Shown here: in pieces, positions 1 to 64,000 of the stretch | Layout of the letters: each line of letters starts with the position of its first letter | Position numbering within the stretch: the stretch's first letter is position 1 | Sequence record: NC_025447.1 | DNA length: 64,000 nt | DNA from: Escherichia phage 121Q | Reading direction: 5' to 3' (one strand) | The notes under the pieces: model-generated | Seen by the model: only the letters and a program-made list of their open reading frames with translations | What the model was told of the DNA's origin: nothing | Databases searched by the model: none | Translations under genes and position numbers: made by a program

Positions 1-5252
<5,252 letters not shown>

Positions 5253-5282
5253 TTAAAAAATATGGGACAGTATAAAAACCTG

Positions 5283-5291
5283 TGCTATAAT
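5283..5291 (+). promoter_or_regulatory. extended -10 promoter element (TGCTATAAT), proximal SSB promoter
   Basis: Member of the recurring TGTG(A/C)TATAATG motif. Confidence 0.5.
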
Positions 5292-5378
5292 GTAAAACGT
5301 TGAAGGAACAATGAAGTTTCTGAAACATTGAAGCCAATTAACAAATAACAAAGAAACCCAAAATCAAGGAAGATATAT

Positions 5379-6431
5379 ATGAAATCTCTAGCTGAAATTC
5401 GTGCACACCTAAAAGCAGAACAAGAAAAAGCAGAAGCTCAAAAGAATGGTACATTTACTGGCGAGCGTAAAGCTGATTCGTTCTTAGCTTTCTGGAACGT
5501 ACCTTATAACGAACCACTAAACCTACGTTTTCTACCAGATGCAGATGAGTCTAACCCATTCTTCTGGCGTGAACGTGACATGATTAACCTAACTTTCAAT
5601 GGTGTAGTCGGTATGCACACTGATAAAGTTACCGTTCAAGTACCTTGTAACGAAATGTGGGTTCCTAAATCCTGTCCGGTTCTGAAAGAAGTACGTCAAT
5701 GGTTCCAAAGTGCGAATGAAACAGGGAACGAAGAACTAAAAGCAATGGCTGGTCGTTACTGGAAGAAGAAAACCTATCTAATGCAATGTTTTATTGCTCC
5801 TGATAGCGTTGCAGTAAAAGACGACATTGCACCAGAAAATCCAATTCGTCGTATTCTGGCTAACAAAGATATCTTTGATAAAGTTAAATCCATCCTGCTA
5901 AACCCAGGAATCAAAGAGTCTCCAACTCACTACGTTCAAGGTCGTGATTTTGGTATTGTTAAAACTAAGAATGGTGGTGGTTATAATAGCTACGACATGT
6001 CTCAATTCTCCATGTCTGAGCGTCCACTAAACGAAGAAGAACTAGCAGCAATTGAAAAATATGGCCTATACAATCTAAATGATTTTATGCCAAAACAACC
6101 AACTCCAGAAGAGTTGAAAGCAATTGAAGAAATGTTCGAAGCATCAGTAAATGGTGAAGCATATGATCCAGCACGTTGGGCATTTGCATATCGTCCAGCA
6201 GGTGTACCAAAACCTAACTCTGGAACTGTTACTGAATCAAAACCAACTCCTGCTCCAGTACAACAAGAGTCAGCACCTGCACCAGTAGCACCTACTGCTC
6301 CAGTTACTCCAGCCCCACAAGCTGCTCCAGTAACTCCAGTCGCTACCCCAGCAGCAACCACTCCTGAAGCACCAAAAGAACAACTATCTGCATCTGCACT
6401 AGTTGCTCGTTTGAAACAACAAGGTAAGTAA
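5379..6431 (+). CDS. 32: single-stranded DNA-binding protein (gp32-like) with Pro/Ala-rich C-terminal tail
   Basis: RFLP motif and His/Cys zinc-site spacing (H...C...C) resemble T4 gp32; AAGGAAG RBS; hairpin terminator directly downstream. Confidence 0.65.
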   Translation: MKSLAEIRAHLKAEQEKAEAQKNGTFTGERKADSFLAFWNVPYNEPLNLRFLPDADESNPFFWRERDMINLTFNGVVGMHTDKVTVQVPCNEMWVPKSCPVLKEVRQWFQSANETGNEELKAMAGRYWKKKTYLMQCFIAPDSVAVKDDIAPENPIRRILANKDIFDKVKSILLNPGIKESPTHYVQGRDFGIVKTKNGGGYNSYDMSQFSMSERPLNEEELAAIEKYGLYNLNDFMPKQPTPEELKAIEEMFEASVNGEAYDPARWAFAYRPAGVPKPNSGTVTESKPTPAPVQQESAPAPVAPTAPVTPAPQAAPVTPVATPAATTPEAPKEQLSASALVARLKQQGK

Positions 6432-6449
6432 TAGTTTTTGAAAAGTTAA

Positions 6450-6478
6450 GGGGCAACGGAGTTTGCCCCGTTTTATTT
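6450..6478 (+). terminator. intrinsic terminator after SSB gene
   Basis: GGGGCAA / TTGCCCC stem followed by GTTTTATTT. Confidence 0.75.
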
Positions 6479-6500
6479 CATGAAATTCAAGGAGCGAATT

Positions 6501-7619
6501 ATGAAAATGACAAGTGGTTTTGCGAACATTCTTAAAAACAGTACTGGTAGTGTTAAAAAGAATACTGGTGTTAGTGTTGGTTTTCATGATCCAGATACAT
6601 GGGTTAGTACTGGTAACTACGCACTAAATTATCGCATCAGTGGCTATTTTGACCGTGGTATCCCACTAGGCAAAGTAACGATGTTTGCTGGTGAATCAGG
6701 TAGTGGTAAATCTTTTATCGTATCTGGTAATATTGCACGTGAAGCTCAAAAACAAGGCATCTTTGTTGTTATGATTGACTCAGAGAACGCATTGGATTCA
6801 GATTGGCTTCAAGCACTTGGTGTTGACACTTCTGAAGAAAAACTTTTGAAAGTCAATATGGGTATGATTGGTGACGTTGCAAAATTCACCTATGAGTTCA
6901 TTGAAGGATATCGTAAAGAATACGAAAATACACCTAAAGATGAACGTCAAAAAGTATTGTTTATTATTGATTCAATTGGTATGCTAAACACTGAAGTAGC
7001 CAATGATCAAATGAAAGCGGGTAACCTTAAAGGTGACATGGGTCATAAACCCAAACAGCTTAAAGCATATATCACAAACTGTGTAAACTCTATTGGTTCA
7101 TTGAACATTGGTATGGTTTGCGTTAACCACAGTTATGAATCTCAGGACATGTTTAACCCAGATCCTAAAGTTTCAGGTGGTAGTGGCTTGATTTATGCTT
7201 CATCTATGGTTATCGCAATGGGTAAATTAAAACTTAAAGAAGATGAAGACGGAAATAAAACTTCCGAAGTAAATGGTATTCGTGCTAAATGTAAAGTCAT
7301 GAAGACTCGTTACAACAAGCCGTTCGAAGATGTAGAAATTAAAATTCCTTGGGATAAAGGTATGGACCCACGCAGTGGTCTACTAGATATGTTTGAAAAA
7401 TACGGTCTAATCACTAAATCAGGTAACCGTCTATTGTATGTTGATATTGTAACTGGCGAACAGATTCTAAAATATCGCAAAGAGTGGATGCGTAATGAAG
7501 ATTCATGTCTTGATTTGGTAATGCATCAATTTAAAAATCATCCTTTGATTGAAGAAGTTAAAGAAGAAGAAAAAGGTGATGAAACTTTTGGTACTGATGT
7601 GGATATTAGTGAGGAATAA
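6501..7619 (+). CDS. uvsX: UvsX recombinase (RecA-like)
   Basis: Walker A GESGSGKS, NHSYE and GMDPRSGLLDM blocks match T4 UvsX; start placed at ATG 6501 behind an AAGGAG RBS rather than ORF-track 6480. Confidence 0.9.
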   Translation: MKMTSGFANILKNSTGSVKKNTGVSVGFHDPDTWVSTGNYALNYRISGYFDRGIPLGKVTMFAGESGSGKSFIVSGNIAREAQKQGIFVVMIDSENALDSDWLQALGVDTSEEKLLKVNMGMIGDVAKFTYEFIEGYRKEYENTPKDERQKVLFIIDSIGMLNTEVANDQMKAGNLKGDMGHKPKQLKAYITNCVNSIGSLNIGMVCVNHSYESQDMFNPDPKVSGGSGLIYASSMVIAMGKLKLKEDEDGNKTSEVNGIRAKCKVMKTRYNKPFEDVEIKIPWDKGMDPRSGLLDMFEKYGLITKSGNRLLYVDIVTGEQILKYRKEWMRNEDSCLDLVMHQFKNHPLIEEVKEEEKGDETFGTDVDISEE

Positions 7620-8080
7620 TGAAACCTTGGCATTGGATTATCAAAGATGATAAATCTAAAATTATTGAAATGATTGAGTTCTTTAACAAAGAAGTTGAAG
7701 AAGCTCGTCGTGAAGTAAAGAAGATTGGCATCATTGAAAAAATTGCTCAAGAGATTCCTGGCTGGCATGAGACGCGTCTAAGCCAGCTTCAAGAACTTGA
7801 AGCAGTATTGGAAATGTTAGAAATTGAAATGCGTCAGGTACAAGCCGAGAAGTTCAAATACTTTCTCGAAGGATACCGCCGTGCACTATCTTCATCTGAC
7901 TGTAAAAAGTATGTTGAAGGTGATAAAGATGTTTGTGAGTTAGCAGAACTTATAAACGAGGTATCTTATATAAGAAATACATATTCAAGTATTGTTAAAT
8001 CCTTAGAGATGAAAGCTTTTCAGTTAAACAATATTGTGAGACTACGTGCCGCTGGTATTGAGGATGCACGTTTAGAATAA
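7619..8080 (+). CDS. hypothetical coiled-coil protein
   Basis: Start overlaps uvsX stop (TAATG); followed by terminator. Confidence 0.5.
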   Translation: MKPWHWIIKDDKSKIIEMIEFFNKEVEEARREVKKIGIIEKIAQEIPGWHETRLSQLQELEAVLEMLEIEMRQVQAEKFKYFLEGYRRALSSSDCKKYVEGDKDVCELAELINEVSYIRNTYSSIVKSLEMKAFQLNNIVRLRAAGIEDARLE

Positions 8081-8089
8081 TTATCATTA

Positions 8090-8113
8090 AGGACGCATAT
8101 CGCGTCCTTTTTC
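8090..8113 (+). terminator. intrinsic terminator
   Basis: AGGACGC / GCGTCCT stem plus TTTTT. Confidence 0.75.
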
Positions 8114-8127
8114 TATGCGAGAATAAA

Positions 8128-8946
8128 ATGACAAAATTAAATGAGTTTTTATCAAATGTAGCAGTTCTAGATACTGAAACTACTGGGGTTGAGAGTGAAG
8201 ATGATATTATTGAATTTAGTATCTCGTATCCACATACTTCACATGAAAACATTGATACTATTGATAACTATACATTGAGATACAAACCCTTGAAAGATAT
8301 TCCACCAGAGGCATCTGCTGTGCACTTTATCAGTACTGAGGATGTAGCTAATTGTGTTGGGTATAAAGATGATTTAGATAACATTGATGCACTTATGGGA
8401 TGCCGTAAGTATTTTGTTGGTCATAATGTACAATTTGACCGTAGAATGATGGTAGATAACGAATATAAATATCGTAACTCAATTTCACAGTACTTACTTG
8501 ATGAAAATAAATGGATTTGTACCCTTCGTCTTGCTAAGAAAATGTTCGCAGAAGATATTGAATTTAAAAACTTAACTCTAAGTTATTTGTGGTATAAGTT
8601 TGGATGTTATCGTGATGTTCATCGACCTGTTAATGCACACGCAGCAAAAGACGATGTGTTCATGTGTTATCAGGTTCTAATCAAATTAGTTGAAATTGCA
8701 ATCGAACGTGGACATATTGAACCTAATGGTGATATTGGTGAGCAAATTGTAACTTTCTGCAACACACCAATGCGTTATCAATTCATGCCATTTGGTAAAC
8801 ACAAAGGTGAGCCAATGAGTACAGTTCCATTGAATTACATTGAATGGATGATTACTAATAGTGACATTTTAGATGCAAGTAACCCTAACTGTGATAAAGA
8901 TTTAGTATATACATTTGAGTACGAATATAATACTCGAACTAATTAA
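8128..8946 (+). CDS. DEDDh 3-prime to 5-prime exonuclease (DnaQ/ExoX-like) with C-terminal FGKHKG module
   Basis: Exo motifs LDTETTG, HNVQFD and HAAKDD; C-terminal FGKHKGEP...YIEWM resembles the ExoX-like C-terminal domain. Confidence 0.6.
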   Translation: MTKLNEFLSNVAVLDTETTGVESEDDIIEFSISYPHTSHENIDTIDNYTLRYKPLKDIPPEASAVHFISTEDVANCVGYKDDLDNIDALMGCRKYFVGHNVQFDRRMMVDNEYKYRNSISQYLLDENKWICTLRLAKKMFAEDIEFKNLTLSYLWYKFGCYRDVHRPVNAHAAKDDVFMCYQVLIKLVEIAIERGHIEPNGDIGEQIVTFCNTPMRYQFMPFGKHKGEPMSTVPLNYIEWMITNSDILDASNPNCDKDLVYTFEYEYNTRTN

Positions 8947-8961
8947 TAAAGGTAATCATGG

Positions 8962-10446
8962 ATGAAAACTTGTAAGTTAACCTTATTGGATGAGGTGAAT
9001 TGTAAATTTGAGGGACTTGATCCCTCAATTAGACAAAAGATGATTCGTGCAACTGAATATGTGTTGCCATATGCAAAGTTCACACCAGCAGGACGTATTG
9101 GACGTTGGGATGGTAAAGTTCAGTTTATGAATTTAGGCGGGACAACTTATTATCATATGTTAGATAAGTTATTGCCTATTCTTGATGAAGCTAAGATTGA
9201 CATTGAATTAGTAGATCATAGGGTAGATTATGGATTTAAATTTGACCCTATTGATGAAGATATTTTTAGTGATGTTGTATTCGGTGCAGGACACCACATG
9301 GAAGGTAAATCCATAAAACTGCGTGAACATCAAGTTAATGCGGTTAATGCATGTTTGGCTAATCCACACGGACTACTATTGGCAGCTACTGGTGCAGGTA
9401 AAACTCTCATTACTGCTGCATTGTCAAAGAAAGTGCAAGAGTATGGACGTTCTGTTATAATAGTACCAAGTACTGATTTAGTACAACAAACATATGATGA
9501 CTATATTATGTGTGGCTTGGACACTGGTATGTTCTATGGTTCACAAAAAGATTTCGGTCACCAACATACAATCACGACTTGGCAATCTTTTAACTCTCTT
9601 TGGAAGAAAACCAAAAAAGGTGAAATAGAATTAACAGAACAAGACGTGAATGATTTTATTGATGGTGTAGTTTGTGTTATAGTTGATGAGTGTCAAGGTG
9701 CTGGTGGTGATGCATTAGTTCAAGTACTATCTAAGGTTATGAACAACGTACCATTGCGTTGGGGTCTTACTGGTACAATTCCAAAAGATCCAGTGGTTGC
9801 AGCTAAAATTAAATGTAATGTTGGTGATGTTATATTCAAAATAACTGCCAAAGAATTACAAGATAAACAGATACTAAGTACATGTAATGTGAATTGTATT
9901 AAACTAAAAAGTAGTATGAAGTTTGCATCATATGCTGAAGAGTTGAAATACTTAGTAACTGACAGAGATAGGATGGCATATGTAGCGTCATTGATATCTG
10001 CGTTATCTGAATCAGGAAACACTTTAGTTTTAGTAGATAGACTTGAAGCAGGTGAGTTGCTATGTGAATTTTTAGGTATTCCAAAATCAGAATTCGTTCG
10101 TGGAGAAACCAAAAAGAAAGATCGAGAATCATCTTATGGTGAAATTCGTTGGGCTGATAATAAAATACTTATTGCGACATACGGCGTTGCCAGTACTGGT
10201 ATTAGTATTTCAAGGTTATATAATGTAGTATTGATTGAGCCAGGAAAAAGTTTTGTAAGAACTATACAGTCAATTGGACGTGGATTACGCCGAGCAGAAG
10301 ATAAAGATCACGTAGAAATATATGATATTAGTGGTTCTAATAAGTATAGTGCAAAGCATTTACGAGAACGTTTAGCTTACTATAAGGAAGCACAATATCC
10401 TCATAGTATTATAGATGTTAAAGATTGGGAAAACACAGCGGGATAA
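8962..10446 (+). CDS. uvsW: UvsW-like SF2 DNA helicase
   Basis: Walker A ATGAGKT, DECQ box, TIQSIGRGLRR block comparable to T4 UvsW. Confidence 0.8.
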   Translation: MKTCKLTLLDEVNCKFEGLDPSIRQKMIRATEYVLPYAKFTPAGRIGRWDGKVQFMNLGGTTYYHMLDKLLPILDEAKIDIELVDHRVDYGFKFDPIDEDIFSDVVFGAGHHMEGKSIKLREHQVNAVNACLANPHGLLLAATGAGKTLITAALSKKVQEYGRSVIIVPSTDLVQQTYDDYIMCGLDTGMFYGSQKDFGHQHTITTWQSFNSLWKKTKKGEIELTEQDVNDFIDGVVCVIVDECQGAGGDALVQVLSKVMNNVPLRWGLTGTIPKDPVVAAKIKCNVGDVIFKITAKELQDKQILSTCNVNCIKLKSSMKFASYAEELKYLVTDRDRMAYVASLISALSESGNTLVLVDRLEAGELLCEFLGIPKSEFVRGETKKKDRESSYGEIRWADNKILIATYGVASTGISISRLYNVVLIEPGKSFVRTIQSIGRGLRRAEDKDHVEIYDISGSNKYSAKHLRERLAYYKEAQYPHSIIDVKDWENTAG

Positions 10447-10455
10447 ACCCGCTGT
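10435..10455 (+). terminator. hairpin overlapping uvsW stop codon
   Basis: ACAGCGGG / CCCGCTGT perfect 8-bp stem, loop ATAAA; weak T-tract. Confidence 0.5.
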
Positions 10456-10458
10456 TTG

Positions 10459-10467
10459 TGATATAAT
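10459..10467 (+). promoter_or_regulatory. extended -10 promoter element
   Basis: TGTGATATAATG immediately after the uvsW hairpin; 12-bp palindrome follows. Confidence 0.5.
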
Positions 10468-10501
10468 GTGTCATATGACAACAACAAGGATGTAAAATAA
10501 A

Positions 10502-10930
10502 ATGGAATTGAGATCTAGTATTGCTTTTATCTGTGACCAAGAAACTTTAGAAGTTATGGATGTATTGTTGAACGATGATGGTATTATGGATGACATGGTA
10601 TCTTCTCTTGACTATATACCTGAGCTAGAAACGGATGACACTAACGTATGGAGATGTAATATTGATAGTGATTCTTGGATTAATATCTATGAATTACAAA
10701 CACGAATTGATTCTAAAGTAGAATCATTGAAATATGATATCATCTATGCAAGTACTGACACGAAAACTTTTATTGATGTAGTAAGTCTAAGTGGTAATTT
10801 TGATTCATATCTGGATACTGATGTAGATAAAATTCAAGAGATGTGTGAAACTTATGGACTTGAATTTTATGGTGTAGAAGACCAAGATGATGAAGAATAT
10901 TATGATGACGAAGAAGATTCGCAGTACTAA
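10502..10930 (+). CDS. hypothetical acidic protein
   Basis: ORF track; highly acidic C-terminus; downstream of promoter-like element. Confidence 0.5.
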   Translation: MELRSSIAFICDQETLEVMDVLLNDDGIMDDMVSSLDYIPELETDDTNVWRCNIDSDSWINIYELQTRIDSKVESLKYDIIYASTDTKTFIDVVSLSGNFDSYLDTDVDKIQEMCETYGLEFYGVEDQDDEEYYDDEEDSQY

Positions 10931-10939
10931 GGAGATGAC

Positions 10940-11437
10940 ATGAACGTATTAACACCTGAAAATAATTCTTTTGACATGGATTTAGTAACAGAACATATTC
11001 CTGAAGAAATGTATTGTGTTTTGGATCTAAGCCCAAATGGTGAATCTGATTTTTATTTTAGACATATTCTAAACACCGTATCATTTAATAGTATTAGTGC
11101 TGATCTTCAAATTGGTGAAAAGATTATTCAAGTGCCTCTCGGATGGCAAATTATGTTAGGTGATGAAGAAACTGGTATGGTTGAGATGTGTACAATTGAA
11201 AACATTCTTAACATGAAAGAACCAAAAGCTTTTGTTTACAATCCTATCCGTTCAATGTATCCTAAGTTTGAACCAGTCAAAGTACTACGTGTATTTGCAT
11301 TAACTACAAAGTGGCAGATACCAATGTTACCTAAAAAGAATTTACTATGTGTCCCACTACATAGTGGTGAAAATCCACCATGTGTGTACTTTGCCGATGA
11401 AAACGAAAAAATTCAAGATTTGTATCTAGGAGTATAA
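10940..11437 (+). CDS. hypothetical protein
   Basis: ORF track, compact spacing. Confidence 0.5.
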   Translation: MNVLTPENNSFDMDLVTEHIPEEMYCVLDLSPNGESDFYFRHILNTVSFNSISADLQIGEKIIQVPLGWQIMLGDEETGMVEMCTIENILNMKEPKAFVYNPIRSMYPKFEPVKVLRVFALTTKWQIPMLPKKNLLCVPLHSGENPPCVYFADENEKIQDLYLGV

Positions 11438-11441
11438 AATA

Positions 11442-12287
11442 GTGTTTGATTTCAGTGATATTAAAAATAAGTCGGTCGATGATGATGAAAAACCAACACA
11501 GCATTCTTTTTCTATTGCTGAATTTCTAAAACACATTGACCGTGCTGATTATAAGTACTATAATGACATGACCGAAAAAGAACGAAAAGAGTTTACTCCA
11601 TATACTGTTTTGCGATGGGTAAGCTCTTTAGATGATTCGTTACAAGTAACCTACCCTAGTAGTAAAGTTGAAAGTGTATTTGGAAAATGGAAATCAGGTG
11701 GTAAAGAAGCACTGACTGAACTAGTTACTGAATTAAAGTCTTCAGGGACAAATGTTTCATCAGTAACTAAGTACTGTCATAGTGATTATGATTGGCGTAT
11801 TAAATTTGCAGTCCAATCAAAAGATGACGCACAAAAATTAATATCATCAATGGTCGAATTTGGTGTATCAGGTTCCGAAATTGTTTCATTGGTAGATACT
11901 GAAGTTGTCAAATACCAACTTATTATGCTAAATGATATGGTTAATGATGGATTTTGGGATATGAAAGAACATCCAGAATTAGTATATCAGCTTATGTGTT
12001 CAGTGCATGATATGATTGGTGGACAAGAAATGCCACGTAACTGGTTAAACTTTTCTAAGAATTTCAAAAAAGCAAATAATGAATTATTTGAGTTAATTAA
12101 AAGCTCACAACCTGATACTATATCTACTCAAATGAATGAAGATGAGTACAAAATTGTTCTATTACAGTATGATAAAAAAACATTTGAGACATTTCTTGAC
12201 AATAATGGTTTTCAAGATAATGAAAAGAAATCTATGATGAAATTGTTTAAAGAAGAATGTAAAAAATATGGCAAAGAAATCAAGTAA
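11442..12287 (+). CDS. hypothetical protein
   Basis: GTG start with AGGAG RBS 9 nt upstream. Confidence 0.5.
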   Translation: MFDFSDIKNKSVDDDEKPTQHSFSIAEFLKHIDRADYKYYNDMTEKERKEFTPYTVLRWVSSLDDSLQVTYPSSKVESVFGKWKSGGKEALTELVTELKSSGTNVSSVTKYCHSDYDWRIKFAVQSKDDAQKLISSMVEFGVSGSEIVSLVDTEVVKYQLIMLNDMVNDGFWDMKEHPELVYQLMCSVHDMIGGQEMPRNWLNFSKNFKKANNELFELIKSSQPDTISTQMNEDEYKIVLLQYDKKTFETFLDNNGFQDNEKKSMMKLFKEECKKYGKEIK

Positions 12288-12978
12288 CCAAGTATATACC
12301 TGTAGATTTTGTGATCGTGAATTTAAACGTGAAGAAACTGTAAACACACATAAATGTATAAAACGTGACCGATACGAAGATCGCCAAAGCCGCCAGATGA
12401 TGGAGGCTTTTCGTATATATATGCAATTTATGGAATTGAATAAGTTCCCATTTAAAAAAGGCGTAGAGCCTTTTATTGCTTTTATAAAGTCAAAGTACTT
12501 TAATGATTTTTATAATTTTGCCGAATACTATTTGAATAATAGAGATATTATTAATGTGGACGAGTTTGTAAAGTACTTGATTATCAATAACAAACCAATC
12601 ACGGAATGGAGTACATATAAAGCAAAAGATGAATGGATATTAAAAACGATTCGTGCCGAGCACCCAAAAGAAGCAATTGCAAGAAGTGTTATCTCACTGG
12701 TTGAATGGGCTGAAAATTTGAATGTACAATGGAATACTTTCTTTGAAAATGTAAGTTCTGCTCGTGCAATTGCATGGATAGAGAGTGGTAAAATTTCACC
12801 TTGGATTATCTGGCTTGCTCCTAAAAAAAGTACTAATAAGTTTTTTAAAAAACTATCAAACTCAGAAATTGAATATATACTTAAATACATCGATCCAAGT
12901 TATTTTGAAATCAAAACTATAAAATACAAAAAGGATTGTGATGAAATTAAGATTATGCTATGTGAGGCAGGATTATGA
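12268..12978 (+). CDS. hypothetical protein with N-terminal CCHC zinc finger
   Basis: C-x2-C-x12-H-x-C near N-terminus (YTCRFCDREF...NTHKC). Confidence 0.5.
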   Translation: MAKKSSNQVYTCRFCDREFKREETVNTHKCIKRDRYEDRQSRQMMEAFRIYMQFMELNKFPFKKGVEPFIAFIKSKYFNDFYNFAEYYLNNRDIINVDEFVKYLIINNKPITEWSTYKAKDEWILKTIRAEHPKEAIARSVISLVEWAENLNVQWNTFFENVSSARAIAWIESGKISPWIIWLAPKKSTNKFFKKLSNSEIEYILKYIDPSYFEIKTIKYKKDCDEIKIMLCEAGL

Positions 12979-13304
12979 ATGGAAAAAGTATATATAATAA
13001 AATACCAGAAGGGTATGTACCTGTACCTAAAGAACAAAAATCAAAACAAATATCTCTACTTAGACAAGGATCTATTACTGAAATAACTTTAGATGGTAAA
13101 ACATTTCAAGTTCATGATCCTGCTCGTATTGAAAAAATTATTTCTTTGGTAGAAAGACACGAAGAACGATTTTTCAGTTTAAGTCAAGAGTTGGCAAAGA
13201 CAAAACAAAATTGTAGACTATTAGAGAATCAAATATCAACTTTGACTAATACAGTTAAACAGTTACAGGAGCAAATAAAAAATGCAGGATTCGACCGATT
13301 CTAA
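12975..13304 (+). CDS. hypothetical coiled-coil protein
   Basis: ORF track; overlapping start/stop. Confidence 0.45.
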   Translation: MNGKSIYNKIPEGYVPVPKEQKSKQISLLRQGSITEITLDGKTFQVHDPARIEKIISLVERHEERFFSLSQELAKTKQNCRLLENQISTLTNTVKQLQEQIKNAGFDRF

Positions 13305-13920
13305 ACATTATAGAAAAGCCCGAACTGATATTGACATTGACTTCAAGGATAGTAAAAGCGTAATTGCAAAACTTCCTTGCGTGCGAAGTACTGAAAAAAT
13401 TACGGAGGATGGTTTAATCCCCCATAATAGTGGTGTTCATTTTGATAATATACCAATTGATCCAATAACCGGATTGGCAAGTATACAATATAAAGAAGCT
13501 GAAAGTCTAGGATATCAAAAAGTTGATATTCTTTCACAGTCAGCTTACATGTATGTTCGTGATAGAGAGCATTTAAAAGAACTAATGAATCAGGAACCAA
13601 ATTGGGATCTATTATTAGAACCGGAAATTGTAGAACATCTTTCGCAAATTAAAAAACATGTAACTTTATTAAATGTATGGAAACCTAAATCCATAGACGA
13701 ACTTGCAATGTTTATTGCAATGATACGCCCTGGAAAAAGGCAGTGCCAAAGTATGAACACATGGGACGAAGTTAAAGCCACCATATGGGATTATAGTACT
13801 ATCGGCACTGACCAAGCAGGAAATAAATTACGATATTTCAAAAAGCCACATGCTTATGCATATAGCTTAATGATTGTTGTACAACTAAATGCTTTAGTTG
13901 AACATCTTACTTCTTCTTAA
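13282..13920 (+). CDS. hypothetical protein
   Basis: ORF track. Confidence 0.5.
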   Translation: MQDSTDSKHYRKARTDIDIDFKDSKSVIAKLPCVRSTEKITEDGLIPHNSGVHFDNIPIDPITGLASIQYKEAESLGYQKVDILSQSAYMYVRDREHLKELMNQEPNWDLLLEPEIVEHLSQIKKHVTLLNVWKPKSIDELAMFIAMIRPGKRQCQSMNTWDEVKATIWDYSTIGTDQAGNKLRYFKKPHAYAYSLMIVVQLNALVEHLTSS

Positions 13921-14260
13921 GAGCCACATTACGACGCTTGATGCGTTTTTGTGGCAAATTGCTTAAAGAAACTACTGGACCACATACGAAATTCACCGAC
14001 GGTGTATCGAATCTCTGTGTGTACGGTTCAAATTTCTCCATCTCTTCTTGAAAGAATAGACAAACTGGAATGGTTCTATTACTTTGCCACCACCAATCGT
14101 GTGCTATACCTAACAATTCGTCTTGCATTGAATCATCCATATCATCGAAACAGTAAAGAGTTGTATACTGTTTGCTTTTGATTTTGATGATACCAACAAA
14201 CGTTTTACCATCATACTGGATTACAGTAATGAATGGTGGAATAGTGTTATATTGATTCAT
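13907..14260 (-). CDS. hypothetical protein (isolated minus-strand gene)
   Basis: 117 aa ORF fills the gap between two plus-strand genes; weak SD; palindromic late-promoter-like element just upstream. Confidence 0.4.
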   Translation of the reverse strand: MNQYNTIPPFITVIQYDGKTFVGIIKIKSKQYTTLYCFDDMDDSMQDELLGIAHDWWWQSNRTIPVCLFFQEEMEKFEPYTQRFDTPSVNFVCGPVVSLSNLPQKRIKRRNVALKKK

Positions 14261-14278
14261 ATTAGTTCCATAAATATT

Positions 14279-14292
14279 AGTATAAATTTATA
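14279..14292. promoter_or_regulatory. palindromic late-promoter-like element between divergent genes
   Basis: TATAAATTTATA is its own reverse complement and gives TATAAAT on both strands, about 26-30 nt from both divergent ATGs. Confidence 0.35.
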
Positions 14293-14317
14293 CCTATTAT
14301 TTATGGAAGGAAAAACT

Positions 14318-15295
14318 ATGGCTCATCACGGCGTGTTTATGTACCCTTATAATCAGGAAGTATCATTGGGCAATTTTAATATGCCATATAGCAATGAAAA
14401 ACTAACTATATATAGAGGGGCAAATAATAATTTATCTTTTACTGTTCACAACGCTGATGGAAAATATACTTTATTGAAAGATAATGAATATCTTACATTT
14501 ATGATTTTTGATGCACGAAATAATACTAAACTATTTGATGTTGTATTAGAAAAACAAGAACCCAGTTGGTTATCAGAAAGTGGACAAGCAAGACAAACAT
14601 TAGGAAATAAAAAGAAAGTATATTATGGATGTATTGTTCCAGCAGGAGTTATTCAAGATACCAGTCCTGGTTCAAAATATAGATGGAGCATTACTAAAGT
14701 AACAATGGATGGTTCACTTATAGAACCAACACAATATCTATACACAGGAATGAACTTTGAAGCATCAGCAGAGCTAATAATTTCAGACCAAGCAGCACCT
14801 GTATTTGTCCCCAGTACTGAAATATCAGTTAATAAAAATCCAGCATGGACAACTATAAAGCGTTTATATCATGAACCAATTGGAAATGGTATGATTGGTG
14901 AATATGATATTCTCGCATCAACTCCATTACCAGCACAAATGCAGTTTGGATTGGTAGATGGATTAAGTAGTATTGCAATCTATTTTGATAAATTCATTGG
15001 TAGAATACAGCTACAAGGGTGCTTGTGTAACAACGTACCTAATGATAATGAAAACTATAAATGGTTTATTATTAAATTAGATGGAAAGGATTATATTGAA
15101 AATGGAATTGATTCAGACGGTTTTCCAAAAGAACTTGATGGAATACAAGCATTTAATTTTAAAGGAAATTATATGTGGTTACGTTTGGTGGTTGCTATTC
15201 ATCCCAAAATTGTTCCAGTACCATATGACTATGCTGCTGTCCGAAAAGTGTATGACCCTTTCCTAACAGTACCTAAAATTTTGATACGTAGATGA
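14318..15295 (+). CDS. hypothetical protein
   Basis: Start placed at ATG 14318 behind GGAAGGA RBS (ORF track begins 14252). Confidence 0.5.
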   Translation: MAHHGVFMYPYNQEVSLGNFNMPYSNEKLTIYRGANNNLSFTVHNADGKYTLLKDNEYLTFMIFDARNNTKLFDVVLEKQEPSWLSESGQARQTLGNKKKVYYGCIVPAGVIQDTSPGSKYRWSITKVTMDGSLIEPTQYLYTGMNFEASAELIISDQAAPVFVPSTEISVNKNPAWTTIKRLYHEPIGNGMIGEYDILASTPLPAQMQFGLVDGLSSIAIYFDKFIGRIQLQGCLCNNVPNDNENYKWFIIKLDGKDYIENGIDSDGFPKELDGIQAFNFKGNYMWLRLVVAIHPKIVPVPYDYAAVRKVYDPFLTVPKILIRR

Positions 15296-15312
15296 GACAA
15301 AACTGGAAGGTG

Positions 15313-15321
15313 TGCTATAAT
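15313..15321 (+). promoter_or_regulatory. extended -10 promoter element upstream of primase
   Basis: TGTGCTATAAT 30 nt upstream of the primase ATG. Confidence 0.5.
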
Positions 15322-15350
15322 CATTTGTAAGAAAAGACAAGGATTAACTT

Positions 15351-16406
15351 ATGAACGCTGTACAAAACATAATGGCACAAATTATGAATGATCCAGTACC
15401 TGCGATGGGTACATGGTCACATCACAACTGTCCAGCTTGTGTGTTCAGAGGACATTCAAGGCCGGATACAAAGCACCGTGGTAATCATATGTTCAATGCA
15501 GATGGTTCCGTTTCATATAACTGCTTTAACTGTAGTTTAAAAACTGGTTGGCAACCAGGAAAATATATGAGCAAAGATATGGAGTCTTTGCTCATTTCTT
15601 TTGGTGCACAAGATAAAGAAATAGAATTAGTAAAGTTTTATATTAAAGAAATGGTTGACAGCGGTGATTTTGCTGCACAAGAAACTGTTGCATCAAAATT
15701 GTATGACCGAGTAACAGTACGTGATTTGCCATCAAATGCAAAAACATTTTGGGAATGGGCTTCTTTACCTGAAGATAAAATTCCACAAGAATTTATAAGT
15801 GTTTTGCATAATGTCAATGAAAGAAACCCATATCTGTTAGACTTAGAATTATATTGGTCACCTAATAAAGAACATAAAATGTATGACAGATTTATTATTC
15901 CATATTTCATGAATGGTAAAATTATTGGTTATACTGCACGACATAAATTAAAAGATCCTGGAAGTACATACAGGTTTATAAATCAAGTAAGTACTAATAT
16001 ACTATATAACTATGATTTATTAAAAGATGAACGAATAAAAACAATTTTAGTATGTGAGGGTCCGTTAGACGCAGCATTAATGGGTGGTGTATCTGCTAAT
16101 AACTTTAAATTATCAAACGTACAGATTGATGTATTAAAAGATGCACAGCAAAAAGGTAAAAAAATAGTTATTGTTCCAGATAGAGATAAAGATGGATTAA
16201 TAACTATAGACCAAGCACTTGAAAATGGATTCAGTGTTTCCTTCCCAGACTTTGGTGCTGTAAGAGAAGGTAGTACAATACGTCATATCAAGGACTTTGA
16301 AGAAGCTTGTGCACGATTTGGTAGGTTATTTTGTTTACAATTAATACATGATAGTATAGTAGATGAGCCATTTTATATTAAAGCTCAAACGGATAAATGG
16401 ATGTAA
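15351..16406 (+). CDS. 61: DNA primase (gp61-like)
   Basis: N-terminal zinc ribbon (CPAC...CFNC) and TOPRIM-like block IVIVPDRDKDG, as in T4 gp61. Confidence 0.8.
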   Translation: MNAVQNIMAQIMNDPVPAMGTWSHHNCPACVFRGHSRPDTKHRGNHMFNADGSVSYNCFNCSLKTGWQPGKYMSKDMESLLISFGAQDKEIELVKFYIKEMVDSGDFAAQETVASKLYDRVTVRDLPSNAKTFWEWASLPEDKIPQEFISVLHNVNERNPYLLDLELYWSPNKEHKMYDRFIIPYFMNGKIIGYTARHKLKDPGSTYRFINQVSTNILYNYDLLKDERIKTILVCEGPLDAALMGGVSANNFKLSNVQIDVLKDAQQKGKKIVIVPDRDKDGLITIDQALENGFSVSFPDFGAVREGSTIRHIKDFEEACARFGRLFCLQLIHDSIVDEPFYIKAQTDKWM

Positions 16407-16428
16407 TACATATAATGAGGGAACATAG

Positions 16429-17949
16429 ATGATTCAAAGCACAGTGGATGTGAAACAATATGGGATTAATGCACAACAATACTTATTATCTCAGATTTTC
16501 AGTAATCCTGATTTATATGTACGTTGTAAAAATATCCTTAAACCAGAATATTTTGATAAAACATTTCATGAAAGTATTCAATACGTGCATGATTATGCTG
16601 CAAAATATAGTTCATCACCTACTTTAAAAGATATTGAAGTTAAAGGTGGTTATCAATACGATCAATATGAAGTTCAAGAATTACATAAACAATCAGTACT
16701 TGATACATGTGGTGAATTTTGTCGCCATAAAGCATTAGCTTTAGCCGTTGAAAAAGGAATGGAACTTGTCCATCAGAAAAAATATGGTGGAATCGAAGAA
16801 CTAATCCGAGAAGCAATGTTGGTAACGGTACAGAATGAGTTAGGTTTGGATATTTTTGAAAACCCTGAAGATACAATCCGCTCACTCAGTACAATGCAAG
16901 GGTCATTTAAGAGTGGTTGGGAAACTCTTGATTACAAACTTTTCGGTGGATTTGGGCGTAGAGAGTTAGAGATCTTTGCTGCTGCATCAGGTGGTGGTAA
17001 ATCAGTAGTACTGCAAAATTTAGCAGTTAACTTTGCGAAAGCTGGTATGAATGGTGCATACATTTCACTTGAACTAGCTGAAGAGTTGGTTGCTGTTCGT
17101 ATCTATGGTATGATGACTGAATCAAAACTCAGTAACGTAAAAAATGAAGCTGAAAAGATTGGATTTGCTGTTAAAGTTGAAGGTAAAAACAGTGGTATGT
17201 TGCGTATTAAACGCTTACCTGAATCTGTAACAACCACTGACGATATTGAAAGTTATCTACGTGAATTACAAATTAAGATGGAAATCAAACTTGATTATGT
17301 ATGCGTGGACTATTTGGATCTATTAACTTCTAATCGTCTTGGACCAAATGATAAATCCAATACATTTACTAAAGATAAGTTTGTATCAGAAGAATTACGT
17401 GCACTTGCAACCAAAATGGATTTAACTGTTTTCACTGCATCTCAGTTTAACCGTAGTGGTATGGACGAAGATAAGAAAAGTCAAAGTCAGATTGCTGGTG
17501 GTATTTCGAAAATTTATACTGCTGATAACGTAATTTATATTGAGGCACGAAAAGAAACTGGCGAACTATGGTTTGATTTCCAAAAAACACGTAACAGTAG
17601 TGCAGTAGGTTCCCGTTTGCGTATGTCATATGATATTGATTCATTGAGAGTTCTTGACCACGCAACTACAGTACAACAAATGGAAACCGAAGGTAATGGA
17701 TTCCGTCACAGCGGTGTTTCTAAGATTGGTGGAGGGAATATGGCGTTACCACCCAGCACTATGCAAACATTACGTCATACGCTTTCTGGTGCAGCTAAAT
17801 CACCATCTGTGCAACCTGACAATACAGTAACACTAAATACTGATAGTGCTCCTAACTCTACGACACAAAACGAAATACAGAATCCACAGACACATGCTGG
17901 TACTGATCGTGTTCATGCAATGAAGCAATGGTTAAATCAAAGGAAATGA
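16429..17949 (+). CDS. 41: replicative DNA helicase (gp41/DnaB-like)
   Basis: Walker A AAASGGGKS, RecA-like core CVDYLD, order primase then helicase. Confidence 0.8.
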   Translation: MIQSTVDVKQYGINAQQYLLSQIFSNPDLYVRCKNILKPEYFDKTFHESIQYVHDYAAKYSSSPTLKDIEVKGGYQYDQYEVQELHKQSVLDTCGEFCRHKALALAVEKGMELVHQKKYGGIEELIREAMLVTVQNELGLDIFENPEDTIRSLSTMQGSFKSGWETLDYKLFGGFGRRELEIFAAASGGGKSVVLQNLAVNFAKAGMNGAYISLELAEELVAVRIYGMMTESKLSNVKNEAEKIGFAVKVEGKNSGMLRIKRLPESVTTTDDIESYLRELQIKMEIKLDYVCVDYLDLLTSNRLGPNDKSNTFTKDKFVSEELRALATKMDLTVFTASQFNRSGMDEDKKSQSQIAGGISKIYTADNVIYIEARKETGELWFDFQKTRNSSAVGSRLRMSYDIDSLRVLDHATTVQQMETEGNGFRHSGVSKIGGGNMALPPSTMQTLRHTLSGAAKSPSVQPDNTVTLNTDSAPNSTTQNEIQNPQTHAGTDRVHAMKQWLNQRK

Positions 17950-17952
17950 TAA

Positions 17953-18225
17953 ATGTCTAGTAAATCCAATAAAAAGAATCTACTTGATAGTATAGTTGAC
18001 TATACGCCAGAGAAAGATACATTACAGAGTTTTAGTAATCGTGCCGACCACGCAATAAACTCTGTGATTCATTTATTGGAGAGCATTGAAGATGAGTTTA
18101 ACCAAACTGATGCTGAAGATTTAAAAAAACGCTTATTTCTAAGTATAAAAAACCGAGATTATAAAAAGTTTCAAAAAGGGTTAGAGAATATAGCACTTGA
18201 TGAAAAACGTAATAAAGGAAATTAA
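17953..18225 (+). CDS. hypothetical protein
   Basis: ORF track. Confidence 0.45.
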   Translation: MSSKSNKKNLLDSIVDYTPEKDTLQSFSNRADHAINSVIHLLESIEDEFNQTDAEDLKKRLFLSIKNRDYKKFQKGLENIALDEKRNKGN

Positions 18226-18226
18226 T

Positions 18227-18391
18227 ATGAAGAAAAAGAATATCAAAGAAAATGCATCTTCTGGAGCTACTTCAGCAGGTGCTATTGCATCAGTCAGTAC
18301 TGGTTTACATTATCCATTACATCGTAGATTGCCTCCTACTAACTTCTTTGGATACAAAGTCGTAGAGAAAAAAGATAAGGACAAAGAATGA
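18227..18391 (+). CDS. hypothetical small protein
   Basis: ATG 18227 with AAAGGAA RBS; 54 aa. Confidence 0.35.
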   Translation: MKKKNIKENASSGATSAGAIASVSTGLHYPLHRRLPPTNFFGYKVVEKKDKDKE

Positions 18392-18780
18392 AACCATATA
18401 CATTCTACACAATTCACACTGTAGTAGATATTGGTGATGGTAAAACCCCAACAATCATAGATTCTAAGTTCACTGGTGCTATGAACTTATCTAGGTTGTT
18501 GGAAGCTATTATGGTATATGACTATCCAATGATGGTAAGCGTTGTTAAAAATGAAGTCGATTTATATAAAGATAATAATTCATCTTTTTATAACATGCCA
18601 ATTTCTTGGGGAAAATGTACCATAAGCACATTCAAATTCGCATTACCAATGGATGTCGAACTTCGTTTGAATGGTATACCATTGGTTCTACCAACCGAAT
18701 TAAATGGAAAACGAATAACAAAATTTATCACATCTGGTGATGATATTAACATTAGCATCAGCAAACAGACCTTTTCTTAA
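18388..18780 (+). CDS. hypothetical protein
   Basis: ORF track. Confidence 0.5.
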   Translation: MKPYTFYTIHTVVDIGDGKTPTIIDSKFTGAMNLSRLLEAIMVYDYPMMVSVVKNEVDLYKDNNSSFYNMPISWGKCTISTFKFALPMDVELRLNGIPLVLPTELNGKRITKFITSGDDINISISKQTFS

Positions 18781-18836
18781 TTGTGATAAATATCATAAAG
18801 CAAGACAGAGGTCTTTTTATTTTATATGGAGAAATT

Positions 18837-19781
18837 ATGGATATAAACCAAACAGCAACTGAACTTCAAAAGTTCGCAGATGCACATAATTTGAATGTTG
18901 ATGTTTCTGTTATTCTTGATAATATGGATGCAGGTGATTTTATCACTTTAAATTCTGCGATTGATAATTCTGACAATCGTGAAATATTCCAAATTTTACA
19001 AAAATACAAAGCACAGATGAGTGAATGTTATAATTATTTTAGTACTAAAAATGTTAACAAACATATTAATGAAAGTACTGAACTTCATAGTATTGTTGAT
19101 TCAATGTCACTAAAGCAATTAGCAGAAGAGTATCATAAAAATTATACATATTCAGATATAACAAAACTAACCACACAAGAATTAAAAGCAATTGTATTTG
19201 AAGATTTACAAAATCAAGCCACACAAATGCAAGCAAAACAAATTGCTAAAATGAATGTTTCTCAGGGTCAACAACAAGTCAATCCACAAACTCAAGCTAA
19301 AATGAAACAAGCTGAGTTGCAAAGAAATGCTAATAATATGAAAGTTAGTGTTCCTGGTACACAAAGCGGGACAGATTCGGTTGAACCTGTAGTTGGTGTT
19401 GACCCAGGACAAACACCGGAGCAATCATTAGTTATTACTAAAAGTGGGACCAAGCCAAATGAGTTGAACGTTTTTCCTTTGAGTGATGTTAATCCTATTG
19501 ATAATCAAAATAATCCAATTCGTGAAGAAAAATCTCCACAAGAAATTAACAGTGAACTTATGGCTAATTCCAGTTTAGAACCTGATAGTAATCCTGATAC
19601 ACCATCACCATTGTCACATCATGCACCTGGTATGGGCGAAATGATACATGCAATTTCTGATATTGAAAAAGAAGATGATATCTATGGTGATGAAAGTGTT
19701 ATGGCAAACACATCACAATCTGATAATGATGACATGGTAGACCAAATTATCGATTTCTGTCATCGTATGCGAGGTCGTTAA
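18837..19781 (+). CDS. hypothetical Q-rich/acidic protein
   Basis: ATG 18837 with GGAG RBS; low-complexity central region. Confidence 0.5.
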   Translation: MDINQTATELQKFADAHNLNVDVSVILDNMDAGDFITLNSAIDNSDNREIFQILQKYKAQMSECYNYFSTKNVNKHINESTELHSIVDSMSLKQLAEEYHKNYTYSDITKLTTQELKAIVFEDLQNQATQMQAKQIAKMNVSQGQQQVNPQTQAKMKQAELQRNANNMKVSVPGTQSGTDSVEPVVGVDPGQTPEQSLVITKSGTKPNELNVFPLSDVNPIDNQNNPIREEKSPQEINSELMANSSLEPDSNPDTPSPLSHHAPGMGEMIHAISDIEKEDDIYGDESVMANTSQSDNDDMVDQIIDFCHRMRGR

Positions 19782-19999
19782 TGAGAACAGTACTAAATGT
19801 GCATGGTCACAATACAATGGTTTCTAATGAAGAATATAAACTATTACAAAAGATAAAAGCACGCGGTACTGTTCCAGTTGAAAAGGTAAATGAATATTAT
19901 CAGGAATTAGCTGATAAGATGGTATCACGTGGTGTTCTAAATAAAATAGAAAATGATGACGGTACTGAATCTTACCAAACAGTTAGGAGTAGTAAATGA
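19781..19999 (+). CDS. hypothetical protein
   Basis: ORF track; overlapping start/stop. Confidence 0.4.
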   Translation: MRTVLNVHGHNTMVSNEEYKLLQKIKARGTVPVEKVNEYYQELADKMVSRGVLNKIENDDGTESYQTVRSSK

Positions 20000-20667
20000 A
20001 TTACGAATATGATCAACAATCAGTTAATCAGATGGCTGATTTGTTAAGTGGATTGAATGACATTGAAGCTGGTGAAACACATAACGCATCGGGGGTTCCA
20101 TATAAAACTGGTGGTGATATCGGTGCTATGGCTTCTATTTTAACTTCATTAAATGAAGCAGGTATGGATTATGGTGAACCACAACATCCACATATGGTTC
20201 AATATAATTCTCCGTATAATGAACATTTATCAGGGAATTCACCAGTACCTTCGCCACGACCATCACAAGCACCTATCAAACCAAAAACTAATTGGAGTTT
20301 AGTGGAAGAAAAAGTACAAGGTACTAAATCTACTAAAGTTTATAGCATTAAGTGTAATCATAGTTCACAAATTATCATGAATAATATTATGATGTATGAA
20401 GCAGCACTTACATTAGTTAATCTTCTCAATGAAGGAAGAATGTTGACAGATGCAAAAGTACTTGGTATAATCAGTTCGGGTCTTCAATATACGAATGTGA
20501 TTAGTGAAGCATTGAAAGCAGCCCAGAAACGTCAACGCGTACTTAATGAATCTAAGTATGATGAAGCAAAAGATTTAGATATAATTATTGCAGAAAAGAA
20601 AGCTGAAGCGTATAAATTAAAAGAGCGTGTATTAAACTTTCTAAAAGGCGAAGGTTATATAAAGTAA
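19996..20667 (+). CDS. hypothetical protein
   Basis: ORF track. Confidence 0.5.
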   Translation: MNYEYDQQSVNQMADLLSGLNDIEAGETHNASGVPYKTGGDIGAMASILTSLNEAGMDYGEPQHPHMVQYNSPYNEHLSGNSPVPSPRPSQAPIKPKTNWSLVEEKVQGTKSTKVYSIKCNHSSQIIMNNIMMYEAALTLVNLLNEGRMLTDAKVLGIISSGLQYTNVISEALKAAQKRQRVLNESKYDEAKDLDIIIAEKKAEAYKLKERVLNFLKGEGYIK

Positions 20668-20700
20668 ATAAAATGAGTGATATTTTATAAGGAAATACAA

Positions 20701-21333
20701 ATGTCAAAATATAAAAAACTAATGGAAGCAGCTTCTCGTGCAGAAGCTATGAAGTTTATTCAATTAAATGAATCTAATATTGAAAAAGCAGAAATTGTTC
20801 TTTCAGTAAAAGGTGAGATTGTTGATAAACTCCAACGTCAATCTGAGGTTATTAACAACATGGGTGTTGACGTACTAGGCCCACTACTTGACCGTATTAA
20901 AGCCGAGCAAGGTCTAGATGCTGCACAAAATTTTAGTGATAATGTTCGCCATCTACTACAACATGCAGTTACTACCTTAATGGATGTAAAAGACAAAATC
21001 AGTACTGAAACACTTAAACTAACTGGTGATATCACTGACGGTCCAGATGTTTCTGATATTGGAAGTGAAGATGTTGATATTGATATTGCAGCAGATACCC
21101 CAACTTTTGATATGGATGCAGACGCAGACTTTGAAGAAGACATTATCTCTGAACCAGTACCAACTGAACGTGAAATGAAAGAATCTGTTAAACCAAGTAA
21201 AGTTGGTGTAAAAATGGAAAGTATTCGCGGAACTGTGGGTACTAAATACTTTAGTTCAAAAGAAGAAATGAAAACATGGCTTTCTGAGAATGAAAAGAAA
21301 GTTAAACGTGTTCTAGGATACGTTAAAAAATAA
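20701..21333 (+). CDS. hypothetical acidic protein
   Basis: ATG 20701 with AAGGA RBS. Confidence 0.5.
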   Translation: MSKYKKLMEAASRAEAMKFIQLNESNIEKAEIVLSVKGEIVDKLQRQSEVINNMGVDVLGPLLDRIKAEQGLDAAQNFSDNVRHLLQHAVTTLMDVKDKISTETLKLTGDITDGPDVSDIGSEDVDIDIAADTPTFDMDADADFEEDIISEPVPTEREMKESVKPSKVGVKMESIRGTVGTKYFSSKEEMKTWLSENEKKVKRVLGYVKK

Positions 21334-21349
21334 TTAAGGACAATTCTAC

Positions 21350-21685
21350 ATGAGATTTCGTGATCTTACTGAAGAGGCTCCTGGTAAAGATATACGCAAT
21401 ATGATTACTACTATTGCGTTGTCTTTAGTGTCCACGGGTCGAGAAGAAGTAAATGTTCAATCTTTGATTTCTGAAATTAAAAAGAGAACCAACATCGATG
21501 TTCCATACAATGTAATGATGGACATTTTGAATTCCCTTCCTTTTGTACAGGATGCTAATTCTGATGTTGTAACTTTTGCAGGAAATTCAGCAGAAGGTTC
21601 AGAAGAAGTCGAGCAAGATTCTGAAGAGCAAGTTGAAGATTGGGCCACAAAAGCTGCTGTGACAGCTAATAAACAAAAAAACTGA
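21350..21685 (+). CDS. hypothetical protein
   Basis: ORF track. Confidence 0.45.
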   Translation: MRFRDLTEEAPGKDIRNMITTIALSLVSTGREEVNVQSLISEIKKRTNIDVPYNVMMDILNSLPFVQDANSDVVTFAGNSAEGSEEVEQDSEEQVEDWATKAAVTANKQKN

Positions 21686-21702
21686 GACAAATTAAAATAT
21701 AA

Positions 21703-21711
21703 TGCTATAAT
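21703..21711 (+). promoter_or_regulatory. extended -10 promoter element
   Basis: TGCTATAAT upstream of the nuclease gene. Confidence 0.45.
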
Positions 21712-21724
21712 TAGGAGTACACGG

Positions 21725-22444
21725 ATGTACACACCACCAATTGTTAGCAGATATACATATGTTGGTTACAATAGAATTGAAGGCGGCCCAGAAGGTCGCC
21801 TTTATTCAACTCCAACTGGTAATCTGCCGTCAGTAACAACAATTCTAAGTGCGACCTCGAATGACGAAGGTTTAAAGAAATGGAGAGAATTTGTTGGTGA
21901 AGAAAAGGCTAATGAGATTACATTAGAAGCATGTACAGTTGGTACTTTTATGCATGAGAACTTGGAATTTAGATTGGAAGGAAAGCCAGACCATGAAGGT
22001 GGTATGCCAATTCGAGTTCTTGCACGTAGAATGGCTGACAAAATTCAGCAAGAAGCATGGCCTAGAATTAATGAAGTATGGGGACAGGAAGTCCCATTGT
22101 ACTATGAAGGTTTATGGGCCGGAACAACTGATTTAGTAGGTGTTCATGATGGAATCCCAACCATTATGGATTATAAAAATTCCCGTAAAGTTAAGAAGTG
22201 GGGACAAATAGAAAATTATCGTATGCAAATTGCAGCATATGCATTAGCCCATAATCAAATGTTTGGAACTAATATAGAACGTGGTGTGATTTTCATCTGT
22301 GTAAGAAAAGATCCTAACAATCTACAATATCAAGAGTTTGTCATAGAAGGACAAGACTTCAAAGATGCAGTCAATATGTGGATTGAACGTGTAGAACAAT
22401 ACTATATTTTACGTGGAGAAATTGAATCAAATGGAGCAGCATAA
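21725..22444 (+). CDS. PD-(D/E)XK nuclease (RecB/Cas4-like)
   Basis: TTDLVGV, MDYKNS (D-Y-K) and QIAAY motifs in the canonical order of RecB-family nucleases; AGGAG RBS. Confidence 0.55.
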   Translation: MYTPPIVSRYTYVGYNRIEGGPEGRLYSTPTGNLPSVTTILSATSNDEGLKKWREFVGEEKANEITLEACTVGTFMHENLEFRLEGKPDHEGGMPIRVLARRMADKIQQEAWPRINEVWGQEVPLYYEGLWAGTTDLVGVHDGIPTIMDYKNSRKVKKWGQIENYRMQIAAYALAHNQMFGTNIERGVIFICVRKDPNNLQYQEFVIEGQDFKDAVNMWIERVEQYYILRGEIESNGAA

Positions 22445-22985
22445 AAAAATGAAACAAGATCTATATACAATTCGTGCACTAGTAAGTAAAGGTTATGATT
22501 TAGAAGAAGTAATTAAACTTAGTGAAGAAGAGATTGATAAACTGGATTTATCAAATAAGCTAATTCTAAATATCAAAGATTATAAACAACGTGGTGCTAA
22601 ACCTGTTGAAGAAATTAAAGAACAAATTGCACAAGATATTAGTGTTGATGAAGTATCACGCAATGTACCACCAGAAGTTATTCAAGAGTATGTTGTTGAT
22701 AGTGAAGAACAAGTTAAAGTTTCTGAAGAAGTAGAAATTATTGCAGAAGAACTTGCTCCTGAATTGGAAGAAGATGAAGTTGTTATTGAGCGTGTTGTTT
22801 CATCTAAAGAAGATTTGGACATTATCAAAGAAGCATTGCAAACTAAAGAATTAAAAAGTGTTTCCAATTATGTTAAACATTTAAAATCTTTAGTACCAGA
22901 ACAAATTCTATCTTCTGTAGATAGCTCAGTTGTATCTCAACTAATTAATGAGCGTATTGCGGAAGTTAAAGAAAAAGCTAAATAA
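22431..22985 (+). CDS. hypothetical acidic protein
   Basis: ORF-track frame; start ambiguous (GTG 22413, ATG 22431 or ATG 22449). Confidence 0.45.
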   Translation: MEQHKKMKQDLYTIRALVSKGYDLEEVIKLSEEEIDKLDLSNKLILNIKDYKQRGAKPVEEIKEQIAQDISVDEVSRNVPPEVIQEYVVDSEEQVKVSEEVEIIAEELAPELEEDEVVIERVVSSKEDLDIIKEALQTKELKSVSNYVKHLKSLVPEQILSSVDSSVVSQLINERIAEVKEKAK

Positions 22986-23013
22986 TCCTATAATACTATA
23001 GGAGATAGTTTTT

Positions 23014-23595
23014 ATGGCACAACAACAAATTGCTTTACAACAAGTAAGAACTGGTAAACAGAGAGACTTACCTGATGCATTAGAAAAAGGTCAGATAGGA
23101 TTCAGTACTGATGTGGGTCGTGTTTTTATTGGCCTTCCATCATCATCTGACCCAGCCAGCTTAGTCGCTGGAAGAACTTGGACTACTGATCCAAATTCAG
23201 GTAAAGAAAACGTAGAAATAATTACAGAATTTTCACCGTGGAGAACGGTATCAAAAATAATTAATAGACCGTTTAAAGTTGATCTTCCACAAAATCAAGA
23301 AAGTATAGAAGTTATTCTTGAAAGTGAAAGTAGAGTATTCATCGATTATATTGCATATGATGATACAGAAACGGTTTTAGAATCAGGAACTATTCAACTA
23401 GTAGCCGCTGGTTCAAACACAATGATTGCACAGTCTAATAACACAAATCGTACTGATGCAATTATATCTATCTCATTTGAAGATCCTGCATATGATTCAA
23501 TAACTGGAAATATGCAATTTAACATAGTTAACTCGGATTATTTAAATTCAGGATATCATATAGAATTTGTATATCGTGGGTGGGACAAACCTTAA
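23014..23595 (+). CDS. hypothetical protein
   Basis: AGGAG RBS 9 nt upstream. Confidence 0.5.
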   Translation: MAQQQIALQQVRTGKQRDLPDALEKGQIGFSTDVGRVFIGLPSSSDPASLVAGRTWTTDPNSGKENVEIITEFSPWRTVSKIINRPFKVDLPQNQESIEVILESESRVFIDYIAYDDTETVLESGTIQLVAAGSNTMIAQSNNTNRTDAIISISFEDPAYDSITGNMQFNIVNSDYLNSGYHIEFVYRGWDKP

Positions 23596-23613
23596 AAGGC
23601 GTCCCGCCTTTTT
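23596..23613 (+). terminator. weak intrinsic terminator
   Basis: AAGGCG / CGCCTT short stem then TTTTT. Confidence 0.4.
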
Positions 23614-23658
23614 CTTCCACTAAAAAAAGAAATTTATATCAATAAACAAGGATGACAC

Positions 23659-25977
23659 ATGATTAACGTAACCAAGCGTAATGGAATGAAAGAGCCGTTA
23701 TCATTGGATAAGATCCATCAAATTTTATTTTTCGCTGCTGAAGGGTTAAGTGGTATTTCCGTTTCTGAAATTGAAATCCGTGCACAGCTTCAGTTTTATG
23801 AAGGTATAGAAACCAGTACTATTCATGATATTCTAATAAAAGCAGCAGCAGAACTTATTTCTGAAGATACGCCGAACTATCAATACGTTGCTGGAAGATT
23901 ATTAAACTATAGTATTCGTAAGCAAGTATATGGACAGTATGACCCAATTAAGTATACTGCTCATCTTCAAGAAATGGTAGATACTAAAATATATGATCCT
24001 GAAATTTTGGAGAAATATACTCTTCAAGAAATAGAAGAGCTTGGGCGTTATATCAAACATAAGCGTGACGACAAATTTACTTATGTTGCTATGCGTCAGT
24101 GGGAAGGAAAGTATCTTTATAAAAACCGAGTCACTAAGAAAATTTATGAAACCCCACAAATGGCATATATGACTATTGCAGCAATCATCTTTATGGAGTA
24201 TGATCGTTCTGTACGTATGTCATATGTTAAAAAGTTTTATGACGCAGTAAGTAATTTTGACATCAGTCTTCCAACACCTATTATGGCAGGTCTACGTACT
24301 AACACACGTCAGTTTAGTTCTTGTGTAGTACTGAACGTTGGTGATAGTTTAGATAGTATTGGTTCATCAAATCACGCCATTCTACGCTATATCTCACGTA
24401 AAGCTGGACTAGGTATTAATATGGGCCGTATTCGTGCTCTAGACTCTGAGATTCGTTCAGGTGATGCAGTACATACTGGGTTGATTCCTTTTATCGCAGC
24501 AACTGCTAAGACCGTTAAAAGCTGCTCACAGGGTGGTGTGCGTGGTGGTGCAGCAACTGTTCACTTCCCATTGTGGCATTTGGAGTTTGATAACCTAGTA
24601 GTACTTAAAAATAACAAAGGTACAGAGTTTAACCGTGTACGTCAACTAGACTATTGTTTCCAAGTAAACAAAACTTTATATCAACGTTTGGTTGATGGAA
24701 AGAACATTACATTCTTTAGTCCTAATGAAGTTCCTGGGCTATATGAAGCATTCTGTTCTGACCAAAAAGAATTTGAAAAACTATATAAAAAATACGAAGC
24801 TGACCAAAGCATCCGTAAAAAATCCGTACCTGCTGTTGAAGTATTCAGCACTCTAATGACTGAACGTGCAGAAACTGGTCGTATCTATATTCAAAATATT
24901 GACCATGCAAACACTCACTCAACATTTATTGAATCAATTGCTCCTATCGAACAATCCAACTTGTGTCAAGAAATCGCACTACCATCTGTGCCATTTGATG
25001 ATATTAATACTGGTGAAGGTTTGATTAGCCTATGTACGTTGAGTGCAATTAACTGGGGTAACTTTGATAAACCAGAAGATATGGAAACTGCATGTGATCT
25101 TTCTGTTCGTGCTCTTGATTCACTATTGGACTATCAAGACTACCCAGTAGTTCATGCGGACCGAGCAACAAAAATGTATCGTCCACTAGGTGTTGGTATT
25201 ATTAACTTTGCATACTTCCTTGCTAAACGTGGTTTACGTTATAATGAAGCAGCACTGGAAACAGTTAACGAGTGGGCTGAAGCATGGTCGTACTATCTAA
25301 TTAAATCTTCTGTACAGCTTGCTAAAGAGAAAGGTAAGTGTGAAGGATTTGATAATCTAAAATATGCCAAAGGTATTCTTCCAATTGATACTTATAAATC
25401 TGACATTGATGAATTAGTAACTAAAGAACTAAAACAAGATTGGGAATCCTTACGTGAAGATATCAAAGAATATGGTATTCGTAACGCAACAACAATGGCA
25501 TTAATGCCAGCAGAAACAAGTGCACAAATCAGTAACAGTACTAATGGTATTGAAAAGCCACGTTCTCTTGTAACTAAGAAACTATCTAAGGATGGTATTC
25601 TTAAACAAGTAGTTCCAGAAATCAATAAGTTGAAAAACAAATATGATTTACTATGGGATCAGAAAGATAACATTGGTTATCTACAAATCTGTGGTGTTCT
25701 ACAAAAATACATTGACCAAAGTATCAGTGTTAATACTAGCTATAACCCAATACACTTCCCTGATGGTAAGTTGCCAATGTCAACTCTTCTAACTGAACTT
25801 ATGTATGCATATAAGGTTGGTTTGAAAAATCTTTATTATCATAATACCAATGATGGTTCTGATGAAGTTGACGTTGAAAAAGTACTGAAAGAAGCTGCCA
25901 AACCAGAATCTGGACAATTTGTATTACCATCACTTCCTGATTTAGATGAAGGTGATTGTGATAGTTGTAAAATCTAA
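23659..25977 (+). CDS. nrdA: ribonucleotide reductase large subunit (class Ia NrdA)
   Basis: N-terminal ATP-cone, active-site blocks including SNLCQEIALP and C-terminal CxxC tail. Confidence 0.9.
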   Translation: MINVTKRNGMKEPLSLDKIHQILFFAAEGLSGISVSEIEIRAQLQFYEGIETSTIHDILIKAAAELISEDTPNYQYVAGRLLNYSIRKQVYGQYDPIKYTAHLQEMVDTKIYDPEILEKYTLQEIEELGRYIKHKRDDKFTYVAMRQWEGKYLYKNRVTKKIYETPQMAYMTIAAIIFMEYDRSVRMSYVKKFYDAVSNFDISLPTPIMAGLRTNTRQFSSCVVLNVGDSLDSIGSSNHAILRYISRKAGLGINMGRIRALDSEIRSGDAVHTGLIPFIAATAKTVKSCSQGGVRGGAATVHFPLWHLEFDNLVVLKNNKGTEFNRVRQLDYCFQVNKTLYQRLVDGKNITFFSPNEVPGLYEAFCSDQKEFEKLYKKYEADQSIRKKSVPAVEVFSTLMTERAETGRIYIQNIDHANTHSTFIESIAPIEQSNLCQEIALPSVPFDDINTGEGLISLCTLSAINWGNFDKPEDMETACDLSVRALDSLLDYQDYPVVHADRATKMYRPLGVGIINFAYFLAKRGLRYNEAALETVNEWAEAWSYYLIKSSVQLAKEKGKCEGFDNLKYAKGILPIDTYKSDIDELVTKELKQDWESLREDIKEYGIRNATTMALMPAETSAQISNSTNGIEKPRSLVTKKLSKDGILKQVVPEINKLKNKYDLLWDQKDNIGYLQICGVLQKYIDQSISVNTSYNPIHFPDGKLPMSTLLTELMYAYKVGLKNLYYHNTNDGSDEVDVEKVLKEAAKPESGQFVLPSLPDLDEGDCDSCKI

Positions 25978-25983
25978 TTTAAG

Positions 25984-26010
25984 ATCCCGCTTCGGCGGGA
26001 TTATTATTTC
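25984..26010 (+). terminator. intrinsic terminator after nrdA
   Basis: ATCCCGC TTCG GCGGGAT tetraloop hairpin then U-rich tract. Confidence 0.75.
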
Positions 26011-26031
26011 AAAATATATAAAGGAATATAT

Positions 26032-27156
26032 ATGTCAGTTTTCAAAATTAACGAGAAGTCTCACCTAGAAAAAAATATGTTTTTTGATGAAAGTGTTGAT
26101 ATCCAACGCTTTGAAAGTAACAAATACTCTACACTTGAAAAACTAACAGAGCAACAGAAAAGTTTCTTCTGGACTCCTGGTGAAGTTGACGTATCTAAAG
26201 ATAAAATTGATTTTGCCAACCTTAATGATTCCGAGAAGCACATTTTTACCTCTAACTTGAAACGTCAAATTCTTCTTGATTCCGTACAAGGTCGTGGTCC
26301 TAACTTAATGCTACTTCCCTATGCATCTCTCCCAGAACTAGAGAACTTCATTGAGACATGGGCATTCTTCGAAGGTGCGATTCATAGTAAATCATACACT
26401 CATATTATTCGTAACATTTATCCTAATCCTTCTGAAGTATTTGATACTATGTTGGACATTCCAGAAATCACTGATTGTGCTGCTGATGTTTCCAAATACT
26501 ATGATGATCTTGATGTACTAGGTACTCTATACCGTGCATTAGGTGTTGGTACACATACAATCAATGGTGAAACAGTCGAAATTAGTTTATACGAACTAAA
26601 GAAAAAACTTTGGTTGTGCCTGAATAGTATTAACATTCTTGAAGGTGTTCGTTTTTATGCAAGCTTTGCGTGTTCTTGGGCGTTTGCTGAAAACAATCTA
26701 ATGGAAGGTAATGCTAAGATTATCCGTCTAATCTGTCGTGATGAAAACCTACACCTAGCAGCAACCCAAATGATTCTACGTCTTCTCAAAAAAGAAGATC
26801 CAGATATGGTAAAAATAGCAGAAGAGTGTTATGATGAAGTACTGGAAATGTTTATGTCTGCTATCCGTCAAGAAGAAGCTTGGGCAGACTTCCTCTTTAA
26901 AGATGGTTCAATCATTGGACTGAATGCAGAAATTCTAAAACAATATGTTCGTTGGATTGGTTCTAAGCGTATGACTGCACTAGGAATTAAATGTCCATAT
27001 ACCGTATCTAAGAGTAACCCCCTACCTTGGACTGAGCATTGGGTTAGTGGTGGTTCAGTACAAGTTGCACCACAAGAAACTGAAATAAGTTCTTACATCA
27101 TTGGTGGTATTGTGAATGATATCCAAGTAGATACATTCTCACCATTCAAACTATAA
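26032..27156 (+). CDS. nrdB: ribonucleotide reductase small subunit (NrdB)
   Basis: Position directly after nrdA, size and di-iron ligand pattern of R2 proteins. Confidence 0.85.
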   Translation: MSVFKINEKSHLEKNMFFDESVDIQRFESNKYSTLEKLTEQQKSFFWTPGEVDVSKDKIDFANLNDSEKHIFTSNLKRQILLDSVQGRGPNLMLLPYASLPELENFIETWAFFEGAIHSKSYTHIIRNIYPNPSEVFDTMLDIPEITDCAADVSKYYDDLDVLGTLYRALGVGTHTINGETVEISLYELKKKLWLCLNSINILEGVRFYASFACSWAFAENNLMEGNAKIIRLICRDENLHLAATQMILRLLKKEDPDMVKIAEECYDEVLEMFMSAIRQEEAWADFLFKDGSIIGLNAEILKQYVRWIGSKRMTALGIKCPYTVSKSNPLPWTEHWVSGGSVQVAPQETEISSYIIGGIVNDIQVDTFSPFKL

Positions 27157-27168
27157 ATTCAAACTATC

Positions 27169-27191
27169 AGGGATTCTATGAATCCCTTTTC
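27169..27191 (+). terminator. intrinsic terminator after nrdB
   Basis: AGGGATTC / GAATCCCT stem plus TTTT. Confidence 0.8.
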
Positions 27192-27206
27192 TTATGGGTA
27201 TAATGT

Positions 27207-30247
<3,041 letters not shown>

Positions 30248-30332
30248 TGTTAATCTCCAATCTTATTGTTATTTTTATAAAGTATTTACCCAATTTTACG
30301 TTTTACATAGTTTATATGGAGAAAGAAGTAAT

Positions 30333-31635
<1,303 letters not shown>

Positions 31636-31662
31636 CTTGAAATGTAAAAATCAGTCGAGGGA

Positions 31663-33006
31663 ATGATGAGTAAAATTAAGCTTACGGATAAGCAACAAGA
31701 AATCTTTGATGATTTTATAGATCGTGTTTACAACTATGCAGGTAAGACAATTTCGGTTTTATCTGCTCCAGCAGGAACTGGAAAAACATTCACTACTGCT
31801 GAGATTGTAAAAGCACTATGTAAAAACTATAATATTGCAGTAACTTCACCTACACATAAAGCCAATGCTGTTATTCGTAATATGCTAATCAATAATGCTG
31901 GTCTTACTAAGGAAGATGCACAAGTTAGTACAATACACTCTTTTTTAGGACTAAAATTAGTATATGAAAAGAATCGTCAAGTACTGAAGCATGATCCACA
32001 AAGTAAAGTTAGTAATACTAACGTTGACATTCTTATTGTTGATGAGTGTAGTATGATTTCAGATGAACTATTCCAGCACATACAAGACCAATTGTGGCGT
32101 GTCCGTCGAGCAGTTTTATTCATTGGTGATCGTTGTCAATTGCCTCCAGTTGAGTCTGAAGGAACAATGGGCGAGACTAAATTGTCTCCTACGTTTGATG
32201 TACCTGTTCAATATGAGTTAACTGAGGTTTTACGACAAGCATTAGATAATCCGATTCTGGCAGTTGCAACTGCTATTCGTGAGTGTATTGGAACTAGTAA
32301 AAATCCATTTGATATTATGCACCAAACATATGGTTTAAGCACTATTACACCTATTGATGATGAAGATTTGTTTTTGAATGTTTATCGTGAATTCATTATG
32401 GAAAACAAGGGGTCATCTAAAAAAATATTTGATTTCGTAAATGAAAATAAAATCTTAGCATATACTAACTATAGAGTTAATTTGGCTAATATCTACATTA
32501 GAAGTCAACTATTTGAAGTACCAGATGAATTTACTAAAGGTGAGCCAATTGTTTTTGAAAGCATAACTGAGAATAGTCCATATGTAGTACAACAAATTAT
32601 ACAATGTCCTGAAGTAAAACGTGAAAGTTTCATGGGAATAGATTGTTGGCAATTCCGTTTACCTAATGGTAGTTATATTTTAGGTGTAGGGCCAGAAACA
32701 AGAATTGCAATGGACGAAAAACTTGATAAACTTGTTAAGGATATTGAGAAAAAAGAAATAAATCCATTGACAAAGAAACCATATATGTGGCAGGATTACT
32801 ATGTAATTAAGAACAAATTACATATCATCAATTATCCTTATGCAACCACTGTTCATAAATCACAAGGAAGTACTTTTGATAACATTTGGTTTGATACTGA
32901 TTTTATTGAACGTATTGGTACAAATGATACTAAGTGTAGAATTTTATACACTGCCATGACACGCCCACGCTATAGTGTTATGTTGAGGCAAAATGCACGA
33001 TTCTAA
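31663..33006 (+). CDS. dda: Dda-like SF1 DNA helicase
   Basis: Walker A APAGTGKT, DECSM, TVHKSQGST blocks match T4 Dda. Confidence 0.85.
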   Translation: MMSKIKLTDKQQEIFDDFIDRVYNYAGKTISVLSAPAGTGKTFTTAEIVKALCKNYNIAVTSPTHKANAVIRNMLINNAGLTKEDAQVSTIHSFLGLKLVYEKNRQVLKHDPQSKVSNTNVDILIVDECSMISDELFQHIQDQLWRVRRAVLFIGDRCQLPPVESEGTMGETKLSPTFDVPVQYELTEVLRQALDNPILAVATAIRECIGTSKNPFDIMHQTYGLSTITPIDDEDLFLNVYREFIMENKGSSKKIFDFVNENKILAYTNYRVNLANIYIRSQLFEVPDEFTKGEPIVFESITENSPYVVQQIIQCPEVKRESFMGIDCWQFRLPNGSYILGVGPETRIAMDEKLDKLVKDIEKKEINPLTKKPYMWQDYYVIKNKLHIINYPYATTVHKSQGSTFDNIWFDTDFIERIGTNDTKCRILYTAMTRPRYSVMLRQNARF

Positions 33007-33089
33007 AAGACTAAATGTTATACGTAAATATTTTTGATTTTTAATAATAAATAATCAAAAGTGTTTTGTATTATGGAGAAGAATATACA

Positions 33090-33656
33090 ATGAACAATTT
33101 ACTACAAGTATTTAAAATTGAAGTTGCAGGGACGAACCTAGATAATATCCCATATTATATGTATGGTGATTATGATTCATCTTCCCCAACAACCGCACCG
33201 ACTGACCAGCAAACTATTGATAAGTCAATTGCACTTTTGCGTTACCTACAACTTTCTCGTTTGCTTTCAACTTATTCAGTACCAGTTTATAGCAATGTTG
33301 AATTTGCTACACCTGGAACTGCAAAAACTATCCCAACTGGTGCAACAATTACAGTTGGTTATATTAGTTATCAACCGTTTATTAACACACTAAGTGTTGC
33401 TGACCAAGCTGCACTAACTACTGAAGATATGAAAACTGCAAAAGCTGCTGAAATAATTCAAAAACTAATCAATGATTCATTGAAAGGTGACGGTACTAAT
33501 GCTATCGTAAATGAAGAAATAACTGTACAAAAAACCATTCAGAGAATCAAGAACGCACTTACTACAAGTACTGTTGATTTTATTGAATATGAGAACGTGT
33601 ATCTTAATGTTCCTTCAGTTACTGATGCATCAGTAGTATCTTACGTTAAATTATAA
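33090..33656 (+). CDS. hypothetical protein
   Basis: ATG 33090 with GGAG RBS (ORF track begins at TTG 33066). Confidence 0.45.
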   Translation: MNNLLQVFKIEVAGTNLDNIPYYMYGDYDSSSPTTAPTDQQTIDKSIALLRYLQLSRLLSTYSVPVYSNVEFATPGTAKTIPTGATITVGYISYQPFINTLSVADQAALTTEDMKTAKAAEIIQKLINDSLKGDGTNAIVNEEITVQKTIQRIKNALTTSTVDFIEYENVYLNVPSVTDASVVSYVKL

Positions 33657-33679
33657 TTTTATAACATGGAGTTCTTGAC

Positions 33680-33874
33680 ATGACTGACAAAACATTTTAT
33701 GATCGTATTATTGAAGACAAGGGAGTTTTTGATAAGGTAGTTTATGACCTAGAACTTATGATCAAAGACGCACCAAACCCACGTGTGCGAACCCAAGCAG
33801 AATTTGCAAAAACTTATCTTGTTCAAGTTCAAGCAATCTGTGAAGCAATTAAAAAACACAATGATAGTGCTTGA
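33680..33874 (+). CDS. hypothetical small protein
   Basis: GGAG RBS; 64 aa. Confidence 0.4.
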   Translation: MTDKTFYDRIIEDKGVFDKVVYDLELMIKDAPNPRVRTQAEFAKTYLVQVQAICEAIKKHNDSA

Positions 33875-33899
33875 CAGAACTAATGTTCTATCCTATAAT
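33871..33899 (+). promoter_or_regulatory. sigma70-type promoter (TTGACA-17-TATAAT) for the IF3-like/ClpS-like pair
   Basis: Perfect consensus hexamers with 17-bp spacer. Confidence 0.7.
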
Positions 33900-33943
33900 T
33901 ACTATCGAACAAAACATTAAAATCATATTGGAGCTTTTATTAC

Positions 33944-35006
<1,063 letters not shown>

Positions 35007-35017
35007 AATATAGACTT

Positions 35018-37183
<2,166 letters not shown>

Positions 37184-37184
<1 letters not shown>

Positions 37185-37975
37185 TGCCAAGTAAAAGTAA
37201 AAGTCAAGCCAAATTCTTTGCCGCAGCAGCACATAATCCAGAATTTGCAAAAAAAGCTGGAATTTCCCAAAGTGCAGCGAAAGAGTGGAATGCCGCTGAT
37301 GAAAAGGAAGGTAATCTTAAAAAAAGTTCTAAACTTCCTAATAAAGTAAAAGAAGCAAGTATGCGTAGTTTAGTTGATATTGTTCAAGATGCAGAATTAG
37401 CTGATACTGAAGACCGAACTTGTGATATAATGGATTCTTGTGAAGACGATAAAGATAAATTGAATGAAATGCCACAACGTTTCGATAGTTTTCAAGGTCA
37501 AAATAGAGATGAGTTTGTTGATAAAACTGCTGAAATGACTGGTAAACACAATATGGTTAAGTTCGCTGAACACAAAGATTATGATGTGTATATGAATAAA
37601 AATGGTACTGGTTTTATTGCTTACGATAAGGCTGGTAAACAGCTTGCTATCGTCAGTGGGCATTTATCTAATGATGCAGTACTTGGAGTTCAAAACGTCT
37701 TCGAGATTGCTGCTACTGCCTCTAAAACAGGCACTAAAGGTATAATTTATAATATCTTTATGGATATGGTATCACATGGTATTAAAGTGCTTAGTGATAG
37801 TCTTCATACTGATGATGCAATTAAATTCTGGACCCGTTTAATTGGTTCACACCAAGTTTATATTGTTGGTGGTGGTGAAGTTCTTGCTAAGGCGAGTCCA
37901 GATAAAGTTCATAAGTACTGGAGTGATGATGAATCAAGTCCGAGTGCTGAACTTCAACTTATGTTAGTAAAATAA
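37184..37975 (+). CDS. hypothetical protein
   Basis: Start overlaps upstream stop (TAATG); terminator follows. Confidence 0.5.
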
Positions 37976-37979
37976 TAAT

Positions 37980-38012
37980 ATATCGGGACAAATCGTTCCG
38001 ATATTTTTTTTT
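37980..38012 (+). terminator. intrinsic terminator
   Basis: ATATCGGGAC / GTTCCGATAT stem followed by T9. Confidence 0.8.
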
Positions 38013-38040
38013 GAGACAAACAAAACATTGGTGATACAAT
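38011..38040 (+). promoter_or_regulatory. sigma70-type promoter (TTGAGA-18-TACAAT, TG-extended)
   Basis: Directly after the terminator, upstream of the topo II large subunit gene. Confidence 0.6.
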
Positions 38041-38074
38041 GTTTTATGACAAAGAGACATGATAAGGAATTCAA

Positions 38075-40039
38075 ATGGCTAAGAAAGAAAGTGCTGTTCT
38101 ACAGGAACATGATGTTCAACGACTTAATGATTATCAACATGCTCGTTTGCGTACAGAGATGTACCTTGGTTCTCGTTCAGTACATGAAAGTCAAGTACTG
38201 ATTTTTGGCGAATCAGGATATGAGGTTAAGAACGTAGAATGGGTTCCTGCAATTCTTACTGCTACACGTGAAATTATTGATAACAGCTTAGATGAATTTA
38301 AAAAAGCTGGAACTAAAGAACCTGTATTGAAAGTTGATTTCAATGAAGAAGAACTATCATTTGAGATTAGTGATAATGGTCGTGGTATTCCAATTGATTA
38401 TGTACCAGAGTATCAAAAAAACCTATGTACTATGGTAATGACCGAAACAAAAACTGGTCGAAACTTTGATGATTCAAAACGTGATGAAACTATTGGTCAG
38501 AATGGATTGGGTGGTTCAGTTGCGATGATTGTTAGTTCTAAGGCAGAATTGGAAATTCATCGCCAAGGTCGTCCATATAAAACACAAAGCAGTAATGATG
38601 GTTATGATGGGTTTTATAAGTTCAATCAGAAGTTTGAGGAAGGAACTATTATGTTCCCTGAACTTCATGTACATGAGCCTACCATTCGAAAGGTACAAAC
38701 AGATAAGACTGGAACAACAATTCGTTTTACATTGAGTAAAGAAGTTTTTCCAAATAGAAAATTACCTACTGAATTACTTTACAGTATTCTTAAAGAAATG
38801 GCAGCCGCCAACCTAACTTATAAAATATTTTTGAATGGTAAACGTATTGTTATTAAAGGTAACACCGAGAAAGCATTGTTCAATGCATCTAAATTGATGC
38901 AGTTGAATGTTAAAGATGATTCTTTCAATTTTAACAGTACTTTTTATATTGTTCCAAATGCAGTATCTGGAATGAATACAAACTTCCATATGCATGGATT
39001 GGTTAATAATGCTCCTGCATTTGATGGTGGTACACATCTTGACACCTTCAAGAAATTCTTTTCATTGGGTGTAGGAACTGCATTGGAGAAAGAATCGAAG
39101 AAACGTAGGATGAAACCTAATCGTTCTGATATTGAAGAAGGTTTGTTGATTTACAATGTCACAACTATGAAAGCACCTTCATTCAACTCACAGATTAAAT
39201 CTAAACTAACTAATGAAAACGTAATTCGACCAATTCAACAAGCAATGAATACAGAATGGTTTGATGAATTAGTTAAGAAAAACAAAGAATGGGTTGATGA
39301 AATATTTGAACGTTGTGCTGCACGTACCAATAAGAAAGATGCAGAAGAAGACCGTCGCCTCGCTAAGAAACTACTGAAAGGTAAAGTTGCAAAGCTACTT
39401 GATAGTACTGGTACAGACCGTTCACAGTGTATTTTATTGATTGCAGAAGGTGACTCTGCAATTTCCAACATGGCTAGTGCTCGTATACCAAGTATTCATG
39501 GTATTCTACCATTGCGTGGGAAAATTATGAACGTCAGTGGTACTGAGAAAACCAAAGAATTAATGGATTCAATGGCGTTGCATGATATAATGGCTAGTAT
39601 CAACTTAGTTCCAGGTGTTAAAGCAGAACGTTCTGAACTAAACTATGGTAAGCTTTACATCTGTGCTGATGAAGATGAAGATGGGAAGAACATTGGTGCT
39701 CTAGTGTGTAACTTCTTATTTAAATTCTGGCCTGAATTGTTTCAAGACCCAGAAAATCCATTTGTGTATGTATTCAAAACACCATTTATCATTCTTGAGA
39801 AAGGTAAAGAATCAAAATACTACTATGGTCATAATGTGCATGAATATAACCCAGATGATTGGAAAGGCTGGAAAGCAACCCGTGCTAAAGGATTGGGTAC
39901 GTTAGAAAAAGCAAACTTCCGTGATGCATTCACTAACAGTGTTGCAGTAGCGATCACCGATGATGGACGTCTTGGTGAAACTCTTGATTTGATTTTCAAC
40001 AAGAAACGTGCAGATGATCGTAAGAACTGGATGGAATAA
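38075..40039 (+). CDS. 39: DNA topoisomerase II large subunit (gp39-like, GyrB-type ATPase)
   Basis: GHKL block EIIDNSLDE, GLGG motif, TOPRIM segment; own promoter and terminator. Confidence 0.85.
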   Translation: MAKKESAVLQEHDVQRLNDYQHARLRTEMYLGSRSVHESQVLIFGESGYEVKNVEWVPAILTATREIIDNSLDEFKKAGTKEPVLKVDFNEEELSFEISDNGRGIPIDYVPEYQKNLCTMVMTETKTGRNFDDSKRDETIGQNGLGGSVAMIVSSKAELEIHRQGRPYKTQSSNDGYDGFYKFNQKFEEGTIMFPELHVHEPTIRKVQTDKTGTTIRFTLSKEVFPNRKLPTELLYSILKEMAAANLTYKIFLNGKRIVIKGNTEKALFNASKLMQLNVKDDSFNFNSTFYIVPNAVSGMNTNFHMHGLVNNAPAFDGGTHLDTFKKFFSLGVGTALEKESKKRRMKPNRSDIEEGLLIYNVTTMKAPSFNSQIKSKLTNENVIRPIQQAMNTEWFDELVKKNKEWVDEIFERCAARTNKKDAEEDRRLAKKLLKGKVAKLLDSTGTDRSQCILLIAEGDSAISNMASARIPSIHGILPLRGKIMNVSGTEKTKELMDSMALHDIMASINLVPGVKAERSELNYGKLYICADEDEDGKNIGALVCNFLFKFWPELFQDPENPFVYVFKTPFIILEKGKESKYYYGHNVHEYNPDDWKGWKATRAKGLGTLEKANFRDAFTNSVAVAITDDGRLGETLDLIFNKKRADDRKNWME

Positions 40040-40050
40040 TATAGACTAAT

Positions 40051-40074
40051 GGGGAACATGGTGTTCCCCTTTTA
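40051..40074 (+). terminator. intrinsic terminator after gp39-like gene
   Basis: GGGGAACA / TGTTCCCC stem plus TTTT. Confidence 0.8.
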
Positions 40075-40089
40075 CCAAGAGACAATGGA

Positions 40090-41502
40090 ATGGCTAAAAG
40101 TAAAAAAACAGAAAATCATAATATCGATAACCAAACACTAACTCTACTAGATTATAACAGTTCTGATTATGTGAATACAACATCACTAGAATATTCGATG
40201 TATACACTAGACCGTGCTATTCCTGGAATTGATGGTCTAAAGAGTTCACAACGTAAAGCAATCTTCACATTATCTAAAATTAGTGGGGAAATTAAAACAG
40301 TATCATGTGCTGGAAAAATGATTAGTGATGGAATCTATCTTCATGGGGACACGTCAGCATCTGGAACACTTCAGAATCTAGCATCTCCAGTAGCCAACAA
40401 CTATCCTCTTATTGGAAAACGTGGTGGTTTTGGTACACAAGTAAACAGCACCCCAGCATCTGCTCGTTACACTTATGTTAAAAAGAATAAGAGTACTGAA
40501 ATGCTCGTTTTACGTGATGCTGACATTATCCCAATGAAAGAGAACTATGACGGGACCACATTTGAACCTGTTCACTTTTTACCTATTATCCCACTGTCAT
40601 TATTTGGTAATGATAGTATGTCAGTAGGGTATAAGAGTACAATTCTACCACATAAAATTGAAGATATTATTGATAATTGTATTCGTGCTATTGATAAAAA
40701 ACCACTAAAAGAAATGACACCATATTATGTATCATGTGGGGCAAGTGATGTAGTAACAAAACTAGATGAAAATAAGTATGAGTTTTATGGTAAAGCTGAA
40801 GTAATCGATGCAAGTACGGTTAAGGTGACAGGTTTACCACCTAATTATAGTATTGAGAAATTCATCGAAAAACTCATTAAAATGAGTGATGATGGTGAGA
40901 TTCGTGACTATGACAATGACAGTACTGATGTAATTGATATCACCATTAAACTTCCTCGTGGTACATCAGCTAAATGGTCAGAAATGGATGTTATTGAGTA
41001 TTTTGGTATTAACAAAAAAATGACTCAACATTTAACGGTTCTTGGAGAAAATGGTAAAGTAAAAGTTTACGATACAACAATGGATTTGATTAAAGACTTC
41101 GTTGATTTTCGTTTCAAGTATTACATCAAGCGTTATGAAAAGAAACTTGATGATTGTGCGGCTGAGGTTCGATACAAAATTCTAATCAAGGAATGCTTTG
41201 ATAATGATATGATTGCTAAGGTGAAAGGGTTTGCAAACCGTGCAGAAATGGTGGAATTTGTTAAATCATTAAATGCAGAAATTGAAGCAACTGACGAGAA
41301 TATTCAAAGCATTGTAAACTTCCCATCATATCGCTGGACACAAGATAATTATCAATCAGTACTACAAGATATTCAATATAATCTTGATTTGATGGATAAG
41401 TATAATGAACTATTATCTAATCATGACCTAATTTGGGACATTTATAAATCTGAACTTAAAGAACTAAGAAAGATTGATTTTACTCCTAAATCAGACAATT
41501 GA
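40090..41502 (+). CDS. 52: DNA topoisomerase II medium subunit (gp52-like, GyrA-type)
   Basis: Position after gp39-like gene, size and GyrA-like N-terminal region. Confidence 0.7.
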   Translation: MAKSKKTENHNIDNQTLTLLDYNSSDYVNTTSLEYSMYTLDRAIPGIDGLKSSQRKAIFTLSKISGEIKTVSCAGKMISDGIYLHGDTSASGTLQNLASPVANNYPLIGKRGGFGTQVNSTPASARYTYVKKNKSTEMLVLRDADIIPMKENYDGTTFEPVHFLPIIPLSLFGNDSMSVGYKSTILPHKIEDIIDNCIRAIDKKPLKEMTPYYVSCGASDVVTKLDENKYEFYGKAEVIDASTVKVTGLPPNYSIEKFIEKLIKMSDDGEIRDYDNDSTDVIDITIKLPRGTSAKWSEMDVIEYFGINKKMTQHLTVLGENGKVKVYDTTMDLIKDFVDFRFKYYIKRYEKKLDDCAAEVRYKILIKECFDNDMIAKVKGFANRAEMVEFVKSLNAEIEATDENIQSIVNFPSYRWTQDNYQSVLQDIQYNLDLMDKYNELLSNHDLIWDIYKSELKELRKIDFTPKSDN

Positions 41503-41512
41503 TATATTTTAT

Positions 41513-41543
41513 GGAAGACCTTACTGGGTCTTCCTTGTCCTTT
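41513..41543 (+). terminator. intrinsic terminator after gp52-like gene
   Basis: GGAAGACC / GGTCTTCC stem, T-rich tail. Confidence 0.6.
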
Positions 41544-41544
41544 A

Positions 41545-41552
41545 TATAAATA
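41545..41552 (+). promoter_or_regulatory. T4-type late promoter motif (TATAAATA)
   Basis: Exact TATAAATA 39 nt upstream of ATG 41591. Confidence 0.5.
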
Positions 41553-41590
41553 ATCTATAGATAATGGCAGCTTGGCTATGGAGAATTATA

Positions 41591-43984
41591 ATGACAACTT
41601 TTACCCCACGTTGGGATATAAAAGCCGATGCTCGATATATACAAGAAGGACAAGACATTCTTGTGCGTTTGAGTATCAATAAAGAAAGCACAACGGATGA
41701 TAGCTATGTATTAAACGAAGATGAATACTTAGAGATGATTCTTAATATACAATGCTTGGATAGTTCAGGTGCTGTATTTGATCCAGAACCACATTATACT
41801 TTTTATGTTGGTAATGACGAAAATAGTTTTATTCCTATTTCAGATGGAACAACTGGTAATAAATTAGTAAATGGTAAGCATAAGTGTAAGATTAGCAAAA
41901 CAGAATTTAACTTATCATCAAGTACTAATACTGAAGATGTTTATTTTATAAAAATTCATTGTAAAAATGACGGAACATATAATAATACTGAAAATATAAA
42001 TTTTTATTTACAAGCAGTAAATGTTATGTATTTTGGGAATATTTCACCAAGTGGAGTTTTAGGATTAACAGATACTTCAATAACATATGATAGTCAGGAA
42101 GTTTGGGTTACACCTGGAGTTGAGATTGGTGATGACAAAAAACTTTATTGTATTGGTGATGTTGAGTATGGTTCAAACAGTACATTGTTTGTTCAAGGGT
42201 TTGGGAGAAGAAGACCTTTTATACTCGGTACTGACATGACTACCGATATTACCCCTCGTGTATTCTTTCCTGCATATCGTTTGATTGACATGGATATATC
42301 TGAAGTTCCAGATAAACATATTACTAATGATTATGCCGTATTTAAACCAGCACAACCAACATGGCCTATTTCTGGCATAAACAAAGAAGTAAAAGTTAAT
42401 ATTCAAAATAGAAATGGTAATTTAATTGATTCAGGTATGGTTTTTAACCCTAATGGACAATTACTACAAACATTTTTATATGATTCAGATGCGTGTGATG
42501 CATATTTCAAAGTTGAAATTGTTGATATATTAAGTACATACACAGAAGAAAGCGAAAGGTTTGCTATCAATCAAAGATATAAGGCATATCAAATGTGGGT
42601 TTGTCCTGAAGATATTGACACTATATATTCTATAGCTGACAAACCACTACCGAATCATTTATATCAATTAAAAGATAACGTTGTATATCCCTATGTGATT
42701 AGTGGTGAGTACGACAATGGGTCAATTAAACCAGTTTATGATAGTAGTGATTGGATTGATTTGGGATATTATGACTCTACTCTTGGTGATAATATCATTG
42801 GTATGCAGAAAATGTTCAGGGTTTTGATTAACGCTGAAGAAGGTAATAATATAAACTTTGTTACTGATAGTGATTTGGGAACTATACATGTTGGTGAATA
42901 TTTTGGAGACAGTACCTATCCTAGAATAGAAACTGATAGTTCAAATCAGGTTTCGTATGTTTTGGATGGTGGTGATGATATTAGGAAGTATGGAATAGAT
43001 TTGACACCTGACGGATATCTTGTTGGAACTGCATATGCCAAAAGTATTGACTTTAGTGAAAACGATGACATTAAACTATCGTTTTATGTTAAAGCATTTA
43101 GTACTGAAGGTGGCGAAGCAAGGAAAATATTTAACCTTAAGATTGTAAGAGGGTTCGGTCAGAATTATTTGAGTGCACATGTACTACCGTCTGTTGCATT
43201 TGAGCGAGAGTGGTTTAAATGTATCAGTACTTCATCATTTACTAATCAACTTTTTTTCCGTCAATCTGATAATAGGTATGGTCTTCAGAAAGTTCCTAGG
43301 ATGTTATTGAAAGAAAACTTTCTAAGTCAAACGTACCCATATACTAATCTTTCGGATATCAAAAAAGTATTACGAAATAGTATCATTAATCCAAATGGCT
43401 CTACTATACCAAATGGAAAATTTAAAATGGTAATGGGTAATTATAAATTGATATCAGCACTTGACAATCAAGGCAATTTGCAATATGATTTATTATATAG
43501 AGAAGTTTTACCTGAAGGTTCTTTAGTATCTGTATCCAAAAATCCTCGTATGTATACTCAAATAGATAATGGTCAGCTTGGTGAACTGTTTGGTCTACGT
43601 CAAAATATCTTTCAAGCTATTGGTGAAGACACAACAAACTTGGTAAAAGATCCAACTGATTTACAAAATCGTGGTCTATACGTTGATGCTATACCAAGTA
43701 TCAGCGATGAAATGCTTGATACCGTTCCAAGATTTATGAATCACCCATACATTGAAGATGGTATACAGAAAAAATTCATGCCTATTATCCCAGTCGCATT
43801 TTGTCAGCCAGGTAAAGGTGAAGCATTTTTCAACACTTTACTTCAGAATAATGAACATGGTACAATGGTAGGTCTAGAGTTTGAAATCACATCTGTCGAA
43901 TTTGGGTACTTTTCACATGAATCAGTAAATTATGTACCAGATACATTTGTGATTACATTGCAAAACAATAACATAGGAGGTTAA
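41591..43984 (+). CDS. large hypothetical protein, possibly late or structural
   Basis: TATAAATA at 41545-41552 and GGAG RBS before ATG 41591 (ORF track begins 41564). Confidence 0.5.
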   Translation: MTTFTPRWDIKADARYIQEGQDILVRLSINKESTTDDSYVLNEDEYLEMILNIQCLDSSGAVFDPEPHYTFYVGNDENSFIPISDGTTGNKLVNGKHKCKISKTEFNLSSSTNTEDVYFIKIHCKNDGTYNNTENINFYLQAVNVMYFGNISPSGVLGLTDTSITYDSQEVWVTPGVEIGDDKKLYCIGDVEYGSNSTLFVQGFGRRRPFILGTDMTTDITPRVFFPAYRLIDMDISEVPDKHITNDYAVFKPAQPTWPISGINKEVKVNIQNRNGNLIDSGMVFNPNGQLLQTFLYDSDACDAYFKVEIVDILSTYTEESERFAINQRYKAYQMWVCPEDIDTIYSIADKPLPNHLYQLKDNVVYPYVISGEYDNGSIKPVYDSSDWIDLGYYDSTLGDNIIGMQKMFRVLINAEEGNNINFVTDSDLGTIHVGEYFGDSTYPRIETDSSNQVSYVLDGGDDIRKYGIDLTPDGYLVGTAYAKSIDFSENDDIKLSFYVKAFSTEGGEARKIFNLKIVRGFGQNYLSAHVLPSVAFEREWFKCISTSSFTNQLFFRQSDNRYGLQKVPRMLLKENFLSQTYPYTNLSDIKKVLRNSIINPNGSTIPNGKFKMVMGNYKLISALDNQGNLQYDLLYREVLPEGSLVSVSKNPRMYTQIDNGQLGELFGLRQNIFQAIGEDTTNLVKDPTDLQNRGLYVDAIPSISDEMLDTVPRFMNHPYIEDGIQKKFMPIIPVAFCQPGKGEAFFNTLLQNNEHGTMVGLEFEITSVEFGYFSHESVNYVPDTFVITLQNNNIGG

Positions 43985-43985
43985 T

Positions 43986-44297
43986 ATGTTTAATCCGTTT
44001 TTTGACCCGTCTGGGATGACGGAGAAAGAACTACAGTTGAAAATTAATGAACAGTCAATGCGTATAACTTCAGCCCGTGCCGCTGGTATGAGTGATATGA
44101 TTATTGGTAATATGCAAACTGTGTTAAATCAATGTTATGCTGAACTAGAACTTCGTCAAGGACAAAAAGAAAAATCTGTTTATGATGAAGAAGACTCATG
44201 TATCTTCGACATGGATTCTTATCTAACTGACAATGAAGAGGCCCAGAAAAAGAAAAATGAAAGTACAAGGAAACAGATTTATAAGTCCCAATGGTGA
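43986..44297 (+). CDS. hypothetical protein
   Basis: AGGAGG RBS. Confidence 0.5.
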   Translation: MFNPFFDPSGMTEKELQLKINEQSMRITSARAAGMSDMIIGNMQTVLNQCYAELELRQGQKEKSVYDEEDSCIFDMDSYLTDNEEAQKKKNESTRKQIYKSQW

Positions 44298-44775
44298 TGT
44301 AAAATGTAATCTTAACGCAGTAGTTTATGCAATCAATTGCGGTGCGGATATCCAGTACTTACAATTGCAGGAAATTGATGAACCTGAAAGGTTGAAATTC
44401 AATGATAACTGTAAAAAATTTGGCTTAGAACAACGTATGCTGGATTATACTATCGAGCATGATAAAAATCATGAACTTTGGCGTTATGATCCAGTATACG
44501 ACAATATAAATCTACGTGACTTTTTCTTACAAAAATGTACATCAGATGAAGCACGAAAGCGTGTTGAGTATGAACTAGATTTATATGAATATTATAATAT
44601 GACAAAGCTATTAAGATGTATGATATGGCTTGTTGATTATATGGAAGAAAATGAGATCTTTTGGGGTCTAGGGCGTGGAAGCTCGGTTGCATCATACTGT
44701 TTGTTTTTGATTGGTCTACACATGGTAGATTCATTGAAATACGAACTCGATGTTAATGAATTTTTGAAATGGTAG
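44233..44775 (+). CDS. hypothetical protein
   Basis: Overlaps upstream ORF by about 65 nt, no clear SD; start uncertain. Confidence 0.4.
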   Translation: MKRPRKRKMKVQGNRFISPNGDVKCNLNAVVYAINCGADIQYLQLQEIDEPERLKFNDNCKKFGLEQRMLDYTIEHDKNHELWRYDPVYDNINLRDFFLQKCTSDEARKRVEYELDLYEYYNMTKLLRCMIWLVDYMEENEIFWGLGRGSSVASYCLFLIGLHMVDSLKYELDVNEFLKW

Positions 44776-44784
44776 CAAAACATG

Positions 44785-44793
44785 TGATATAAT
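44785..44793 (+). promoter_or_regulatory. extended -10 promoter element inside a 10-bp inverted repeat
   Basis: TGTGATATAATG; TGTGATATAA (44783-44792) pairs with TTATATCACA (44807-44816). Confidence 0.5.
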
Positions 44794-44838
44794 GTTTATT
44801 GTAGGCTTATATCACACATACAATAAAAGGATTTTGAT

Positions 44839-45183
44839 ATGTCTAAACATACAACTTATCGTGGTACAACAATTGACATGGATATGCTCAAGTACCAAAA
44901 TCAACATCAGGTAGCATTGGGTAATGCTAATCTAAACGCACGTGGTGATAAAATTGGTTCAGGTGGAACAATTATCAAAACTCGTGAAGAGTTGATACAA
45001 GAAAAAGAAAGAGAAATGCAAATTCCTGATTATATCCCTGAACACCAACTTCATAGTACTGAACATAGTTCTGAGGAAGTATGGGATGATGAAAGTTTTG
45101 AAGTTAAGCCCGAAGCACAAGAAGCTGAGGTTTCTGAAGAGAAGAAAGCCCCACGTCGAGCAAAAACTAAAGATCAGGAGTAA
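44839..45183 (+). CDS. hypothetical protein
   Basis: AAAAGGA RBS; downstream of extended -10 promoter. Confidence 0.5.
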   Translation: MSKHTTYRGTTIDMDMLKYQNQHQVALGNANLNARGDKIGSGGTIIKTREELIQEKEREMQIPDYIPEHQLHSTEHSSEEVWDDESFEVKPEAQEAEVSEEKKAPRRAKTKDQE

Positions 45184-45191
45184 TGTATTAA

Positions 45192-45518
45192 ATGTCTAAT
45201 AAAGTAATGACTGCATGTAAAGGTAAAGTACTAGTCACTGAACTGGAACATGGTGAACGCAAAACAGCAGGTGGAATCGTTTTAACAAACGATGACGGTA
45301 AAATTAGAGGTATTCGTTCTCGCTGGGCTAAAGTATATTCAGTAGGCGAAGACATTACTGATATTAAAGAAGGTCAATGGATTTTAATTGATCATGGTCG
45401 TTGGTCAAGAACGATTGAGGTTGATGGTATTGAACTAAACCTAGTTGATTACCCTGCCGCTGTTAGTTTAGTATCTGATGAAGACCCACGCACTAAAATG
45501 CTAACCTTTGGACGTTGA
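45192..45518 (+). CDS. 31: co-chaperonin GroES/gp31-like
   Basis: TAGGIVL mobile-loop region and about 108 aa length. Confidence 0.7.
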   Translation: MSNKVMTACKGKVLVTELEHGERKTAGGIVLTNDDGKIRGIRSRWAKVYSVGEDITDIKEGQWILIDHGRWSRTIEVDGIELNLVDYPAAVSLVSDEDPRTKMLTFGR

Positions 45519-45532
45519 TAAAATATAATTAA

Positions 45533-45560
45533 AGCTCGGATTAATATCTGGGCTTTTTAT
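45533..45560 (+). terminator. intrinsic terminator
   Basis: 9-bp stem with two G-U pairs then TTTTT. Confidence 0.55.
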
Positions 45561-45574
45561 TTGGACACATTTTG

Positions 45575-45844
45575 ATGATAACGGATGATGGAAAATTTAG
45601 TTTCAAAGATGTAACATTAGTATCAAAAAACGGAAGATTCATGTTTGAAGATAGAAAAAATACAAAATATGTATATGAAGTTTCACATGATATGTTTAAA
45701 GTTTTATTAGTTGCATCGGCCCAAGCTGAAAGTACTGGGATTAAAAATAAGGCAAATTCTTTTAATTTTTTATTAAATCAATTGGAAATGACAGAAGAAC
45801 TTTTCACGGCTTTATTATATAATTCAGCCGATTGGATTCTATAA
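45575..45844 (+). CDS. hypothetical protein
   Basis: ORF-track frame, ATG at 45575. Confidence 0.4.
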   Translation: MITDDGKFSFKDVTLVSKNGRFMFEDRKNTKYVYEVSHDMFKVLLVASAQAESTGIKNKANSFNFLLNQLEMTEELFTALLYNSADWIL

Positions 45845-45867
45845 CACGTACACATAAGGAAATAAAA

Positions 45868-46821
45868 ATGACCACACTATGGACTGAAAAATATCGCCCA
45901 CAATCAATGGAAGATTATGTATCAAAAAATGATGCACTACGCCAGAAAATGGAAGAATGGATTAAAACTGGTGACATTCCACATATTGGGTTTTTTGGCC
46001 CAGCAGGAACTGGTAAAACATCTGCGATCAAAGTACTCATTAATGGATTGGTACAGAATGGACACCTTGACCCAAGTGATGTGACTACGCTTAACATGTC
46101 GGATGAGGGTATTGATGCAGTTCGTGATAAAATCGATGCCGCAGCAAAGCTATCATGTTTTGGTAGGTATCGTATCTTTGTTCTTGAAGAAATGGAGCAG
46201 ATGAACCATAAAGCACAAGGTAGTTTGAAACGTGTAATGGAAGACTATCATGAAAATGCTCGCTTTATTTTAACAAGTAACGAACCACATAAAATTCAAA
46301 AACCTATCATTTCTCGTGTTCAAGTTATTACAATCGAAAAGCATGATATGGAACAATTCATGACTCGAATTTATAATATTCTTCTAGCAGAAGGTGTTGA
46401 TTTGAGTAGTGATGATAGTGTTGAACAAGTTCAAAAGTATATCAATGCTTCCTATCCTGATTTCCGTAAAACACTAAACGTATTGCAAAGTTCAGTTGTT
46501 GATGGTAAGCTAGTAAAACTTGAAGATAGTATTGAAAATTCAGCAGGGTATCGTACTGCAATTGTTGAAGCATTAAAGGCAGGAAACATTCGCCAAATGC
46601 GTGAACAAATTGTACAAAATATCCCTGATGATGAGATGGATGCATTCTTTTCTTATCTGTATCGTAATGCTGAAATGTTCAGTACTGATGAAATTACTCT
46701 TATGAAAATCAAGGTTAAGATTCGTGATGCTGTTGTAAAACAAGCAACTGTATCTGACCGTGAAATGAATCTCAGTGCACTTCTGTGCGAGATTGACCTA
46801 ATTTGTTCGGGGAACATGTAA
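45868..46821 (+). CDS. 44: clamp loader subunit (gp44/RFC-like AAA+)
   Basis: KYRP box, Walker A GPAGTGKTS, Walker B FVLEEME, sensor SRVQVI; start at ATG 45868 with AAGGA RBS. Confidence 0.8.
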   Translation: MTTLWTEKYRPQSMEDYVSKNDALRQKMEEWIKTGDIPHIGFFGPAGTGKTSAIKVLINGLVQNGHLDPSDVTTLNMSDEGIDAVRDKIDAAAKLSCFGRYRIFVLEEMEQMNHKAQGSLKRVMEDYHENARFILTSNEPHKIQKPIISRVQVITIEKHDMEQFMTRIYNILLAEGVDLSSDDSVEQVQKYINASYPDFRKTLNVLQSSVVDGKLVKLEDSIENSAGYRTAIVEALKAGNIRQMREQIVQNIPDDEMDAFFSYLYRNAEMFSTDEITLMKIKVKIRDAVVKQATVSDREMNLSALLCEIDLICSGNM

Positions 46822-47447
46822 TGAAACCACGTTGTATAGTTTTTGATTGTGATGAAGTTCTATTGGACCATATGGGTATGCTTTCTGAGTTCGTAAAACA
46901 AACTTATAATATCACACCATCAACACCATACCCATTAGAATATGATTTATCCGATTGGTTGGGTGTCCCCCAACAAGAAGTTAAAAAAATTCTTGAACAA
47001 TTCAACCAACAATCATATTTGTTTGGGTTGTTAAAACCAGTCGAACCTAATACAGTTGATATTGTACAAGAGCTACGTGATCGTTTTCATAAAGAAAAAT
47101 TTGTAGTACTAACAAAATGTGGCAAAAAAGGTTATGGAGAAGTTTTACGTAATGTAAACCTAATGCGTGAATTTGGTGAAAACTGTTTTGATGAGATTAT
47201 TATTATTGAAATGAACGAATCAAAGAAACAAGCACTAGAGGATTTACAGTCTAGATATGATGTAAAACTTATGATTGATGATTATATCAATAATATTGAA
47301 ACTGCAATGGGACTTGGTATTCCGTCAGTTATGATGGGATGTTCTCATAATTCAATGTATAAGAACACTGGTAATTTTGAATACATTGAGAATTGGACAG
47401 ATCTTAGATTGAAAATTTATTCAGTACTAGGTAAATATTACAAATAA
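46821..47447 (+). CDS. HAD-family hydrolase, possible 5-prime(3-prime)-deoxyribonucleotidase
   Basis: N-terminal DxDx motif (VFDCDEVLL); start overlaps upstream stop. Confidence 0.45.
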   Translation: MKPRCIVFDCDEVLLDHMGMLSEFVKQTYNITPSTPYPLEYDLSDWLGVPQQEVKKILEQFNQQSYLFGLLKPVEPNTVDIVQELRDRFHKEKFVVLTKCGKKGYGEVLRNVNLMREFGENCFDEIIIIEMNESKKQALEDLQSRYDVKLMIDDYINNIETAMGLGIPSVMMGCSHNSMYKNTGNFEYIENWTDLRLKIYSVLGKYYK

Positions 47448-47459
47448 AACTTTTAAATT

Positions 47460-47494
47460 GGGGGGTTTGAATCAAACCCCTTTTGTTGTTTTTT
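47460..47494 (+). terminator. intrinsic terminator
   Basis: GGGGTTTG / CAAACCCC stem followed by long T-rich tract. Confidence 0.8.
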
Positions 47495-47545
47495 AAAAGT
47501 AGTAAATAGTATTATATGTGCTAGTTTTTAAGGATAATATAAAAT

Positions 47546-48109
47546 ATGGACGATTTAGATTATACAGATAATGCTATTCAGCAGTTGTATGATAACAGTG
47601 GTATGTTAGATATACTTCTTGCTGTAGAAAAATATTTCGATGATAATGATTTGTATGCGTATAAAGGAATTATTGAGGGTGAGTTGGTAGAGGGACCAAT
47701 TGTAAGTAAGTATTGGTGTACTGTAACATTTAAATACTATCGTGAAAATTTCCCTGATCCTACAGCATTCTCTATTTTGGAGAAGCATGGTACTAAAGTG
47801 TATGTTAAAGCTGATTATGAAATAACTCCTATCAAAGAACCTAATCGACAAGCTGATATGAAAAGTGTTGCGACACAATCAGGATCGGTACGTATACCAA
47901 AAAATGAAAGAATCCCAGTACTATTGGTTAGAGTGCAGATTCCACGAAACTTAATTAATCCAGAAAGTTTTGATGAATATAAACTAATGGCAGCAGAATT
48001 CAATAGTAATCCAATGAATTCACCAGAAAATTTTGAAGAACCTGTAACTGGTGATGATGTAGATTTGGATGTGGAAGTAACGGATGAGACACAAGAAGGT
48101 GGAATGTAA
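47546..48109 (+). CDS. hypothetical protein
   Basis: AAGGA RBS. Confidence 0.5.
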   Translation: MDDLDYTDNAIQQLYDNSGMLDILLAVEKYFDDNDLYAYKGIIEGELVEGPIVSKYWCTVTFKYYRENFPDPTAFSILEKHGTKVYVKADYEITPIKEPNRQADMKSVATQSGSVRIPKNERIPVLLVRVQIPRNLINPESFDEYKLMAAEFNSNPMNSPENFEEPVTGDDVDLDVEVTDETQEGGM

Positions 48110-48789
48110 TGAAAAAGAAATTAAATGAACAAGGCTTACGTCCGCAAGTTCTCAAAGATTTGATTCATCCTATAATTAGTGTTGATGAATATACTCCTAA
48201 AATTGAAGATAGTAATATTGTTATTATGTTTCAGGTTCTTAACAATTTTGATGCAGCATATGATTTATCTTCTTTTATTGAAAAATCACCTATTGATGTA
48301 GTTGATACAGAAGCAGCAGAAACACCAAATTTAGATGGTCGATATCAAGTTTATGTGGAAATGGAACGAAATGCTGAATTCCCTGAAAAACTTTTACGTT
48401 TAATTAAAACTATTGAAAATATTTGTCCAGACCCAGGTTGGAAAATACAACTATATGGTGTTAATGACCCAATCGATGTTGATTTTGAAGAAATACAGCA
48501 GAGAATTGATTTGGGCATTCCTAGTTCAATTAGTGAGTTCCTTGATTATGCTGGTGTTTCAGTAATCAAAGAAGGAAACATGTTGACATTAAAAACAGCA
48601 TATGGTAAATTACACTACAGTACTGGAAGCGGTTTTGTTTCAGAAACATATGTGAAAAAGTTATTAAAGAATGATACACAATTAGACACTTCGCGTCTTA
48701 GTTCCATACTAGGGGAAAGCTATACAGTACTACGAAGTGGTGATCAATATGTAATTGGAAGAAACGGGAAATATTTGGTGTTGCGATGA
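48109..48789 (+). CDS. hypothetical protein
   Basis: Overlapping start/stop. Confidence 0.5.
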   Translation: MKKKLNEQGLRPQVLKDLIHPIISVDEYTPKIEDSNIVIMFQVLNNFDAAYDLSSFIEKSPIDVVDTEAAETPNLDGRYQVYVEMERNAEFPEKLLRLIKTIENICPDPGWKIQLYGVNDPIDVDFEEIQQRIDLGIPSSISEFLDYAGVSVIKEGNMLTLKTAYGKLHYSTGSGFVSETYVKKLLKNDTQLDTSRLSSILGESYTVLRSGDQYVIGRNGKYLVLR

Positions 48790-49604
48790 GAATTTTAAAT
48801 ATGCTTAAATCTCTTCACGAAACAACCAAATTACATCAGGATGAAAAGTATCGTCGCAGCCTTACTAAAGATTTAGCATGTCGTATGTATATGCGTAGAT
48901 TTGAAATTTCAAGAATTGGTAAAGGCTGGGATGATGTAAATCGTGAAGACATTGATCCAGATGCAATTTTTAAAGCATACATGGCTAGAAAAGTTTTCAT
49001 AAATGAAAAAACTTTTTATATTGATAGTGATAGAGAATTAGAAAATAAATTTACAAAAGGTTTATGGAAGATATGGTGTGTTGAAGTATTCGGTGAAGTA
49101 TTACCTGAGCCACCTGTTCCAGAAACTTATAAAGATTTAAAAAGTATTTTTGATAATGAACATATACATTCAAATTTCTCATTATATGATACTGTGTCAG
49201 AAGCTGTATTTTATGGTGAGTTACATGGTCATAACAAATACTTTGATAGTATGGTTAGTTTTGATTTGTTTTGTCACTTGCCTGGTGTATCAAGTTGGAC
49301 ATGTGACCAACACAGAGCAAGTAAGATTGATAAGCGAAAATTCTCGGCCCAAAGATTTATGCAAGTTGCTATGAGTATGTATAAACTTGATTATCTTGGT
49401 TGTCCAGAACCATATAAACATTTTTGGAAAGAAAGAGCACAAAAATGTTTAAACTATTGTATAATCCGTTTAATGGACACATACATTCTTAAGTTTAGAA
49501 ATGCAACTGTATACGACATGCCTGAACCACCAAAGAATGAAAAATATCCACCTGTCAAGACATTTGTATGGTACAAGGATAAAAGTAACAAAAGGATGCA
49601 CTAA
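48786..49604 (+). CDS. hypothetical protein
   Basis: ORF track; terminator follows. Confidence 0.5.
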   Translation: MRILNMLKSLHETTKLHQDEKYRRSLTKDLACRMYMRRFEISRIGKGWDDVNREDIDPDAIFKAYMARKVFINEKTFYIDSDRELENKFTKGLWKIWCVEVFGEVLPEPPVPETYKDLKSIFDNEHIHSNFSLYDTVSEAVFYGELHGHNKYFDSMVSFDLFCHLPGVSSWTCDQHRASKIDKRKFSAQRFMQVAMSMYKLDYLGCPEPYKHFWKERAQKCLNYCIIRLMDTYILKFRNATVYDMPEPPKNEKYPPVKTFVWYKDKSNKRMH

Positions 49605-49620
49605 GGTGCGTCCTTTTTTT
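49594..49620 (+). terminator. intrinsic terminator
   Basis: GGATGCAC / GTGCGTCC stem (one G-U) followed by T7. Confidence 0.7.
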
Positions 49621-49631
49621 CTTTTCAGGTG

Positions 49632-49660
49632 TTGACATGTGTAGTCGAAGTATGTACAAT
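49632..49660 (+). promoter_or_regulatory. sigma70-type promoter (TTGACA-17-TACAAT)
   Basis: Near-consensus hexamers and spacing, just after the terminator. Confidence 0.65.
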
Positions 49661-49701
49661 ATCACCATCGCGTAAATTTTAATTGATTATGAGGTTTTAT
49701 A

Positions 49702-50829
49702 ATGAAAGGTAAATATTTTTTCATTGAAAATGGCAAAGAAGTTGAGATTCAAGAATTTAACTATAATTATGTACTGAACTCTTTATTGAAACAATATGAC
49801 CGTTCATCAAACAAAAAATACATTTATAATGTAATTGTTCGCCGCACCTATGACTCATTGGGTAATCCGTTATTTGATGTAAAAACTCTGTCATTAGATG
49901 AAATCTATTTTGATAATAAACGTCTGAAAGTTCTTGATTTAATGAAGGATAAAATTCATTTTAGTAATATTAGAATTGATCCTAACATGCCAGTACCGCC
50001 ATTAGAGCGTGAATATCGTGAATGGAAAGAAGGTCGTGCCAAACCACGTTTAGACTTGGTACAAACATCACCAGATGTACCTGCACCTATTGTTCTTAAG
50101 AAAAAACCTATCAACCCAGACGATAGCAGAATTGATGACATTGAAAGATGGGTTGAATTCCCTAGTACTATTGAAAAGAATTCAGTAAAAGTACTAGACT
50201 GGTTTGTAAACTTACCAGTTTGTGCACAAGAAATTGGAACTAAGATTCAACAAATTTCAGAACGTCAATTGGATCTTAACTCAGCATTACAACAGCATAG
50301 TGATTATATTAGAATGCTTATGAATAACCTTACTGTTGCGTTGGAAACGTTGTTCCCATTGAAGCCGACCTTTACACAGAAATTGTTTGGTAAAACTGAT
50401 ATCAAAGTGCAACCATCAGATTTGCCAAAAGTGATGAAAGCACTAAATGAAGCAGTTAAATATGACACTAATAAGTTTAGTGGTCTTAGTACGATGTTTT
50501 CAGAACTTAGAAACGAAGTTAATGAAATCAAAAATGAACTTGAATATGGTAAGTTGGGTTGTGAATACGCACTACGTTGTGTGGATGATGCGTTTGAATA
50601 TGAATTAACATTAGAACGTATTATGAAAATGGGAATCACCACCTCCATGACTGAAACGAGCATTATTGCAACAAGTAAGCAATATCAAGTTGATATGAAT
50701 CGTATGGTAGATATTCAAACTATTACTATTCCTTTGATTATCAATCGTTTACAATCACAGACAGGTAAAGCCGTAGATGAGAGTACTGTAGAGATTATTC
50801 GTAATCTGGCATATGGTAACAAAGAGTAA
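49702..50829 (+). CDS. hypothetical protein
   Basis: Consensus sigma70 promoter upstream, GAGG RBS. Confidence 0.55.
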   Translation: MKGKYFFIENGKEVEIQEFNYNYVLNSLLKQYDRSSNKKYIYNVIVRRTYDSLGNPLFDVKTLSLDEIYFDNKRLKVLDLMKDKIHFSNIRIDPNMPVPPLEREYREWKEGRAKPRLDLVQTSPDVPAPIVLKKKPINPDDSRIDDIERWVEFPSTIEKNSVKVLDWFVNLPVCAQEIGTKIQQISERQLDLNSALQQHSDYIRMLMNNLTVALETLFPLKPTFTQKLFGKTDIKVQPSDLPKVMKALNEAVKYDTNKFSGLSTMFSELRNEVNEIKNELEYGKLGCEYALRCVDDAFEYELTLERIMKMGITTSMTETSIIATSKQYQVDMNRMVDIQTITIPLIINRLQSQTGKAVDESTVEIIRNLAYGNKE

Positions 50830-50837
50830 AAAAATAC

Positions 50838-50866
50838 TTGACTATCATACGTGCTGCCCGTATAAT
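50838..50866 (+). promoter_or_regulatory. sigma70-type promoter (TTGACT-17-TATAAT)
   Basis: Near-consensus; -10 flanked by inverted repeat GTGCTGC / GCAGCAC. Confidence 0.65.
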
Positions 50867-50914
50867 GTTTATCACAGAGCAGCACATCATATTAAATTAA
50901 ACGAGGAATACTAA

Positions 50915-52051
50915 ATGTCCGAGAAAGAAATCAATCCTAAAAAAGCATCCACCGCAGCTAAATCAGCAAAACGTACTACTAAAACTGCGACTAAAGGTCA
51001 TACAATTGATGCAAGTGATATTTTTAACCAAACTACAAAATCACTACCAGTACTGAAAGATGTTAAGGGAAATACTATGTCTCTAACAGTTCAAAACATC
51101 AATACTGTTGGTACAACTGCTGGTGCTGCTGTTGGGCGTTTGGCTGATGAAATTATGTCTAAAGTTAATGTAACGGATGACAATACCGAGTTTGGTAAAT
51201 CAATCACCACAATTCTTACGTTGACTCGTGCAGTTGATATTGATAGTCTTCAAGAAGATAAATCAATTGTTGGTCGTATTAAGAAATTCTTTGTTAATGC
51301 TCAACAGAAAGTAGGTGATCAGTACAAAAACAGTAAAGAGCAAATTGACGAAATTATGAAAACTCTTCAAACTGGTATTAATCGCCAGCACGGAGAATGT
51401 GAATGGCTTGATAAAGCATATAATGAAAACAAAGAATATTTGTTTGAATTGCGTGATACATTAGTTGGTTTAGAAGAAGTGACTAAAACACAAGATGCAT
51501 TATTAGTAGAAATGCAAGCAGACAAAAATGTAGACTCTTTTGCTATTCAAGAGCAAAAGATGATTTGTGAAGCACTTTCTAAACAAGAAGATAAGATTCG
51601 TCGTCTTATCATGATGTGCGAGCTAAGTGGTCCACGTTTGATGAGTATGAAAAAAGTAAACTTAAACACTGTTTCTAAGTTTGAAGATTTAAAATCTGTT
51701 GTTATTCCAGCATGGAAGTCTCAATTGGCTGAACAGTTAATTTCCGAGCGTCAACGTAAGGATAATGAACTAGGCAATCTGATTGATAATGAGACAAACC
51801 GTCTTTTGGAAACTAACTCTAAAATGGTTGCAGCAAATATGTTGGACGCAGCAAAGGCAAACAACCGTGGTATTGTGGATATTAAAACCTTGCGTAATGT
51901 ACATAAAACGATGATTGACAGTATTGAAGCAGTTATTGAAGAAGAGAAAAAAGGTAAATTGGAACGTGAACGTGCTAAACAGGAAATTGCACAACTTTCC
52001 TATGAACTGGAAGACACTCTTCGTGAAATTGCCGAAAAAGCTAACAAGTAA
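50915..52051 (+). CDS. hypothetical coiled-coil protein
   Basis: Consensus promoter upstream, GAGGAA RBS. Confidence 0.55.
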   Translation: MSEKEINPKKASTAAKSAKRTTKTATKGHTIDASDIFNQTTKSLPVLKDVKGNTMSLTVQNINTVGTTAGAAVGRLADEIMSKVNVTDDNTEFGKSITTILTLTRAVDIDSLQEDKSIVGRIKKFFVNAQQKVGDQYKNSKEQIDEIMKTLQTGINRQHGECEWLDKAYNENKEYLFELRDTLVGLEEVTKTQDALLVEMQADKNVDSFAIQEQKMICEALSKQEDKIRRLIMMCELSGPRLMSMKKVNLNTVSKFEDLKSVVIPAWKSQLAEQLISERQRKDNELGNLIDNETNRLLETNSKMVAANMLDAAKANNRGIVDIKTLRNVHKTMIDSIEAVIEEEKKGKLERERAKQEIAQLSYELEDTLREIAEKANK

Positions 52052-52054
52052 TAG

Positions 52055-52083
52055 TTGACATATGAGTGCGTTTTTAATATAAT
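52055..52083 (+). promoter_or_regulatory. sigma70-type promoter (TTGACA-17-TATAAT) upstream of dexA-like gene
   Basis: Perfect hexamers; -10 lies in the loop of the 52065-52100 hairpin. Confidence 0.65.
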
Positions 52084-52106
52084 CTTATTGAAAACGCACT
52101 CTTTTT
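52065..52106 (+). terminator. hairpin plus T-run enclosing a promoter -10
   Basis: AGTGCGTTTT / AAAACGCACT 10-bp inverted repeat, then CTTTTT. Confidence 0.55.
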
Positions 52107-52130
52107 AATGTACAGATAAGGAACTAACTT

Positions 52131-52820
52131 ATGAAACGTCGTCATATTAGTGTTGATATTGAAGCTCTTGGAACACCTGAACTTTCCGGTTATGATATTA
52201 TTATCCCAAATTACGCAGCAGTAGTAGTTCCAAGTAAACCTGAAAATGACATTCGTCAGTTCTTATATATTAAATTACCATACCAGGATCAAGTTGCTAC
52301 TGGTTTAAAATCAGACGCAGGTGCAATGGATTTTTGGATGAATACATGTCAGAAAGAATACCCTAATGCATATTCTGAAGTTGCCAGTACTATGAAACTC
52401 AAAGCACCTGAACTGTATGGACCGAATGGTCAATCACGACGATTTTTTGCATACAGTAGTATTGTTGATTTCTGGAAAGAATTACGTTACAATGATTATG
52501 GTGAAGAAGTTCCTCATTCAGTCTGGGGTAATGGATGTAACTTCGATTGTAGTATTTTACAAGCAAACCATTTAAAACTAATGAACGCTGGTGAGTTGTG
52601 GAAGTATGATGCACCTGAAAATGCACGCACATTGAAACGTTTATTGAATGAAGAAGCTCGTATTGAAATGGATGAAATCGTTTCGGTACAGTTGGATAAA
52701 TTTATCACATATGCAAATACGTGTGGGATTAATGGGTTGGAGTTACATCATCCACTATTTGATGCAGCACGTGAAGCAATCCAGATTTCATTCTGTCTAA
52801 ACAAGCTTAAAATGGATTAA
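52131..52820 (+). CDS. dexA: exonuclease A (DexA-like DEDDh)
   Basis: VDIEALG, GNGCNFDCSIL and HHPLFDAAREA blocks parallel T4 DexA. Confidence 0.65.
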   Translation: MKRRHISVDIEALGTPELSGYDIIIPNYAAVVVPSKPENDIRQFLYIKLPYQDQVATGLKSDAGAMDFWMNTCQKEYPNAYSEVASTMKLKAPELYGPNGQSRRFFAYSSIVDFWKELRYNDYGEEVPHSVWGNGCNFDCSILQANHLKLMNAGELWKYDAPENARTLKRLLNEEARIEMDEIVSVQLDKFITYANTCGINGLELHHPLFDAAREAIQISFCLNKLKMD

Positions 52821-52823
52821 TAC

Positions 52824-53918
52824 ATGAATTTCATTATTCTGTTAATACCTGCTCTTATCGTTGTATTCGTTATGAAATACATGTACGATAAGCATATCAG
52901 TACTAAAGAACTATTGATTCATATTGGTTGTTGTCTGGTTGGTGCGGCTCTTGTTCTTGGTATTTCATACGCAATCAACTATAGCCAGCTTTATGATGTT
53001 GAGATTCTGAATGGTCAAGTAACTTCAAAATACAGCCACAAAGAATATTGCACACAATCTAGTTCATGTAAGCACTATACATGGCATGAGAAGTGCCATA
53101 CGCGATATGATAGTAAAGGTAAATCACATCGTGAGTGTGAATCATATAAGGTTTTTGATTACTCATATGAAGTTGATTGGTATGTGAAAAGTACAGTAGG
53201 TGAGTTTGAGATTGAACGTGTGAACCGTCAAGGTACAATGACACCACCACGATGGCAGCAAGTTATGATTGGTGACTATGCCGCAGCAGAGAGTTCATAT
53301 ATCAACTATCTATTTGCTGATAAGAACTCATTGTTTAGTCCTGAAGAACTACACAACATGTATGATGAAAAGTATCTTAGTACTATTCCAGAATACCCAA
53401 GTGTAGTTGATTATTACAAAACACATCACGTAATTAACACTACAAATTACAACGTTGATGGTTACGATGAATACCTTCGTAATGAGCTAAAAACGATGGG
53501 TGCACGTAAGCAGGTAAACATCCAAGTACTAGTATATGATTACAAAGATGTGGATTTTGTTGATGCTACCCTTGCATCGTGGCGTGGTGGTAAGAAGAAT
53601 GATGTTATTATGTTCTTTGGTATTGACAATGATGGTAACGTTGTTAAATTCAACAGTACATCATTTGCACAAGGAATGAAGAATGAAGATTTACATGCAA
53701 AGATGCGTATTGATGCATTAAATGAAAAATTAACTCTTGACTTACTAGTTAAAGAAGTACATAATATTGACGCACAGTTTGAGAGACTCTCTAATAAAGA
53801 GTTTGAGTACTTGTCAGTAAAAATGGAACCTAGAAAAGATGTTCTTATCGGTGCTTCCATTGTTTTGTTGATTCTGTCTATTTTCATTGGCCTTTATATG
53901 AGGGATAACGATTTATGA
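52824..53918 (+). CDS. membrane protein (N- and C-terminal TM segments)
   Basis: Hydrophobic segments at both ends, Cys/His-rich central part. Confidence 0.5.
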   Translation: MNFIILLIPALIVVFVMKYMYDKHISTKELLIHIGCCLVGAALVLGISYAINYSQLYDVEILNGQVTSKYSHKEYCTQSSSCKHYTWHEKCHTRYDSKGKSHRECESYKVFDYSYEVDWYVKSTVGEFEIERVNRQGTMTPPRWQQVMIGDYAAAESSYINYLFADKNSLFSPEELHNMYDEKYLSTIPEYPSVVDYYKTHHVINTTNYNVDGYDEYLRNELKTMGARKQVNIQVLVYDYKDVDFVDATLASWRGGKKNDVIMFFGIDNDGNVVKFNSTSFAQGMKNEDLHAKMRIDALNEKLTLDLLVKEVHNIDAQFERLSNKEFEYLSVKMEPRKDVLIGASIVLLILSIFIGLYMRDNDL

Positions 53919-54469
53919 ATGGTAAACTCCTTGCGTTAATTGGTATTTTGGTAGTTATCGTACTAATGGTGTTTGGTTCTATTAGTATGTATGTTGGTAC
54001 ACATGATCGTGCAGTTGAGTTTGAAGGAAACATTAAAAAGTACTATGATGCATCTGAAAGTCAACTTAGCAATTATAATCTTACTATTCAAGATAAGGTT
54101 CAAGTAGCAGATAAGTACAAAGATGCGTTGAAAGAAACGATTGAATCATACTTTAAAGGGCGTGAAGGTGTTGACCAGAAGTTTGTAATGTCACAGATTC
54201 AACAACAGGTTCCAAATCTTGATCCTAAAATTTATCAGGAATTGATGGTGACAATTGAAGCAGGACGTACAAAGTTCAACAATCTTCAGAAAATGAAAAT
54301 TGACCAGTGTACTGATTATGCTAAGTTCCGCAAAGGCTTCTGGAATTCCAAAATTCTTGATTCGAATACGTTTCCAAGTGAAAATATTGAACACCTTTGT
54401 ACAGTAGTATCTGATACGCGTACCAAGAAAGCAATGGATACTGGTATTCAAGAATCAATTAAACTATAA
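53915..54469 (+). CDS. LemA-like membrane protein
   Basis: N-terminal TM and C-terminal region resembling LemA family (ELMVTIEAGRTKFNNL...YAKFRKGF). Confidence 0.4.
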   Translation: MNGKLLALIGILVVIVLMVFGSISMYVGTHDRAVEFEGNIKKYYDASESQLSNYNLTIQDKVQVADKYKDALKETIESYFKGREGVDQKFVMSQIQQQVPNLDPKIYQELMVTIEAGRTKFNNLQKMKIDQCTDYAKFRKGFWNSKILDSNTFPSENIEHLCTVVSDTRTKKAMDTGIQESIKL

Positions 54470-54478
54470 TTAAATGTT

Positions 54479-54503
54479 GGGAGTACTTTGTACTCCCCTT
54501 TTC
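54479..54503 (+). terminator. intrinsic terminator
   Basis: GGGAGTAC / GTACTCCC stem plus CTTTT. Confidence 0.8.
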
Positions 54504-54516
54504 TATGGGGTGTACT

Positions 54517-55092
54517 ATGTTTTTAAAAAATACTTATGAATTAATTAAAATGCTTCAAAATATGAATTCAGGTGGATTGTTTCCCTATTACTCTGAGGAT
54601 GAAACTCATCGTTTAGTCCTTAAATTGGATGAAACTGGACGTATTATATCACTAAGAACAACAGTTCCCAGTGTAGAACCAGTAATTACCAAATCGACTC
54701 AAAATTCAGGAACTGCTGTTCAAACACCACAAATGTACACGATTAGCACTCCACCTATTAAACGAGTTGCTTGTATTGTGAATATAAAAGTATCTAAGGA
54801 CTATCGTGACTTAATATCAGTAGAATGGTCAGAACTAACATCATCATTAGCAGGAAATGGATTTGTAGTATCTAATGGATTTGTTACTACAAATCCAAGT
54901 CCAGCACAAAATGTGAAAGAAGGACAACAGATCATGAGTGCATTGTATCTTAGTAATGGTTGTGTTATCATCAATGGTAAGTTGTATAGCGATTCCGACC
55001 CCACAGCATTCACTGAAGATTTGATTGGTGATAAAGAATACAGCATTCTTGAAATTATGAATTTTAAAAAGGTATATGAAAACCATGACTAG
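54517..55092 (+). CDS. hypothetical protein
   Basis: ATG 54517 after terminator (ORF track begins 54505). Confidence 0.45.
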   Translation: MFLKNTYELIKMLQNMNSGGLFPYYSEDETHRLVLKLDETGRIISLRTTVPSVEPVITKSTQNSGTAVQTPQMYTISTPPIKRVACIVNIKVSKDYRDLISVEWSELTSSLAGNGFVVSNGFVTTNPSPAQNVKEGQQIMSALYLSNGCVIINGKLYSDSDPTAFTEDLIGDKEYSILEIMNFKKVYENHD

Positions 55093-55657
55093 ATTTCATC
55101 AAGATGATTTGCCATTTATACAAGAACTAGAAGAACTGGTGATAAGTATTATGGATGAAATTAGTACTTGGGATATAACAGTTTTTCGAAATGTATATGA
55201 TAAAGTGGTGAATTTTAAAAATGTTAATATTGAAGTAAAACATAATAATTTTTACTTAACAAAACAATTCATTCTAACTCGTCCTGGAACAAAGCCAGTT
55301 AAACGTAATTTGTCATTCGGACACCTGGTTGGTGCAGAAAATGTACATGATGAATGGGTTGATTCAATCTATTCGTATACAAAAGCACTTATTCCTGATA
55401 TTGAGAAAAAATATTATCTTAGTATAACATTAGATGAAAACGGAAATCTTAATGCATATTCAATAAATTCTTCTTCAAATGTTCCATTACATTCAGTGAC
55501 GATTGGTGATAAAAAAATGCTAATAAATTCTGAAACATGGTATAATAGAGAAAATTTCGCAGCAGAATCATTTCAGTACTCAGTATCTGAACCAAAGTCA
55601 CCTTTTGATTTAGTGTTTGTTAATAATATTATTTTACGTTTTGGTGTAGGAGTGTAA
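55076..55657 (+). CDS. hypothetical protein
   Basis: ORF track. Confidence 0.45.
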   Translation: MKTMTRFHQDDLPFIQELEELVISIMDEISTWDITVFRNVYDKVVNFKNVNIEVKHNNFYLTKQFILTRPGTKPVKRNLSFGHLVGAENVHDEWVDSIYSYTKALIPDIEKKYYLSITLDENGNLNAYSINSSSNVPLHSVTIGDKKMLINSETWYNRENFAAESFQYSVSEPKSPFDLVFVNNIILRFGVGV

Positions 55658-55660
55658 TTT

Positions 55661-56014
55661 ATGCTAATTTATTTAAGTGTTATTGTAATTTCGTTACTGG
55701 TATCATTCGCTGTTCTTAAAATTGTTGCTATTTGTAGAAGTAAGATTGATAGTTCTGAAACTAGATCAGTACTTGACTTGATTATGGATCATCCTAAAAT
55801 CTGTGGTATTATTGTATTATTCGTTGTACTGATTAATACATATATTGTCAGGGAACATTTATATAATATGTATGATTGTAGTGTACGTTCTATTTCACAA
55901 GGTGTTGAAACAGACTATAGTTGGTACTATGAGAAATGTCGATTTAAAAACCAGCATGGTATTTGGGTTGATTTTGATAAACTACGTGGAACTCCTTCAG
56001 GAGAAGAAGAATAA
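55661..56014 (+). CDS. small membrane protein
   Basis: N-terminal TM segment. Confidence 0.45.
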   Translation: MLIYLSVIVISLLVSFAVLKIVAICRSKIDSSETRSVLDLIMDHPKICGIIVLFVVLINTYIVREHLYNMYDCSVRSISQGVETDYSWYYEKCRFKNQHGIWVDFDKLRGTPSGEEE

Positions 56015-56016
56015 TT

Positions 56017-56508
56017 ATGTTTGAATTCCCAGAAGAGTCATTTAACTTCATTGACCCTACTGATGATGGATACCGACATATTAACATTTATAGTAAAGCC
56101 AGAACGAAGTTAGGTAGAGATCTATCTAACTTTTCTTCGCACAGCTTCAAACTTGAACCATATGGATGGTTCCCATCAGTTGAAACATTTTACTTTTGGT
56201 TTTTAACTGGTCAAAAACATGATGACCTTAGAAAAGTATCTGGGGCAGCAGCAAAGGCCGCCGCTAACAAATATATGCATGATCGAATTGAAATGACAGA
56301 TGATTGTATCTCAATAATCCAAGATGCTATTTGTGCTAAGATAATTCAAAATCCAGAGTTAGCCGAAAGATTAAGAAAAAGTAAATTGCCTTTTTACCAT
56401 TACTATGTATATGGTGGTAAAGTTGTAGATGTATCCGACGAACATGATTGGTTTGTTAAAACATTCGAATATATAAGAACGGTGTTAAAGGAAAACTATA
56501 ATGGGTAA
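56017..56508 (+). CDS. NADAR-domain (YbiA-like) protein
   Basis: LSNFSSHSF, ETFYFWFLTG and AKIIQNPELAERLRKS blocks resemble NADAR/YbiA family. Confidence 0.45.
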   Translation: MFEFPEESFNFIDPTDDGYRHINIYSKARTKLGRDLSNFSSHSFKLEPYGWFPSVETFYFWFLTGQKHDDLRKVSGAAAKAAANKYMHDRIEMTDDCISIIQDAICAKIIQNPELAERLRKSKLPFYHYYVYGGKVVDVSDEHDWFVKTFEYIRTVLKENYNG

Positions 56509-56779
56509 ATGTTGGGTATGTGTCAAGGTGTTTGATGAAGAATATGAAATAATATTAGATGTATTACCACAGCAGTACATGGTGTGTAATGAAAAATACA
56601 AATTGGACACCTACCCGACCCCCATGTACATGGGAATATGTCCTTTGTGTGATTCAAATGGTGTGTCCAATAGTGAGATTTCATTCACTAACCAAGCCAC
56701 AACTAACTGTGTATCTGGGTATATAAGAGAGAATCGAGAATATTTTATTAGGAGATTATATGAACGACAAAATCTTTGA
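56501..56779 (+). CDS. zinc-ribbon small protein
   Basis: CWVC ... CPLC pairs. Confidence 0.4.
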   Translation: MGKCWVCVKVFDEEYEIILDVLPQQYMVCNEKYKLDTYPTPMYMGICPLCDSNGVSNSEISFTNQATTNCVSGYIRENREYFIRRLYERQNL

Positions 56780-56990
56780 TACATATGACATCGATACTTT
56801 ACTAACACCATCTGATAACAGTACTGTTAAAATGGACATGTACTGGATTGTCGTTGATAAAAAAGTATTTAGACATAAAATTACTAAAGTTTGGCAATGT
56901 AATAAAAACAAATCTATTGTTGAGGGATTGGCACAATGCATTCCTAATGCAGAGGTTTTATTTTTACCATACGCATATACAAAGGAATAA
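56760..56990 (+). CDS. hypothetical small protein
   Basis: ORF track. Confidence 0.4.
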   Translation: MNDKIFDTYDIDTLLTPSDNSTVKMDMYWIVVDKKVFRHKITKVWQCNKNKSIVEGLAQCIPNAEVLFLPYAYTKE

Positions 56991-56991
56991 A

Positions 56992-57153
56992 ATGAAAAAA
57001 ACTTGGAAAATATTCACAATACCTGCTATAATGTTGTTATTGGCACTTTTCACACCGCAGAGTCATGTATTGTCTCTTAATATTGTGGAAATAATTCTTC
57101 TTGTAATTCACTGTGTCGTGTGTTATAATTATGTAAAAGGTGATAAAGAATGA
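56992..57153 (+). CDS. small hydrophobic protein
   Basis: ATG 56992 with AAAGGA RBS; C-terminal part of ORF-track 56848..57153. Confidence 0.35.
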   Translation: MKKTWKIFTIPAIMLLLALFTPQSHVLSLNIVEIILLVIHCVVCYNYVKGDKE

Positions 57154-57572
57154 AGTTCTTTAAAATTCGAATTGGTGTAAGTTCTGGTTTATCTCATTGG
57201 GTATTTTATGATTTACCTGATAGTTATACTATTGATGATGTAATTGATTTATATACCGAAGATCAACAATGGGTGTTAGATACCGAAACACATAGAATTG
57301 ATTGTCAAGAGATTAGTGAAGAAGATTACAAGCACGGAAAGCAAGCCATGAAGTATTTTGAAACAAATATCAAAATGCTGTCTGAAAACGTATTTCCTGT
57401 AAAAGAATGGGCAATTTTACTTGCTAATCCTAAAAAACCTGTTAGAATTGGTTATCCAAATTTTCATATGGTGTATCGTATGAATGATAAGCGAGAGCTT
57501 AACTATCAATACGATTACGATTCATCTAAGTTTGGAGTTCTTAAACAATTTTTAAAGGCTTATCCAGTATGA
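57150..57572 (+). CDS. hypothetical protein
   Basis: ORF track. Confidence 0.45.
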   Translation: MKFFKIRIGVSSGLSHWVFYDLPDSYTIDDVIDLYTEDQQWVLDTETHRIDCQEISEEDYKHGKQAMKYFETNIKMLSENVFPVKEWAILLANPKKPVRIGYPNFHMVYRMNDKRELNYQYDYDSSKFGVLKQFLKAYPV

Positions 57573-57904
57573 GTGAAGATAGTAAAGAGTATATTTTACG
57601 TTGTTCTTGTGGCGATAAAATGGAGCATTGCGTTCACATTGCACAATTTGACTTGACAGAGGAATATGGAGATGATAAACTTGGTCAATGTCTGATAAGT
57701 ATGCGTTTAAATCCTTTTTTAAAATGGTATAACCGTGTATGGGTTGCAGTAAAGTATGTTTTTGGTGTAAACGACTATCAATATGTAGAAGCAACAATTG
57801 ATGTTGACATTCTAAAAGAAGTTGTGTTACAATTAGAAGATACTAGAACTGATGAGGTTAAAAAAGAACAAAGAGAAAAACGTACTGATGTGAAGGTTTT
57901 ATGA
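57569..57904 (+). CDS. hypothetical Cys/His-containing protein
   Basis: ORF track. Confidence 0.4.
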   Translation: MSEDSKEYILRCSCGDKMEHCVHIAQFDLTEEYGDDKLGQCLISMRLNPFLKWYNRVWVAVKYVFGVNDYQYVEATIDVDILKEVVLQLEDTRTDEVKKEQREKRTDVKVL

Positions 57905-58095
57905 GTACTGAACTTTATGAAAAAAAGTACTGTACAAATTGCTCAACTGAGTATACAATACAAGGTATGTTGATTTGTACAATATGTCAGTCAAAGAAAT
58001 CAGCAACTTTCATCGTTGATGATAGATTTGGTGATTTGAAACAGTTTAAAGCAAACCGCAATCTTCGTATTTTTAGCAATCTAAATAAGGAATAA
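57901..58095 (+). CDS. zinc-ribbon small protein
   Basis: CTNC ... CTIC pairs. Confidence 0.4.
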   Translation: MSTELYEKKYCTNCSTEYTIQGMLICTICQSKKSATFIVDDRFGDLKQFKANRNLRIFSNLNKE

Positions 58096-58098
58096 TAT

Positions 58099-58527
58099 AT
58101 GAATATCGAACAAACTATCCGTGAACATTCTTTCTTCGCTCCAGAAACTGGTCGTGTTATTGAGAGCGTCAAAATCGAAGAACTAATGGTCAATGTTAAA
58201 TACAAAGAACCAAATGATGAGATTAGCAGTACTTTTTGTGCTCTACGTGCACCATTCCGTAATGAAAAAGCTAAGAAACCAGCATATGTTCTTGCCATTG
58301 CACTGGGTTGTGTTGTAAAACTTGCAGTTGATGAAAATCTTCTGAATATTAAAGTTGCACCAAGCAATGACGATGAAAACATTGATTTGAACTTTGATGG
58401 TTCTCTTGATGAAGATGTATTTTTCCAACAGTCACTTGTTTACGACTTCCGTACAGTGACACATTCTCACATCAAGTTCATTAATGAAATGGTTGAGATT
58501 GTTGCTGAATACGAAGAATCTCTCTAA
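58099..58527 (+). CDS. paralog family member 1 (C-terminal EE-x-FFQ-x-SL module)
   Basis: DEDVFFQQSLVYD motif about 40 aa from C-terminus; terminator follows. Confidence 0.55.
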   Translation: MNIEQTIREHSFFAPETGRVIESVKIEELMVNVKYKEPNDEISSTFCALRAPFRNEKAKKPAYVLAIALGCVVKLAVDENLLNIKVAPSNDDENIDLNFDGSLDEDVFFQQSLVYDFRTVTHSHIKFINEMVEIVAEYEESL

Positions 58528-58538
58528 GTAAATACAAA

Positions 58539-58562
58539 AGCCTCCATTATGGAGGCTTTTAT
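58539..58562 (+). terminator. intrinsic terminator
   Basis: AGCCTCC / GGAGGCT stem plus TTTT. Confidence 0.75.
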
Positions 58563-58580
58563 CACATAAGGAAATGAAAT

Positions 58581-59132
58581 ATGATAGACCAAATTAAAAT
58601 CCTTACAAAGCAAATCACTGATTTTCTTTCTGATAAAGATGGATTTAATACAGAAGTAAAAATGCACGGTGTTAGTGTTGATGTAATTGCACCAAATGGT
58701 AATGTAACAAGTTACGACATGTATGAATTACTTCTTTATACTCTAGCAGTACGTAAACTAGGTAGTGATATTGAACTCAATATCAATACTGATGAAAGTG
58801 GGAATAAAATTTTTGCAATCAACACCAGTGCTAAATTCGATATCAGTACTGAAATTAAAAAAATAAATGAAAGTTTTATTGGCTTTAAGCATGAATCAAT
58901 TCAAAGTGTTTTTATTGGAAAGCAAACTTCTAATAGTGAATGCCCATATTGTGTAATGACTTTATATAAAGATGGAAACTGGATGCGTCAAGATTTAGTA
59001 TTTGCTGAACTTCTGTATGCATTTACACATGAACTTAAAATCGAATTGGACGATAGTGTTTATTGCTTTAAGAAAATTCGAAATATAACTAAAGATATAC
59101 AAACCCAACTTAAAGAATTAAATGATAAATAA
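58581..59132 (+). CDS. hypothetical protein
   Basis: AAGGA RBS; lies inside the paralog array but lacks the clear motif. Confidence 0.5.
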   Translation: MIDQIKILTKQITDFLSDKDGFNTEVKMHGVSVDVIAPNGNVTSYDMYELLLYTLAVRKLGSDIELNINTDESGNKIFAINTSAKFDISTEIKKINESFIGFKHESIQSVFIGKQTSNSECPYCVMTLYKDGNWMRQDLVFAELLYAFTHELKIELDDSVYCFKKIRNITKDIQTQLKELNDK

Positions 59133-59247
59133 ATATACCAGAAATGGTTAACATATCATGTTACTTTCCTCCCTTACATAATAATGATGCGTTATTATAT
59201 TTTCATTTTGTTCTTATTCCCCTTTTGGTACAAAATCATTTTAGTAC

Positions 59248-59274
59248 TGCCCCGATCTTCGGGGCATTTTTCTT
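59248..59274 (+). terminator. intrinsic terminator
   Basis: TGCCCCGA / TCGGGGCA stem plus TTTTT. Confidence 0.8.
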
Positions 59275-59292
59275 ATCTAAAATTGAGGATAT

Positions 59293-59688
59293 ATGAAGAA
59301 CAATATTGGAACTTCAATAATTAAACCACTTTCTTATTACCTTGAAAAATTTAGAAGCACAAATGGTAATAAATTTAATAATATATTTCAGTTCTCTCAT
59401 AAAGAATATATTACAATTGATCATTTTTCAAAGAAACTAATGTATGTAAATGATAATAGTCATATTATTAAATTATCATTCGATATTGAGTTAGATAAAT
59501 TAACATTTACGGAATACATTAATCAAAAAACTTCTTTTTTATGTCAATACAATAGGAAAGTATATAGTAATATTTCTATGTATCTAAATGATGAATATCA
59601 CTTTCAACAATCTACAATAGAAGAAGTATTGTTCAGTACTGAAGAATTAAAAGAACTATATTACTGGTATAATTATTTCACATCTTGA
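59293..59688 (+). CDS. paralog family member 2
   Basis: DEYHFQQSTIEE motif; GAGGA RBS. Confidence 0.5.
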   Translation: MKNNIGTSIIKPLSYYLEKFRSTNGNKFNNIFQFSHKEYITIDHFSKKLMYVNDNSHIIKLSFDIELDKLTFTEYINQKTSFLCQYNRKVYSNISMYLNDEYHFQQSTIEEVLFSTEELKELYYWYNYFTS

Positions 59689-59743
59689 CATTATTGTGGG
59701 TTTATCCTACAATATATGATGATGCTGCATTGAGGATAAATTT

Positions 59744-60154
59744 ATGAGTTTAGATTTACACAATGAACTAAAATATTTTTTAGATTTGGACATATCAGAA
59801 TTGAACCACCACGTCAATCATATGACTAGTACTGTATGGTGGTCTAATGATCAAGACGACCCAATTATCCAACTAAGTGATGAATCGTCAATTATGCGAT
59901 TTTATAAGATTAATTATAAAAAGAACATCAAGATCACATATGTACCATACAAAAACATACTACTAGTCGAAACACTTAATCCAAGTTCTTTATTAAAAAT
60001 CACCGATTTAGATACATTACAAACAAGTGAATCTTTATTCCAACGTTCATTAGTTGATGATCTTGGTGGTATTACTTTTGAAGATATATTACAATTGAAG
60101 AATATGTATAGTGAATTGTTGGAGATTAAAAACACTTTAGTAATGGGGAATTGA
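59744..60154 (+). CDS. paralog family member 3
   Basis: SESLFQRSLVDD motif. Confidence 0.5.
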   Translation: MSLDLHNELKYFLDLDISELNHHVNHMTSTVWWSNDQDDPIIQLSDESSIMRFYKINYKKNIKITYVPYKNILLVETLNPSSLLKITDLDTLQTSESLFQRSLVDDLGGITFEDILQLKNMYSELLEIKNTLVMGN

Positions 60155-60155
60155 T

Positions 60156-60560
60156 ATGGTAAGTTTACTAGATATTGATAATACCAGTTTAGTGCTGGTG
60201 AAAAAAGGTTTAATTCCAAATTCTAAAAAAATTGATTATGCTGTTATTGAAACAAATATTGGAAATATCTGGTACGACTCTGAAAGGGATATTGTGTTTA
60301 GCTGTGTAGACAGTGATCGTTCTGAATGTTGTAGAGTCGGTCATGACGGACAATTTGTTTTTGAATTTCGTTATTGGAAGGACGCAAAATTTCACCAAGA
60401 ACTGGTTGCTTTGTCAAATGAACTATATACAGAAGAATCGTTCTTCATGGCTAGTACTATTAATGATTTTGGTTCAGTTACATTTGAGTACTATAAAAAA
60501 ATATACGCACTATCCAGAGAAGTTATGAAAATTATCAGAACTGCTGAAGGTAAAGAATAA
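60156..60560 (+). CDS. paralog family member 4
   Basis: EESFFMASTIND motif. Confidence 0.5.
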   Translation: MVSLLDIDNTSLVLVKKGLIPNSKKIDYAVIETNIGNIWYDSERDIVFSCVDSDRSECCRVGHDGQFVFEFRYWKDAKFHQELVALSNELYTEESFFMASTINDFGSVTFEYYKKIYALSREVMKIIRTAEGKE

Positions 60561-60561
60561 C

Positions 60562-60939
60562 ATGACTACTATATATGATATTTTGGGTGTTCTGAGTAGA
60601 AATATAGATGATGATTTTGTTATTGTTCAAGATACTAGAAATACATTTCAACTACCAATAGGTTCACCAGATAGGTTAATTTTTAATAGATACTCAAATG
60701 AACTAACTTACATCCATGATGGGATTGCAATTGTATCAGTTTCTATAAACGACTATACAATACGATATGTATATGACTTCAACGATTATTGTACAAGAAT
60801 CCACAGTATTGATATTTCCGAAGAGGAACTATTCCAATTGTCATTGATTGAGAAAAATGTAATAGGAATTACAGAAATTGGTATTATTAAAAAAGCATTA
60901 AACTATACAAATATAAGAATTAATGGTGGGTGCAGATGA
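60562..60939 (+). CDS. paralog family member 5
   Basis: EEELFQLSLIEK motif. Confidence 0.5.
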   Translation: MTTIYDILGVLSRNIDDDFVIVQDTRNTFQLPIGSPDRLIFNRYSNELTYIHDGIAIVSVSINDYTIRYVYDFNDYCTRIHSIDISEEELFQLSLIEKNVIGITEIGIIKKALNYTNIRINGGCR

Positions 60940-61391
60940 ATGTTGACGAAATAAAAAATCATTTTGAAATTGCAATGTCATGTGAATTTGACACACAACG
61001 TGTTCATGACCCGAAAGAACATATACGCATTTGTTGTGAATTGTCAGATGATTGTAATATTTTTATTGGAAAAACCTATGACATGATCGATCTTTCATGT
61101 ATAGATCCATTGGAAAGAAAAACAAAATATTTATATCTGTACAACACAACATCAGATACGATTGCAATACAACTAATATCAACCACAACATCCCACAGTT
61201 ATTATAACATAACTGAGGTTAGTAGTTTAACGTTAACCGAAGAAGGATTCTTTCAACAATCGCTTATTCGTGAAATTGGTGTTAGTTATGATGAGTTAAA
61301 TGTATTAGTAGATTGTTTCGAAAAATTGAGTACTTTTGTATTATCCCTTTTTAATATACAGTCGCAAAATCCAATGGTGGTGAAATGCTAA
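60936..61391 (+). CDS. paralog family member 6
   Basis: EEGFFQQSLIRE motif; ATG 60936 overlaps upstream stop. Confidence 0.5.
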   Translation: MNVDEIKNHFEIAMSCEFDTQRVHDPKEHIRICCELSDDCNIFIGKTYDMIDLSCIDPLERKTKYLYLYNTTSDTIAIQLISTTTSHSYYNITEVSSLTLTEEGFFQQSLIREIGVSYDELNVLVDCFEKLSTFVLSLFNIQSQNPMVVKC

Positions 61392-61825
61392 ATCCAAGTA
61401 AATTTCTCCACTTACTTTCGATAACATCAATACCGGATCTTACCAGTGAAACTAATGAATATCGTGAAGCTGGGGTGGTGTCTATGGAACTCGATACATT
61501 TGACCACAAATGCTATGTGACATATGACCCACCGCGTTATGGTAAAGAACATTCTTCTTTTATTTTTGTATTCGTATACACGGTATATGATAATACAACA
61601 CTTGATGATGTTTGTATTGACACATACGAAATTTGTGATAATATCATAACTGATGACAACAATAACTCATTTGATATGTCACTATATAACACAGAAGAAT
61701 CGTTGTTTCAACTTAGTACTGTTATTGATGCACCATCATTAGAAGATATAAAACAATTTCAAGAACATCTTGACGCAGTTCGTGAGATGTTCTATAATCA
61801 TTATCCAGAAGTAGAGTTCAATTAA
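61385..61825 (+). CDS. paralog family member 7
   Basis: EESLFQLSTVID motif. Confidence 0.5.
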   Translation: MLNPSKFLHLLSITSIPDLTSETNEYREAGVVSMELDTFDHKCYVTYDPPRYGKEHSSFIFVFVYTVYDNTTLDDVCIDTYEICDNIITDDNNNSFDMSLYNTEESLFQLSTVIDAPSLEDIKQFQEHLDAVREMFYNHYPEVEFN

Positions 61826-61839
61826 CTAAAGGTAATAAG

Positions 61840-62100
61840 ATGACTAAAGTAGTTCGTAAACGCCACATGATGAACATGGATGAATTTCGCACATTTGACA
61901 AATATCGTACTATGTTTCGTATGCTTTCACAGGGCCGTCCAATCGTCATTGTAACAGAGAATTACATGTCACCTGAGATTATGTTTGGTAATTATGAAAA
62001 GGTCTTCATGTTGTACGTGAAGCGTGGATTACTTGCAATCAAGACATTAACTGAAGCAACTGATGAAGATATGGATGGTGATAATACCTTTACCATGTGA
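61840..62100 (+). CDS. hypothetical protein
   Basis: ORF track. Confidence 0.4.
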   Translation: MTKVVRKRHMMNMDEFRTFDKYRTMFRMLSQGRPIVIVTENYMSPEIMFGNYEKVFMLYVKRGLLAIKTLTEATDEDMDGDNTFTM

Positions 62101-62178
62101 GGAAATATATGTCTGAAAAGCCAAAAGAACCATTAGATCGTGATGATGATTTTTATGACGAACGATATGGAGATGATG

Positions 62179-62430
62179 ATGAGTGAACATAGTGCTGTGC
62201 TTAAAAAGATTTTAAAGGAACTTGATGGTGAGTTTAATGTCACAGAAGAAGAATATCAGCATTGGAAGAAAGGTTTTGAACAACTAACCGAGTATGATAA
62301 AGTGTTCAATATGATTGGCGTAATTAGCCAGTACTTACTCGGTGGAGGACGTGCAAGTGCTTCAATTCTGGCATCTGCAATCATCTGTACATCACGATGG
62401 TGTGATGAAAAAAGTTTGGAAGATTTCTAA
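62179..62430 (+). CDS. hypothetical protein
   Basis: ATG 62179 with GGAG RBS (ORF track begins at GTG 62140 in a Met-rich stretch). Confidence 0.4.
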   Translation: MSEHSAVLKKILKELDGEFNVTEEEYQHWKKGFEQLTEYDKVFNMIGVISQYLLGGGRASASILASAIICTSRWCDEKSLEDF

Positions 62431-62436
62431 ATAAGA

Positions 62437-62445
62437 TGCTATAAT
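62437..62445 (+). promoter_or_regulatory. extended -10 promoter element upstream of the methyltransferase
   Basis: TGCTATAAT embedded in the 14-bp palindrome TATAATATATTATA (62440-62453). Confidence 0.45.
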
Positions 62446-62482
62446 ATATTATAGTACCTTAACAATATAAAAAGGATTTTAT

Positions 62483-63343
62483 ATGAAACCTATCCGAGTA
62501 CTTTCTCTTTTTAATGGAATGAGTGTGGGATATATGGCATTGCAAGATGCTGGTATCCCAGTTGAAAAATATTATTCATCCGAAATTGATAAGTACGCAA
62601 TAGCTGAATCTCAATCTAACTTTCCTGATATTATCCAATTGGGTGATGTAACTAAGTGGAGAGAATGGGATATTGAGTGGGACAAAATAGATTTATTAAT
62701 GGGTGGTTTCCCATGCCAAGCCTGGTCAGTTGCAGGTAAACAGGGTGGTTTAAATGATATACGTGGGCAGTTATTTTTAGTAATGGTTGAAATTTTTGAT
62801 CATATCAAAAGTCTCAATCCTAACTTGAAATTTCTGTTTGAAAATGTTAAAATGAAGGAAGATTTCAAAGAATACATTAATAGTATTTTAGGAATCACGC
62901 CAGTACTGATAAACTCCCAGCATTATACGCCTCACTTCAGGCAGAGATATTACTGGTACAGTACTGATAAGCTTTTTATACCACCTGCATTATCCAATGC
63001 ACCTAAACTTCAAGATATTATTGAAGATGGTTGGTACACTGACAGAACCGCTTCGTACTGTATAGATGCTAACTATTTTAAAGGTGGTGATTGTAACCAG
63101 TACTTTAATAAATCCAGACGACAATTGGTGTTTCGTGATCCAGTGATTAATCGTCAATATCTATTAGAGAATGGCAAAAGAAATATTGACTATAGACACT
63201 TAAGTGTAGTAGAATGTTGTAAATTACAGGGTGTTCCTGAAGATTTCTTTAAAGTGTCTAGTAAGACACAAGCATACAAAATGCTTGGGAATGGATGGAC
63301 TATGCCAGTTATATCACATTTACTAAGAGAGATATTCTTTTGA
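62483..63343 (+). CDS. DNA (cytosine-5)-methyltransferase (orphan)
   Basis: Motif I region LSLFNGMSVG, motif IV GFPCQAWS, motif VI ENVK; no adjacent restriction endonuclease. Confidence 0.8.
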   Translation: MKPIRVLSLFNGMSVGYMALQDAGIPVEKYYSSEIDKYAIAESQSNFPDIIQLGDVTKWREWDIEWDKIDLLMGGFPCQAWSVAGKQGGLNDIRGQLFLVMVEIFDHIKSLNPNLKFLFENVKMKEDFKEYINSILGITPVLINSQHYTPHFRQRYYWYSTDKLFIPPALSNAPKLQDIIEDGWYTDRTASYCIDANYFKGGDCNQYFNKSRRQLVFRDPVINRQYLLENGKRNIDYRHLSVVECCKLQGVPEDFFKVSSKTQAYKMLGNGWTMPVISHLLREIFF

Positions 63344-63825
63344 ACATAAACAAATACCAAACTTATATAAAACGTACAGAAAGTTTCAAACGGCTGGCTG
63401 TAAAATCTGAATTAGAATTTAATTTGTATTATCCTAATATTGGTGATGAGGTATTTTATTGCTCTCATTCAAAGAATGGAACTTTACTTAAATCGGGTAA
63501 AGGAACTATTGTTGATATGACCGCAAATTTCAGAGGTAAACTTAATGTAATGTACAAAGTACAAGATTCAAGTACTGAGTGTATTCATGAAGTGATGCAT
63601 AACATACCTGCATATCCAAAAGATTTTGTTCAGCTAATATCTCGAAGGGAGAAACCTATGTTTTATTGTGGTTATGACAAATTAACCAAACAAATTATTC
63701 CTAATACTATGGGAAAATTTAAAAGTGATGTGAAATCTGAACTTGAAAAGAAATTTGGCACGTCATGGGAAACTGAAAACGAGTTTATCGAAATTCGTTT
63801 AATTGAAATTACTATACTTGAATAA
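63295..63825 (+). CDS. hypothetical protein
   Basis: ORF track; true start may be TTG 63340 overlapping the methyltransferase stop. Confidence 0.4.
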   Translation: MDYASYITFTKRDILLNINKYQTYIKRTESFKRLAVKSELEFNLYYPNIGDEVFYCSHSKNGTLLKSGKGTIVDMTANFRGKLNVMYKVQDSSTECIHEVMHNIPAYPKDFVQLISRREKPMFYCGYDKLTKQIIPNTMGKFKSDVKSELEKKFGTSWETENEFIEIRLIEITILE

Positions 63826-63830
63826 TTACA

Positions 63831-63855
63831 AATCCACGCATTGCGTGGATTTTTC
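63831..63855 (+). terminator. intrinsic terminator
   Basis: AATCCACGC / GCGTGGATT stem plus TTTT. Confidence 0.8.
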
Positions 63856-63867
63856 ATAGGTGCATAT

Positions 63868-64000
63868 ATGCCAATTCCTTATGTTAAAATTATTAATAAT
63901 ATTCTCGATTCATGGGAAGATGTTATTACTGGTAAAAAGCAACCATCACCAGTACATGCTTTATCTGGGAAACTTCAATTCAGAATGTCAAACCAAACTG
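63868..64000 (+). CDS. hypothetical protein (3-prime truncated by window end)
   Basis: ATG 63868 after terminator with AGGTG RBS; open to the window edge. Confidence 0.3.
   Translation, partial: MPIPYVKIINNILDSWEDVITGKKQPSPVHALSGKLQFRMSNQT

Follow-up and report, generated by a model that had tools for sequence, protein, structure and literature searches.

The zinc-finger (ZnF) gene at 12268..12978 probably encodes a fork-binding helicase loader, a divergent relative of gp59 that carries an additional N-terminal zinc finger; the homology is remote, and the loader function is proposed from structural likeness and gene context. The strongest single argument for this reading is that the best match of the protein among 48,164 structures is the very protein whose function is missing from the replication module in which the gene resides. 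The weak points of the reading are that standard sequence homology is lacking, that the multiple sequence alignments behind the structure models are shallow, and that the match of the N-terminal domain is indirect.

The DNA of the window (the whole stretch of 64,000 nucleotides that was analysed) is about 99% identical to that of Asteriusvirus jumbo coliphages (PBECO4, 121Q-like, phAPEC6 and others), and the window belongs to a PBECO4/121Q-like jumbo coliphage of the Rak2-like "group 2.2". The gene and the segments that encode the parts of its product are the following:

12268..12978, + strand: complete ZnF gene (ATG start, 236 aa and stop)
12295..12357, + strand: C2HC finger of the classical beta-beta-alpha type, residues 10-30, Y-x-C-x2-C-x3-F-x5-V-x2-H-x-C, as judged from ligand conservation, Pfam, PDB profiles and AlphaFold2
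12358..12588, + strand: N-terminal helical half, residues about 31-107, possibly HMG-box-like, with conserved R35, F72 and F81
12589..12975, + strand: helical domain at the C-terminus (residues 108-236), which resembles the C-domain of gp59

The ZnF protein is PBECO4 gp490 (YP_009150804.1), which is labelled there as 'hypothetical protein'; in a few records the label is 'zinc-finger domain protein'. Searches of Pfam, NCBIfam and PHROGs with the protein returned only weak finger matches and a full-length match to PHROG 11058 (function unknown; E 2e-107). Scans for sigma-70 promoters, terminators and T4 late promoters (TATAAATA) gave results at or below chance.

The zinc finger and the spread of its family

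The original prediction described a C-x2-C-x12-H-x-C finger on a basic protein of 236 aa, and both parts of this description were confirmed. The ligand codons were located in the DNA for Cys12 (12301-12303, tgt), Cys15 (12310-12312, tgt), His28 (12349-12351, cat) and Cys30 (12355-12357, tgt), giving the motif C12-x2-C15-x12-H28-x-C30. The protein is basic (K+R 40 versus D+E 32; pI 9.07), and basic residues are found on both sides of the finger (MAKK... before it and ...KCIKRDR after it). The conservation of the Cys and His positions, on which the prediction depended, was also observed: of 167 aligned relatives (about 25-30% identity), 164 retain C12, 163 retain C15, and all 167 have both H28 and C30. 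H28 and C30 are moreover the only invariant columns in an alignment of 150 members of the family. The near-invariant residues other than the ligands are R35, F72, F81, W114, E131, R139, W147, G174, S177, P178, W179 and W/F213.

The Pfam models zf-C2H2 and zf-C2H2_4 matched 114-115 of 150 family members (best E 1.6e-11), and a comparison of the family profile with the PDB detected the DNA-binding C2H2 fingers of Gfi-1 (E 3.5e-7) and Aart (1.2e-6), as well as those of ZBTB17 and Zif268. A phmmer search of the PDB sequences with the ZnF protein yielded marginal C2H2 fingers only. In the AlphaFold2 model, the finger consists of two short strands and a helix, with a pLDDT of about 88-90. The framework C-x2-C-x3-F-x5-hydrophobic-x2-H is common to the ZnF family and to classical C2H2 fingers (Zif268, Gfi-1, the single-finger GAGA factor and SUPERMAN). 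The second ligand pair differs: classical fingers have H-x3-5-H/C, whereas the H-x3-5-H pair is replaced in the ZnF protein by a short-spaced C2HC variant, in which the fourth ligand is a Cys two residues past the His. This final H-x-C pair was present in 262 of the 271 fingers found across the family. The C2HC variants of FOG and the BIRD-IDD fingers can be named alongside as close systems. Judged by sequence and model, the finger thus genuinely belongs to the classical C2H2 type, apart from its unusual final H-x-C, and its near-invariant ligands predict that it binds zinc. Classical zinc fingers are uncommon in phages.

Two to four tandem fingers, separated by Lys-rich linkers, are present in 17 of 248 family members. 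Tandem C-x2-C-x12-H-x-C fingers on N-terminal extensions of about 100-140 aa were found in the metagenomic proteins P0150, P0156, P0041, P0120 and P0112, and another metagenomic relative, P0100, has an Ala/Lys/Glu-rich helical extension followed by a single finger. The Pfam matches, the DNA-binding fingers matched in the PDB and the tandem copies together make nucleic-acid binding by the ZnF protein a reasonable inference. The basic residues around its lone finger also resemble those of single-finger DNA binders. Among the 'recognition helix' positions of the finger, E22 is kept in 137 of 167 sequences and T24 is present in the consensus; this conservation suggests that the finger has a single, constant target and not a range of diversified DNA sequences. 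Unlike classical fingers, the ZnF finger is fused to a replisome-type helical body and not to a regulatory domain.

A standalone primase-type zinc ribbon was considered as the identity of the ZnF protein and rejected, as the motif is of the beta-beta-alpha C2H2 type and a C-x2-C...C-x2-C ribbon is already part of the primase itself. A standalone ribbon of that type was noted for group 2 jumbo phages by Iyer et al. 2021 (PMC7824862); that protein may correspond to gp508 of PBECO4 (68 aa, 'zinc ribbon domain-containing protein').

A profile search of 1.84 billion cluster representatives detected at least 810 clusters (at 50% identity) of the ZnF family at E <= 1e-3, and 136 at E <= 1e-30. In cultured phages (92 records), the family was found only in Rak2-like and PA5oct-like phages, Atu_ph07, Phosso, and Xanthomonas and Stenotrophomonas jumbo phages; no T4-like phage was present among the 40 matches listed of these 92 records. 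PBECO4 has a single copy (E 1.6e-69). The PA5oct omics paper does not mention the ZnF homologue.

The nine-gene replication block and the missing loader

The location of the gene among replication genes, as originally proposed, was borne out on both sides. Genes for a gp32-like SSB, UvsX, UvsY, a DnaQ-like exonuclease and a UvsW-like helicase lie upstream, and those for a Pol III alpha fragment, a primase and a DnaB-type helicase lie downstream. The ZnF gene is the fourth of nine genes that form a block, in the following order:

8962..18225, + strand: whole block; same order in loci L002, L012 and L021-L100
8962..10446, + strand: UvsW-like SF2 helicase, first in the block (Pfam ResIII / Helicase_C; 69/82 loci, constant relative order and strand)
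10940..11437, + strand: o165, conserved 165-aa protein, two genes upstream of ZnF (PHROG 11279; 75/82 loci; no Pfam/NCBIfam match)
11442..12287, + strand: o281, 281-aa protein (core about 155 aa), directly upstream of ZnF and translationally overlapping (PHROG 11758; 82/82 loci; no Pfam/NCBIfam match)
12268..12978, + strand: ZnF
13282..13920, + strand: Pol III alpha fragment, 212 aa, next conserved gene downstream (PHROG 11778 'DNA polymerase', weak Pfam DNA_pol3_finger; 77/82 loci)
14252..15295, + strand: 'virion structural' protein (core about 260 aa; no Pfam/NCBIfam match)
15351..16406, + strand: DnaG-type primase with N-terminal zinc ribbon C27-x2-C30 ... C58-x2-C61 (PHROG 47; 71/82 loci)
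16429..17949, + strand: DnaB/gp41-type replicative helicase, presumed client of the loader (DnaB-like label in relatives; 72/82 loci)
17953..18225, + strand: o90, small ORF at the block end (no Pfam/NCBIfam match)

Upstream of the block, the gp32-like SSB, which has a Pro/Ala/Thr-rich linker, is encoded at 5379..6431 (+ strand).

The order of the block, on one strand, was the same in all 82 loci compared (80 IMG/VR loci, PA5oct and Atu_ph07); where neighbours are missing from a locus, the contig ends there. About 60 of these loci, on environmental contigs, have a ZnF homologue that is only 25-29% identical, and they keep the block order. In the window, the intervals between o165, o281, the ZnF gene, a 109-aa ORF and the Pol III alpha fragment are +4, -20, -4 and -23 nt, so that the ZnF gene shares 20 nt with the ORF before it and 4 nt with the ORF after it. 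This abutting and overlapping arrangement from o165 to the Pol III alpha fragment suggests co-translation.

The 109-aa ORF (12975..13304, + strand) encodes a coiled-coil protein labelled 'virion structural protein' or 'tail needle protein gp26', and a very acidic protein of 142 aa is encoded at 10502..10930 (+ strand). Only 18 of the 82 loci, those of the Rak2-like subgroup, have these two genes within the block, and both look like lineage-specific insertions into it. The only antisense gene in the block, an ORF of 117 aa at 13907..14260 (- strand) that comes after the Pol III alpha fragment and before the 'structural' gene, is the hypothetical CDS gp487 in PBECO4, and minus-strand CDSs are also present there in PA5oct and Atu_ph07.

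According to Iyer et al. 2021 (PMC7824862), the group 2.2 jumbo phages combine T4-type replication with a split minimal Pol III alpha, and the gene at 13282..13920 is probably one half of the latter. A second small 'DNA polymerase', gp449 (172 aa), is encoded about 30 kb away in PBECO4. The CBB homologue of the DnaB-type helicase is 25% identical to T4 gp41 (PMC5259590).

The 551 CDS of PBECO4 include T4-type gp43 (family-B polymerase), gp44 (clamp-loader subunit), gp32, UvsX, UvsY, UvsW, Dda, primase and a DnaB-type helicase, in addition to gp46/47, endonuclease VII, ligase, RNase H and topoisomerase II. None of the 551 is labelled as a helicase loader. An HMM of gp59 built from 16 diverse gp59 sequences detected nothing in the 1,885 six-frame ORFs of PBECO4 (best E 0.18). 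The Rak2-like phage CBB has been stated to be without gp59, and gp45 and gp62 have likewise been reported as absent from Rak2-like phages (PMC5259590). Iyer et al. 2021 attributed gp59 orthologues to no more than 'several' phages of group 2 and mentioned no zinc-finger protein (PMC7824862), and the term 'helicase loader' was not found in any genome paper of the Rak2 group among those that a literature search returned. The ZnF gene itself resides with genes for gp32, a gp41-type helicase, a gp61-type primase and UvsX/Y/W, which is a gp59-like setting.

A Pfam analysis of diverse members of the four families of the block without Pfam or NCBIfam matches (10940..11437, 11442..12287, 14252..15295 and 17953..18225) detected nothing. 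Considering the reported absence of gp45 and gp62, these four genes are candidates for missing replisome parts, and the fixed nine-gene block thereby marks four further proteins as replisome candidates.

The helical body and its likeness to gp59

Behind the finger, the AlphaFold2 model of the ZnF protein (pLDDT 91, pTM 0.79) is all-helical and consists of two parts; the structure models were built on a shallow alignment of 15-16 sequences. T4 gp59 (1C1K) was the first or second structural match to the ZnF protein among 48,164 chains, and the fold of the C-terminal domain is as in 1C1K, with an identity of about 14-15% in the structural alignments. The conserved residues of this domain are W114, E131, R139, W147, G174-x2-S177-P178-W179 and a D209/W213-type motif. 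The N-terminal half may be HMG-like, as that of gp59 is, and here the tie is one of fold resemblance only. This half resembles the fold of the DNA-bending HMG boxes of HMGB1, SSRP1 and Abf2p, with no sequence similarity and with low scores, three-helix bundles being common. A Foldseek search of BFVD returned only members of the ZnF family and, at a non-significant E of 3.5, the gp59-like 'DNA helicase loader' of phiEa2809.

At the level of sequence, the relationship was sought by several approaches. The ZnF protein has no detectable membership, by Pfam or HMMER, in the families of T4 gp59 (PDB 1C1K; PF08993 T4_Gp59_N and PF08994 T4_gp59_C), the two Pfam models giving no match even at E <= 1. 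As HMMER cross-searches between the ZnF family and gp59 scored no better than reversed and shuffled controls, no claim of sequence homology is made from them. Comparisons of the ZnF family with shallow gp59 profiles using hhalign were not significant (E 0.2 and 0.054). The profiles were then enriched from IMG/VR with 82 ZnF family members and 78 gp59 sequences, and the alignment of the two families had a P value of 0.008 over 76 columns. It was both the best and the longest in comparison with 15 control families of the same block (P 0.02-0.64, 1-48 columns).

The C-terminal domain alone aligned with the gp59 C-domain over 105 columns with an E value of 0.0012 and a probability of 19.6%, which is under the usual acceptance thresholds; the hhalign probabilities between the ZnF family and gp59 are only 5-20%. 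The crossed domain pairs gave 0.11 and 0.21, and the two N-terminal domains gave 0.07. The C-to-C comparison scored 23.7, above the maximum of 19.0 among 150 column shuffles (mean 11.4, sd 2.2) and that of 22.3 among 150 block shuffles (mean 13.4, sd 2.2). The comparison of the N-terminal domain with the gp59 N-domain profile was not significant, being equalled by 27 of 150 shuffles. In the C-to-C alignment, the motif I-S-P-W of the ZnF family is paired with I-S-x-E-T of gp59, and D-P-x2-W...K...Y with D-x-V-W...K...Y.

T4 gp59 binds fork and cruciform DNA, gp32 (through the C-terminal domain of the latter) and gp41, and loads the helicase onto gp32-coated ssDNA; its family has long been held to be an orphan of T-even-like phages (PMC3012046). 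The ZnF protein is similar to it in size and charge (236 aa and pI 9.07 versus 217 aa and pI 9.37). There are also clear differences: T4 gp59 has no zinc finger, whereas the ZnF family has an N-terminal C2HC finger, and up to four in some relatives; gp59 adjoins gene 32 in T4-like phages, whereas the ZnF gene does not; and gp59 binds the acidic tail of gp32, whereas the gp32 homologue in the window has no such tail, so that any contacts must differ from those of T4. DnaC of E. coli, lambda P and DciA do the job proposed here for the ZnF protein, i.e. they place a DnaB-family hexamer onto SSB-covered DNA, and no similarity of the ZnF protein to any of the three was found in any search. The ZnF protein has no AAA+ domain and, like gp59, would be ATP-independent.

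The C-terminal ends of the presumed partners were also compared. In all loci, the DnaB homologue has at its C-terminus a short conserved basic amphipathic tip, which a variable low-complexity linker precedes, and the gp32 homologues, where present, have the same layout. The linkers of both proteins are rich in Pro, Ala, Thr and Ser, and the type of tip is kept across distant relatives. Examples are ...DRLKSLLRKSE, ...ARLRNLLSGNR and ...SSMRNFLNGRM for the helicase (...HAMKQWLNQRK in the window), and ...ADLVAKLKAKSGQ and ...QDILAAIRARKGE for the SSB (...SALVARLKQQGK in the window). The tails of UvsX, unlike these tips, are acidic. The similarity of the SSB and helicase tips suggests a common docking partner, and a single docking site for both on the ZnF protein may be proposed as a speculation. 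Jones, Mueser and Nossal reportedly found in 2000 that gp59 also binds the C-terminus of gp41.

Proposed function and alternative explanations

In the mechanism that we propose, the protein would engage a fork or D-loop by binding the duplex or branched DNA there through its zinc-bound C2HC finger, the basic residues beside the finger and the HMG-like N-terminal half; the C-terminal helical domain, probably related to that of gp59, would contact the SSB-coated lagging strand and recruit the phage DnaB/gp41-type helicase, and the primase along with it. Zinc binding, DNA binding, helicase loading and the contacts with the SSB and helicase tips are all predicted activities.

Other roles have to be weighed against this one. 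The ZnF protein could be another replisome accessory, such as a subunit or adaptor by which the split minimal Pol III alpha binds DNA, a factor related to the primase or the clamp, or a component of a complex that includes the products of the two upstream genes, which we consider a lesser but real possibility. In 77 of 82 loci the conserved gene that follows ZnF is the Pol III alpha fragment, a protein of the 281-aa family precedes ZnF in all 82, and the suggested co-translation of the ORFs from o165 to the Pol III alpha fragment would fit such a complex. Moreover, the ZnF family and the split Pol III alpha are both signatures of group 2.2 jumbo phages, and with gp45 and gp62 also reported absent several replisome roles have no assigned protein. 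The likeness to gp59 might instead be convergent or due to chance helical packing, the protein having an unrelated DNA or RNA role, e.g. binding of recombination intermediates with UvsX, UvsY and UvsW, or handling of RNA primers. We regard this as improbable, because gp59 ranks first or second of 48,164 chains and is precisely the function that the module misses, and because the profile comparison, an independent approach, gives the same register and scores above all 300 shuffles.

The original prediction had proposed a nucleic-acid-binding regulator. The binding part is likely, given the Pfam and PDB matches, and the regulator part is unsupported. A sequence-specific transcription regulator, or an origin- or promoter-binding factor, would agree with the fact that classical C2H2-type fingers are typical of sequence-specific DNA binders, with the 2-4 tandem fingers of some relatives, and with the occurrence of HMG-like folds in transcription factors. 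We nevertheless consider it the least probable of these explanations, and a very unlikely one: the finger comprises only about 20 of the 236 residues, the gene is located in the replication block in 82 of 82 loci, and the body of the protein is most like gp59, all of which makes a replisome accessory likelier than a transcription regulator.

The gp59-type loader assignment, if correct, would be of importance for several reasons. The Rak2-like and other group 2.2 phages have a T4-type replisome, yet are listed without the loader gp59 (PMC5259590), and the assignment would supply the part that is missing from the replication model of this large group, some members of which are candidates for phage therapy. 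It would also carry the gp59 family far past the T-even-like phages, and would provide a rare classical C2H2-type finger inside the replisome of a prokaryotic virus. A much bolder proposal, which we put forward only tentatively and judge rather unlikely in its full form, is that the ZnF family (at least 810 clusters) constitutes an unrecognised, widespread class of loaders, which would take the place of gp59, as its deeply diverged counterpart, in the group 2.2 jumbo phages and in many uncultured relatives of these phages, use a eukaryote-type C2HC finger for fork recognition, and dock both SSB and DnaB via the similar amphipathic tips that follow their flexible C-terminal linkers. This would amount to a hub mechanism on a gp59 scaffold, analogous to the recognition of the SSB tip in bacteria.

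Two other observations were made in the PBECO4 genome (NC_027364). Ten paralogous 'regulator of chromosome condensation' (RCC1-like) genes are arranged in a row at 157841..170100, and over 120 small hypothetical genes, all with the same orientation, lie in a region of about 60 kb at about 96000..157000.

Follow-up and report, generated by a model that had tools for sequence, protein, structure and literature searches.

A conserved 41-nt gene overlap at the start of the predicted N-terminal unit of a split DNA polymerase III alpha in a Rak2-like jumbo phage

The two overlapping open reading frames found at 43986-44775 of the window (the whole 64,000-nt stretch of DNA that was analysed) are very probably two independent, co-transcribed genes sharing a conserved overlap of 41 nt, the second of which (ORF2) starts at 44257 and encodes the N-terminal unit of a split Pol III alpha whose partner is encoded at 13282-13920. 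The DNA around the overlap is ~94% identical to that of Escherichia phage PBECO4 and its relatives, which are Asteriusvirus, Rak2-like jumbo myoviruses with genomes of ~350 kb, and the window belongs to a Rak2-like (Asteriusvirus) jumbo phage. The features referred to below are the following:

43975..43981, + strand: Shine-Dalgarno (SD) sequence of ORF1, AGGAGGT, 4 nt before the ORF1 ATG
43986..44297, + strand: ORF1, 103 aa, phrog_15348, with its stop TGA at 44295-44297
44233..44235, + strand: ATG, not the ORF2 start, a by-product of an AAT (Asn) codon of ORF1
44257..44297, + strand: dual-coding overlap of ORF1 and ORF2, 41 nt, with exactly this length in 16 other genomes
44257..44775, + strand: ORF2, 172 aa, N-terminus MKVQGNR…
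13282..13920, + strand: predicted C-terminal (Mg2+- and template-binding) unit of the split Pol III alpha, 212 aa, 31 kb upstream of ORF2

The sequence-only reading had described an overlap of about 65 nt. This figure holds for the ORF that is open from the ATG at 44233 to 44775, whose frame is +1 relative to that of ORF1, but not for the gene. The 65 shared nucleotides contain two in-frame ATGs, 44233 and 44257, the second of which had not been singled out earlier. We rejected the first as the ORF2 start: it is not conserved, the codon at this position being AAC in PBECO4, TH47 and Turkey5, and AAT or AAC is a synonymous choice for an Asn of ORF1. Among 5.8 billion proteins searched, 176 were ORF2 homologs, and the full-length ones are almost all of 172 aa. 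Their N-termini align as MKVQGNR-I---G-V---LNAVVYA-NCG, down to ~60% identity, while the residues upstream of the Met of MKVQ are variable or missing. The RefSeq start in PBECO4, GAP32, CBB and Yen9-04 is also the one equivalent to 44257. Judged by these alignments, ORF2 starts at AUG 44257 and is a 172-aa polypeptide of its own, and the true overlap with ORF1 is therefore 41 nt. The annotation should be set accordingly (start at 44257, 172 aa). It had also been claimed that no start follows the ORF1 stop until far downstream, and this is correct, with the next in-frame ATG at 44437 and an in-frame TTG at 44365. The claim that ORF2 has no SD is roughly right as well: there is a GAGG 15 nt before 44257, but it is too distant and is not conserved across genera, being absent in RaK2, GAP32, CBB and others.

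The overlap encodes codons 1-13 of ORF2 plus two bases of codon 14 (MKVQGNRFISPNG) and, in the other frame, the tail of ORF1 ((N)ESTRKQIYKSQW-stop). The distance from the ORF2 ATG to the end of ORF1 is exactly 41 nt in 13/13 isolate genomes and in 3/3 metagenomic contigs. The isolates come from at least four genera (Asteriusvirus, Alcyoneusvirus, Mimasvirus and Eneladusvirus) and from unclassified relatives, and the N unit of the three contigs is only 60-71% identical. Escherichia phage CMSTMSU (MH494197.1) was left out of these comparisons, since its record is flagged UNVERIFIED and carries fragmented ORFs at the locus. Third-codon-position identity of ORF2 is 0.85 in the overlap versus 0.54 in the rest of the gene, with no other window of 13 codons exceeding 0.69; when only the invariant amino acids are considered, the values are 0.93 inside the overlap and 0.57 outside it. 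Invariably, the Gly codon is GGT and the codon before it has T as its last base, so that TGG-TGA/TAA is retained in the frame of ORF1. Where the Asp of ORF2 is replaced by Asn or Lys, the ORF1 stop turns into TAA and its position does not change. Both the AUG of ORF2 and the terminal Trp-stop of ORF1 are invariant. Since the conservation of synonymous sites is far higher in the overlap than in the rest of ORF2, the overlap is a case of true dual coding and not an artefact.

The same comparison bears on the sequencing indel suggested earlier, an error of sequencing or assembly that would have broken one gene in two or moved part of it out of frame. Two ORFs overlapping in different frames, the second with no obvious downstream start, are the expected product of such an error. 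It is refuted here: in 16 independently sequenced genomes whose proteins are 60-100% identical, both ORFs recur with unchanged lengths and an identical 41-nt overlap, and ORF1 and ORF2 belong to separate PHROG families, each matched over its full length. CMSTMSU, the sole relative with broken ORFs at this locus, is the exception; in this record (UNVERIFIED_ORG) the region of ORF1 and the N unit is split into many short ORFs, which looks like sequencing error. Orthologs with two independent, well-separated genes and conserved starts had been proposed as the observation that would refute the earlier reading. What they have is two independent genes with conserved starts that are not well separated, overlapping by 41 nt. 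Overlaps occur at 17/59 co-directional junctions in the homologous 50 kb of PBECO4, the 41-nt one being the longest, followed by those of 23, 23 and 20 nt. The overlap, between two independent genes, is of an ordinary kind for a phage, as produced by routine genome compaction.

ORF1 follows an 806-aa virion-protein gene, whose stop TAA is at 43982-43984. In the homologous 50 kb of PBECO4, 62 gene starts were compared; the strongest anti-SD duplex (-10.9 kcal/mol) is that of the site homologous to the ORF1 start, and an SD is weak or missing in about a fifth of the genes. Identity at codon positions 1, 2 and 3 of ORF1 is 0.61, 0.74 and 0.44, and this pattern (position 2 above position 1 above position 3) indicates that ORF1 is coding. 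The gene was seen only in the Rak2-like clade (12 clusters, 102-103 aa where complete), and its family, PHROG 15348, which it matches over the full length, is annotated as of unknown function. The AF2 model of ORF1 (pLDDT 74) has a helical hairpin at residues 13-69 and a tail with values below 60. This tail, acidic and then basic before the final invariant Trp-stop, is probably disordered, as judged from the model, and the part encoded in the overlap has pLDDT values of 38-46. Low model confidence is common for overprinted segments. A Foldseek search with the ORF1 model returned generic helical hairpins only (E > 0.5) and no significant fold match.

A further proposal was that a frameshift joins the two ORFs. 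A programmed +1 (or -2) shift within 44257-44297 would fuse ORF1 and ORF2 into a product of ~260 aa, made besides or in place of the separate proteins. ORF2 has no usable SD and starts inside ORF1, the overlap is unusually long and conserved, and the window contains AAG-AAA-AAT-G, on which the Lys-tRNA could slip +1 onto AAA so that ATG would be read next. This sole candidate is, however, altered in EJP2, BF, 7t3, Kaldavass and L020-L022, and the A-run itself varies (…AACCACATG in EJP2, …GAAACATG in BF and …ATACCGATG in L020). In the alignment of the 16 junctions, no shift-prone motif is invariant beyond what the two coding frames need, and the putative shift site holds no slow codon or stop. 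Nor is there a conserved downstream structure: RNAalifold gave 0 conserved pairs for the 100-nt junction, and the local RNA fold, calculated on the single sequence, is weaker than that of shuffled sequence (z = +1.6). The ORF2 AUG is invariant, and the ORF1 tail is conserved right up to its Trp-stop, which would be pointless had the ribosomes left the frame earlier. Finally, distant N units have the same length (~170 aa) and stand alone behind unrelated genes. We therefore judge a programmed shift to be very improbable and discard the idea that ORF2 is made mainly as part of a fusion product. The pair was likewise not assigned to the programmed-frameshift genes, because the downstream frame has its own invariant AUG and occurs stand-alone in hundreds of clusters. 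The likeness to E. coli dnaX (-1 at A AAA AAG) and prfB (+1) is superficial, being limited to an A-rich stretch within a replication-related operon and to overlapping frames. Unlike those genes, ORF1-ORF2 has neither a conserved heptamer nor a stimulatory SD or hairpin, its downstream frame has a conserved AUG of its own, and the shift would have to be +1.

How then is ORF2 translated? ORF1 and ORF2 are on the same strand and in the same transcription unit, with no promoter- or terminator-like site above background between them; the ORF2 start is inside ORF1, near its stop, and the arrangement is conserved. Translational coupling of the pair, which had been listed among the earlier suggestions, is plausible on these sequence features: it fits a shared transcription unit, the lack of a usable SD, and a start located inside ORF1, whose SD is the strongest of the region. 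Initiation at 44257 would be SD-independent, taking place in an A-rich, unstructured region, and would probably depend on, or be tuned by, the ribosomes translating the heavily initiated ORF1, either by coupling or by termination-reinitiation within ~40 nt. An overlap of 41 nt is long for classical termination-reinitiation, and translation of ORF1 might equally occlude the ORF2 start.

Long same-strand overlaps with translational coupling are known in phages, as in coat/lysis of MS2, and many short ones exist in T4-like genomes. ORF1-ORF2 resembles the overlaps of the MS2 coat/lysis type in that the start of the downstream gene, in the +1 frame and lacking a strong SD, is located within the upstream one, which appears well translated. 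It differs from the coupled phage overlaps in that coupling is here suggested by sequence, and in that the 41-nt start-stop distance is at the upper end for scanning-reinitiation.

It is also possible, if somewhat doubtful, that the genes are separate in translation too, with ORF2 initiated wholly de novo on its A-rich leader (S1-dependent and SD-independent), and that the overlap has no regulatory role and is a mere by-product of genome compaction or overprinting. The region is indeed less structured than shuffled sequence, genes with little or no SD and overlapping junctions are both frequent in this part of the genome (see above), and in other jumbo phages the N units share 1-38 nt with unrelated genes upstream of them. 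Against this, the exact 41-nt register and the Trp-stop of ORF1 have been kept despite the changes in ORF2 (Asp to Asn/Lys, TGA to TAA), and the strongest SD of the region is that of ORF1, which suggests that ORF1 translation matters at the junction.

We turn now to the identity of ORF2. It matches Pfam PF07733 (DNA_pol3_alpha) at positions 16-95 of 260 (E = 2e-9) and, over its full length, phrog_11127, annotated as 'DNA polymerase' (3e-87). It aligns to E. coli DnaE from 320 to 392/396, including the GPGRGS motif (phmmer; hhalign E = 7e-6). ORF2 carries this motif as GxGRGSSV, and GRGSSV is invariant in 42 aligned sequences. Its end, …NEFLKW, corresponds to …FERFL(392) of E. coli DnaE, just upstream of the catalytic PDFDVDF (PDxDxD), and 42/42 aligned family members share this end point before the catalytic DxD. 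In the AF2 model of ORF2 (pLDDT 87), the top 10 PDB fold matches are all to C-family polymerases, with weak E values of 0.05-1 (Foldseek). Single-sequence and profile searches of the PDB sequences with the N unit or the C unit gave nothing useful. These homologies identify ORF2, as a prediction, as the N-terminal, NTP-binding unit of a split minimal Pol III alpha, a name that should replace 'truncated DNA polymerase III'.

The ORF2 family is large: an HMM scan of 1.84 billion representatives found 3083 members at E ≤ 1e-3 and 481 at E ≤ 1e-30, and the best 150 of the 3083 are all 152-196 aa long. The distant N units of Paride (of the PA5oct group), XacN1, Atu_ph07 and RsoM2USA are stand-alone proteins of 169-182 aa, encoded behind unrelated genes that they overlap by 17, 1, 4 and 38 nt, respectively. 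ORF1 was accordingly rejected as a universal partner of the N unit, the upstream genes of these four phages not being homologous to it (hmmsearch E > 0.2). The gene preceding the N unit of Ralstonia phage RsoM2USA (L019 870-1334; HAEMNA…PCTNC), with its overlap of 38 nt, looks from these motifs like a cytidine/dCMP deaminase; long overlaps at the start of the N unit thus recur with unrelated upstream genes.

The partner of ORF2 is the ORF at 13282-13920, which should be named the C-terminal partner of ORF2. Its product has …RKARTDIDIDF at its start, followed by HNSGV, KVDILS, IAMIRPGK and KKPHAYAY. TDIDIDF, KVDILS, IAMIRPGK and KKPHAYAY are colinear with E. coli DnaE 396-406, ~555, ~640 and 756-767, where ~555 is the third catalytic Asp and ~640 and 756-767 are finger motifs; the C unit has all three catalytic Asp residues as well as the finger motifs. 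It matches phrog_11778, 'DNA polymerase' (5e-108), and the finger domain PF17657 is matched by 5/9 members of the C-unit family (best E = 3e-5), while the single-sequence Pfam and hhalign scores of the C unit itself are marginal (E = 0.045 and 0.008). N and C units co-occur in the same jumbo phages, always 30-180 kb apart. The start of the C unit lies inside the upstream gene 12975-13304 (+), which encodes 109 aa annotated as a virion structural protein, with an overlap of 23 nt (32 nt in RaK2), so that each of the two enzyme halves starts within the gene before it. At its 3' end, the C unit overlaps the convergent ORF 13907-14260 (-) by 14 nt.

The two units would assemble into one polymerase-beta-like nucleotidyltransferase that would work beside the T4-type replisome of the phage; both the assembly and the polymerase activity are predictions. 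A split minimal Pol III alpha in the group 2.2 jumbo phages was described by Iyer, Anantharaman, Krishnan, Burroughs & Aravind (Viruses 2021;13:63; PMC7824862; section 3.4.1, Fig. 3b). Our pair has the features of that enzyme, with ORF2 as the NTP-binding N unit and 13282-13920 as the Mg2+-/template-binding C unit, encoded by distant genes; the hosts are the same (Rak2-like, PA5oct-like, Atu_ph07 and XacN1), the units are found beside genes of a probable T4-type replisome, and there is no essential difference. The content of the finding, that is, ORF2 as a computationally described component of a split mini-Pol III, is thus already known; what is added here is the break point in DnaE (392 / 396), the 41-nt overlap with a clade-specific gene and the size of the family. 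The 172-aa protein had earlier been noted as a 'truncated' Pol III alpha in the CBB genome paper (PMC5259590). A full-text literature search gave no further paper that deals with the split enzyme and none that tests its assembly or activity by experiment.

Compared with DnaE/PolC, the replicative polymerases of the C family in bacteria (PF07733 + PF17657; PDB 5fkv, 2hpi, 3e0d), the split enzyme has GxGRGS, the DxD and third Asp, RPG and KxHAxxY, all colinear, and every one of the best fold matches to the N-unit model is a DnaE or a PolC. It differs from them in having no PHP, normal-sized thumb, beta-clamp-binding motif, OB or tau-binding C-terminus, in its size (172 + 212 = 384 aa versus ~1160 aa) and in the break of the chain inside the palm domain. 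A canonical single-chain DnaE/PolC was rejected, as there are only partial PF07733 and weak PF17657 matches, and no PHP or OB matches. The enzyme would be a predicted two-piece, PHP-less C-family polymerase that jumbo phages of hundreds of lineages have in addition to a family B replicase. Knowledge of the exact break point and of the conserved upstream partner could aid the design of co-expression constructs.

We also considered whether ORF1 could itself be an assembly factor or accessory subunit of a three-part split mini-Pol III, an idea that is speculative and in our view unlikely. The strong SD of ORF1, its invariant Trp-stop and the fixed 41-nt register with the polymerase N unit would then set the stoichiometry of the enzyme, and the overlap would serve as a conserved device that couples the expression of a second phage DNA polymerase to ORF1.

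The window also encodes a T4-type replication and recombination module, with a 5'-3' exonuclease, gp32, UvsX, UvsY, a DnaQ-like exonuclease, a UvsW-like helicase, a primase, a DnaB-like helicase, ribonucleotide reductase and topoisomerase II, together with a GroES-like protein and an RFC-like clamp loader. Of the T4-type replisome of group 2.2 jumbo phages (family B polymerase, gp32, UvsW and RFC-like clamp loader), the family B polymerase gene lies outside the window; in the relative CBB, this polymerase is reported as CBB_263 (PMC5259590). The DnaQ/RNase T-type 3'-5' exonuclease is encoded at 8128-8946 (+) and is annotated in PBECO4 as 'DNA polymerase exonuclease subunit'; a C-terminal stretch of it matches PF12843 (QSregVF_b). 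The bacterial epsilon binds the PHP domain, which the mini-Pol III lacks, so that this exonuclease may serve either the mini-Pol III or another polymerase. The clamp-loader gene appears in the mechanical ORF list at 45832-46821, overlapping 45572-45844 (+) by 13 nt, with TTG starts. Since the list takes the first possible start codon, and the PBECO4 annotation begins the clamp loader 36 nt further downstream, at an internal Met (MTTLWTEKYRP), this overlap appears to be an artefact. Around 33944-35623, the window appears to be colinear with PBECO4 gp456-gp458, a correspondence by position only; the PBECO4 genes carry the annotations 'translation initiation factor', 'ATP-dependent protease' and 'KTSC domain-containing protein', which are unusual for a phage.

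Promoter-like matches in the region do not in total exceed the number expected from shuffled sequence. One of them, at 44764-44793 (+), is a near-consensus extended -10 sigma-70-like promoter (TTGAAA, an 18-nt spacer and TG-n-TATAAT) that sits at the ORF2 stop, upstream of a gene of 114 aa at 44839. Terminator-like hairpins are present at 41513-41534, 45531-45556 and 47460-47482.

Follow-up and report, generated by a model that had tools for sequence, protein, structure and literature searches.

Promoter −10 elements enclosed by hairpins in an Asteriusvirus jumbo phage: a candidate terminator/promoter composite at the TelA-like/exonuclease junction

The stretch of DNA analyzed here—the window, 64,000 nucleotides in length—belongs to an Asteriusvirus (PBECO4/121Q/G17-like) jumbo phage. 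Its part 49000–54000 is 99.3% identical to about 20 Asteriusvirus jumbo coliphages (PBECO4, G17, phAPEC6, slurp01, and others); identity is lower with the more remote UE-S1 (94%), ph0011 (86%), and Turkey3 and TH47 (approximately 81%). The genes of the window are tightly packed and lie almost all on the + strand. For the Rak2-like group, RpoD-like promoters, a divergent promoter class, T4-like late promoters (ATAAATA), and ARNOLD-type terminators have been reported (PMC5259590). Promoters nested in hairpins are absent from the published accounts of this group (PMC5259590; PA5oct, PMC7318152), and a search of the literature on transcripts of Asteriusvirus, RaK2, and phAPEC6 found no promoter/terminator or 5′/3′ end mapping. 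At three sites of the window, termed S1, S2, and S3, a sigma-70-type promoter has its −10 element within or partly within an inverted repeat. S1 lies at the junction of a TelA-like gene and an exonuclease gene, in a spacer of 79 bp, and features the following elements:

52055–52060, + strand: −35 element TTGACA, read from the sequence
52064–52101, + strand: hairpin of 16 pairs, 52064–52079 with 52086–52101, and a 6-nt loop TAATCT
52065–52074 and 52091–52100, + strand: perfect repeat AGTGCGTTTT / AAAACGCACT, extending to 11 bp (52064–52074 / 52091–52101)
52078–52083, + strand: −10 element TATAAT, read from the sequence, after a 17-nt spacer
52089–52092, + strand: predicted start, from sigma-70 geometry, 6–8 nt past the −10 and on the first bases of the 3′ arm
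52102–52106, + strand: T-run TTTTT, directly 3′ of the stem

The S1 promoter scores 12/12 and is the sole 12/12 match in the scanned region. Beyond the 11 bp of perfect repeat, the stem continues with one U·G and then four A-U pairs, giving the 16 pairs; two bases of the −10, its first, are paired in this upper stem, and the other four form part of the hairpin loop. A preliminary description of this DNA had placed a perfect TTGACA-17-TATAAT promoter inside a 10-bp inverted repeat with a T-run, and its coordinates are exact, the repeat being really 11 bp and the stem 16 pairs long. Folds were judged by comparing the RNA minimum free energy (MFE) with that of dinucleotide shuffles (200 per site), and repeats by comparing the longest perfect repeat enclosing the −10 with composition-preserving shuffles, in which the −10 was held fixed and the flanks were shuffled. 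The S1 hairpin has an MFE of −22.1 kcal/mol (z −9.1), as low as none of the 200 shuffles, and its enclosing repeat has p<0.001. A chance origin is excluded for S1.

The base of the S1 stem carries five G-C pairs, the stable stem-loop of intrinsic terminators, and S1 is the only one of the three sites with a U-tract directly after the stem. Like canonical intrinsic terminators, it combines a G-C stem base with a U-run and stands downstream of a stop codon, among genes of one orientation. The hairpin was also recovered by a terminator scan, and the GenBank record of G17 holds a putative ARNOLD terminator (−10.95) at 9064–9101 of that locus (L001), which corresponds to window positions 52064–52101. 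The promoter is unannotated in the G17 record, and the UE-S1 record has nothing annotated at S1. The other terminators of the window are compact and GC-rich (5–13 pairs, loops of 3–7 nt), whereas S1 spans 38 nt, its upper stem consists largely of A-U pairs, and a promoter lies inside it; as a terminator it is hence less typical. No significant structure was predicted for RNA that begins at position 52090 (−4.0 kcal/mol, z +0.6). The Shine–Dalgarno sequence downstream, at approximately 52118–52122, is unpaired in the predicted folds of both the read-through and the promoter-initiated RNA. A search of the whole window against Rfam gave no family at gathering thresholds, and between 44600 and 52300 the sub-threshold matches were confined to an ordinary terminator at 49590.

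The elements of S1 can be followed through the relatives. The −35 TTGACA is invariant in the window, UE-S1, ph0011, Turkey3, JNE01, and A4, and the −10 is invariant across the aligned Asteriusvirus relatives, with spacer and loop varying. Among six distinct Asteriusvirus sequences, 97.8% of stem cells are paired, and in every Asteriusvirus relative that has the homologous hairpin, four to seven T follow it directly. At the stem base of JNE01, two compensatory pairs are found, G-C to A-U and A-U to G-C (GA...TC to AG...CT). There are G·U pairs in ph0011 and UE-S1, and the Turkey3-type sequences turn the U·G into C-G. The G·U variants pair on the sense strand only, which argues for an RNA structure. 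With only six distinct sequences, formal covariation is weak and by itself not significant, the observed score being reached in 53 of 500 shuffles. In phage CMSTMSU (L014, MH494197.1, approximately 2247–2325), the S1 spacer measures 15 nt, not 17, and several short ORFs take the place of the TelA-like gene; this record is marked UNVERIFIED, probably contains sequencing errors, and is probably unsuited to fine comparisons.

At the same junction, A4 features a non-homologous 11-bp hairpin, ATGTGCCCATT-GTAT-AATGGGCACAT, followed by ATTTTATT. This hairpin, too, nests a TTGACA-17-TATAAT promoter, here with the TATAAT spanning the loop and the 3′ arm. A4 carries an independent second version of the composite, and this is stronger evidence than the covariation within the genus. 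Further relatives were sought in IMG/VR, in which a query with a single TelA-like protein gave no match and a profile of five homologues gave five loci. A compact canonical terminator occupies the S1 junction in RaK2, Hallingskeid, EJP2, 7t3, Munch, GAP32, and three IMG/VR phage contigs (four loci, of which L008 and L009 are identical at this junction), and a T-run follows these compact hairpins of other genera as well. No promoter scoring at least 10/12 was found at the S1 junction in any of them. Since all non-core relatives examined have a terminator here, termination is ancestral at this junction, and the Asteriusvirus lineage possesses a version of the terminator that additionally houses a promoter. 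The outer stem of S1 (AGTGC...GCACT) resembles that of EJP2; the loop of S1 may have been enlarged to take in the −10.

The arrangement suggests how S1 would work. The genes around it would form a co-oriented early or middle block served by the RNA polymerase of the host. A polymerase arriving from the TelA-like gene would transcribe both arms and the U-run and, as we infer, stop near 52102–52107. For a polymerase at the sigma-70 promoter, the 5′ arm would be spacer and the hairpin apex the −10, with a presumed start at approximately 52090. RNA started there would lack the 5′ arm and could not form the hairpin; it would therefore read on through the exonuclease gene and two more, to a terminator at 54479–54497. 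The junction would reset transcription: whatever enters from upstream would end there, and a fixed strong start would take over. The efficiencies of termination and initiation are likewise only inferred, and a polymerase bound at the strong promoter could itself affect read-through, making the efficiency of termination unpredictable. Two tandem modules of the window, 49590–49617 followed by 49632–49660 and approximately 37984–38008 followed by 38011–38040, have the same stop-and-restart logic. In these, terminator and promoter stand side by side, about 14 nt apart or less, whereas in S1 they are interleaved, with about 40 bp saved. Promoter–terminator coupling across bacterial genomes is the subject of a preprint (bioRxiv 10.64898/2026.08.19.745784).

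The other two sites feature the same enclosure of a −10, S2 upstream of the TelA-like gene and S3 farther upstream:

50838–50866, + strand: S2 promoter TTGACT-17-TATAAT, −35 at 50838–50843 and −10 at 50861–50866, 11/12
50851–50885, + strand: S2 hairpin, arms GTGCTGC (50851–50857) and GCAGCAC (50879–50885) enclosing the −10
50915–52051, + strand: TelA-like gene, downstream of S2
44764–44793, + strand: S3 promoter TTGAAA-18-TATAAT, −35 at 44764–44769 and −10 at 44788–44793, extended −10 TG (TGaTATAAT), 11/12
44783–44816, + strand: S3 hairpin, arms TGTGATATAA (44783–44792) and TTATATCACA (44807–44816)

Both repeats, the one flanking the TATAAT of S2 and the one including the −10 of S3, are confirmed by the sequence as they had been described. 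The S2 hairpin folds with −12.9 kcal/mol (z −3.0, 1 of 200 dinucleotide shuffles as low), and its enclosing repeat has p~0.035; taken alone, without the comparative data, S2 is unremarkable. A TTGACA-type promoter is present at the S2 position in all relatives examined, down to a TelA identity of 42–46%, and a hairpin enclosing or overlapping its −10 is found in approximately 13 phages of five to six lineages, with energies of −11 to −17 kcal/mol and loops of 13–25 nt. The arms read GTGTTGC(TCG)/(CGA)GCAACAC in Turkey3 and A4—compensatory with respect to the window (GTGTTG/CAACAC)—AGTGCTGTAT/ATACAGCACT in RaK2, GTAGTGCTG/CAGCACTAC in 7t3, Munch, L008, L009, and L011, and GAGTGC/GCACTC in GAP32. 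In L010, they read AAGTACTGT/ACAGTACTT, with GTACTG/CAGTAC as a second compensatory position. Hallingskeid and EJP2 have an unrelated stem, GGGAGTAT/ATACTCCC, and the JNE01 hairpin contains G·U pairs. Per-site p values among the relatives range from 0.001 to 0.11, and the observed covariation score was reached in 92 of 500 shuffles, the distinct sequences being few (six within the genus). Judged from these comparisons, selection on the S2 pairing is well supported.

The S3 hairpin folds with −11.9 kcal/mol (z −3.5, 0 of 200 dinucleotide shuffles as low), and its enclosing repeat has p~0.001–0.002. The −35 falls within the last codons of the upstream gene, and the 5′ arm includes the TG and five bases of the −10. 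The promoter is present within the genus; the hairpin, confined to close relatives, is absent from RaK2 and 7t3. In relatives of at least 81% identity, the loop and the downstream spacer vary more than the 3′ arm does: UE-S1 and ph0011 have this arm unaltered, and Turkey3 retains 9 of 10 pairs, with the loop diverging. A4 and JNE01 have one uncompensated mismatch each. Since the 5′ arm is the extended −10 itself, compensation cannot be seen here, and selection on the S3 pairing is weakly supported. An antisense promoter arising from the 3′ arm was considered and rejected, the minus-strand hexamer being TATAAG or TATAAC, without the critical final T.

These data bear on whether S2 and S3—S1 being set apart—are functionless chance repeats in A+T-rich promoter DNA. 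An enclosing repeat of at least 7 bp, the length found at S2, occurs at about 7% of random window positions, and among the many promoters of the window some such repeats are expected; at S3, variation is open to the 3′ arm alone, and the mismatches of A4 and JNE01 would fit a repeat without function. Against this, the −10 hairpin of S2 is met in every lineage examined although the remaining spacer is unalignable, with compensatory changes at two pairs and a wholly different stem in one lineage, and S3 has both its low p value and its conserved 3′ arm. For the two sites together, chance is judged unlikely; given the conservation, it appears improbable for S2 and possible for S3. Among 18 promoter-like sites upstream of genes, five have an enclosing repeat with p<0.05, with 0.9 expected, and three have p≤0.002; 13 of the 18 are without such a repeat. 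Repeats enclosing the −10 are enriched, yet they are a minority feature and not a general property of the promoters of this phage.

A second explanation for all three sites is that the arms are operators, at which a dimeric protein of phage or host binds the duplex and blocks the −10—for example, in late shut-off. The palindromes straddle the −10, which is a classic position for a repressor, and the concerted change of both arms could reflect co-evolution of a protein and its site. This possibility, which the preliminary description had also raised, is disfavored by several observations. S1, S2, and S3 have no half-site in common, and GTGCTG...CAGCAC occurs once in the window. The centre-to-centre spacing of the S2 arms varies between 21 and 32 bp among relatives, so that their phasing on the helix is not fixed. 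The G·U variants, which pair on the sense strand only, are A·C on the other strand and break the symmetry of the duplex. In A4, finally, the S1 arms are swapped for unrelated sequence, with hairpin and T-run kept. Operators are hence considered quite unlikely. GTGCTG was also examined as a shared operator motif and rejected: it is over-represented yet scattered in coding DNA on both strands, unlinked to promoters. GTGCTG/CAGCAC occurs 41 times in the window versus 16 expected from dinucleotide shuffles, possibly by codon or dipeptide bias.

What follows the stem separates S2 and S3 from S1. The sequence after the S2 stem is ATCATATT, with U in only 4 of 8 bases, and that after the S3 stem is CATACAAT, with U in only 2 of 8; a U-tract after either stem was found neither in the window phage nor in any relative examined. 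The loops of both are long, and neither the scan nor the annotators of G17 or UE-S1 called a terminator at either site. S2 and S3 are not canonical terminators, as judged by the lack of a U-tract. The single terminator/promoter architecture that had been proposed for all three sites thus holds for S1 and for the common geometry of a −10 within a hairpin; its extension to termination at S2 and S3 is not supported. The same division applies to the proposal that read-through transcripts fold a terminator and that transcripts from the nested promoter lack the 5′ arm. The latter part holds by geometry at S1, S2, and S3, and the former is borne out at S1—by the conserved hairpin with its U-run and by the unstructured RNA from 52090—and is not supported at S2 and S3.

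S2 and S3 could still be weak, leaky intrinsic terminators or pause sites, in which case all three sites would be composites of differing strength. Neither upstream gene has another terminator before the next promoter, and several relatives have a moderate share of U just past the S2 stem (UUAUCUU in JNE01, UUAUUAA in 7t3, UAAUUUAA in GAP32). The low U content after both stems of the window, the AUACCAAAC that follows the S2 stem in Hallingskeid and EJP2, and the missing terminator calls speak against it, and this explanation is regarded as doubtful, if conceivable. The reading preferred here, which is considered reasonably probable, is that S1 is a terminator/promoter composite and that S2 and S3 are hairpins most likely formed only in read-through RNA. 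In both, the geometry is that of S1: the spacer or −10 supplies the 5′ arm, and the 3′ arm lies on the start or beyond it. The hairpin would be confined to read-through RNA, on the 3′ flank of the upstream cistron. As a guess, it may act there as a 3′-end or processing barrier, a processing mark, a weak pause, or a leaky stop. S2 and S3 also share a 12-mer, TATAATGTTTAT, made up of the −10 and the next six bases (50861–50872 and 44788–44799), and in 7t3, JNE01, and A4 the TelA promoter likewise has GTTTA(T/C) after its −10; a discriminator or initial-transcribed element may be conserved in this promoter.

The Rak2-like phages are distant relatives of T4. In T4, late promoters are embedded in hairpins at e, soc, I-TevI/II/III, and segB, as is the case for mobE of Aeh1 (PMC2988022). 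These share with S1 that the fate of the RNA is set by its start site and that the internally started RNA lacks the 5′ arm (PMC2988022). The T4 hairpin, however, hides a ribosome-binding site and its nested promoter is of the late type, TATAAATA, whereas S1 would combine an intrinsic terminator, a free ribosome-binding site, and a sigma-70 promoter. That S1–S3 are translational switches of the T4 type, in which the read-through hairpin hides the downstream ribosome-binding site, gains some appeal from the exact geometry shared with T4 e, soc, I-TevI, segB, and others (PMC2988022) and from the presence of what looks like such a device elsewhere in the window, at 35018–35072. The Shine–Dalgarno sequences at approximately 52118–52122, 50903–50907, and 44826–44831 nevertheless lie 10–18 nt past the 3′ arms, and the folds predicted for read-through and promoter-initiated RNA alike leave them unpaired, and the nested promoters are of the sigma-70 type with a −35, not of the late type. 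Masking of the ribosome site as in T4 is rejected at S1–S3 on these folds, and a translational switch of any such kind is very improbable. Since the Shine–Dalgarno sequence is free in both RNA forms of S1, the step controlled would be termination and not translation.

The putative device elsewhere in the window features the following element:

35018–35072: hairpin with arms AAAAACTCCAAGATT (35018–35032) and AATCTTGGAGTTTTT (35058–35072), a 15-bp stem, and a T-run, −22.5 kcal/mol, z −6.0

Its loop contains a conserved GATAAATA (35041–35048), similar to the T4-like late promoter ATAAATA, and its 3′ arm holds the GGAG Shine–Dalgarno sequence (35064–35067) of the gene starting at 35078, which is annotated as KTSC or structural (structural in A4). 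Turkey3, JNE01, A4, and RaK2 all retain the hairpin, with compensatory changes. By analogy, it looks like a device of the T4 e/soc/I-TevI type: the 3′ arm takes up the Shine–Dalgarno sequence here, but not at S1–S3.

S1 appears, from its sequence, to carry the T4 principle of a promoter in a hairpin over to termination, with a sigma-70 promoter. The terminator half of S1 is already in public annotation (G17), and start-site-dependent folding is established in T4; S1 hence extends known biology, and the concept itself is not changed. Were it to work as proposed, a 350-kb phage dependent on host polymerase would insulate neighboring units within approximately 80 bp, with the terminator and the next promoter sharing bases and the new transcript escaping by construction. 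This would provide a useful design rule for annotating transcription units of jumbo phages, and synthetic biology would gain an insulator part of very small size. The deeply conserved S2 hairpin without a U-tract may point to an RNA-level layer of control in Rak2-like phages. A wider generalization—that Rak2-like jumbo phages possess a conserved class of promoter-enclosing hairpins, with S1, 35018–35072, and S2 as three modes—is tentative and rather unlikely. S1 would then stand for termination bypass and 35018–35072 for termination together with masking of the ribosome site, and S2 would be a new element, for instance, a hairpin recognized by a factor or a 5′/3′-end protection of processed read-through RNA.

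Several further promoters of the window have repeats on or near their elements. At 59685–59743, a TTGACA-17-TACAAT promoter is accompanied by the repeat TTTATCCT (59701–59708) / AGGATAAA (59733–59740), with p~0.014 and a fold z of about −2.4; the first arm runs from the end of the spacer into the first base of the −10, while the Shine–Dalgarno sequence of the gene at 59744 lies within the 3′ arm. As a ribosome-site-masking repeat (59701–59740), it was rejected: UE-S1 and ph0011 do not preserve the pairing, and the repeat is probably due to chance. At 38011–38045, a −35 of the GAGACA type (TTGAGA at 38011), an 18-nt spacer, and TACAAT at 38035 lie just downstream of the terminator at approximately 37984–38008. 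A 9-bp repeat, AAAACATTG (38022–38030) / CAATGTTTT (38037–38045), overlaps this −10 with p~0.002, and a shortened form of it, including a G·U pair, is retained in Turkey3. The repeat GACAAACA (5191–5198) / TGTTTGTC (5219–5226) flanks TGATATAAT (5211–5216), with a fold z of only −1.6, and a small hairpin, GCGGG-ATAAA-CCCGC (10438–10452), sits on the −35 position of the TGaTATAAT at 10462. The window also features a second class of promoters, G(A/G)GACAAA followed after about 11–13 nt by TGnTAtAAT, with an extended −10 and a GAGACA-like −35; the −35 elements lie at approximately 5190, 5266, 10440, 15292, 21682, 27379, and 38011. This class may be the one reported from CBB and GAP32 as "divergent RpoD-like" or middle promoters (PMC5259590).

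Follow-up and report, generated by a model that had tools for sequence, protein, structure and literature searches.

[quoted passage not shown] Publications on this anti-DarTG1 role date from 2024–25. Guanine-ADPr, in DNA as well as in RNA, is a substrate of all NADAR subfamilies that have been assayed (PMC11125620, PMC11833690). A Lys seven residues after the catalytic Glu (Glu+7) contacts adenine and pyrophosphate in these enzymes and is one of just two residues broadly conserved across NADARs; its replacement in EcC7 NADAR (K95A) abolishes activity (PMC11543638). In AdfN-T4, the E36A and K43A variants are weakened with partial rescue left (PMC11825919), and because K43A partly rescues, the Glu+7 Lys is not strictly indispensable in NADARs of the His type. 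The His that names this type lies in the last strand, where it replaces the Glu of YbiA or the Asp of DarG1, and has been published as the distinguishing feature of phage NADARs (PMC11543638, PMC11125620). Jumbo phages have been surveyed as well, and Iyer, Anantharaman, Krishnan, Burroughs, and Aravind (Viruses 2021) give QAY00367.1 as an example of a jumbo-phage NADAR. This protein falls into the same 90% cluster as gp73 of Escherichia phage 121Q, the subject of our analysis, and is 94% identical to it. Because the survey cites QAY00367.1, the NADAR call for the ortholog group of gp73 is already published. The surveys by Iyer et al. (2021; 2022) assign the domain and predict, in general terms, a degradation of soluble ADPr signals, without a family-level description, active-site analysis, or experiment, and the sets assayed in PMC11543638, PMC11125620, PMC11825919, and PMC11833690 contain no gp73-family member. 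What is new here is the description at the family level: a distinct His-type family that Pfam and NCBIfam do not detect, together with its size, its fusions, and the systematic loss of the Glu+7 Lys.

The DNA analysed is a stretch of 64,000 nucleotides from the 121Q genome (NC_025447.1), referred to below as the window. The gene and its probable ribosome-binding signal are located as follows.

56000–56003, plus strand: GGAG, a Shine-Dalgarno-like element 13 nt 5′ of the ATG, read directly from the sequence
56017–56508 (stop codon included), plus strand: a divergent NADAR-fold coding sequence of 163 aa, 121Q gp73 (YP_009101667.1)

The ATG start is given by both the list of open reading frames and the raw sequence, and the product matches YP_009101667.1, which is "hypothetical" in every source, residue for residue. 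The gene lies within a long, tightly packed array of genes on the same strand. The stop codon of the gene 5′ to it occupies 56012–56014, and the open reading frame 3′ to it begins at 56501, which produces an 8-nt overlap. The closeness of the upstream stop to the gp73 start suggests translational coupling in an operon-like array. Conservation among close relatives is high, with 95–99% identity for gp73 across ~30 Asteriusvirus genomes and 98.7% identity to the window, over the 3-kb stretch compared, for the PBECO4/121Q-type jumbo coliphages that make up this genus.

The initial annotation had picked out three NADAR/YbiA-like blocks in this product, and all three are present in the open reading frame: LSNFSSHSF (aa 36–44), ETFYFWFLTG (aa 56–65), and AKIIQNPELAERLRKS (aa 107–122). 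They are not chance resemblances. The blocks fall on the columns that vary least in the gp73 family, with S37, N38, F39, E56, and K108 showing little or no variation, and their aligned counterparts in solved NADARs are the SNF motif, the helix of the catalytic Glu, and the "A..AK(F/I).QN" helix. The HMM search for a NADAR domain that had been proposed as a check was nevertheless negative with library profiles. With gp73 as the single query, Pfam-A gave nothing even at E ≤ 10, including PF08719 (NADAR) and PF08010 (Phage_30_3), NCBIfam (including TIGR02464) gave no match, and no PDB sequence was matched by phmmer. PADLOC was also without a match, a result that is uninformative because the AdfN-T4 control had none either. 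Matches were obtained in PHROGs, where gp73 hits phrog_652 (7.5e-45) and phrog_11222, both labelled "unknown function". The relatives of gp73 behave similarly. PF08719 touched 5 of 27 with a best E value of 0.024, while the control protein bas60_0111 scored 3.5e-36 with this model and 1.9e-31 with TIGR02464. PF08010, which has a gathering score of 36 bits, reached sub-threshold matches in 6 of the 27, and the best relatives score 20–27 bits as compared with 237 bits for T4 gp30.3. The family escapes the models of both Pfam and NCBIfam, which is why pipelines label it "hypothetical".

Structure prediction and family-level profiles provide the evidence that the library searches do not. The AF2 model of gp73 has a pLDDT of 90.4, and the confident matches found by Foldseek in the PDB are three NADAR structures and nothing else. 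In the viral structure library BFVD, gp73's own family, which carries no name, is followed most closely by dozens of entries bearing the name NADAR. A family profile built from an alignment of 27 homologs was searched against 177,635 PDB sequences and returned only 8bau_A, a Phytophthora NADAR (1.1e-4), and 2b3w_A, E. coli YbiA (4.6e-4). The NADAR identity proposed from the blocks thus stands on the family profile, on the fold, and on profile–profile comparison, and fails on a direct match to a curated NADAR profile. For the profile–profile comparisons, one alignment was prepared of the AdfN family and another, with AdfN-Bas60 as the seed, of canonical NADARs. Against the AdfN family, hhalign aligned the gp73 family with a probability of 96.9% (E 1.5e-10) over 140 columns, with query positions 20–162 paired to template positions 2–152, an essentially full-length alignment that includes the His strand. 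Against canonical NADARs, the alignment reached a probability of 95.1% (E 3.4e-8) over 86 columns in the N-terminal two-thirds only. AdfN and canonical NADARs themselves align with a probability of 95.0% (E 4e-8) over 134 columns. We consider the NADAR fold assignment of gp73 secure. By these comparisons, gp73 is a distant member of the NADAR superfamily that is closest to T4 AdfN, and its family (phrog_652) is a third NADAR family, of the His type and sister to T4 gp30.3/AdfN, that neither PF08719 nor PF08010 captures.

A closer connection to AdfN-Bas60 was considered since Erwinia phage Hena1, a member of the Vequintavirinae, carries a gp73-family protein. Placing AdfN-Bas60 in the same family was rejected: bas60_0111 belongs with the canonical PF08719/TIGR02464 proteins, and the genome of Bas60 (MZ501100, phi92-like) contains no gp73-family member.

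The family is large and essentially phage-borne. An exhaustive profile search recovered 2,089 clusters at 50% identity, 1,651 of them at E ≤ 1e-10, and tblastn located members in 538 phage records, annotated as "hypothetical" in all of them. Carriers include Asteriusvirus, Klebsiella phage K64-1, Salmonella phage Munch, Pectobacterium phage CBB, the Ackermannviridae (Kuttervirus and relatives), Vibrio and Erwinia phages, and the 53-kb Chaseviridae phage ST32. A multidomain architecture is seen in over half of the best family representatives. Among 84 multidomain members, the fused partners are DUF4326 (25), YAcAr/SLOG (18), Macro (6), DUF488-N3a (6), and canonical NADAR (1), with DNA_processg_A-like, YpsA, and LDcluster4 as additional partners of the SLOG type. 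The association of the family with ADP-ribose-related domains agrees with earlier work. Iyer et al. report the same NADAR fusions with SLOG, Macro, and DUF4326, and the NAD+/ADP-ribose contextual network that they describe for viral NADAR domains covers these fusion themes (PMC7824862, PMC9503650).

The active site was assessed by mapping the published PnNADAR–ADPr contacts onto gp73 via the alignments and counting conservation over 176 family members. The positions concerned are given below.

56125–56133, plus strand: S37-N38-F39, the superfamily-wide "SNF" motif (S in 159, N in 173, and F in 167 of 176 members)
56182–56184, plus strand: E56, aligned to the catalytic Glu on the helix that follows the first hairpin (PnNADAR E43, EcC7 E88, AdfN-T4 E36), conserved in 176/176
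56203–56205, plus strand: L63, by alignment the site of the phosphate/adenine-binding Lys (PnNADAR K50, EcC7 K95, AdfN-T4 K43)
56254–56256, plus strand: K80, equivalent of PnNADAR K75 and EcC7 K115, aligned to AKKLGR / K.LGR (K in 174/176)
56398–56400, plus strand: H128 in the HYY motif, the "phage-type" His at the start of the last β-hairpin (173/176)

The SNF motif of gp73 aligns to LSNF of 8BAU and FSNF of YbiA. In the AF2 model, the strands following H128 span residues 129–132 and 135–138, and H128 itself aligns to AdfN H123. K80 corresponds to a residue that is required in EcC7 for rescue from DarT1 and has been proposed to function in DNA recognition (PMC11543638). The phosphate-binding positions have a different appearance. 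The column of L63 is occupied by Ser in 42, Leu in 40, Gly in 40, Lys in 15, and Ala in 12 of the 176 members and is non-basic in 161. The Gly-Arg of the K..GR motif (Pn G78 and R79) is A83-N84 in gp73; across the family, column 83 is Gly in 164/176 and column 84 is Arg in 84 and Lys in 43 (127/176 together). By alignment, the equivalent of Pn R93 is Cys in gp73 and Phe or Cys in the family. From these columns, the phosphate-clamp Lys at Glu+7 has been lost family-wide and the GR arginine in the clade of gp73. The catalytic pair of Glu and His that flanks the ribose is intact, and the pyrophosphate clamp is remodelled, given Leu63, Asn84, and the Cys or Phe at the Pn R93 site. K85, adjacent to N84, might serve as a substitute for the GR arginine, and the basic residues conserved in the family (K27, R34, R72, K85, K108, and K135) could compensate for the missing Lys.

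Among described systems, T4 AdfN resembles gp73 most extensively. Both are stand-alone proteins of ~150–160 aa with a NADAR fold, encoded amid small accessory genes in large virulent myoviruses, and they share the Glu (E56 and E36), the His (H128 and H123) with a Gly at +5, and an "AK..G" helix. They differ in that gp73 has no PF08010 match and no BLAST-level similarity to AdfN, that AdfN K43 is replaced by Leu, Ser, or Gly in the gp73 family, and that this family has motifs of its own (DG..HIN.YSK..T.LGR, EGYWYW, and HYY). The anti-DarTG1 activity of AdfN is proven, whereas that of the gp73 family is predicted only. Canonical YbiA-like NADARs (PF08719; 2B3W and 8BAU; AdfN-Bas60 and AdfN-Bas32) have the SNF motif, the catalytic Glu, the LR...AK..GR helix region, and the A..AKF.QN helix in common with gp73. 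Homology to them is confined to the N-terminal two-thirds of the protein, their Glu+7 Lys is absent from gp73, and in the gp73 family LPF.HYY.YGGK takes the place of their C-terminal E...D..WG.G..G.N.LG motif. YbiA-type proteins in the narrower sense (TIGR02464) carry a Glu in the last strand together with D..WG.G, as opposed to the His and HYYVYGGK of gp73. The antitoxins of the DarG1/BC4488 type (8BAT; E. coli C7 NADAR) have the activity that gp73 would mimic. They share the Glu, and K80 of gp73 corresponds to EcC7 K115, but where gp73 has H128 the last strand of DarG1 carries an Asp (EcC7 D171), and DarG1 has a Lys95 that is absent in gp73. In addition, DarG1 is always found beside DarT1, whereas no toxin gene was found adjacent to gp73.

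The gp73 gene lies in a part of the genome devoted to DNA replication and nucleotide metabolism, and the wider window carries genes for ribonucleotide reductase, topoisomerase, DnaB, a RecA-like protein, a clamp loader, DHFR, RNase H, a MazG-like protein, a C5-cytosine methylase, and TelA. The ten nearest neighbours of gp73 have no Pfam domain, and two of them match PHROGs labelled virion structural protein. The zinc-ribbon proteins that had been noted among the small genes nearby can be recognized at the level of a pattern, with CxxC...CxxC in the products of 56501–56779 and 57901–58095, neither of which matches Pfam. An HMM scan found no paralog of gp73 in the window. Among the window Pfam families listed (25 of 50), there is no ART, DarT, Macro, Sir2, or NAD-salvage gene, and no riboflavin gene is nearby. 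A perfect sigma-70 consensus lies at 52055–52083, and terminator-like hairpins are found at 54479–54497 and 59248–59266, which suggests a multi-gene unit that host RNA polymerase could read. The timing of its transcription is deduced rather than observed, because the promoter scan of the window gave no significant enrichment (58 found versus 47±6.5 expected). No conserved operon partner emerged from six further family neighbourhoods that were sampled. Their neighbours are sporadic and include MazG, SLOG/DprA-like proteins, RNA-repair genes, Sir2, and an ART. The Hena1 member is flanked by a phosphoesterase, an RNA ligase, PNK, and Sir2; the GG32 member has a histone-like protein, MazG, and topoisomerase II as neighbours; the ST32 member adjoins SSB; the Amme-3 member lies near a DprA-like SLOG protein and MazG; and in one 117-kb metagenomic phage contig, an ADPrib_exo_Tox/ART gene directly adjoins the family member. 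The absence of a fixed partner is as expected for a stand-alone accessory enzyme.

The reading that we favor, with a probability of roughly 0.4, is that gp73 may be an N-glycosidic ADP-ribosyl hydrolase acting on phage nucleobases in an AdfN-like counter-defence against DarT1-type transferases. The protein would be made from a multi-gene, probably early, transcript. Glu56 of the core helix and His128 of the last β-strand would flank the distal ribose, and ADP-ribose would be cleaved off a nucleobase of phage DNA, and possibly of RNA, with guanine N2 as the most probable site. Its removal would erase the replication-blocking marks left by DarT1-type or pierisin-like ADP-ribosyltransferases. This proposal draws on the fold and homology, on the conserved triad of Glu, His, and K80, and on the guanine-ADPr hydrolysis and anti-DarTG1 action of the NADARs that have been assayed; from these we infer catalytic activity, a base-linked ADP-ribose substrate, and an anti-DarT role, together with compensation for the missing Lys. 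Also in its favor are the location of gp73 among replication and nucleotide-metabolism genes, the SSB, histone-like, and topoisomerase II neighbours of relatives, the ART-toxin-like gene beside one relative, and the conservation of gp73 across Asteriusvirus. AdfN-T4 is context-specific in its effect, and therefore activity in vitro need not mean protection. Counting against the counter-defence proposal are the loss of the Glu+7 Lys, N84, the residue at the Pn R93 site, and the lack of a DarT or ART nearby, as well as fusion partners that Iyer et al. read as pointers to soluble ADPr.

This last point leads to the main rival, a possibility that we hold to be doubtful, in which the same fold acts on a soluble ADP-ribose-derived molecule, either a host immune signal or a toxic metabolite. 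Candidates would be cADPR isomers, His-ADPR, ADPr-1''P, and NAD-derived N-glycosides, and the role would be to blunt NAD+/ADPr-based (Thoeris-like) defences or to tidy by-products of NAD-dependent RNA repair. The 84 multidomain members, with their DUF4326 (25), YAcAr/SLOG (18, plus the other SLOG models), and Macro (6) partners, speak for such a substrate, and Iyer et al. read the network as low-molecular-weight ADPr processing and cite QAY00367.1 in this sense. The genes flanking the Hena1 member fit as well, and the remodelled phosphate site could suit a ligand that differs from canonical base-linked ADPr. Yet no NADAR is known to turn over a soluble immune signal; NADAR biochemistry is all on base-linked ADPr or riboflavin intermediates. 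The near-invariance of K80 (174/176), the equivalent of a proposed DNA contact, also disagrees with a soluble substrate, as does the lack of an NAD-salvage or signalling gene adjoining gp73, judged from its neighbours and the window Pfam families listed. An unlikely alternative would have gp73 reverse or limit ADP-ribosylation by an ART of the phage itself or of a co-infecting element, or act on base-ADPr in RNA, as a self-immunity or editing enzyme that clears off-target base-ADPr from phage nucleic acids. The ART gene beside the family member in the metagenomic contig is in keeping with this idea, as are the location of T4 alt (an ART) ~3 kb from gene 30.3, the co-expression of phage NADARs and ARTs as early genes noted by Iyer et al., and the removal of guanosine-ADPr from RNA by NADARs (PMC11833690). 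However, the adjacency is confined to that one contig, no ART occurs among the 25 of 50 window Pfam families listed, and the phage ARTs Alt, ModA, and ModB target proteins or RNA ends, with NADARs being inactive on phosphate-end ADPr.

The altered phosphate site raises the question of whether gp73 performs any chemistry. Immune-nucleotide sponges are an established phage strategy, and a NADAR fold with impaired catalysis could bind to ADP-ribose, to ADP-ribosylated DNA, or to a host protein without hydrolysis and so serve as a sponge, shield, or inhibitor. Loss of the Glu+7 Lys throughout the family and of the GR arginine in the clade is what such a binder might display, and the corresponding K95A variant of EcC7 NADAR is inactive. 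We regard this as quite improbable: the Glu/His pair and ~20 other positions are near-absolute in 176 diverse members, which argues for retained chemistry, the K43A variant of AdfN-T4 retains partial rescue, and the conserved K27, R34, R72, K108, and K135 could substitute for the Lys. A housekeeping N-glycosidase of the YbiA type, engaged in detoxification of riboflavin intermediates or in the nucleotide salvage that the initial annotation had listed as a second option, is the least credible of the explanations and highly improbable. Neither TIGR02464 nor PF08719 matches gp73, and both detect the Bas60 control strongly. Moreover, the last strand has a His rather than the YbiA-defining Glu, the D..WG.G motif is missing from the C-terminus, riboflavin genes were not found nearby, and the family resides essentially in phages. 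If the pocket has been remodelled toward a substrate other than guanine-ADPr, this third NADAR branch would represent a new class of phage counter-defence enzyme, a suggestion that we put forward as rather unlikely, with thymine, adenine, or cytosine base-ADPr and a His-ADPR or cADPR isomer signal as possible substrates.

The conceptual advance is limited, since earlier publications already contain the NADAR call for the ortholog group as well as the action of phage NADARs against DarT. What the family adds is scope. If its members are active, erasure of ADP-ribose marks of the AdfN type would extend to the jumbo coliphages, the Ackermannviridae, and many other large phages, and 538 phage genomes and ~2,100 protein clusters that are now "hypothetical" would be involved. 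A family profile would re-annotate these genes and sharpen the prediction of resistance to DarTG1-type defences among therapeutic phages. Absence of the Lys throughout the family would also provide a natural experiment on the binding of ADP-ribose by NADARs and on a possible shift in their substrate range.

The 163-aa NADAR-like protein encoded in the window is identical to gp73 of phage 121Q, and the 3 kb compared around its gene (window 55000-58000) share 98.7% identity with Escherichia phage UB and its close relatives PBECO4 and phAPEC6, which are Asteriusvirus jumbo phages; both results assign the window to phage 121Q itself or to an almost identical member of this genus. The features surrounding the gene are as follows, in window coordinates:

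50915-52051, TelA-like "toxic anion resistance" protein, about 4 kb upstream of the NADAR-like gene
52055-52083, sigma-70 consensus promoter (TTGACA-17-TATAAT, 12/12 match), found by sequence scan
52064-52101, terminator-like hairpin with a 16-bp stem, overlapping this promoter
52131 (start), exonuclease gene, directly downstream of the promoter/hairpin overlap
53915-54469 and 57569-57904, small neighbors matching PHROGs labeled "virion structural protein" (phrog_1383, phrog_12660)
56501-56779, small ORF with paired CxxC...CxxC, in the array directly downstream of the NADAR-like gene
57901-58095, small ORF with paired CxxC...CxxC, in the downstream array
62483-63343, C5-cytosine DNA methyltransferase, located downstream, roughly 6 kb from the NADAR-like gene

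The two small ORFs at 56501-56779 and 57901-58095 were considered zinc-ribbon-like because of their paired CxxC...CxxC motifs; a Pfam search returned zero matches for either ORF, and their PHROG matches (phrog_35738, phrog_27170) are solely of unknown function. Apart from the two matches to "virion structural protein" PHROGs, the array around 53915-54469 and 57569-57904 looks non-structural and accessory. A survey from the Aravind laboratory describes myovirus virions as sometimes packaging NADAR, Macro, and Nudix proteins. Further upstream, the overlap of promoter and hairpin at 52055-52101 may constitute a combined terminator and early-promoter junction. Among the 68 ORFs scanned (window 1031-63822), one matches the two domains of the translation initiation factor IF-3 (PF05198, 5.8e-16; PF00707, 8e-14), and this double match suggests that the window carries a phage-encoded IF3 homolog.

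Members of the window family were also viewed in their surroundings in other phages, where three loci supply the following features:

L003:3929-4474, window-family member of Salmonella phage GG32 (Kuttervirus)
L014:5001-5435, window-family member of a 117-kb metagenomic phage contig, adjoining the next gene
L014:5500-6678, (-) strand, 392-aa ADP-ribosyltransferase-toxin-like gene (PF03496, weak PF01129)
L004:1939-5802, Erwinia phage Hena1, in the order phosphoesterase, RNA ligase, polynucleotide kinase, window-family member, Sir2

The NADAR-like and toxin-like genes of the L014 contig are convergent, and in T4 gene 30.3 and the ART gene alt lie about 3 kb apart. DNA ligase and PRPP synthetase are also close to the Hena1 member, and this flanking gene set marks the locus as an RNA-repair and NAD+ neighborhood. 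On another metagenomic contig (L016), TelA is syntenic with the window-family member found there. The GG32 member is annotated as a 118-aa CDS (locus 4121-4477), which would leave out the conserved N-terminal motif DG..HIN.YSK; homology and the open frame reach upstream of this CDS, to about 3929-4001, and the annotated CDS thus looks N-terminally truncated.

The window-family domain also occurs in large polyvalent-type proteins (P0217, with 1415 aa, P0206, P0240, P0284, and P0177), where its partners, in varying order, are canonical PF08719 NADAR, DUF4326, Macro, and SLOG (YAcAr, YpsA) domains. Another family protein, P0189, contains a calcineurin-like phosphoesterase. On the defense side, NCBIfam holds a model named "NADAR family anti-phage protein" (NF053876, DS32_2), encountered with L007:33014-33562, and AdfN-Bas60, a canonical PF08719 phage NADAR, is matched by the PADLOC model PDC-M42C. 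NADAR domains therefore serve defense as well as counter-defense.

Follow-up and report, generated by a model that had tools for sequence, protein, structure and literature searches.

Tandem arrays of diverged small proteins are found among the SUKH/SMI1-KNR4-type immunity proteins of polymorphic-toxin loci and DNA viruses. The locus described here follows the same genomic logic, in which many small paralogues of a single fold lie side by side and have diverged strongly; in the SUKH/SMI1-KNR4 case they are thought to bind different proteins. The family gave neither a profile match to the SUKH/SMI1-KNR4 superfamily nor a SUKH fold. The internal proteins IPI, IPII and IPIII of phage T4 offer another likeness, as small, diverse phage proteins with one short conserved segment in common. 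In T4, this segment is an N-terminal capsid-targeting signal of ~10 residues that the prohead protease cuts, and the virion contains the proteins. The present family, by contrast, has its segment in an internal helix near the C-terminus, and its members are missing from the virion proteome. The order of secondary structure elements in our model of one member is that of p32/gC1qBP/HABP1/Mam33 (Pfam MAM33; PDB 1P32, 3QV0 and 3JV1), in which an N-terminal helix is followed by seven consecutive antiparallel β-strands and two C-terminal helices (PMC5828189). p32 is eukaryotic, mostly mitochondrial and ~210 residues long, whereas the proteins described here are phage-only and have 125–150 residues.

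The window, by which we mean the whole 64-kb stretch of DNA analysed, derives from an Asteriusvirus jumbo coliphage and is 99.8% identical to phAPEC6, G17 and PBECO4. Seven small ORFs on its plus strand, singled out in an earlier note as diverged paralogues, all coincide with GenBank coding sequences (phAPEC6 gp134c and gp132c–gp127c; 121Q gp80 and gp83–88). Member 1 (gp134c, 58099–58527, 142 aa) carries the motif DEDVFFQQSLVYD, with the core EDVFFQQSLV at 58411–58440. On its 3′ side lie a GC-rich, terminator-like hairpin, AAAAGCCTCCATTATGGAGGCTTTT (58537–58560, no strand assigned), and the conserved gene gp133c (58581–59132, plus strand, 183 aa), which is located within the array without being a member. 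A hairpin resembling an intrinsic terminator, TGCCCCGATCTTCGGGGCA, followed by a T-run, occurs at 59248–59275 on the plus strand; both hairpins are terminators in the G17 annotation. Member 2 (gp132c, 59293–59688, 131 aa) has the motif DEYHFQQSTI at 59590–59619, and member 3 (gp131c; g59744; 59744–60154, 136 aa) has SESLFQRSLV at 60026–60055. Member 4 (gp130c, 60156–60560, 134 aa) carries EESFFMASTI at 60432–60461 and member 5 (gp129c, 60562–60939, 125 aa) EEELFQLSLI at 60820–60849. Member 6 (gp128c, 60936–61391), which overlaps member 5 by 4 nt, encodes 151 aa from its ATG, or 153 aa from an alternative GTG at 60930, with EEGFFQQSLI at 61239–61268. Lastly, member 7 (gp127c, 61385–61825, 146 aa) carries EESLFQLSTV at 61694–61723. 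All the motif strings quoted in the earlier note are present, at 32–50 residues from the C-terminus instead of the 30–45 given there.

The seven proteins resemble one another far more than chance would allow. In leave-one-out searches with HMMs, the member left out always ranked first among the 220 ORFs of the window, with E-values of 1e-5, 1.7e-4, 2e-7, 1.1e-4, 0.01, 1.9e-8 and 5.4e-5 for members 1 to 7; the best unrelated ORF in these searches scored between 0.005 and 0.25. Member 5 is the weakest of the set; it reaches 4.5e-20 with a 39-sequence profile, but belongs to the training set of that profile. Across the 64 kb translated in all six frames, the motif pattern occurs seven times, always within these seven ORFs, and 0.00–0.01 times in shuffles. 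Because this pattern was derived from the matches themselves, the leave-one-out searches are the unbiased test. Together, the searches and the shuffles rule out chance similarity and bear out the proposed paralogy. The gene at 58581, which was said to lack a clear motif, is indeed not a cryptic member at the sequence level (HMM E = 0.5; hhalign probability against the family, 0.3%). Profiles built from the N-terminal parts only placed left-out paralogues at ranks 2–89 of 213 ORFs; none was individually significant, and five of the seven fell within the top 14, a weak collective signal. The description of the N-terminal halves as unrelated-looking therefore holds at the level of sequence.

It does not hold at the level of structure. 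AlphaFold predicted member 3 as one compact domain (pLDDT 91.8, pTM 0.81), in which helix αA (residues 5–13) is followed by a seven-strand antiparallel β-meander (21–87; strands 21–25, 30–34, 40–45, 50–56, 61–67, 72–78 and 81–87) and by helices αB (95–104) and αC (112–134). Independent models from BFVD, covering further paralogues of RaK2, GAP32 and Yersinia phages, can be superposed along their whole length with TM scores of 0.59–0.88 at 13–26% identity, and therefore the paralogue bodies have a common fold and are not unrelated. A fold search of BFVD returned uncharacterised Rak2-like phage proteins only. The motif corresponds to αB, which packs inside the fold of the model. What was described as a conserved module on a variable body is, in these models, αB plus the start of αC within a single compact domain, and appears to form the conserved core of the fold as opposed to a detachable tag.

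Conservation is concentrated in this helix, with 2.47 bits per position in αB vs 0.4–0.9 in the strands, which retain only alternating hydrophobics; the β-sheet fold is kept though recognisable sequence similarity among the paralogues has been lost. αB is N-capped by T-E-E, and F99, Q100 and S102 (member 3 numbering) are near-invariant, at 98%, 85% and 85%, with E95 at 87% and E96 at 85%. A secondary peak occurs in αA, where F12 is conserved at 61%. The polar residues E95, E96, Q100 and S102 exceed what a purely structural helix needs, hinting at a shared ligand or partner, for which a view of the helix as scaffold only does not account. The products are small (125–150 aa), soluble and mostly acidic, and six of the seven have no transmembrane segment. 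Their median pI of 4.72 is only moderately lower than the 5.53 of the window background; member 7 has a pI of 4.1 and a net charge of −21.

The family is under purifying selection, with dN/dS between 0.08 and 0.60 for the seven members. Member 1 is the slowest-evolving copy (dN/dS 0.08), with 71% identity to A4_109 and 48% to RaK2 ORF184; the embedded gp133c is similar in this respect, at 0.07, 70% (A4) and 47% (RaK2). Values are higher for member 2 (0.16; 31% identity with A4_111), member 4 (0.17; ~30% identity with RaK2 and K64-1 across 98% of its length by tblastn), member 7 (0.23), member 3 (0.27), member 6 (0.30; 49% amino acid identity with WPEC5) and member 5 (0.60). Orthologues of six of the seven members share 25–33% identity between phages, and neighbouring genes share 65–95%; conserved genes surround the array, which is a hypervariable island. 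The low identity of the orthologues could stem from recombination that replaced cassettes and not from fast evolution in place. Recent tandem duplication is ruled out, as the only repeat at the DNA level spans 39 nt within the motif (77% identity) and the orthologues are colinear across genera. The duplications are ancient.

The count of seven, correct for the genes it covered, proved too low. An eighth member begins at 63868 on the plus strand and runs past the end of the window at 64000; its 44 translated codons differ at one residue from JP4_CDS0078, of which it is the orthologue. JP4_CDS0078 (motif SEEEFFQRSTII) lies outside the training set and matches the family HMM with E = 4.5e-11. It is one of 10 further members within 20 kb downstream in JP4, a phage of the same species (E = 1e-11 to 1e-5, none used in training). 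The family thus comprises at least 17 copies per genome, a number that rests on an HMM scan of ~94 kb from one genome, and is specific to the lineage of Rak2-like jumbo phages. The RaK2 and A4 loci hold seven members each in colinear orthologous arrays, and a related metagenomic contig (L008) holds ~10. The A4 and RaK2 arrays also contain a Pth2-like gene, which the family HMM did not match and which is therefore an insertion.

An exhaustive profile search found 23 matches among 1.84 billion protein representatives, all uncharacterised, and a broader word-seeded second search gained only Asteriusvirus-type contigs. As the earlier note had suspected, no described domain was recognised: sequence searches of Pfam, PADLOC and PDB came back empty, and PADLOC-DB defence profiles run against 39 members gave only scattered single-member matches at E ~1e-3 or weaker. 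The sole RecQ-1-like_HTH match, considered as a domain-fusion clue, came from a one-off chimera (P0044), whose C-terminal stretch is identical to RaK2 ORF184, and is uninformative. In PHROGs, the seven paralogues of the window fall into one group each (phrog_23322, 33313, 24941, 24510, 36084, 30841 and 30548), with cross-matches to phrog_17453, 27549, 21500, 24321 and 13866. All are annotated as of unknown function and contain the same proteins or relatives from other Rak2-like phages. PHROGs splits the family into small unlinked groups, leaving the superfamily link, the common fold and the copy number unrecorded. Literature searches returned no paper describing the family or its expression timing.

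In phage CBB, the equivalent region, with short ORFs, RpoD-like promoters and a sigma factor, has been proposed to be early and to serve host takeover (PMC5259590). The array presumably lies within such an early region. JP4 encodes a sigma factor on the strand of the array, 28 kb downstream. A predicted σ70-like promoter, TTGACA-17-TACAAT (59685–59713, plus strand), sits in the 56-nt gap before member 3, ahead of a GAGGA Shine-Dalgarno sequence and that gene's ATG; the call is a consensus match at 11/12 positions, and such calls numbered 63 in the region against 51 expected.

Packaged internal proteins were among the roles that the earlier note suggested for effectors with a common module. In this reading, the conserved segment would target the proteins to the capsid or mark them for processing; in a variant of the idea, it would be a protease site. 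The TEV-type protease pattern is ExxYxQ/S, and TEEEYFQ/QS in some relatives formally fits it. The phAPEC6 virion contains an inner body, and many of its proteins are uncharacterised (PMC7247149); the JP4 and RaK2 records also give a neighbouring gene, at 57569, the label 'virion structural protein'. However, gp127c–gp134c are all missing from the 62 virion proteins in the phAPEC6 mass spectrometry table (PMC7247149), and the RaK2 record does not label any of the orthologues as structural. The motif, moreover, is modelled as a helix in a compact domain at pLDDT >90, not as an exposed linker. No N-terminal targeting peptide of the T4 type was found, the sole conserved segment being C-proximal, and the array belongs to the presumed early region and not to the late genes. 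We regard packaging as contradicted by these data and hardly credible. Another reading is a small enzyme family, with E-E...Q..S...D as an active or metal-binding site, but at least 17 paralogues per genome with hypervariable remainders would be atypical of enzymes, the profile searches found no similarity to any enzyme family, and the conserved residues run along one short helix where an active site would have them converge from several elements; this reading is very improbable.

The shared order of elements raises the question of whether these proteins are true remote homologues of p32/gC1qBP/Mam33, that is, acidic doughnut trimers that would chaperone basic host proteins that bind nucleic acids, or serve as decoys for them. 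Foldseek similarity of p32 family structures to the phage model was not significant, MAM33 in Pfam gave no match at E up to 10 among 39 members, and hhalign of a 46-sequence family profile against 1p32_A gave a probability of 0.09%. In AlphaFold, three linked copies of a member (a crude test with a matched, shallow alignment of 14 rows and no multimer model) refolded as domains at pLDDT 72 with no confident relative placement (pTM 0.35), lending no support to a p32-like trimer. We consider homology to p32 improbable. The p32 comparison also bears on whether αB could be an exposed docking surface for one host or phage hub, with the variable sheet recruiting different clients, a reading that takes up the part of the earlier note's proposal that does not involve the virion. 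In p32, αB forms an intermolecular coiled-coil with αA of the adjacent subunit (PMC5828189), αA is the site of the secondary conservation peak in the phage family, and the polar residues of αB are very strongly conserved among paralogues with no other common sequence. Set against this, αB belongs to a confidently packed single domain, the T-E-E start and the F/Φ/[TL]/[VI] spacing would equally fit a structural capping or packing helix, and the linked-copy run gave no confident inter-subunit arrangement. We consider such an adaptor role unlikely, if less so than p32 homology.

Taken as a whole, the data are best explained by a set of diversified, early, cytoplasmic binders or inhibitors of host factors on a common fold, a reading that we hold tentatively and rate slightly below an even chance. 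Host RNA polymerase would transcribe the array early, and the products would act in the cytoplasm. Each copy may engage a different host target, be it a defence or a housekeeping factor, through the variable face of the sheet, while the conserved helices would keep the scaffold or touch a common partner. Given the presumed early region and the hypervariability, the family plausibly belongs to the host-interaction repertoire. A more far-reaching version, which we think improbable, would make it a phage-only superfamily of the p32/Mam33 type (α-β7-α2), a fold otherwise known from eukaryotes. Its at least 17 hypervariable copies would then form an early arsenal, each neutralising another host defence or housekeeping protein, with the invariant EE-x-FFQ-x-S helix coupling all of them to one host or phage hub.

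For more than 80% of jumbo-phage genes, no function is known (PMC7247149). Here, 17 or more 'hypothetical proteins' in each genome, or ~7 kb of coding sequence, collapse into one structurally defined family, and the tempting but wrong reading of these proteins as packaged effectors with a targeting tag is removed. The family can now be diagnosed by its motif, has a fold modelled with confidence and occupies a defined hypervariable island. This makes it a tractable target set in the search for functions in host takeover or against defence, both in therapeutic coliphages and in phages of Klebsiella (phAPEC6, Sharanji, RaK2 and K64-1).

Over 57000–63000, the window matches Escherichia phage vB_EcoM_phAPEC6 at 99.8% identity and phages CRJP21, UB, SP27, JP4, G17 and PBECO4 at 99.5–99.8%; these relatives are jumbo myoviruses of ~350 kb in the genus Asteriusvirus, Rak2-like group. 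All records of these phages label the array genes 'hypothetical protein'. The array comprises gp80–88 of 121Q; in phAPEC6, the gene at 58099 is gp134c, that at 58581 is gp133c, and the remaining six members are gp132c–gp127c.

The seven ORFs described in the earlier note, starting at 58099, 59293, 59744, 60156, 60562, 60936 and 61385 (members 1–7), are all present, and each carries its quoted EE-x-FFQ-x-S type motif, 32–50 residues from the C-terminus. By BLAST, member against member, similarity is weak (top pair, E 7e-4). A leave-one-out test is decisive for the membership of all seven: when a six-member profile was searched against the 220 window ORFs of at least 50 aa, the omitted seventh ranked first every time (E 1.9e-8 to 1e-2; top unrelated ORF, E 0.005–0.25), confirming that these are diverged paralogs. 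Across all six reading frames of the 64 kb, the motif pattern turns up seven times, always inside these ORFs, compared with 0.00–0.01 times in shuffles; with the leave-one-out ranks, this rules out chance similarity of the shared segment. The duplications are old, because the only surviving DNA-level repeat among members is 39 nt at 77%, inside the motif. The 58581 gene, already noted to lack a clear motif, is not a member (family HMM E 0.5; hhalign probability 0.3%). This conserved 183-aa gene (58581–59132), embedded in the array, is 70% identical to its A4 counterpart and 47% to that of RaK2, with a dN/dS of 0.07; profile comparison finds no link between its product and the family, and the sole outside lead is a weak phrog_4661 match.

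Using a 39-sequence family alignment, we built a confident AlphaFold2 model of the product of the 59744 gene (pLDDT 91.8, pTM 0.81). The predicted fold comprises a helix αA (residues 5–13), seven consecutive β-strands (residues 21–87), a helix αB (residues 95–104) coinciding exactly with the motif SESLFQRSLV, and a long helix αC (residues 112–134). What had been read as a conserved module on a variable body, followed by a hydrophobic/acidic segment, is therefore αB and αC of one compact domain in this model. The N-terminal halves do look unrelated by sequence, as N-terminal-only recognition across paralogue groups fails (ranks 2, 7, 8, 13, 14, 41 and 89 of 213), but not by fold: independent BFVD models from other paralogue groups superpose full-length on ours with TM 0.59–0.88 at 13–26% identity. 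Alternating hydrophobic positions are retained in the strands. Each position of αB carries on average 2.47 bits of information, versus 0.4–0.9 in the strands, and conservation within αB reaches 98% for F99 and 85–87% for E95, E96, Q100 and S102. With a median pI of 4.72 the proteins are acidic, and six of the seven window members lack a TM-like segment. Member 1 (58099–58527) and its orthologues have an extra hydrophobic stretch, PAYVLAIALGCVVKLAV (residues ~61–77), missing from the other members; with a Kyte-Doolittle 19-residue maximum of 1.76, it may form a β-hairpin buried in the fold or associate with membranes.

The seven are real, but the family is larger than the array. Searched with the 39-sequence profile, window positions 1–58000 contain no member; in the 30 kb downstream, taken from JP4 (same species), the profile matches ten more proteins outside its training set (E 1e-11 to 1e-5), each with a recognisable motif version (e.g. 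TEEEYFQMSTV, TEESLFQYSMI, SEMFFQLSTV), and two further proteins marginally. Of these ten, the first begins at 63868 and is truncated by the window end. Among these downstream members lie seven tRNA genes (Gly, Ser, Arg, Ser, Ser, Met, Thr) and an HNH endonuclease (11300–16800 of the JP4 locus, itself JP4 47000–77000), with a phage sigma-factor gene beyond them (28265–29230). The syntenic locus holds seven members in Klebsiella phage RaK2 (Alcyoneusvirus) and seven in the divergent Asteriusvirus A4; in a more distant relative, known from a 40-kb metagenomic contig, ~10 lie within 9 kb. Orthologues are colinear and one-to-one (members 1, 3, 4, 5 and 6 with A4_109, 112, 113, 115 and 116 and with RaK2_184, 186, 187, 189 and 191, respectively; JP4_79 with RaK2_196; JP4_81 with RaK2_198), so the expansion is older than the Asteriusvirus/Alcyoneusvirus split.

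The distribution of the family is restricted. Exhaustive HMMER searching matched only 23 of 1.84 billion cluster representatives at E ≤1e-3, two word-seeded searches across 5.8 billion sequences gave only proteins from Asteriusvirus-type contigs or from E. coli assemblies carrying them, and all Foldseek matches in BFVD were uncharacterised proteins, from RaK2, Yersinia phages fHe-Yen9-03/04, Cronobacter GAP32 and Pectobacterium CBB. Sequence searches of Pfam, PADLOC and PDB were empty, in keeping with the earlier note, which did not recognise the motif as a described domain, and neither Pfam nor a literature search yielded this family, its motif, fold or size. In PHROGs, each window paralogue forms its own separate family of 'unknown function', with weak cross-matches via the C-terminus. 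One 115-aa metagenomic relative (P0044) is a chimeric gene call, probably due to a deletion or an assembly artefact: its residues 9–33 align with the final 25 positions of Pfam RecQ-1-like_HTH (E 3.7e-12), and its last ~47 residues, starting with the motif, are identical to RaK2 ORF184.

Against phage WPEC5 (~83% DNA identity), dN/dS is 0.08–0.60 for all seven members, which are therefore maintained as proteins. Between two Asteriusvirus lineages, the window phage and A4, protein identity is 65–95% for flanking non-family genes and 25–33% for members 2–7; conserved flanks thus bracket a hypervariable island at 59293–61825 (4164–7053 of the A4 locus). Member 1, at 71%, is the single slow-evolving member. 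Its G17 orthologue (2100–2681 of the G17 locus) is annotated at 582 nt versus 429 nt and as 'partially similar to 121Q gp80'; the G17 match to 57000–63000 exceeds the query by 156 bases, and the difference is an indel in the 3′ end of this gene. Between paralogues 4 and 5, RaK2 (locus positions 6401–6814), A4 (5413–5823) and K64-1 carry a gene for a Pth2-like peptidyl-tRNA hydrolase. It is missing from the matching position in the window phage, its product is not matched by the family HMM, and the insertion is consistent with an accessory hot-spot.

Terminator-like hairpins follow the 58099 gene and, with a T-run, the 58581 gene (59248–59275). A 50-codon ORF overlapping the latter (59144–59296; annotated as CDS0066 in JP4) would yield a hydrophobic peptide of low complexity and is unlikely to be a real gene. 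The 56-nt gap before the 59744 gene contains a predicted σ70-like promoter (11/12 consensus match) with a Shine-Dalgarno sequence, and the genes from 59744 through 61385 abut or overlap. Just downstream, 62483–63343 encodes a Dcm-type C-5 cytosine DNA methyltransferase (DNA_methylase, E 4.6e-38), the only array neighbour with a Pfam domain; the gene measures 861 nt here versus 1899 nt in A4. The equivalent region of phage CBB, with short hypothetical ORFs, RpoD-like promoters and a sigma factor, has been proposed as an early, host-takeover region (PMC5259590). Our literature search turned up no transcriptome for phages of this group.

The suggestion that these are packaged internal proteins is not borne out: gp127c–gp134c are missing from the 62 phAPEC6 virion proteins detected by mass spectrometry (PMC7247149), and in the RaK2 record ORF175 and ORF182 are labelled structural but no family member is. 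Orthologues of the adjacent 111-aa gene (57569–57904) are labelled 'virion structural protein' in JP4 and RaK2 (ORF182); its phAPEC6 orthologue, gp135c, is missing from the virion table. That the motif is a packaging or processing signal is extremely unlikely given the negative proteomics and a motif that is helical and inside the domain. Potyviral NIa/TEV proteases recognise E-x-x-Y-x-Q|S, which three relatives formally fit (P0047, TEEEYFQQS; P0048, TEEDYFQQS; P0049, TEEEYFQAS); we regard this as coincidence, since F, L or H replaces Y in most members and the model places the segment in a helix. The modelled element order resembles that of p32 (gC1qBP/Mam33). True kinship, with a trimeric chaperone or decoy function, is improbable. 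The Foldseek comparison was not significant (top E 0.08), no member matched Pfam MAM33, and hhalign of a 46-sequence family profile against human p32 (1p32_A) gave a probability of 0.09%. Three linked copies in AlphaFold (pTM 0.35) refolded singly, without a confident mutual arrangement. We therefore report a p32-like topology, and do not claim a p32 homologue.

The data describe a real, ancient, expanded family of one-domain proteins with a conserved αB/αC core and a variable sheet, missing from the virion proteome and combining purifying selection with very high between-lineage divergence. Our tentative reading is that its genes would be transcribed early by host RNA polymerase and that the proteins may work in the cytoplasm as diversified proteins that bind or inhibit host factors. 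Expanded sets of small early paralogues are familiar from large phages; for CBB, 22 paralogous ORFs are listed (PMC5259590). The main rival, in which αB is an exposed putative docking site for a single common partner, draws on the unusual conservation of its polar residues and is the less likely of the two, while an enzymatic role is very unlikely. The family constitutes a well-defined and experimentally tractable set of targets.
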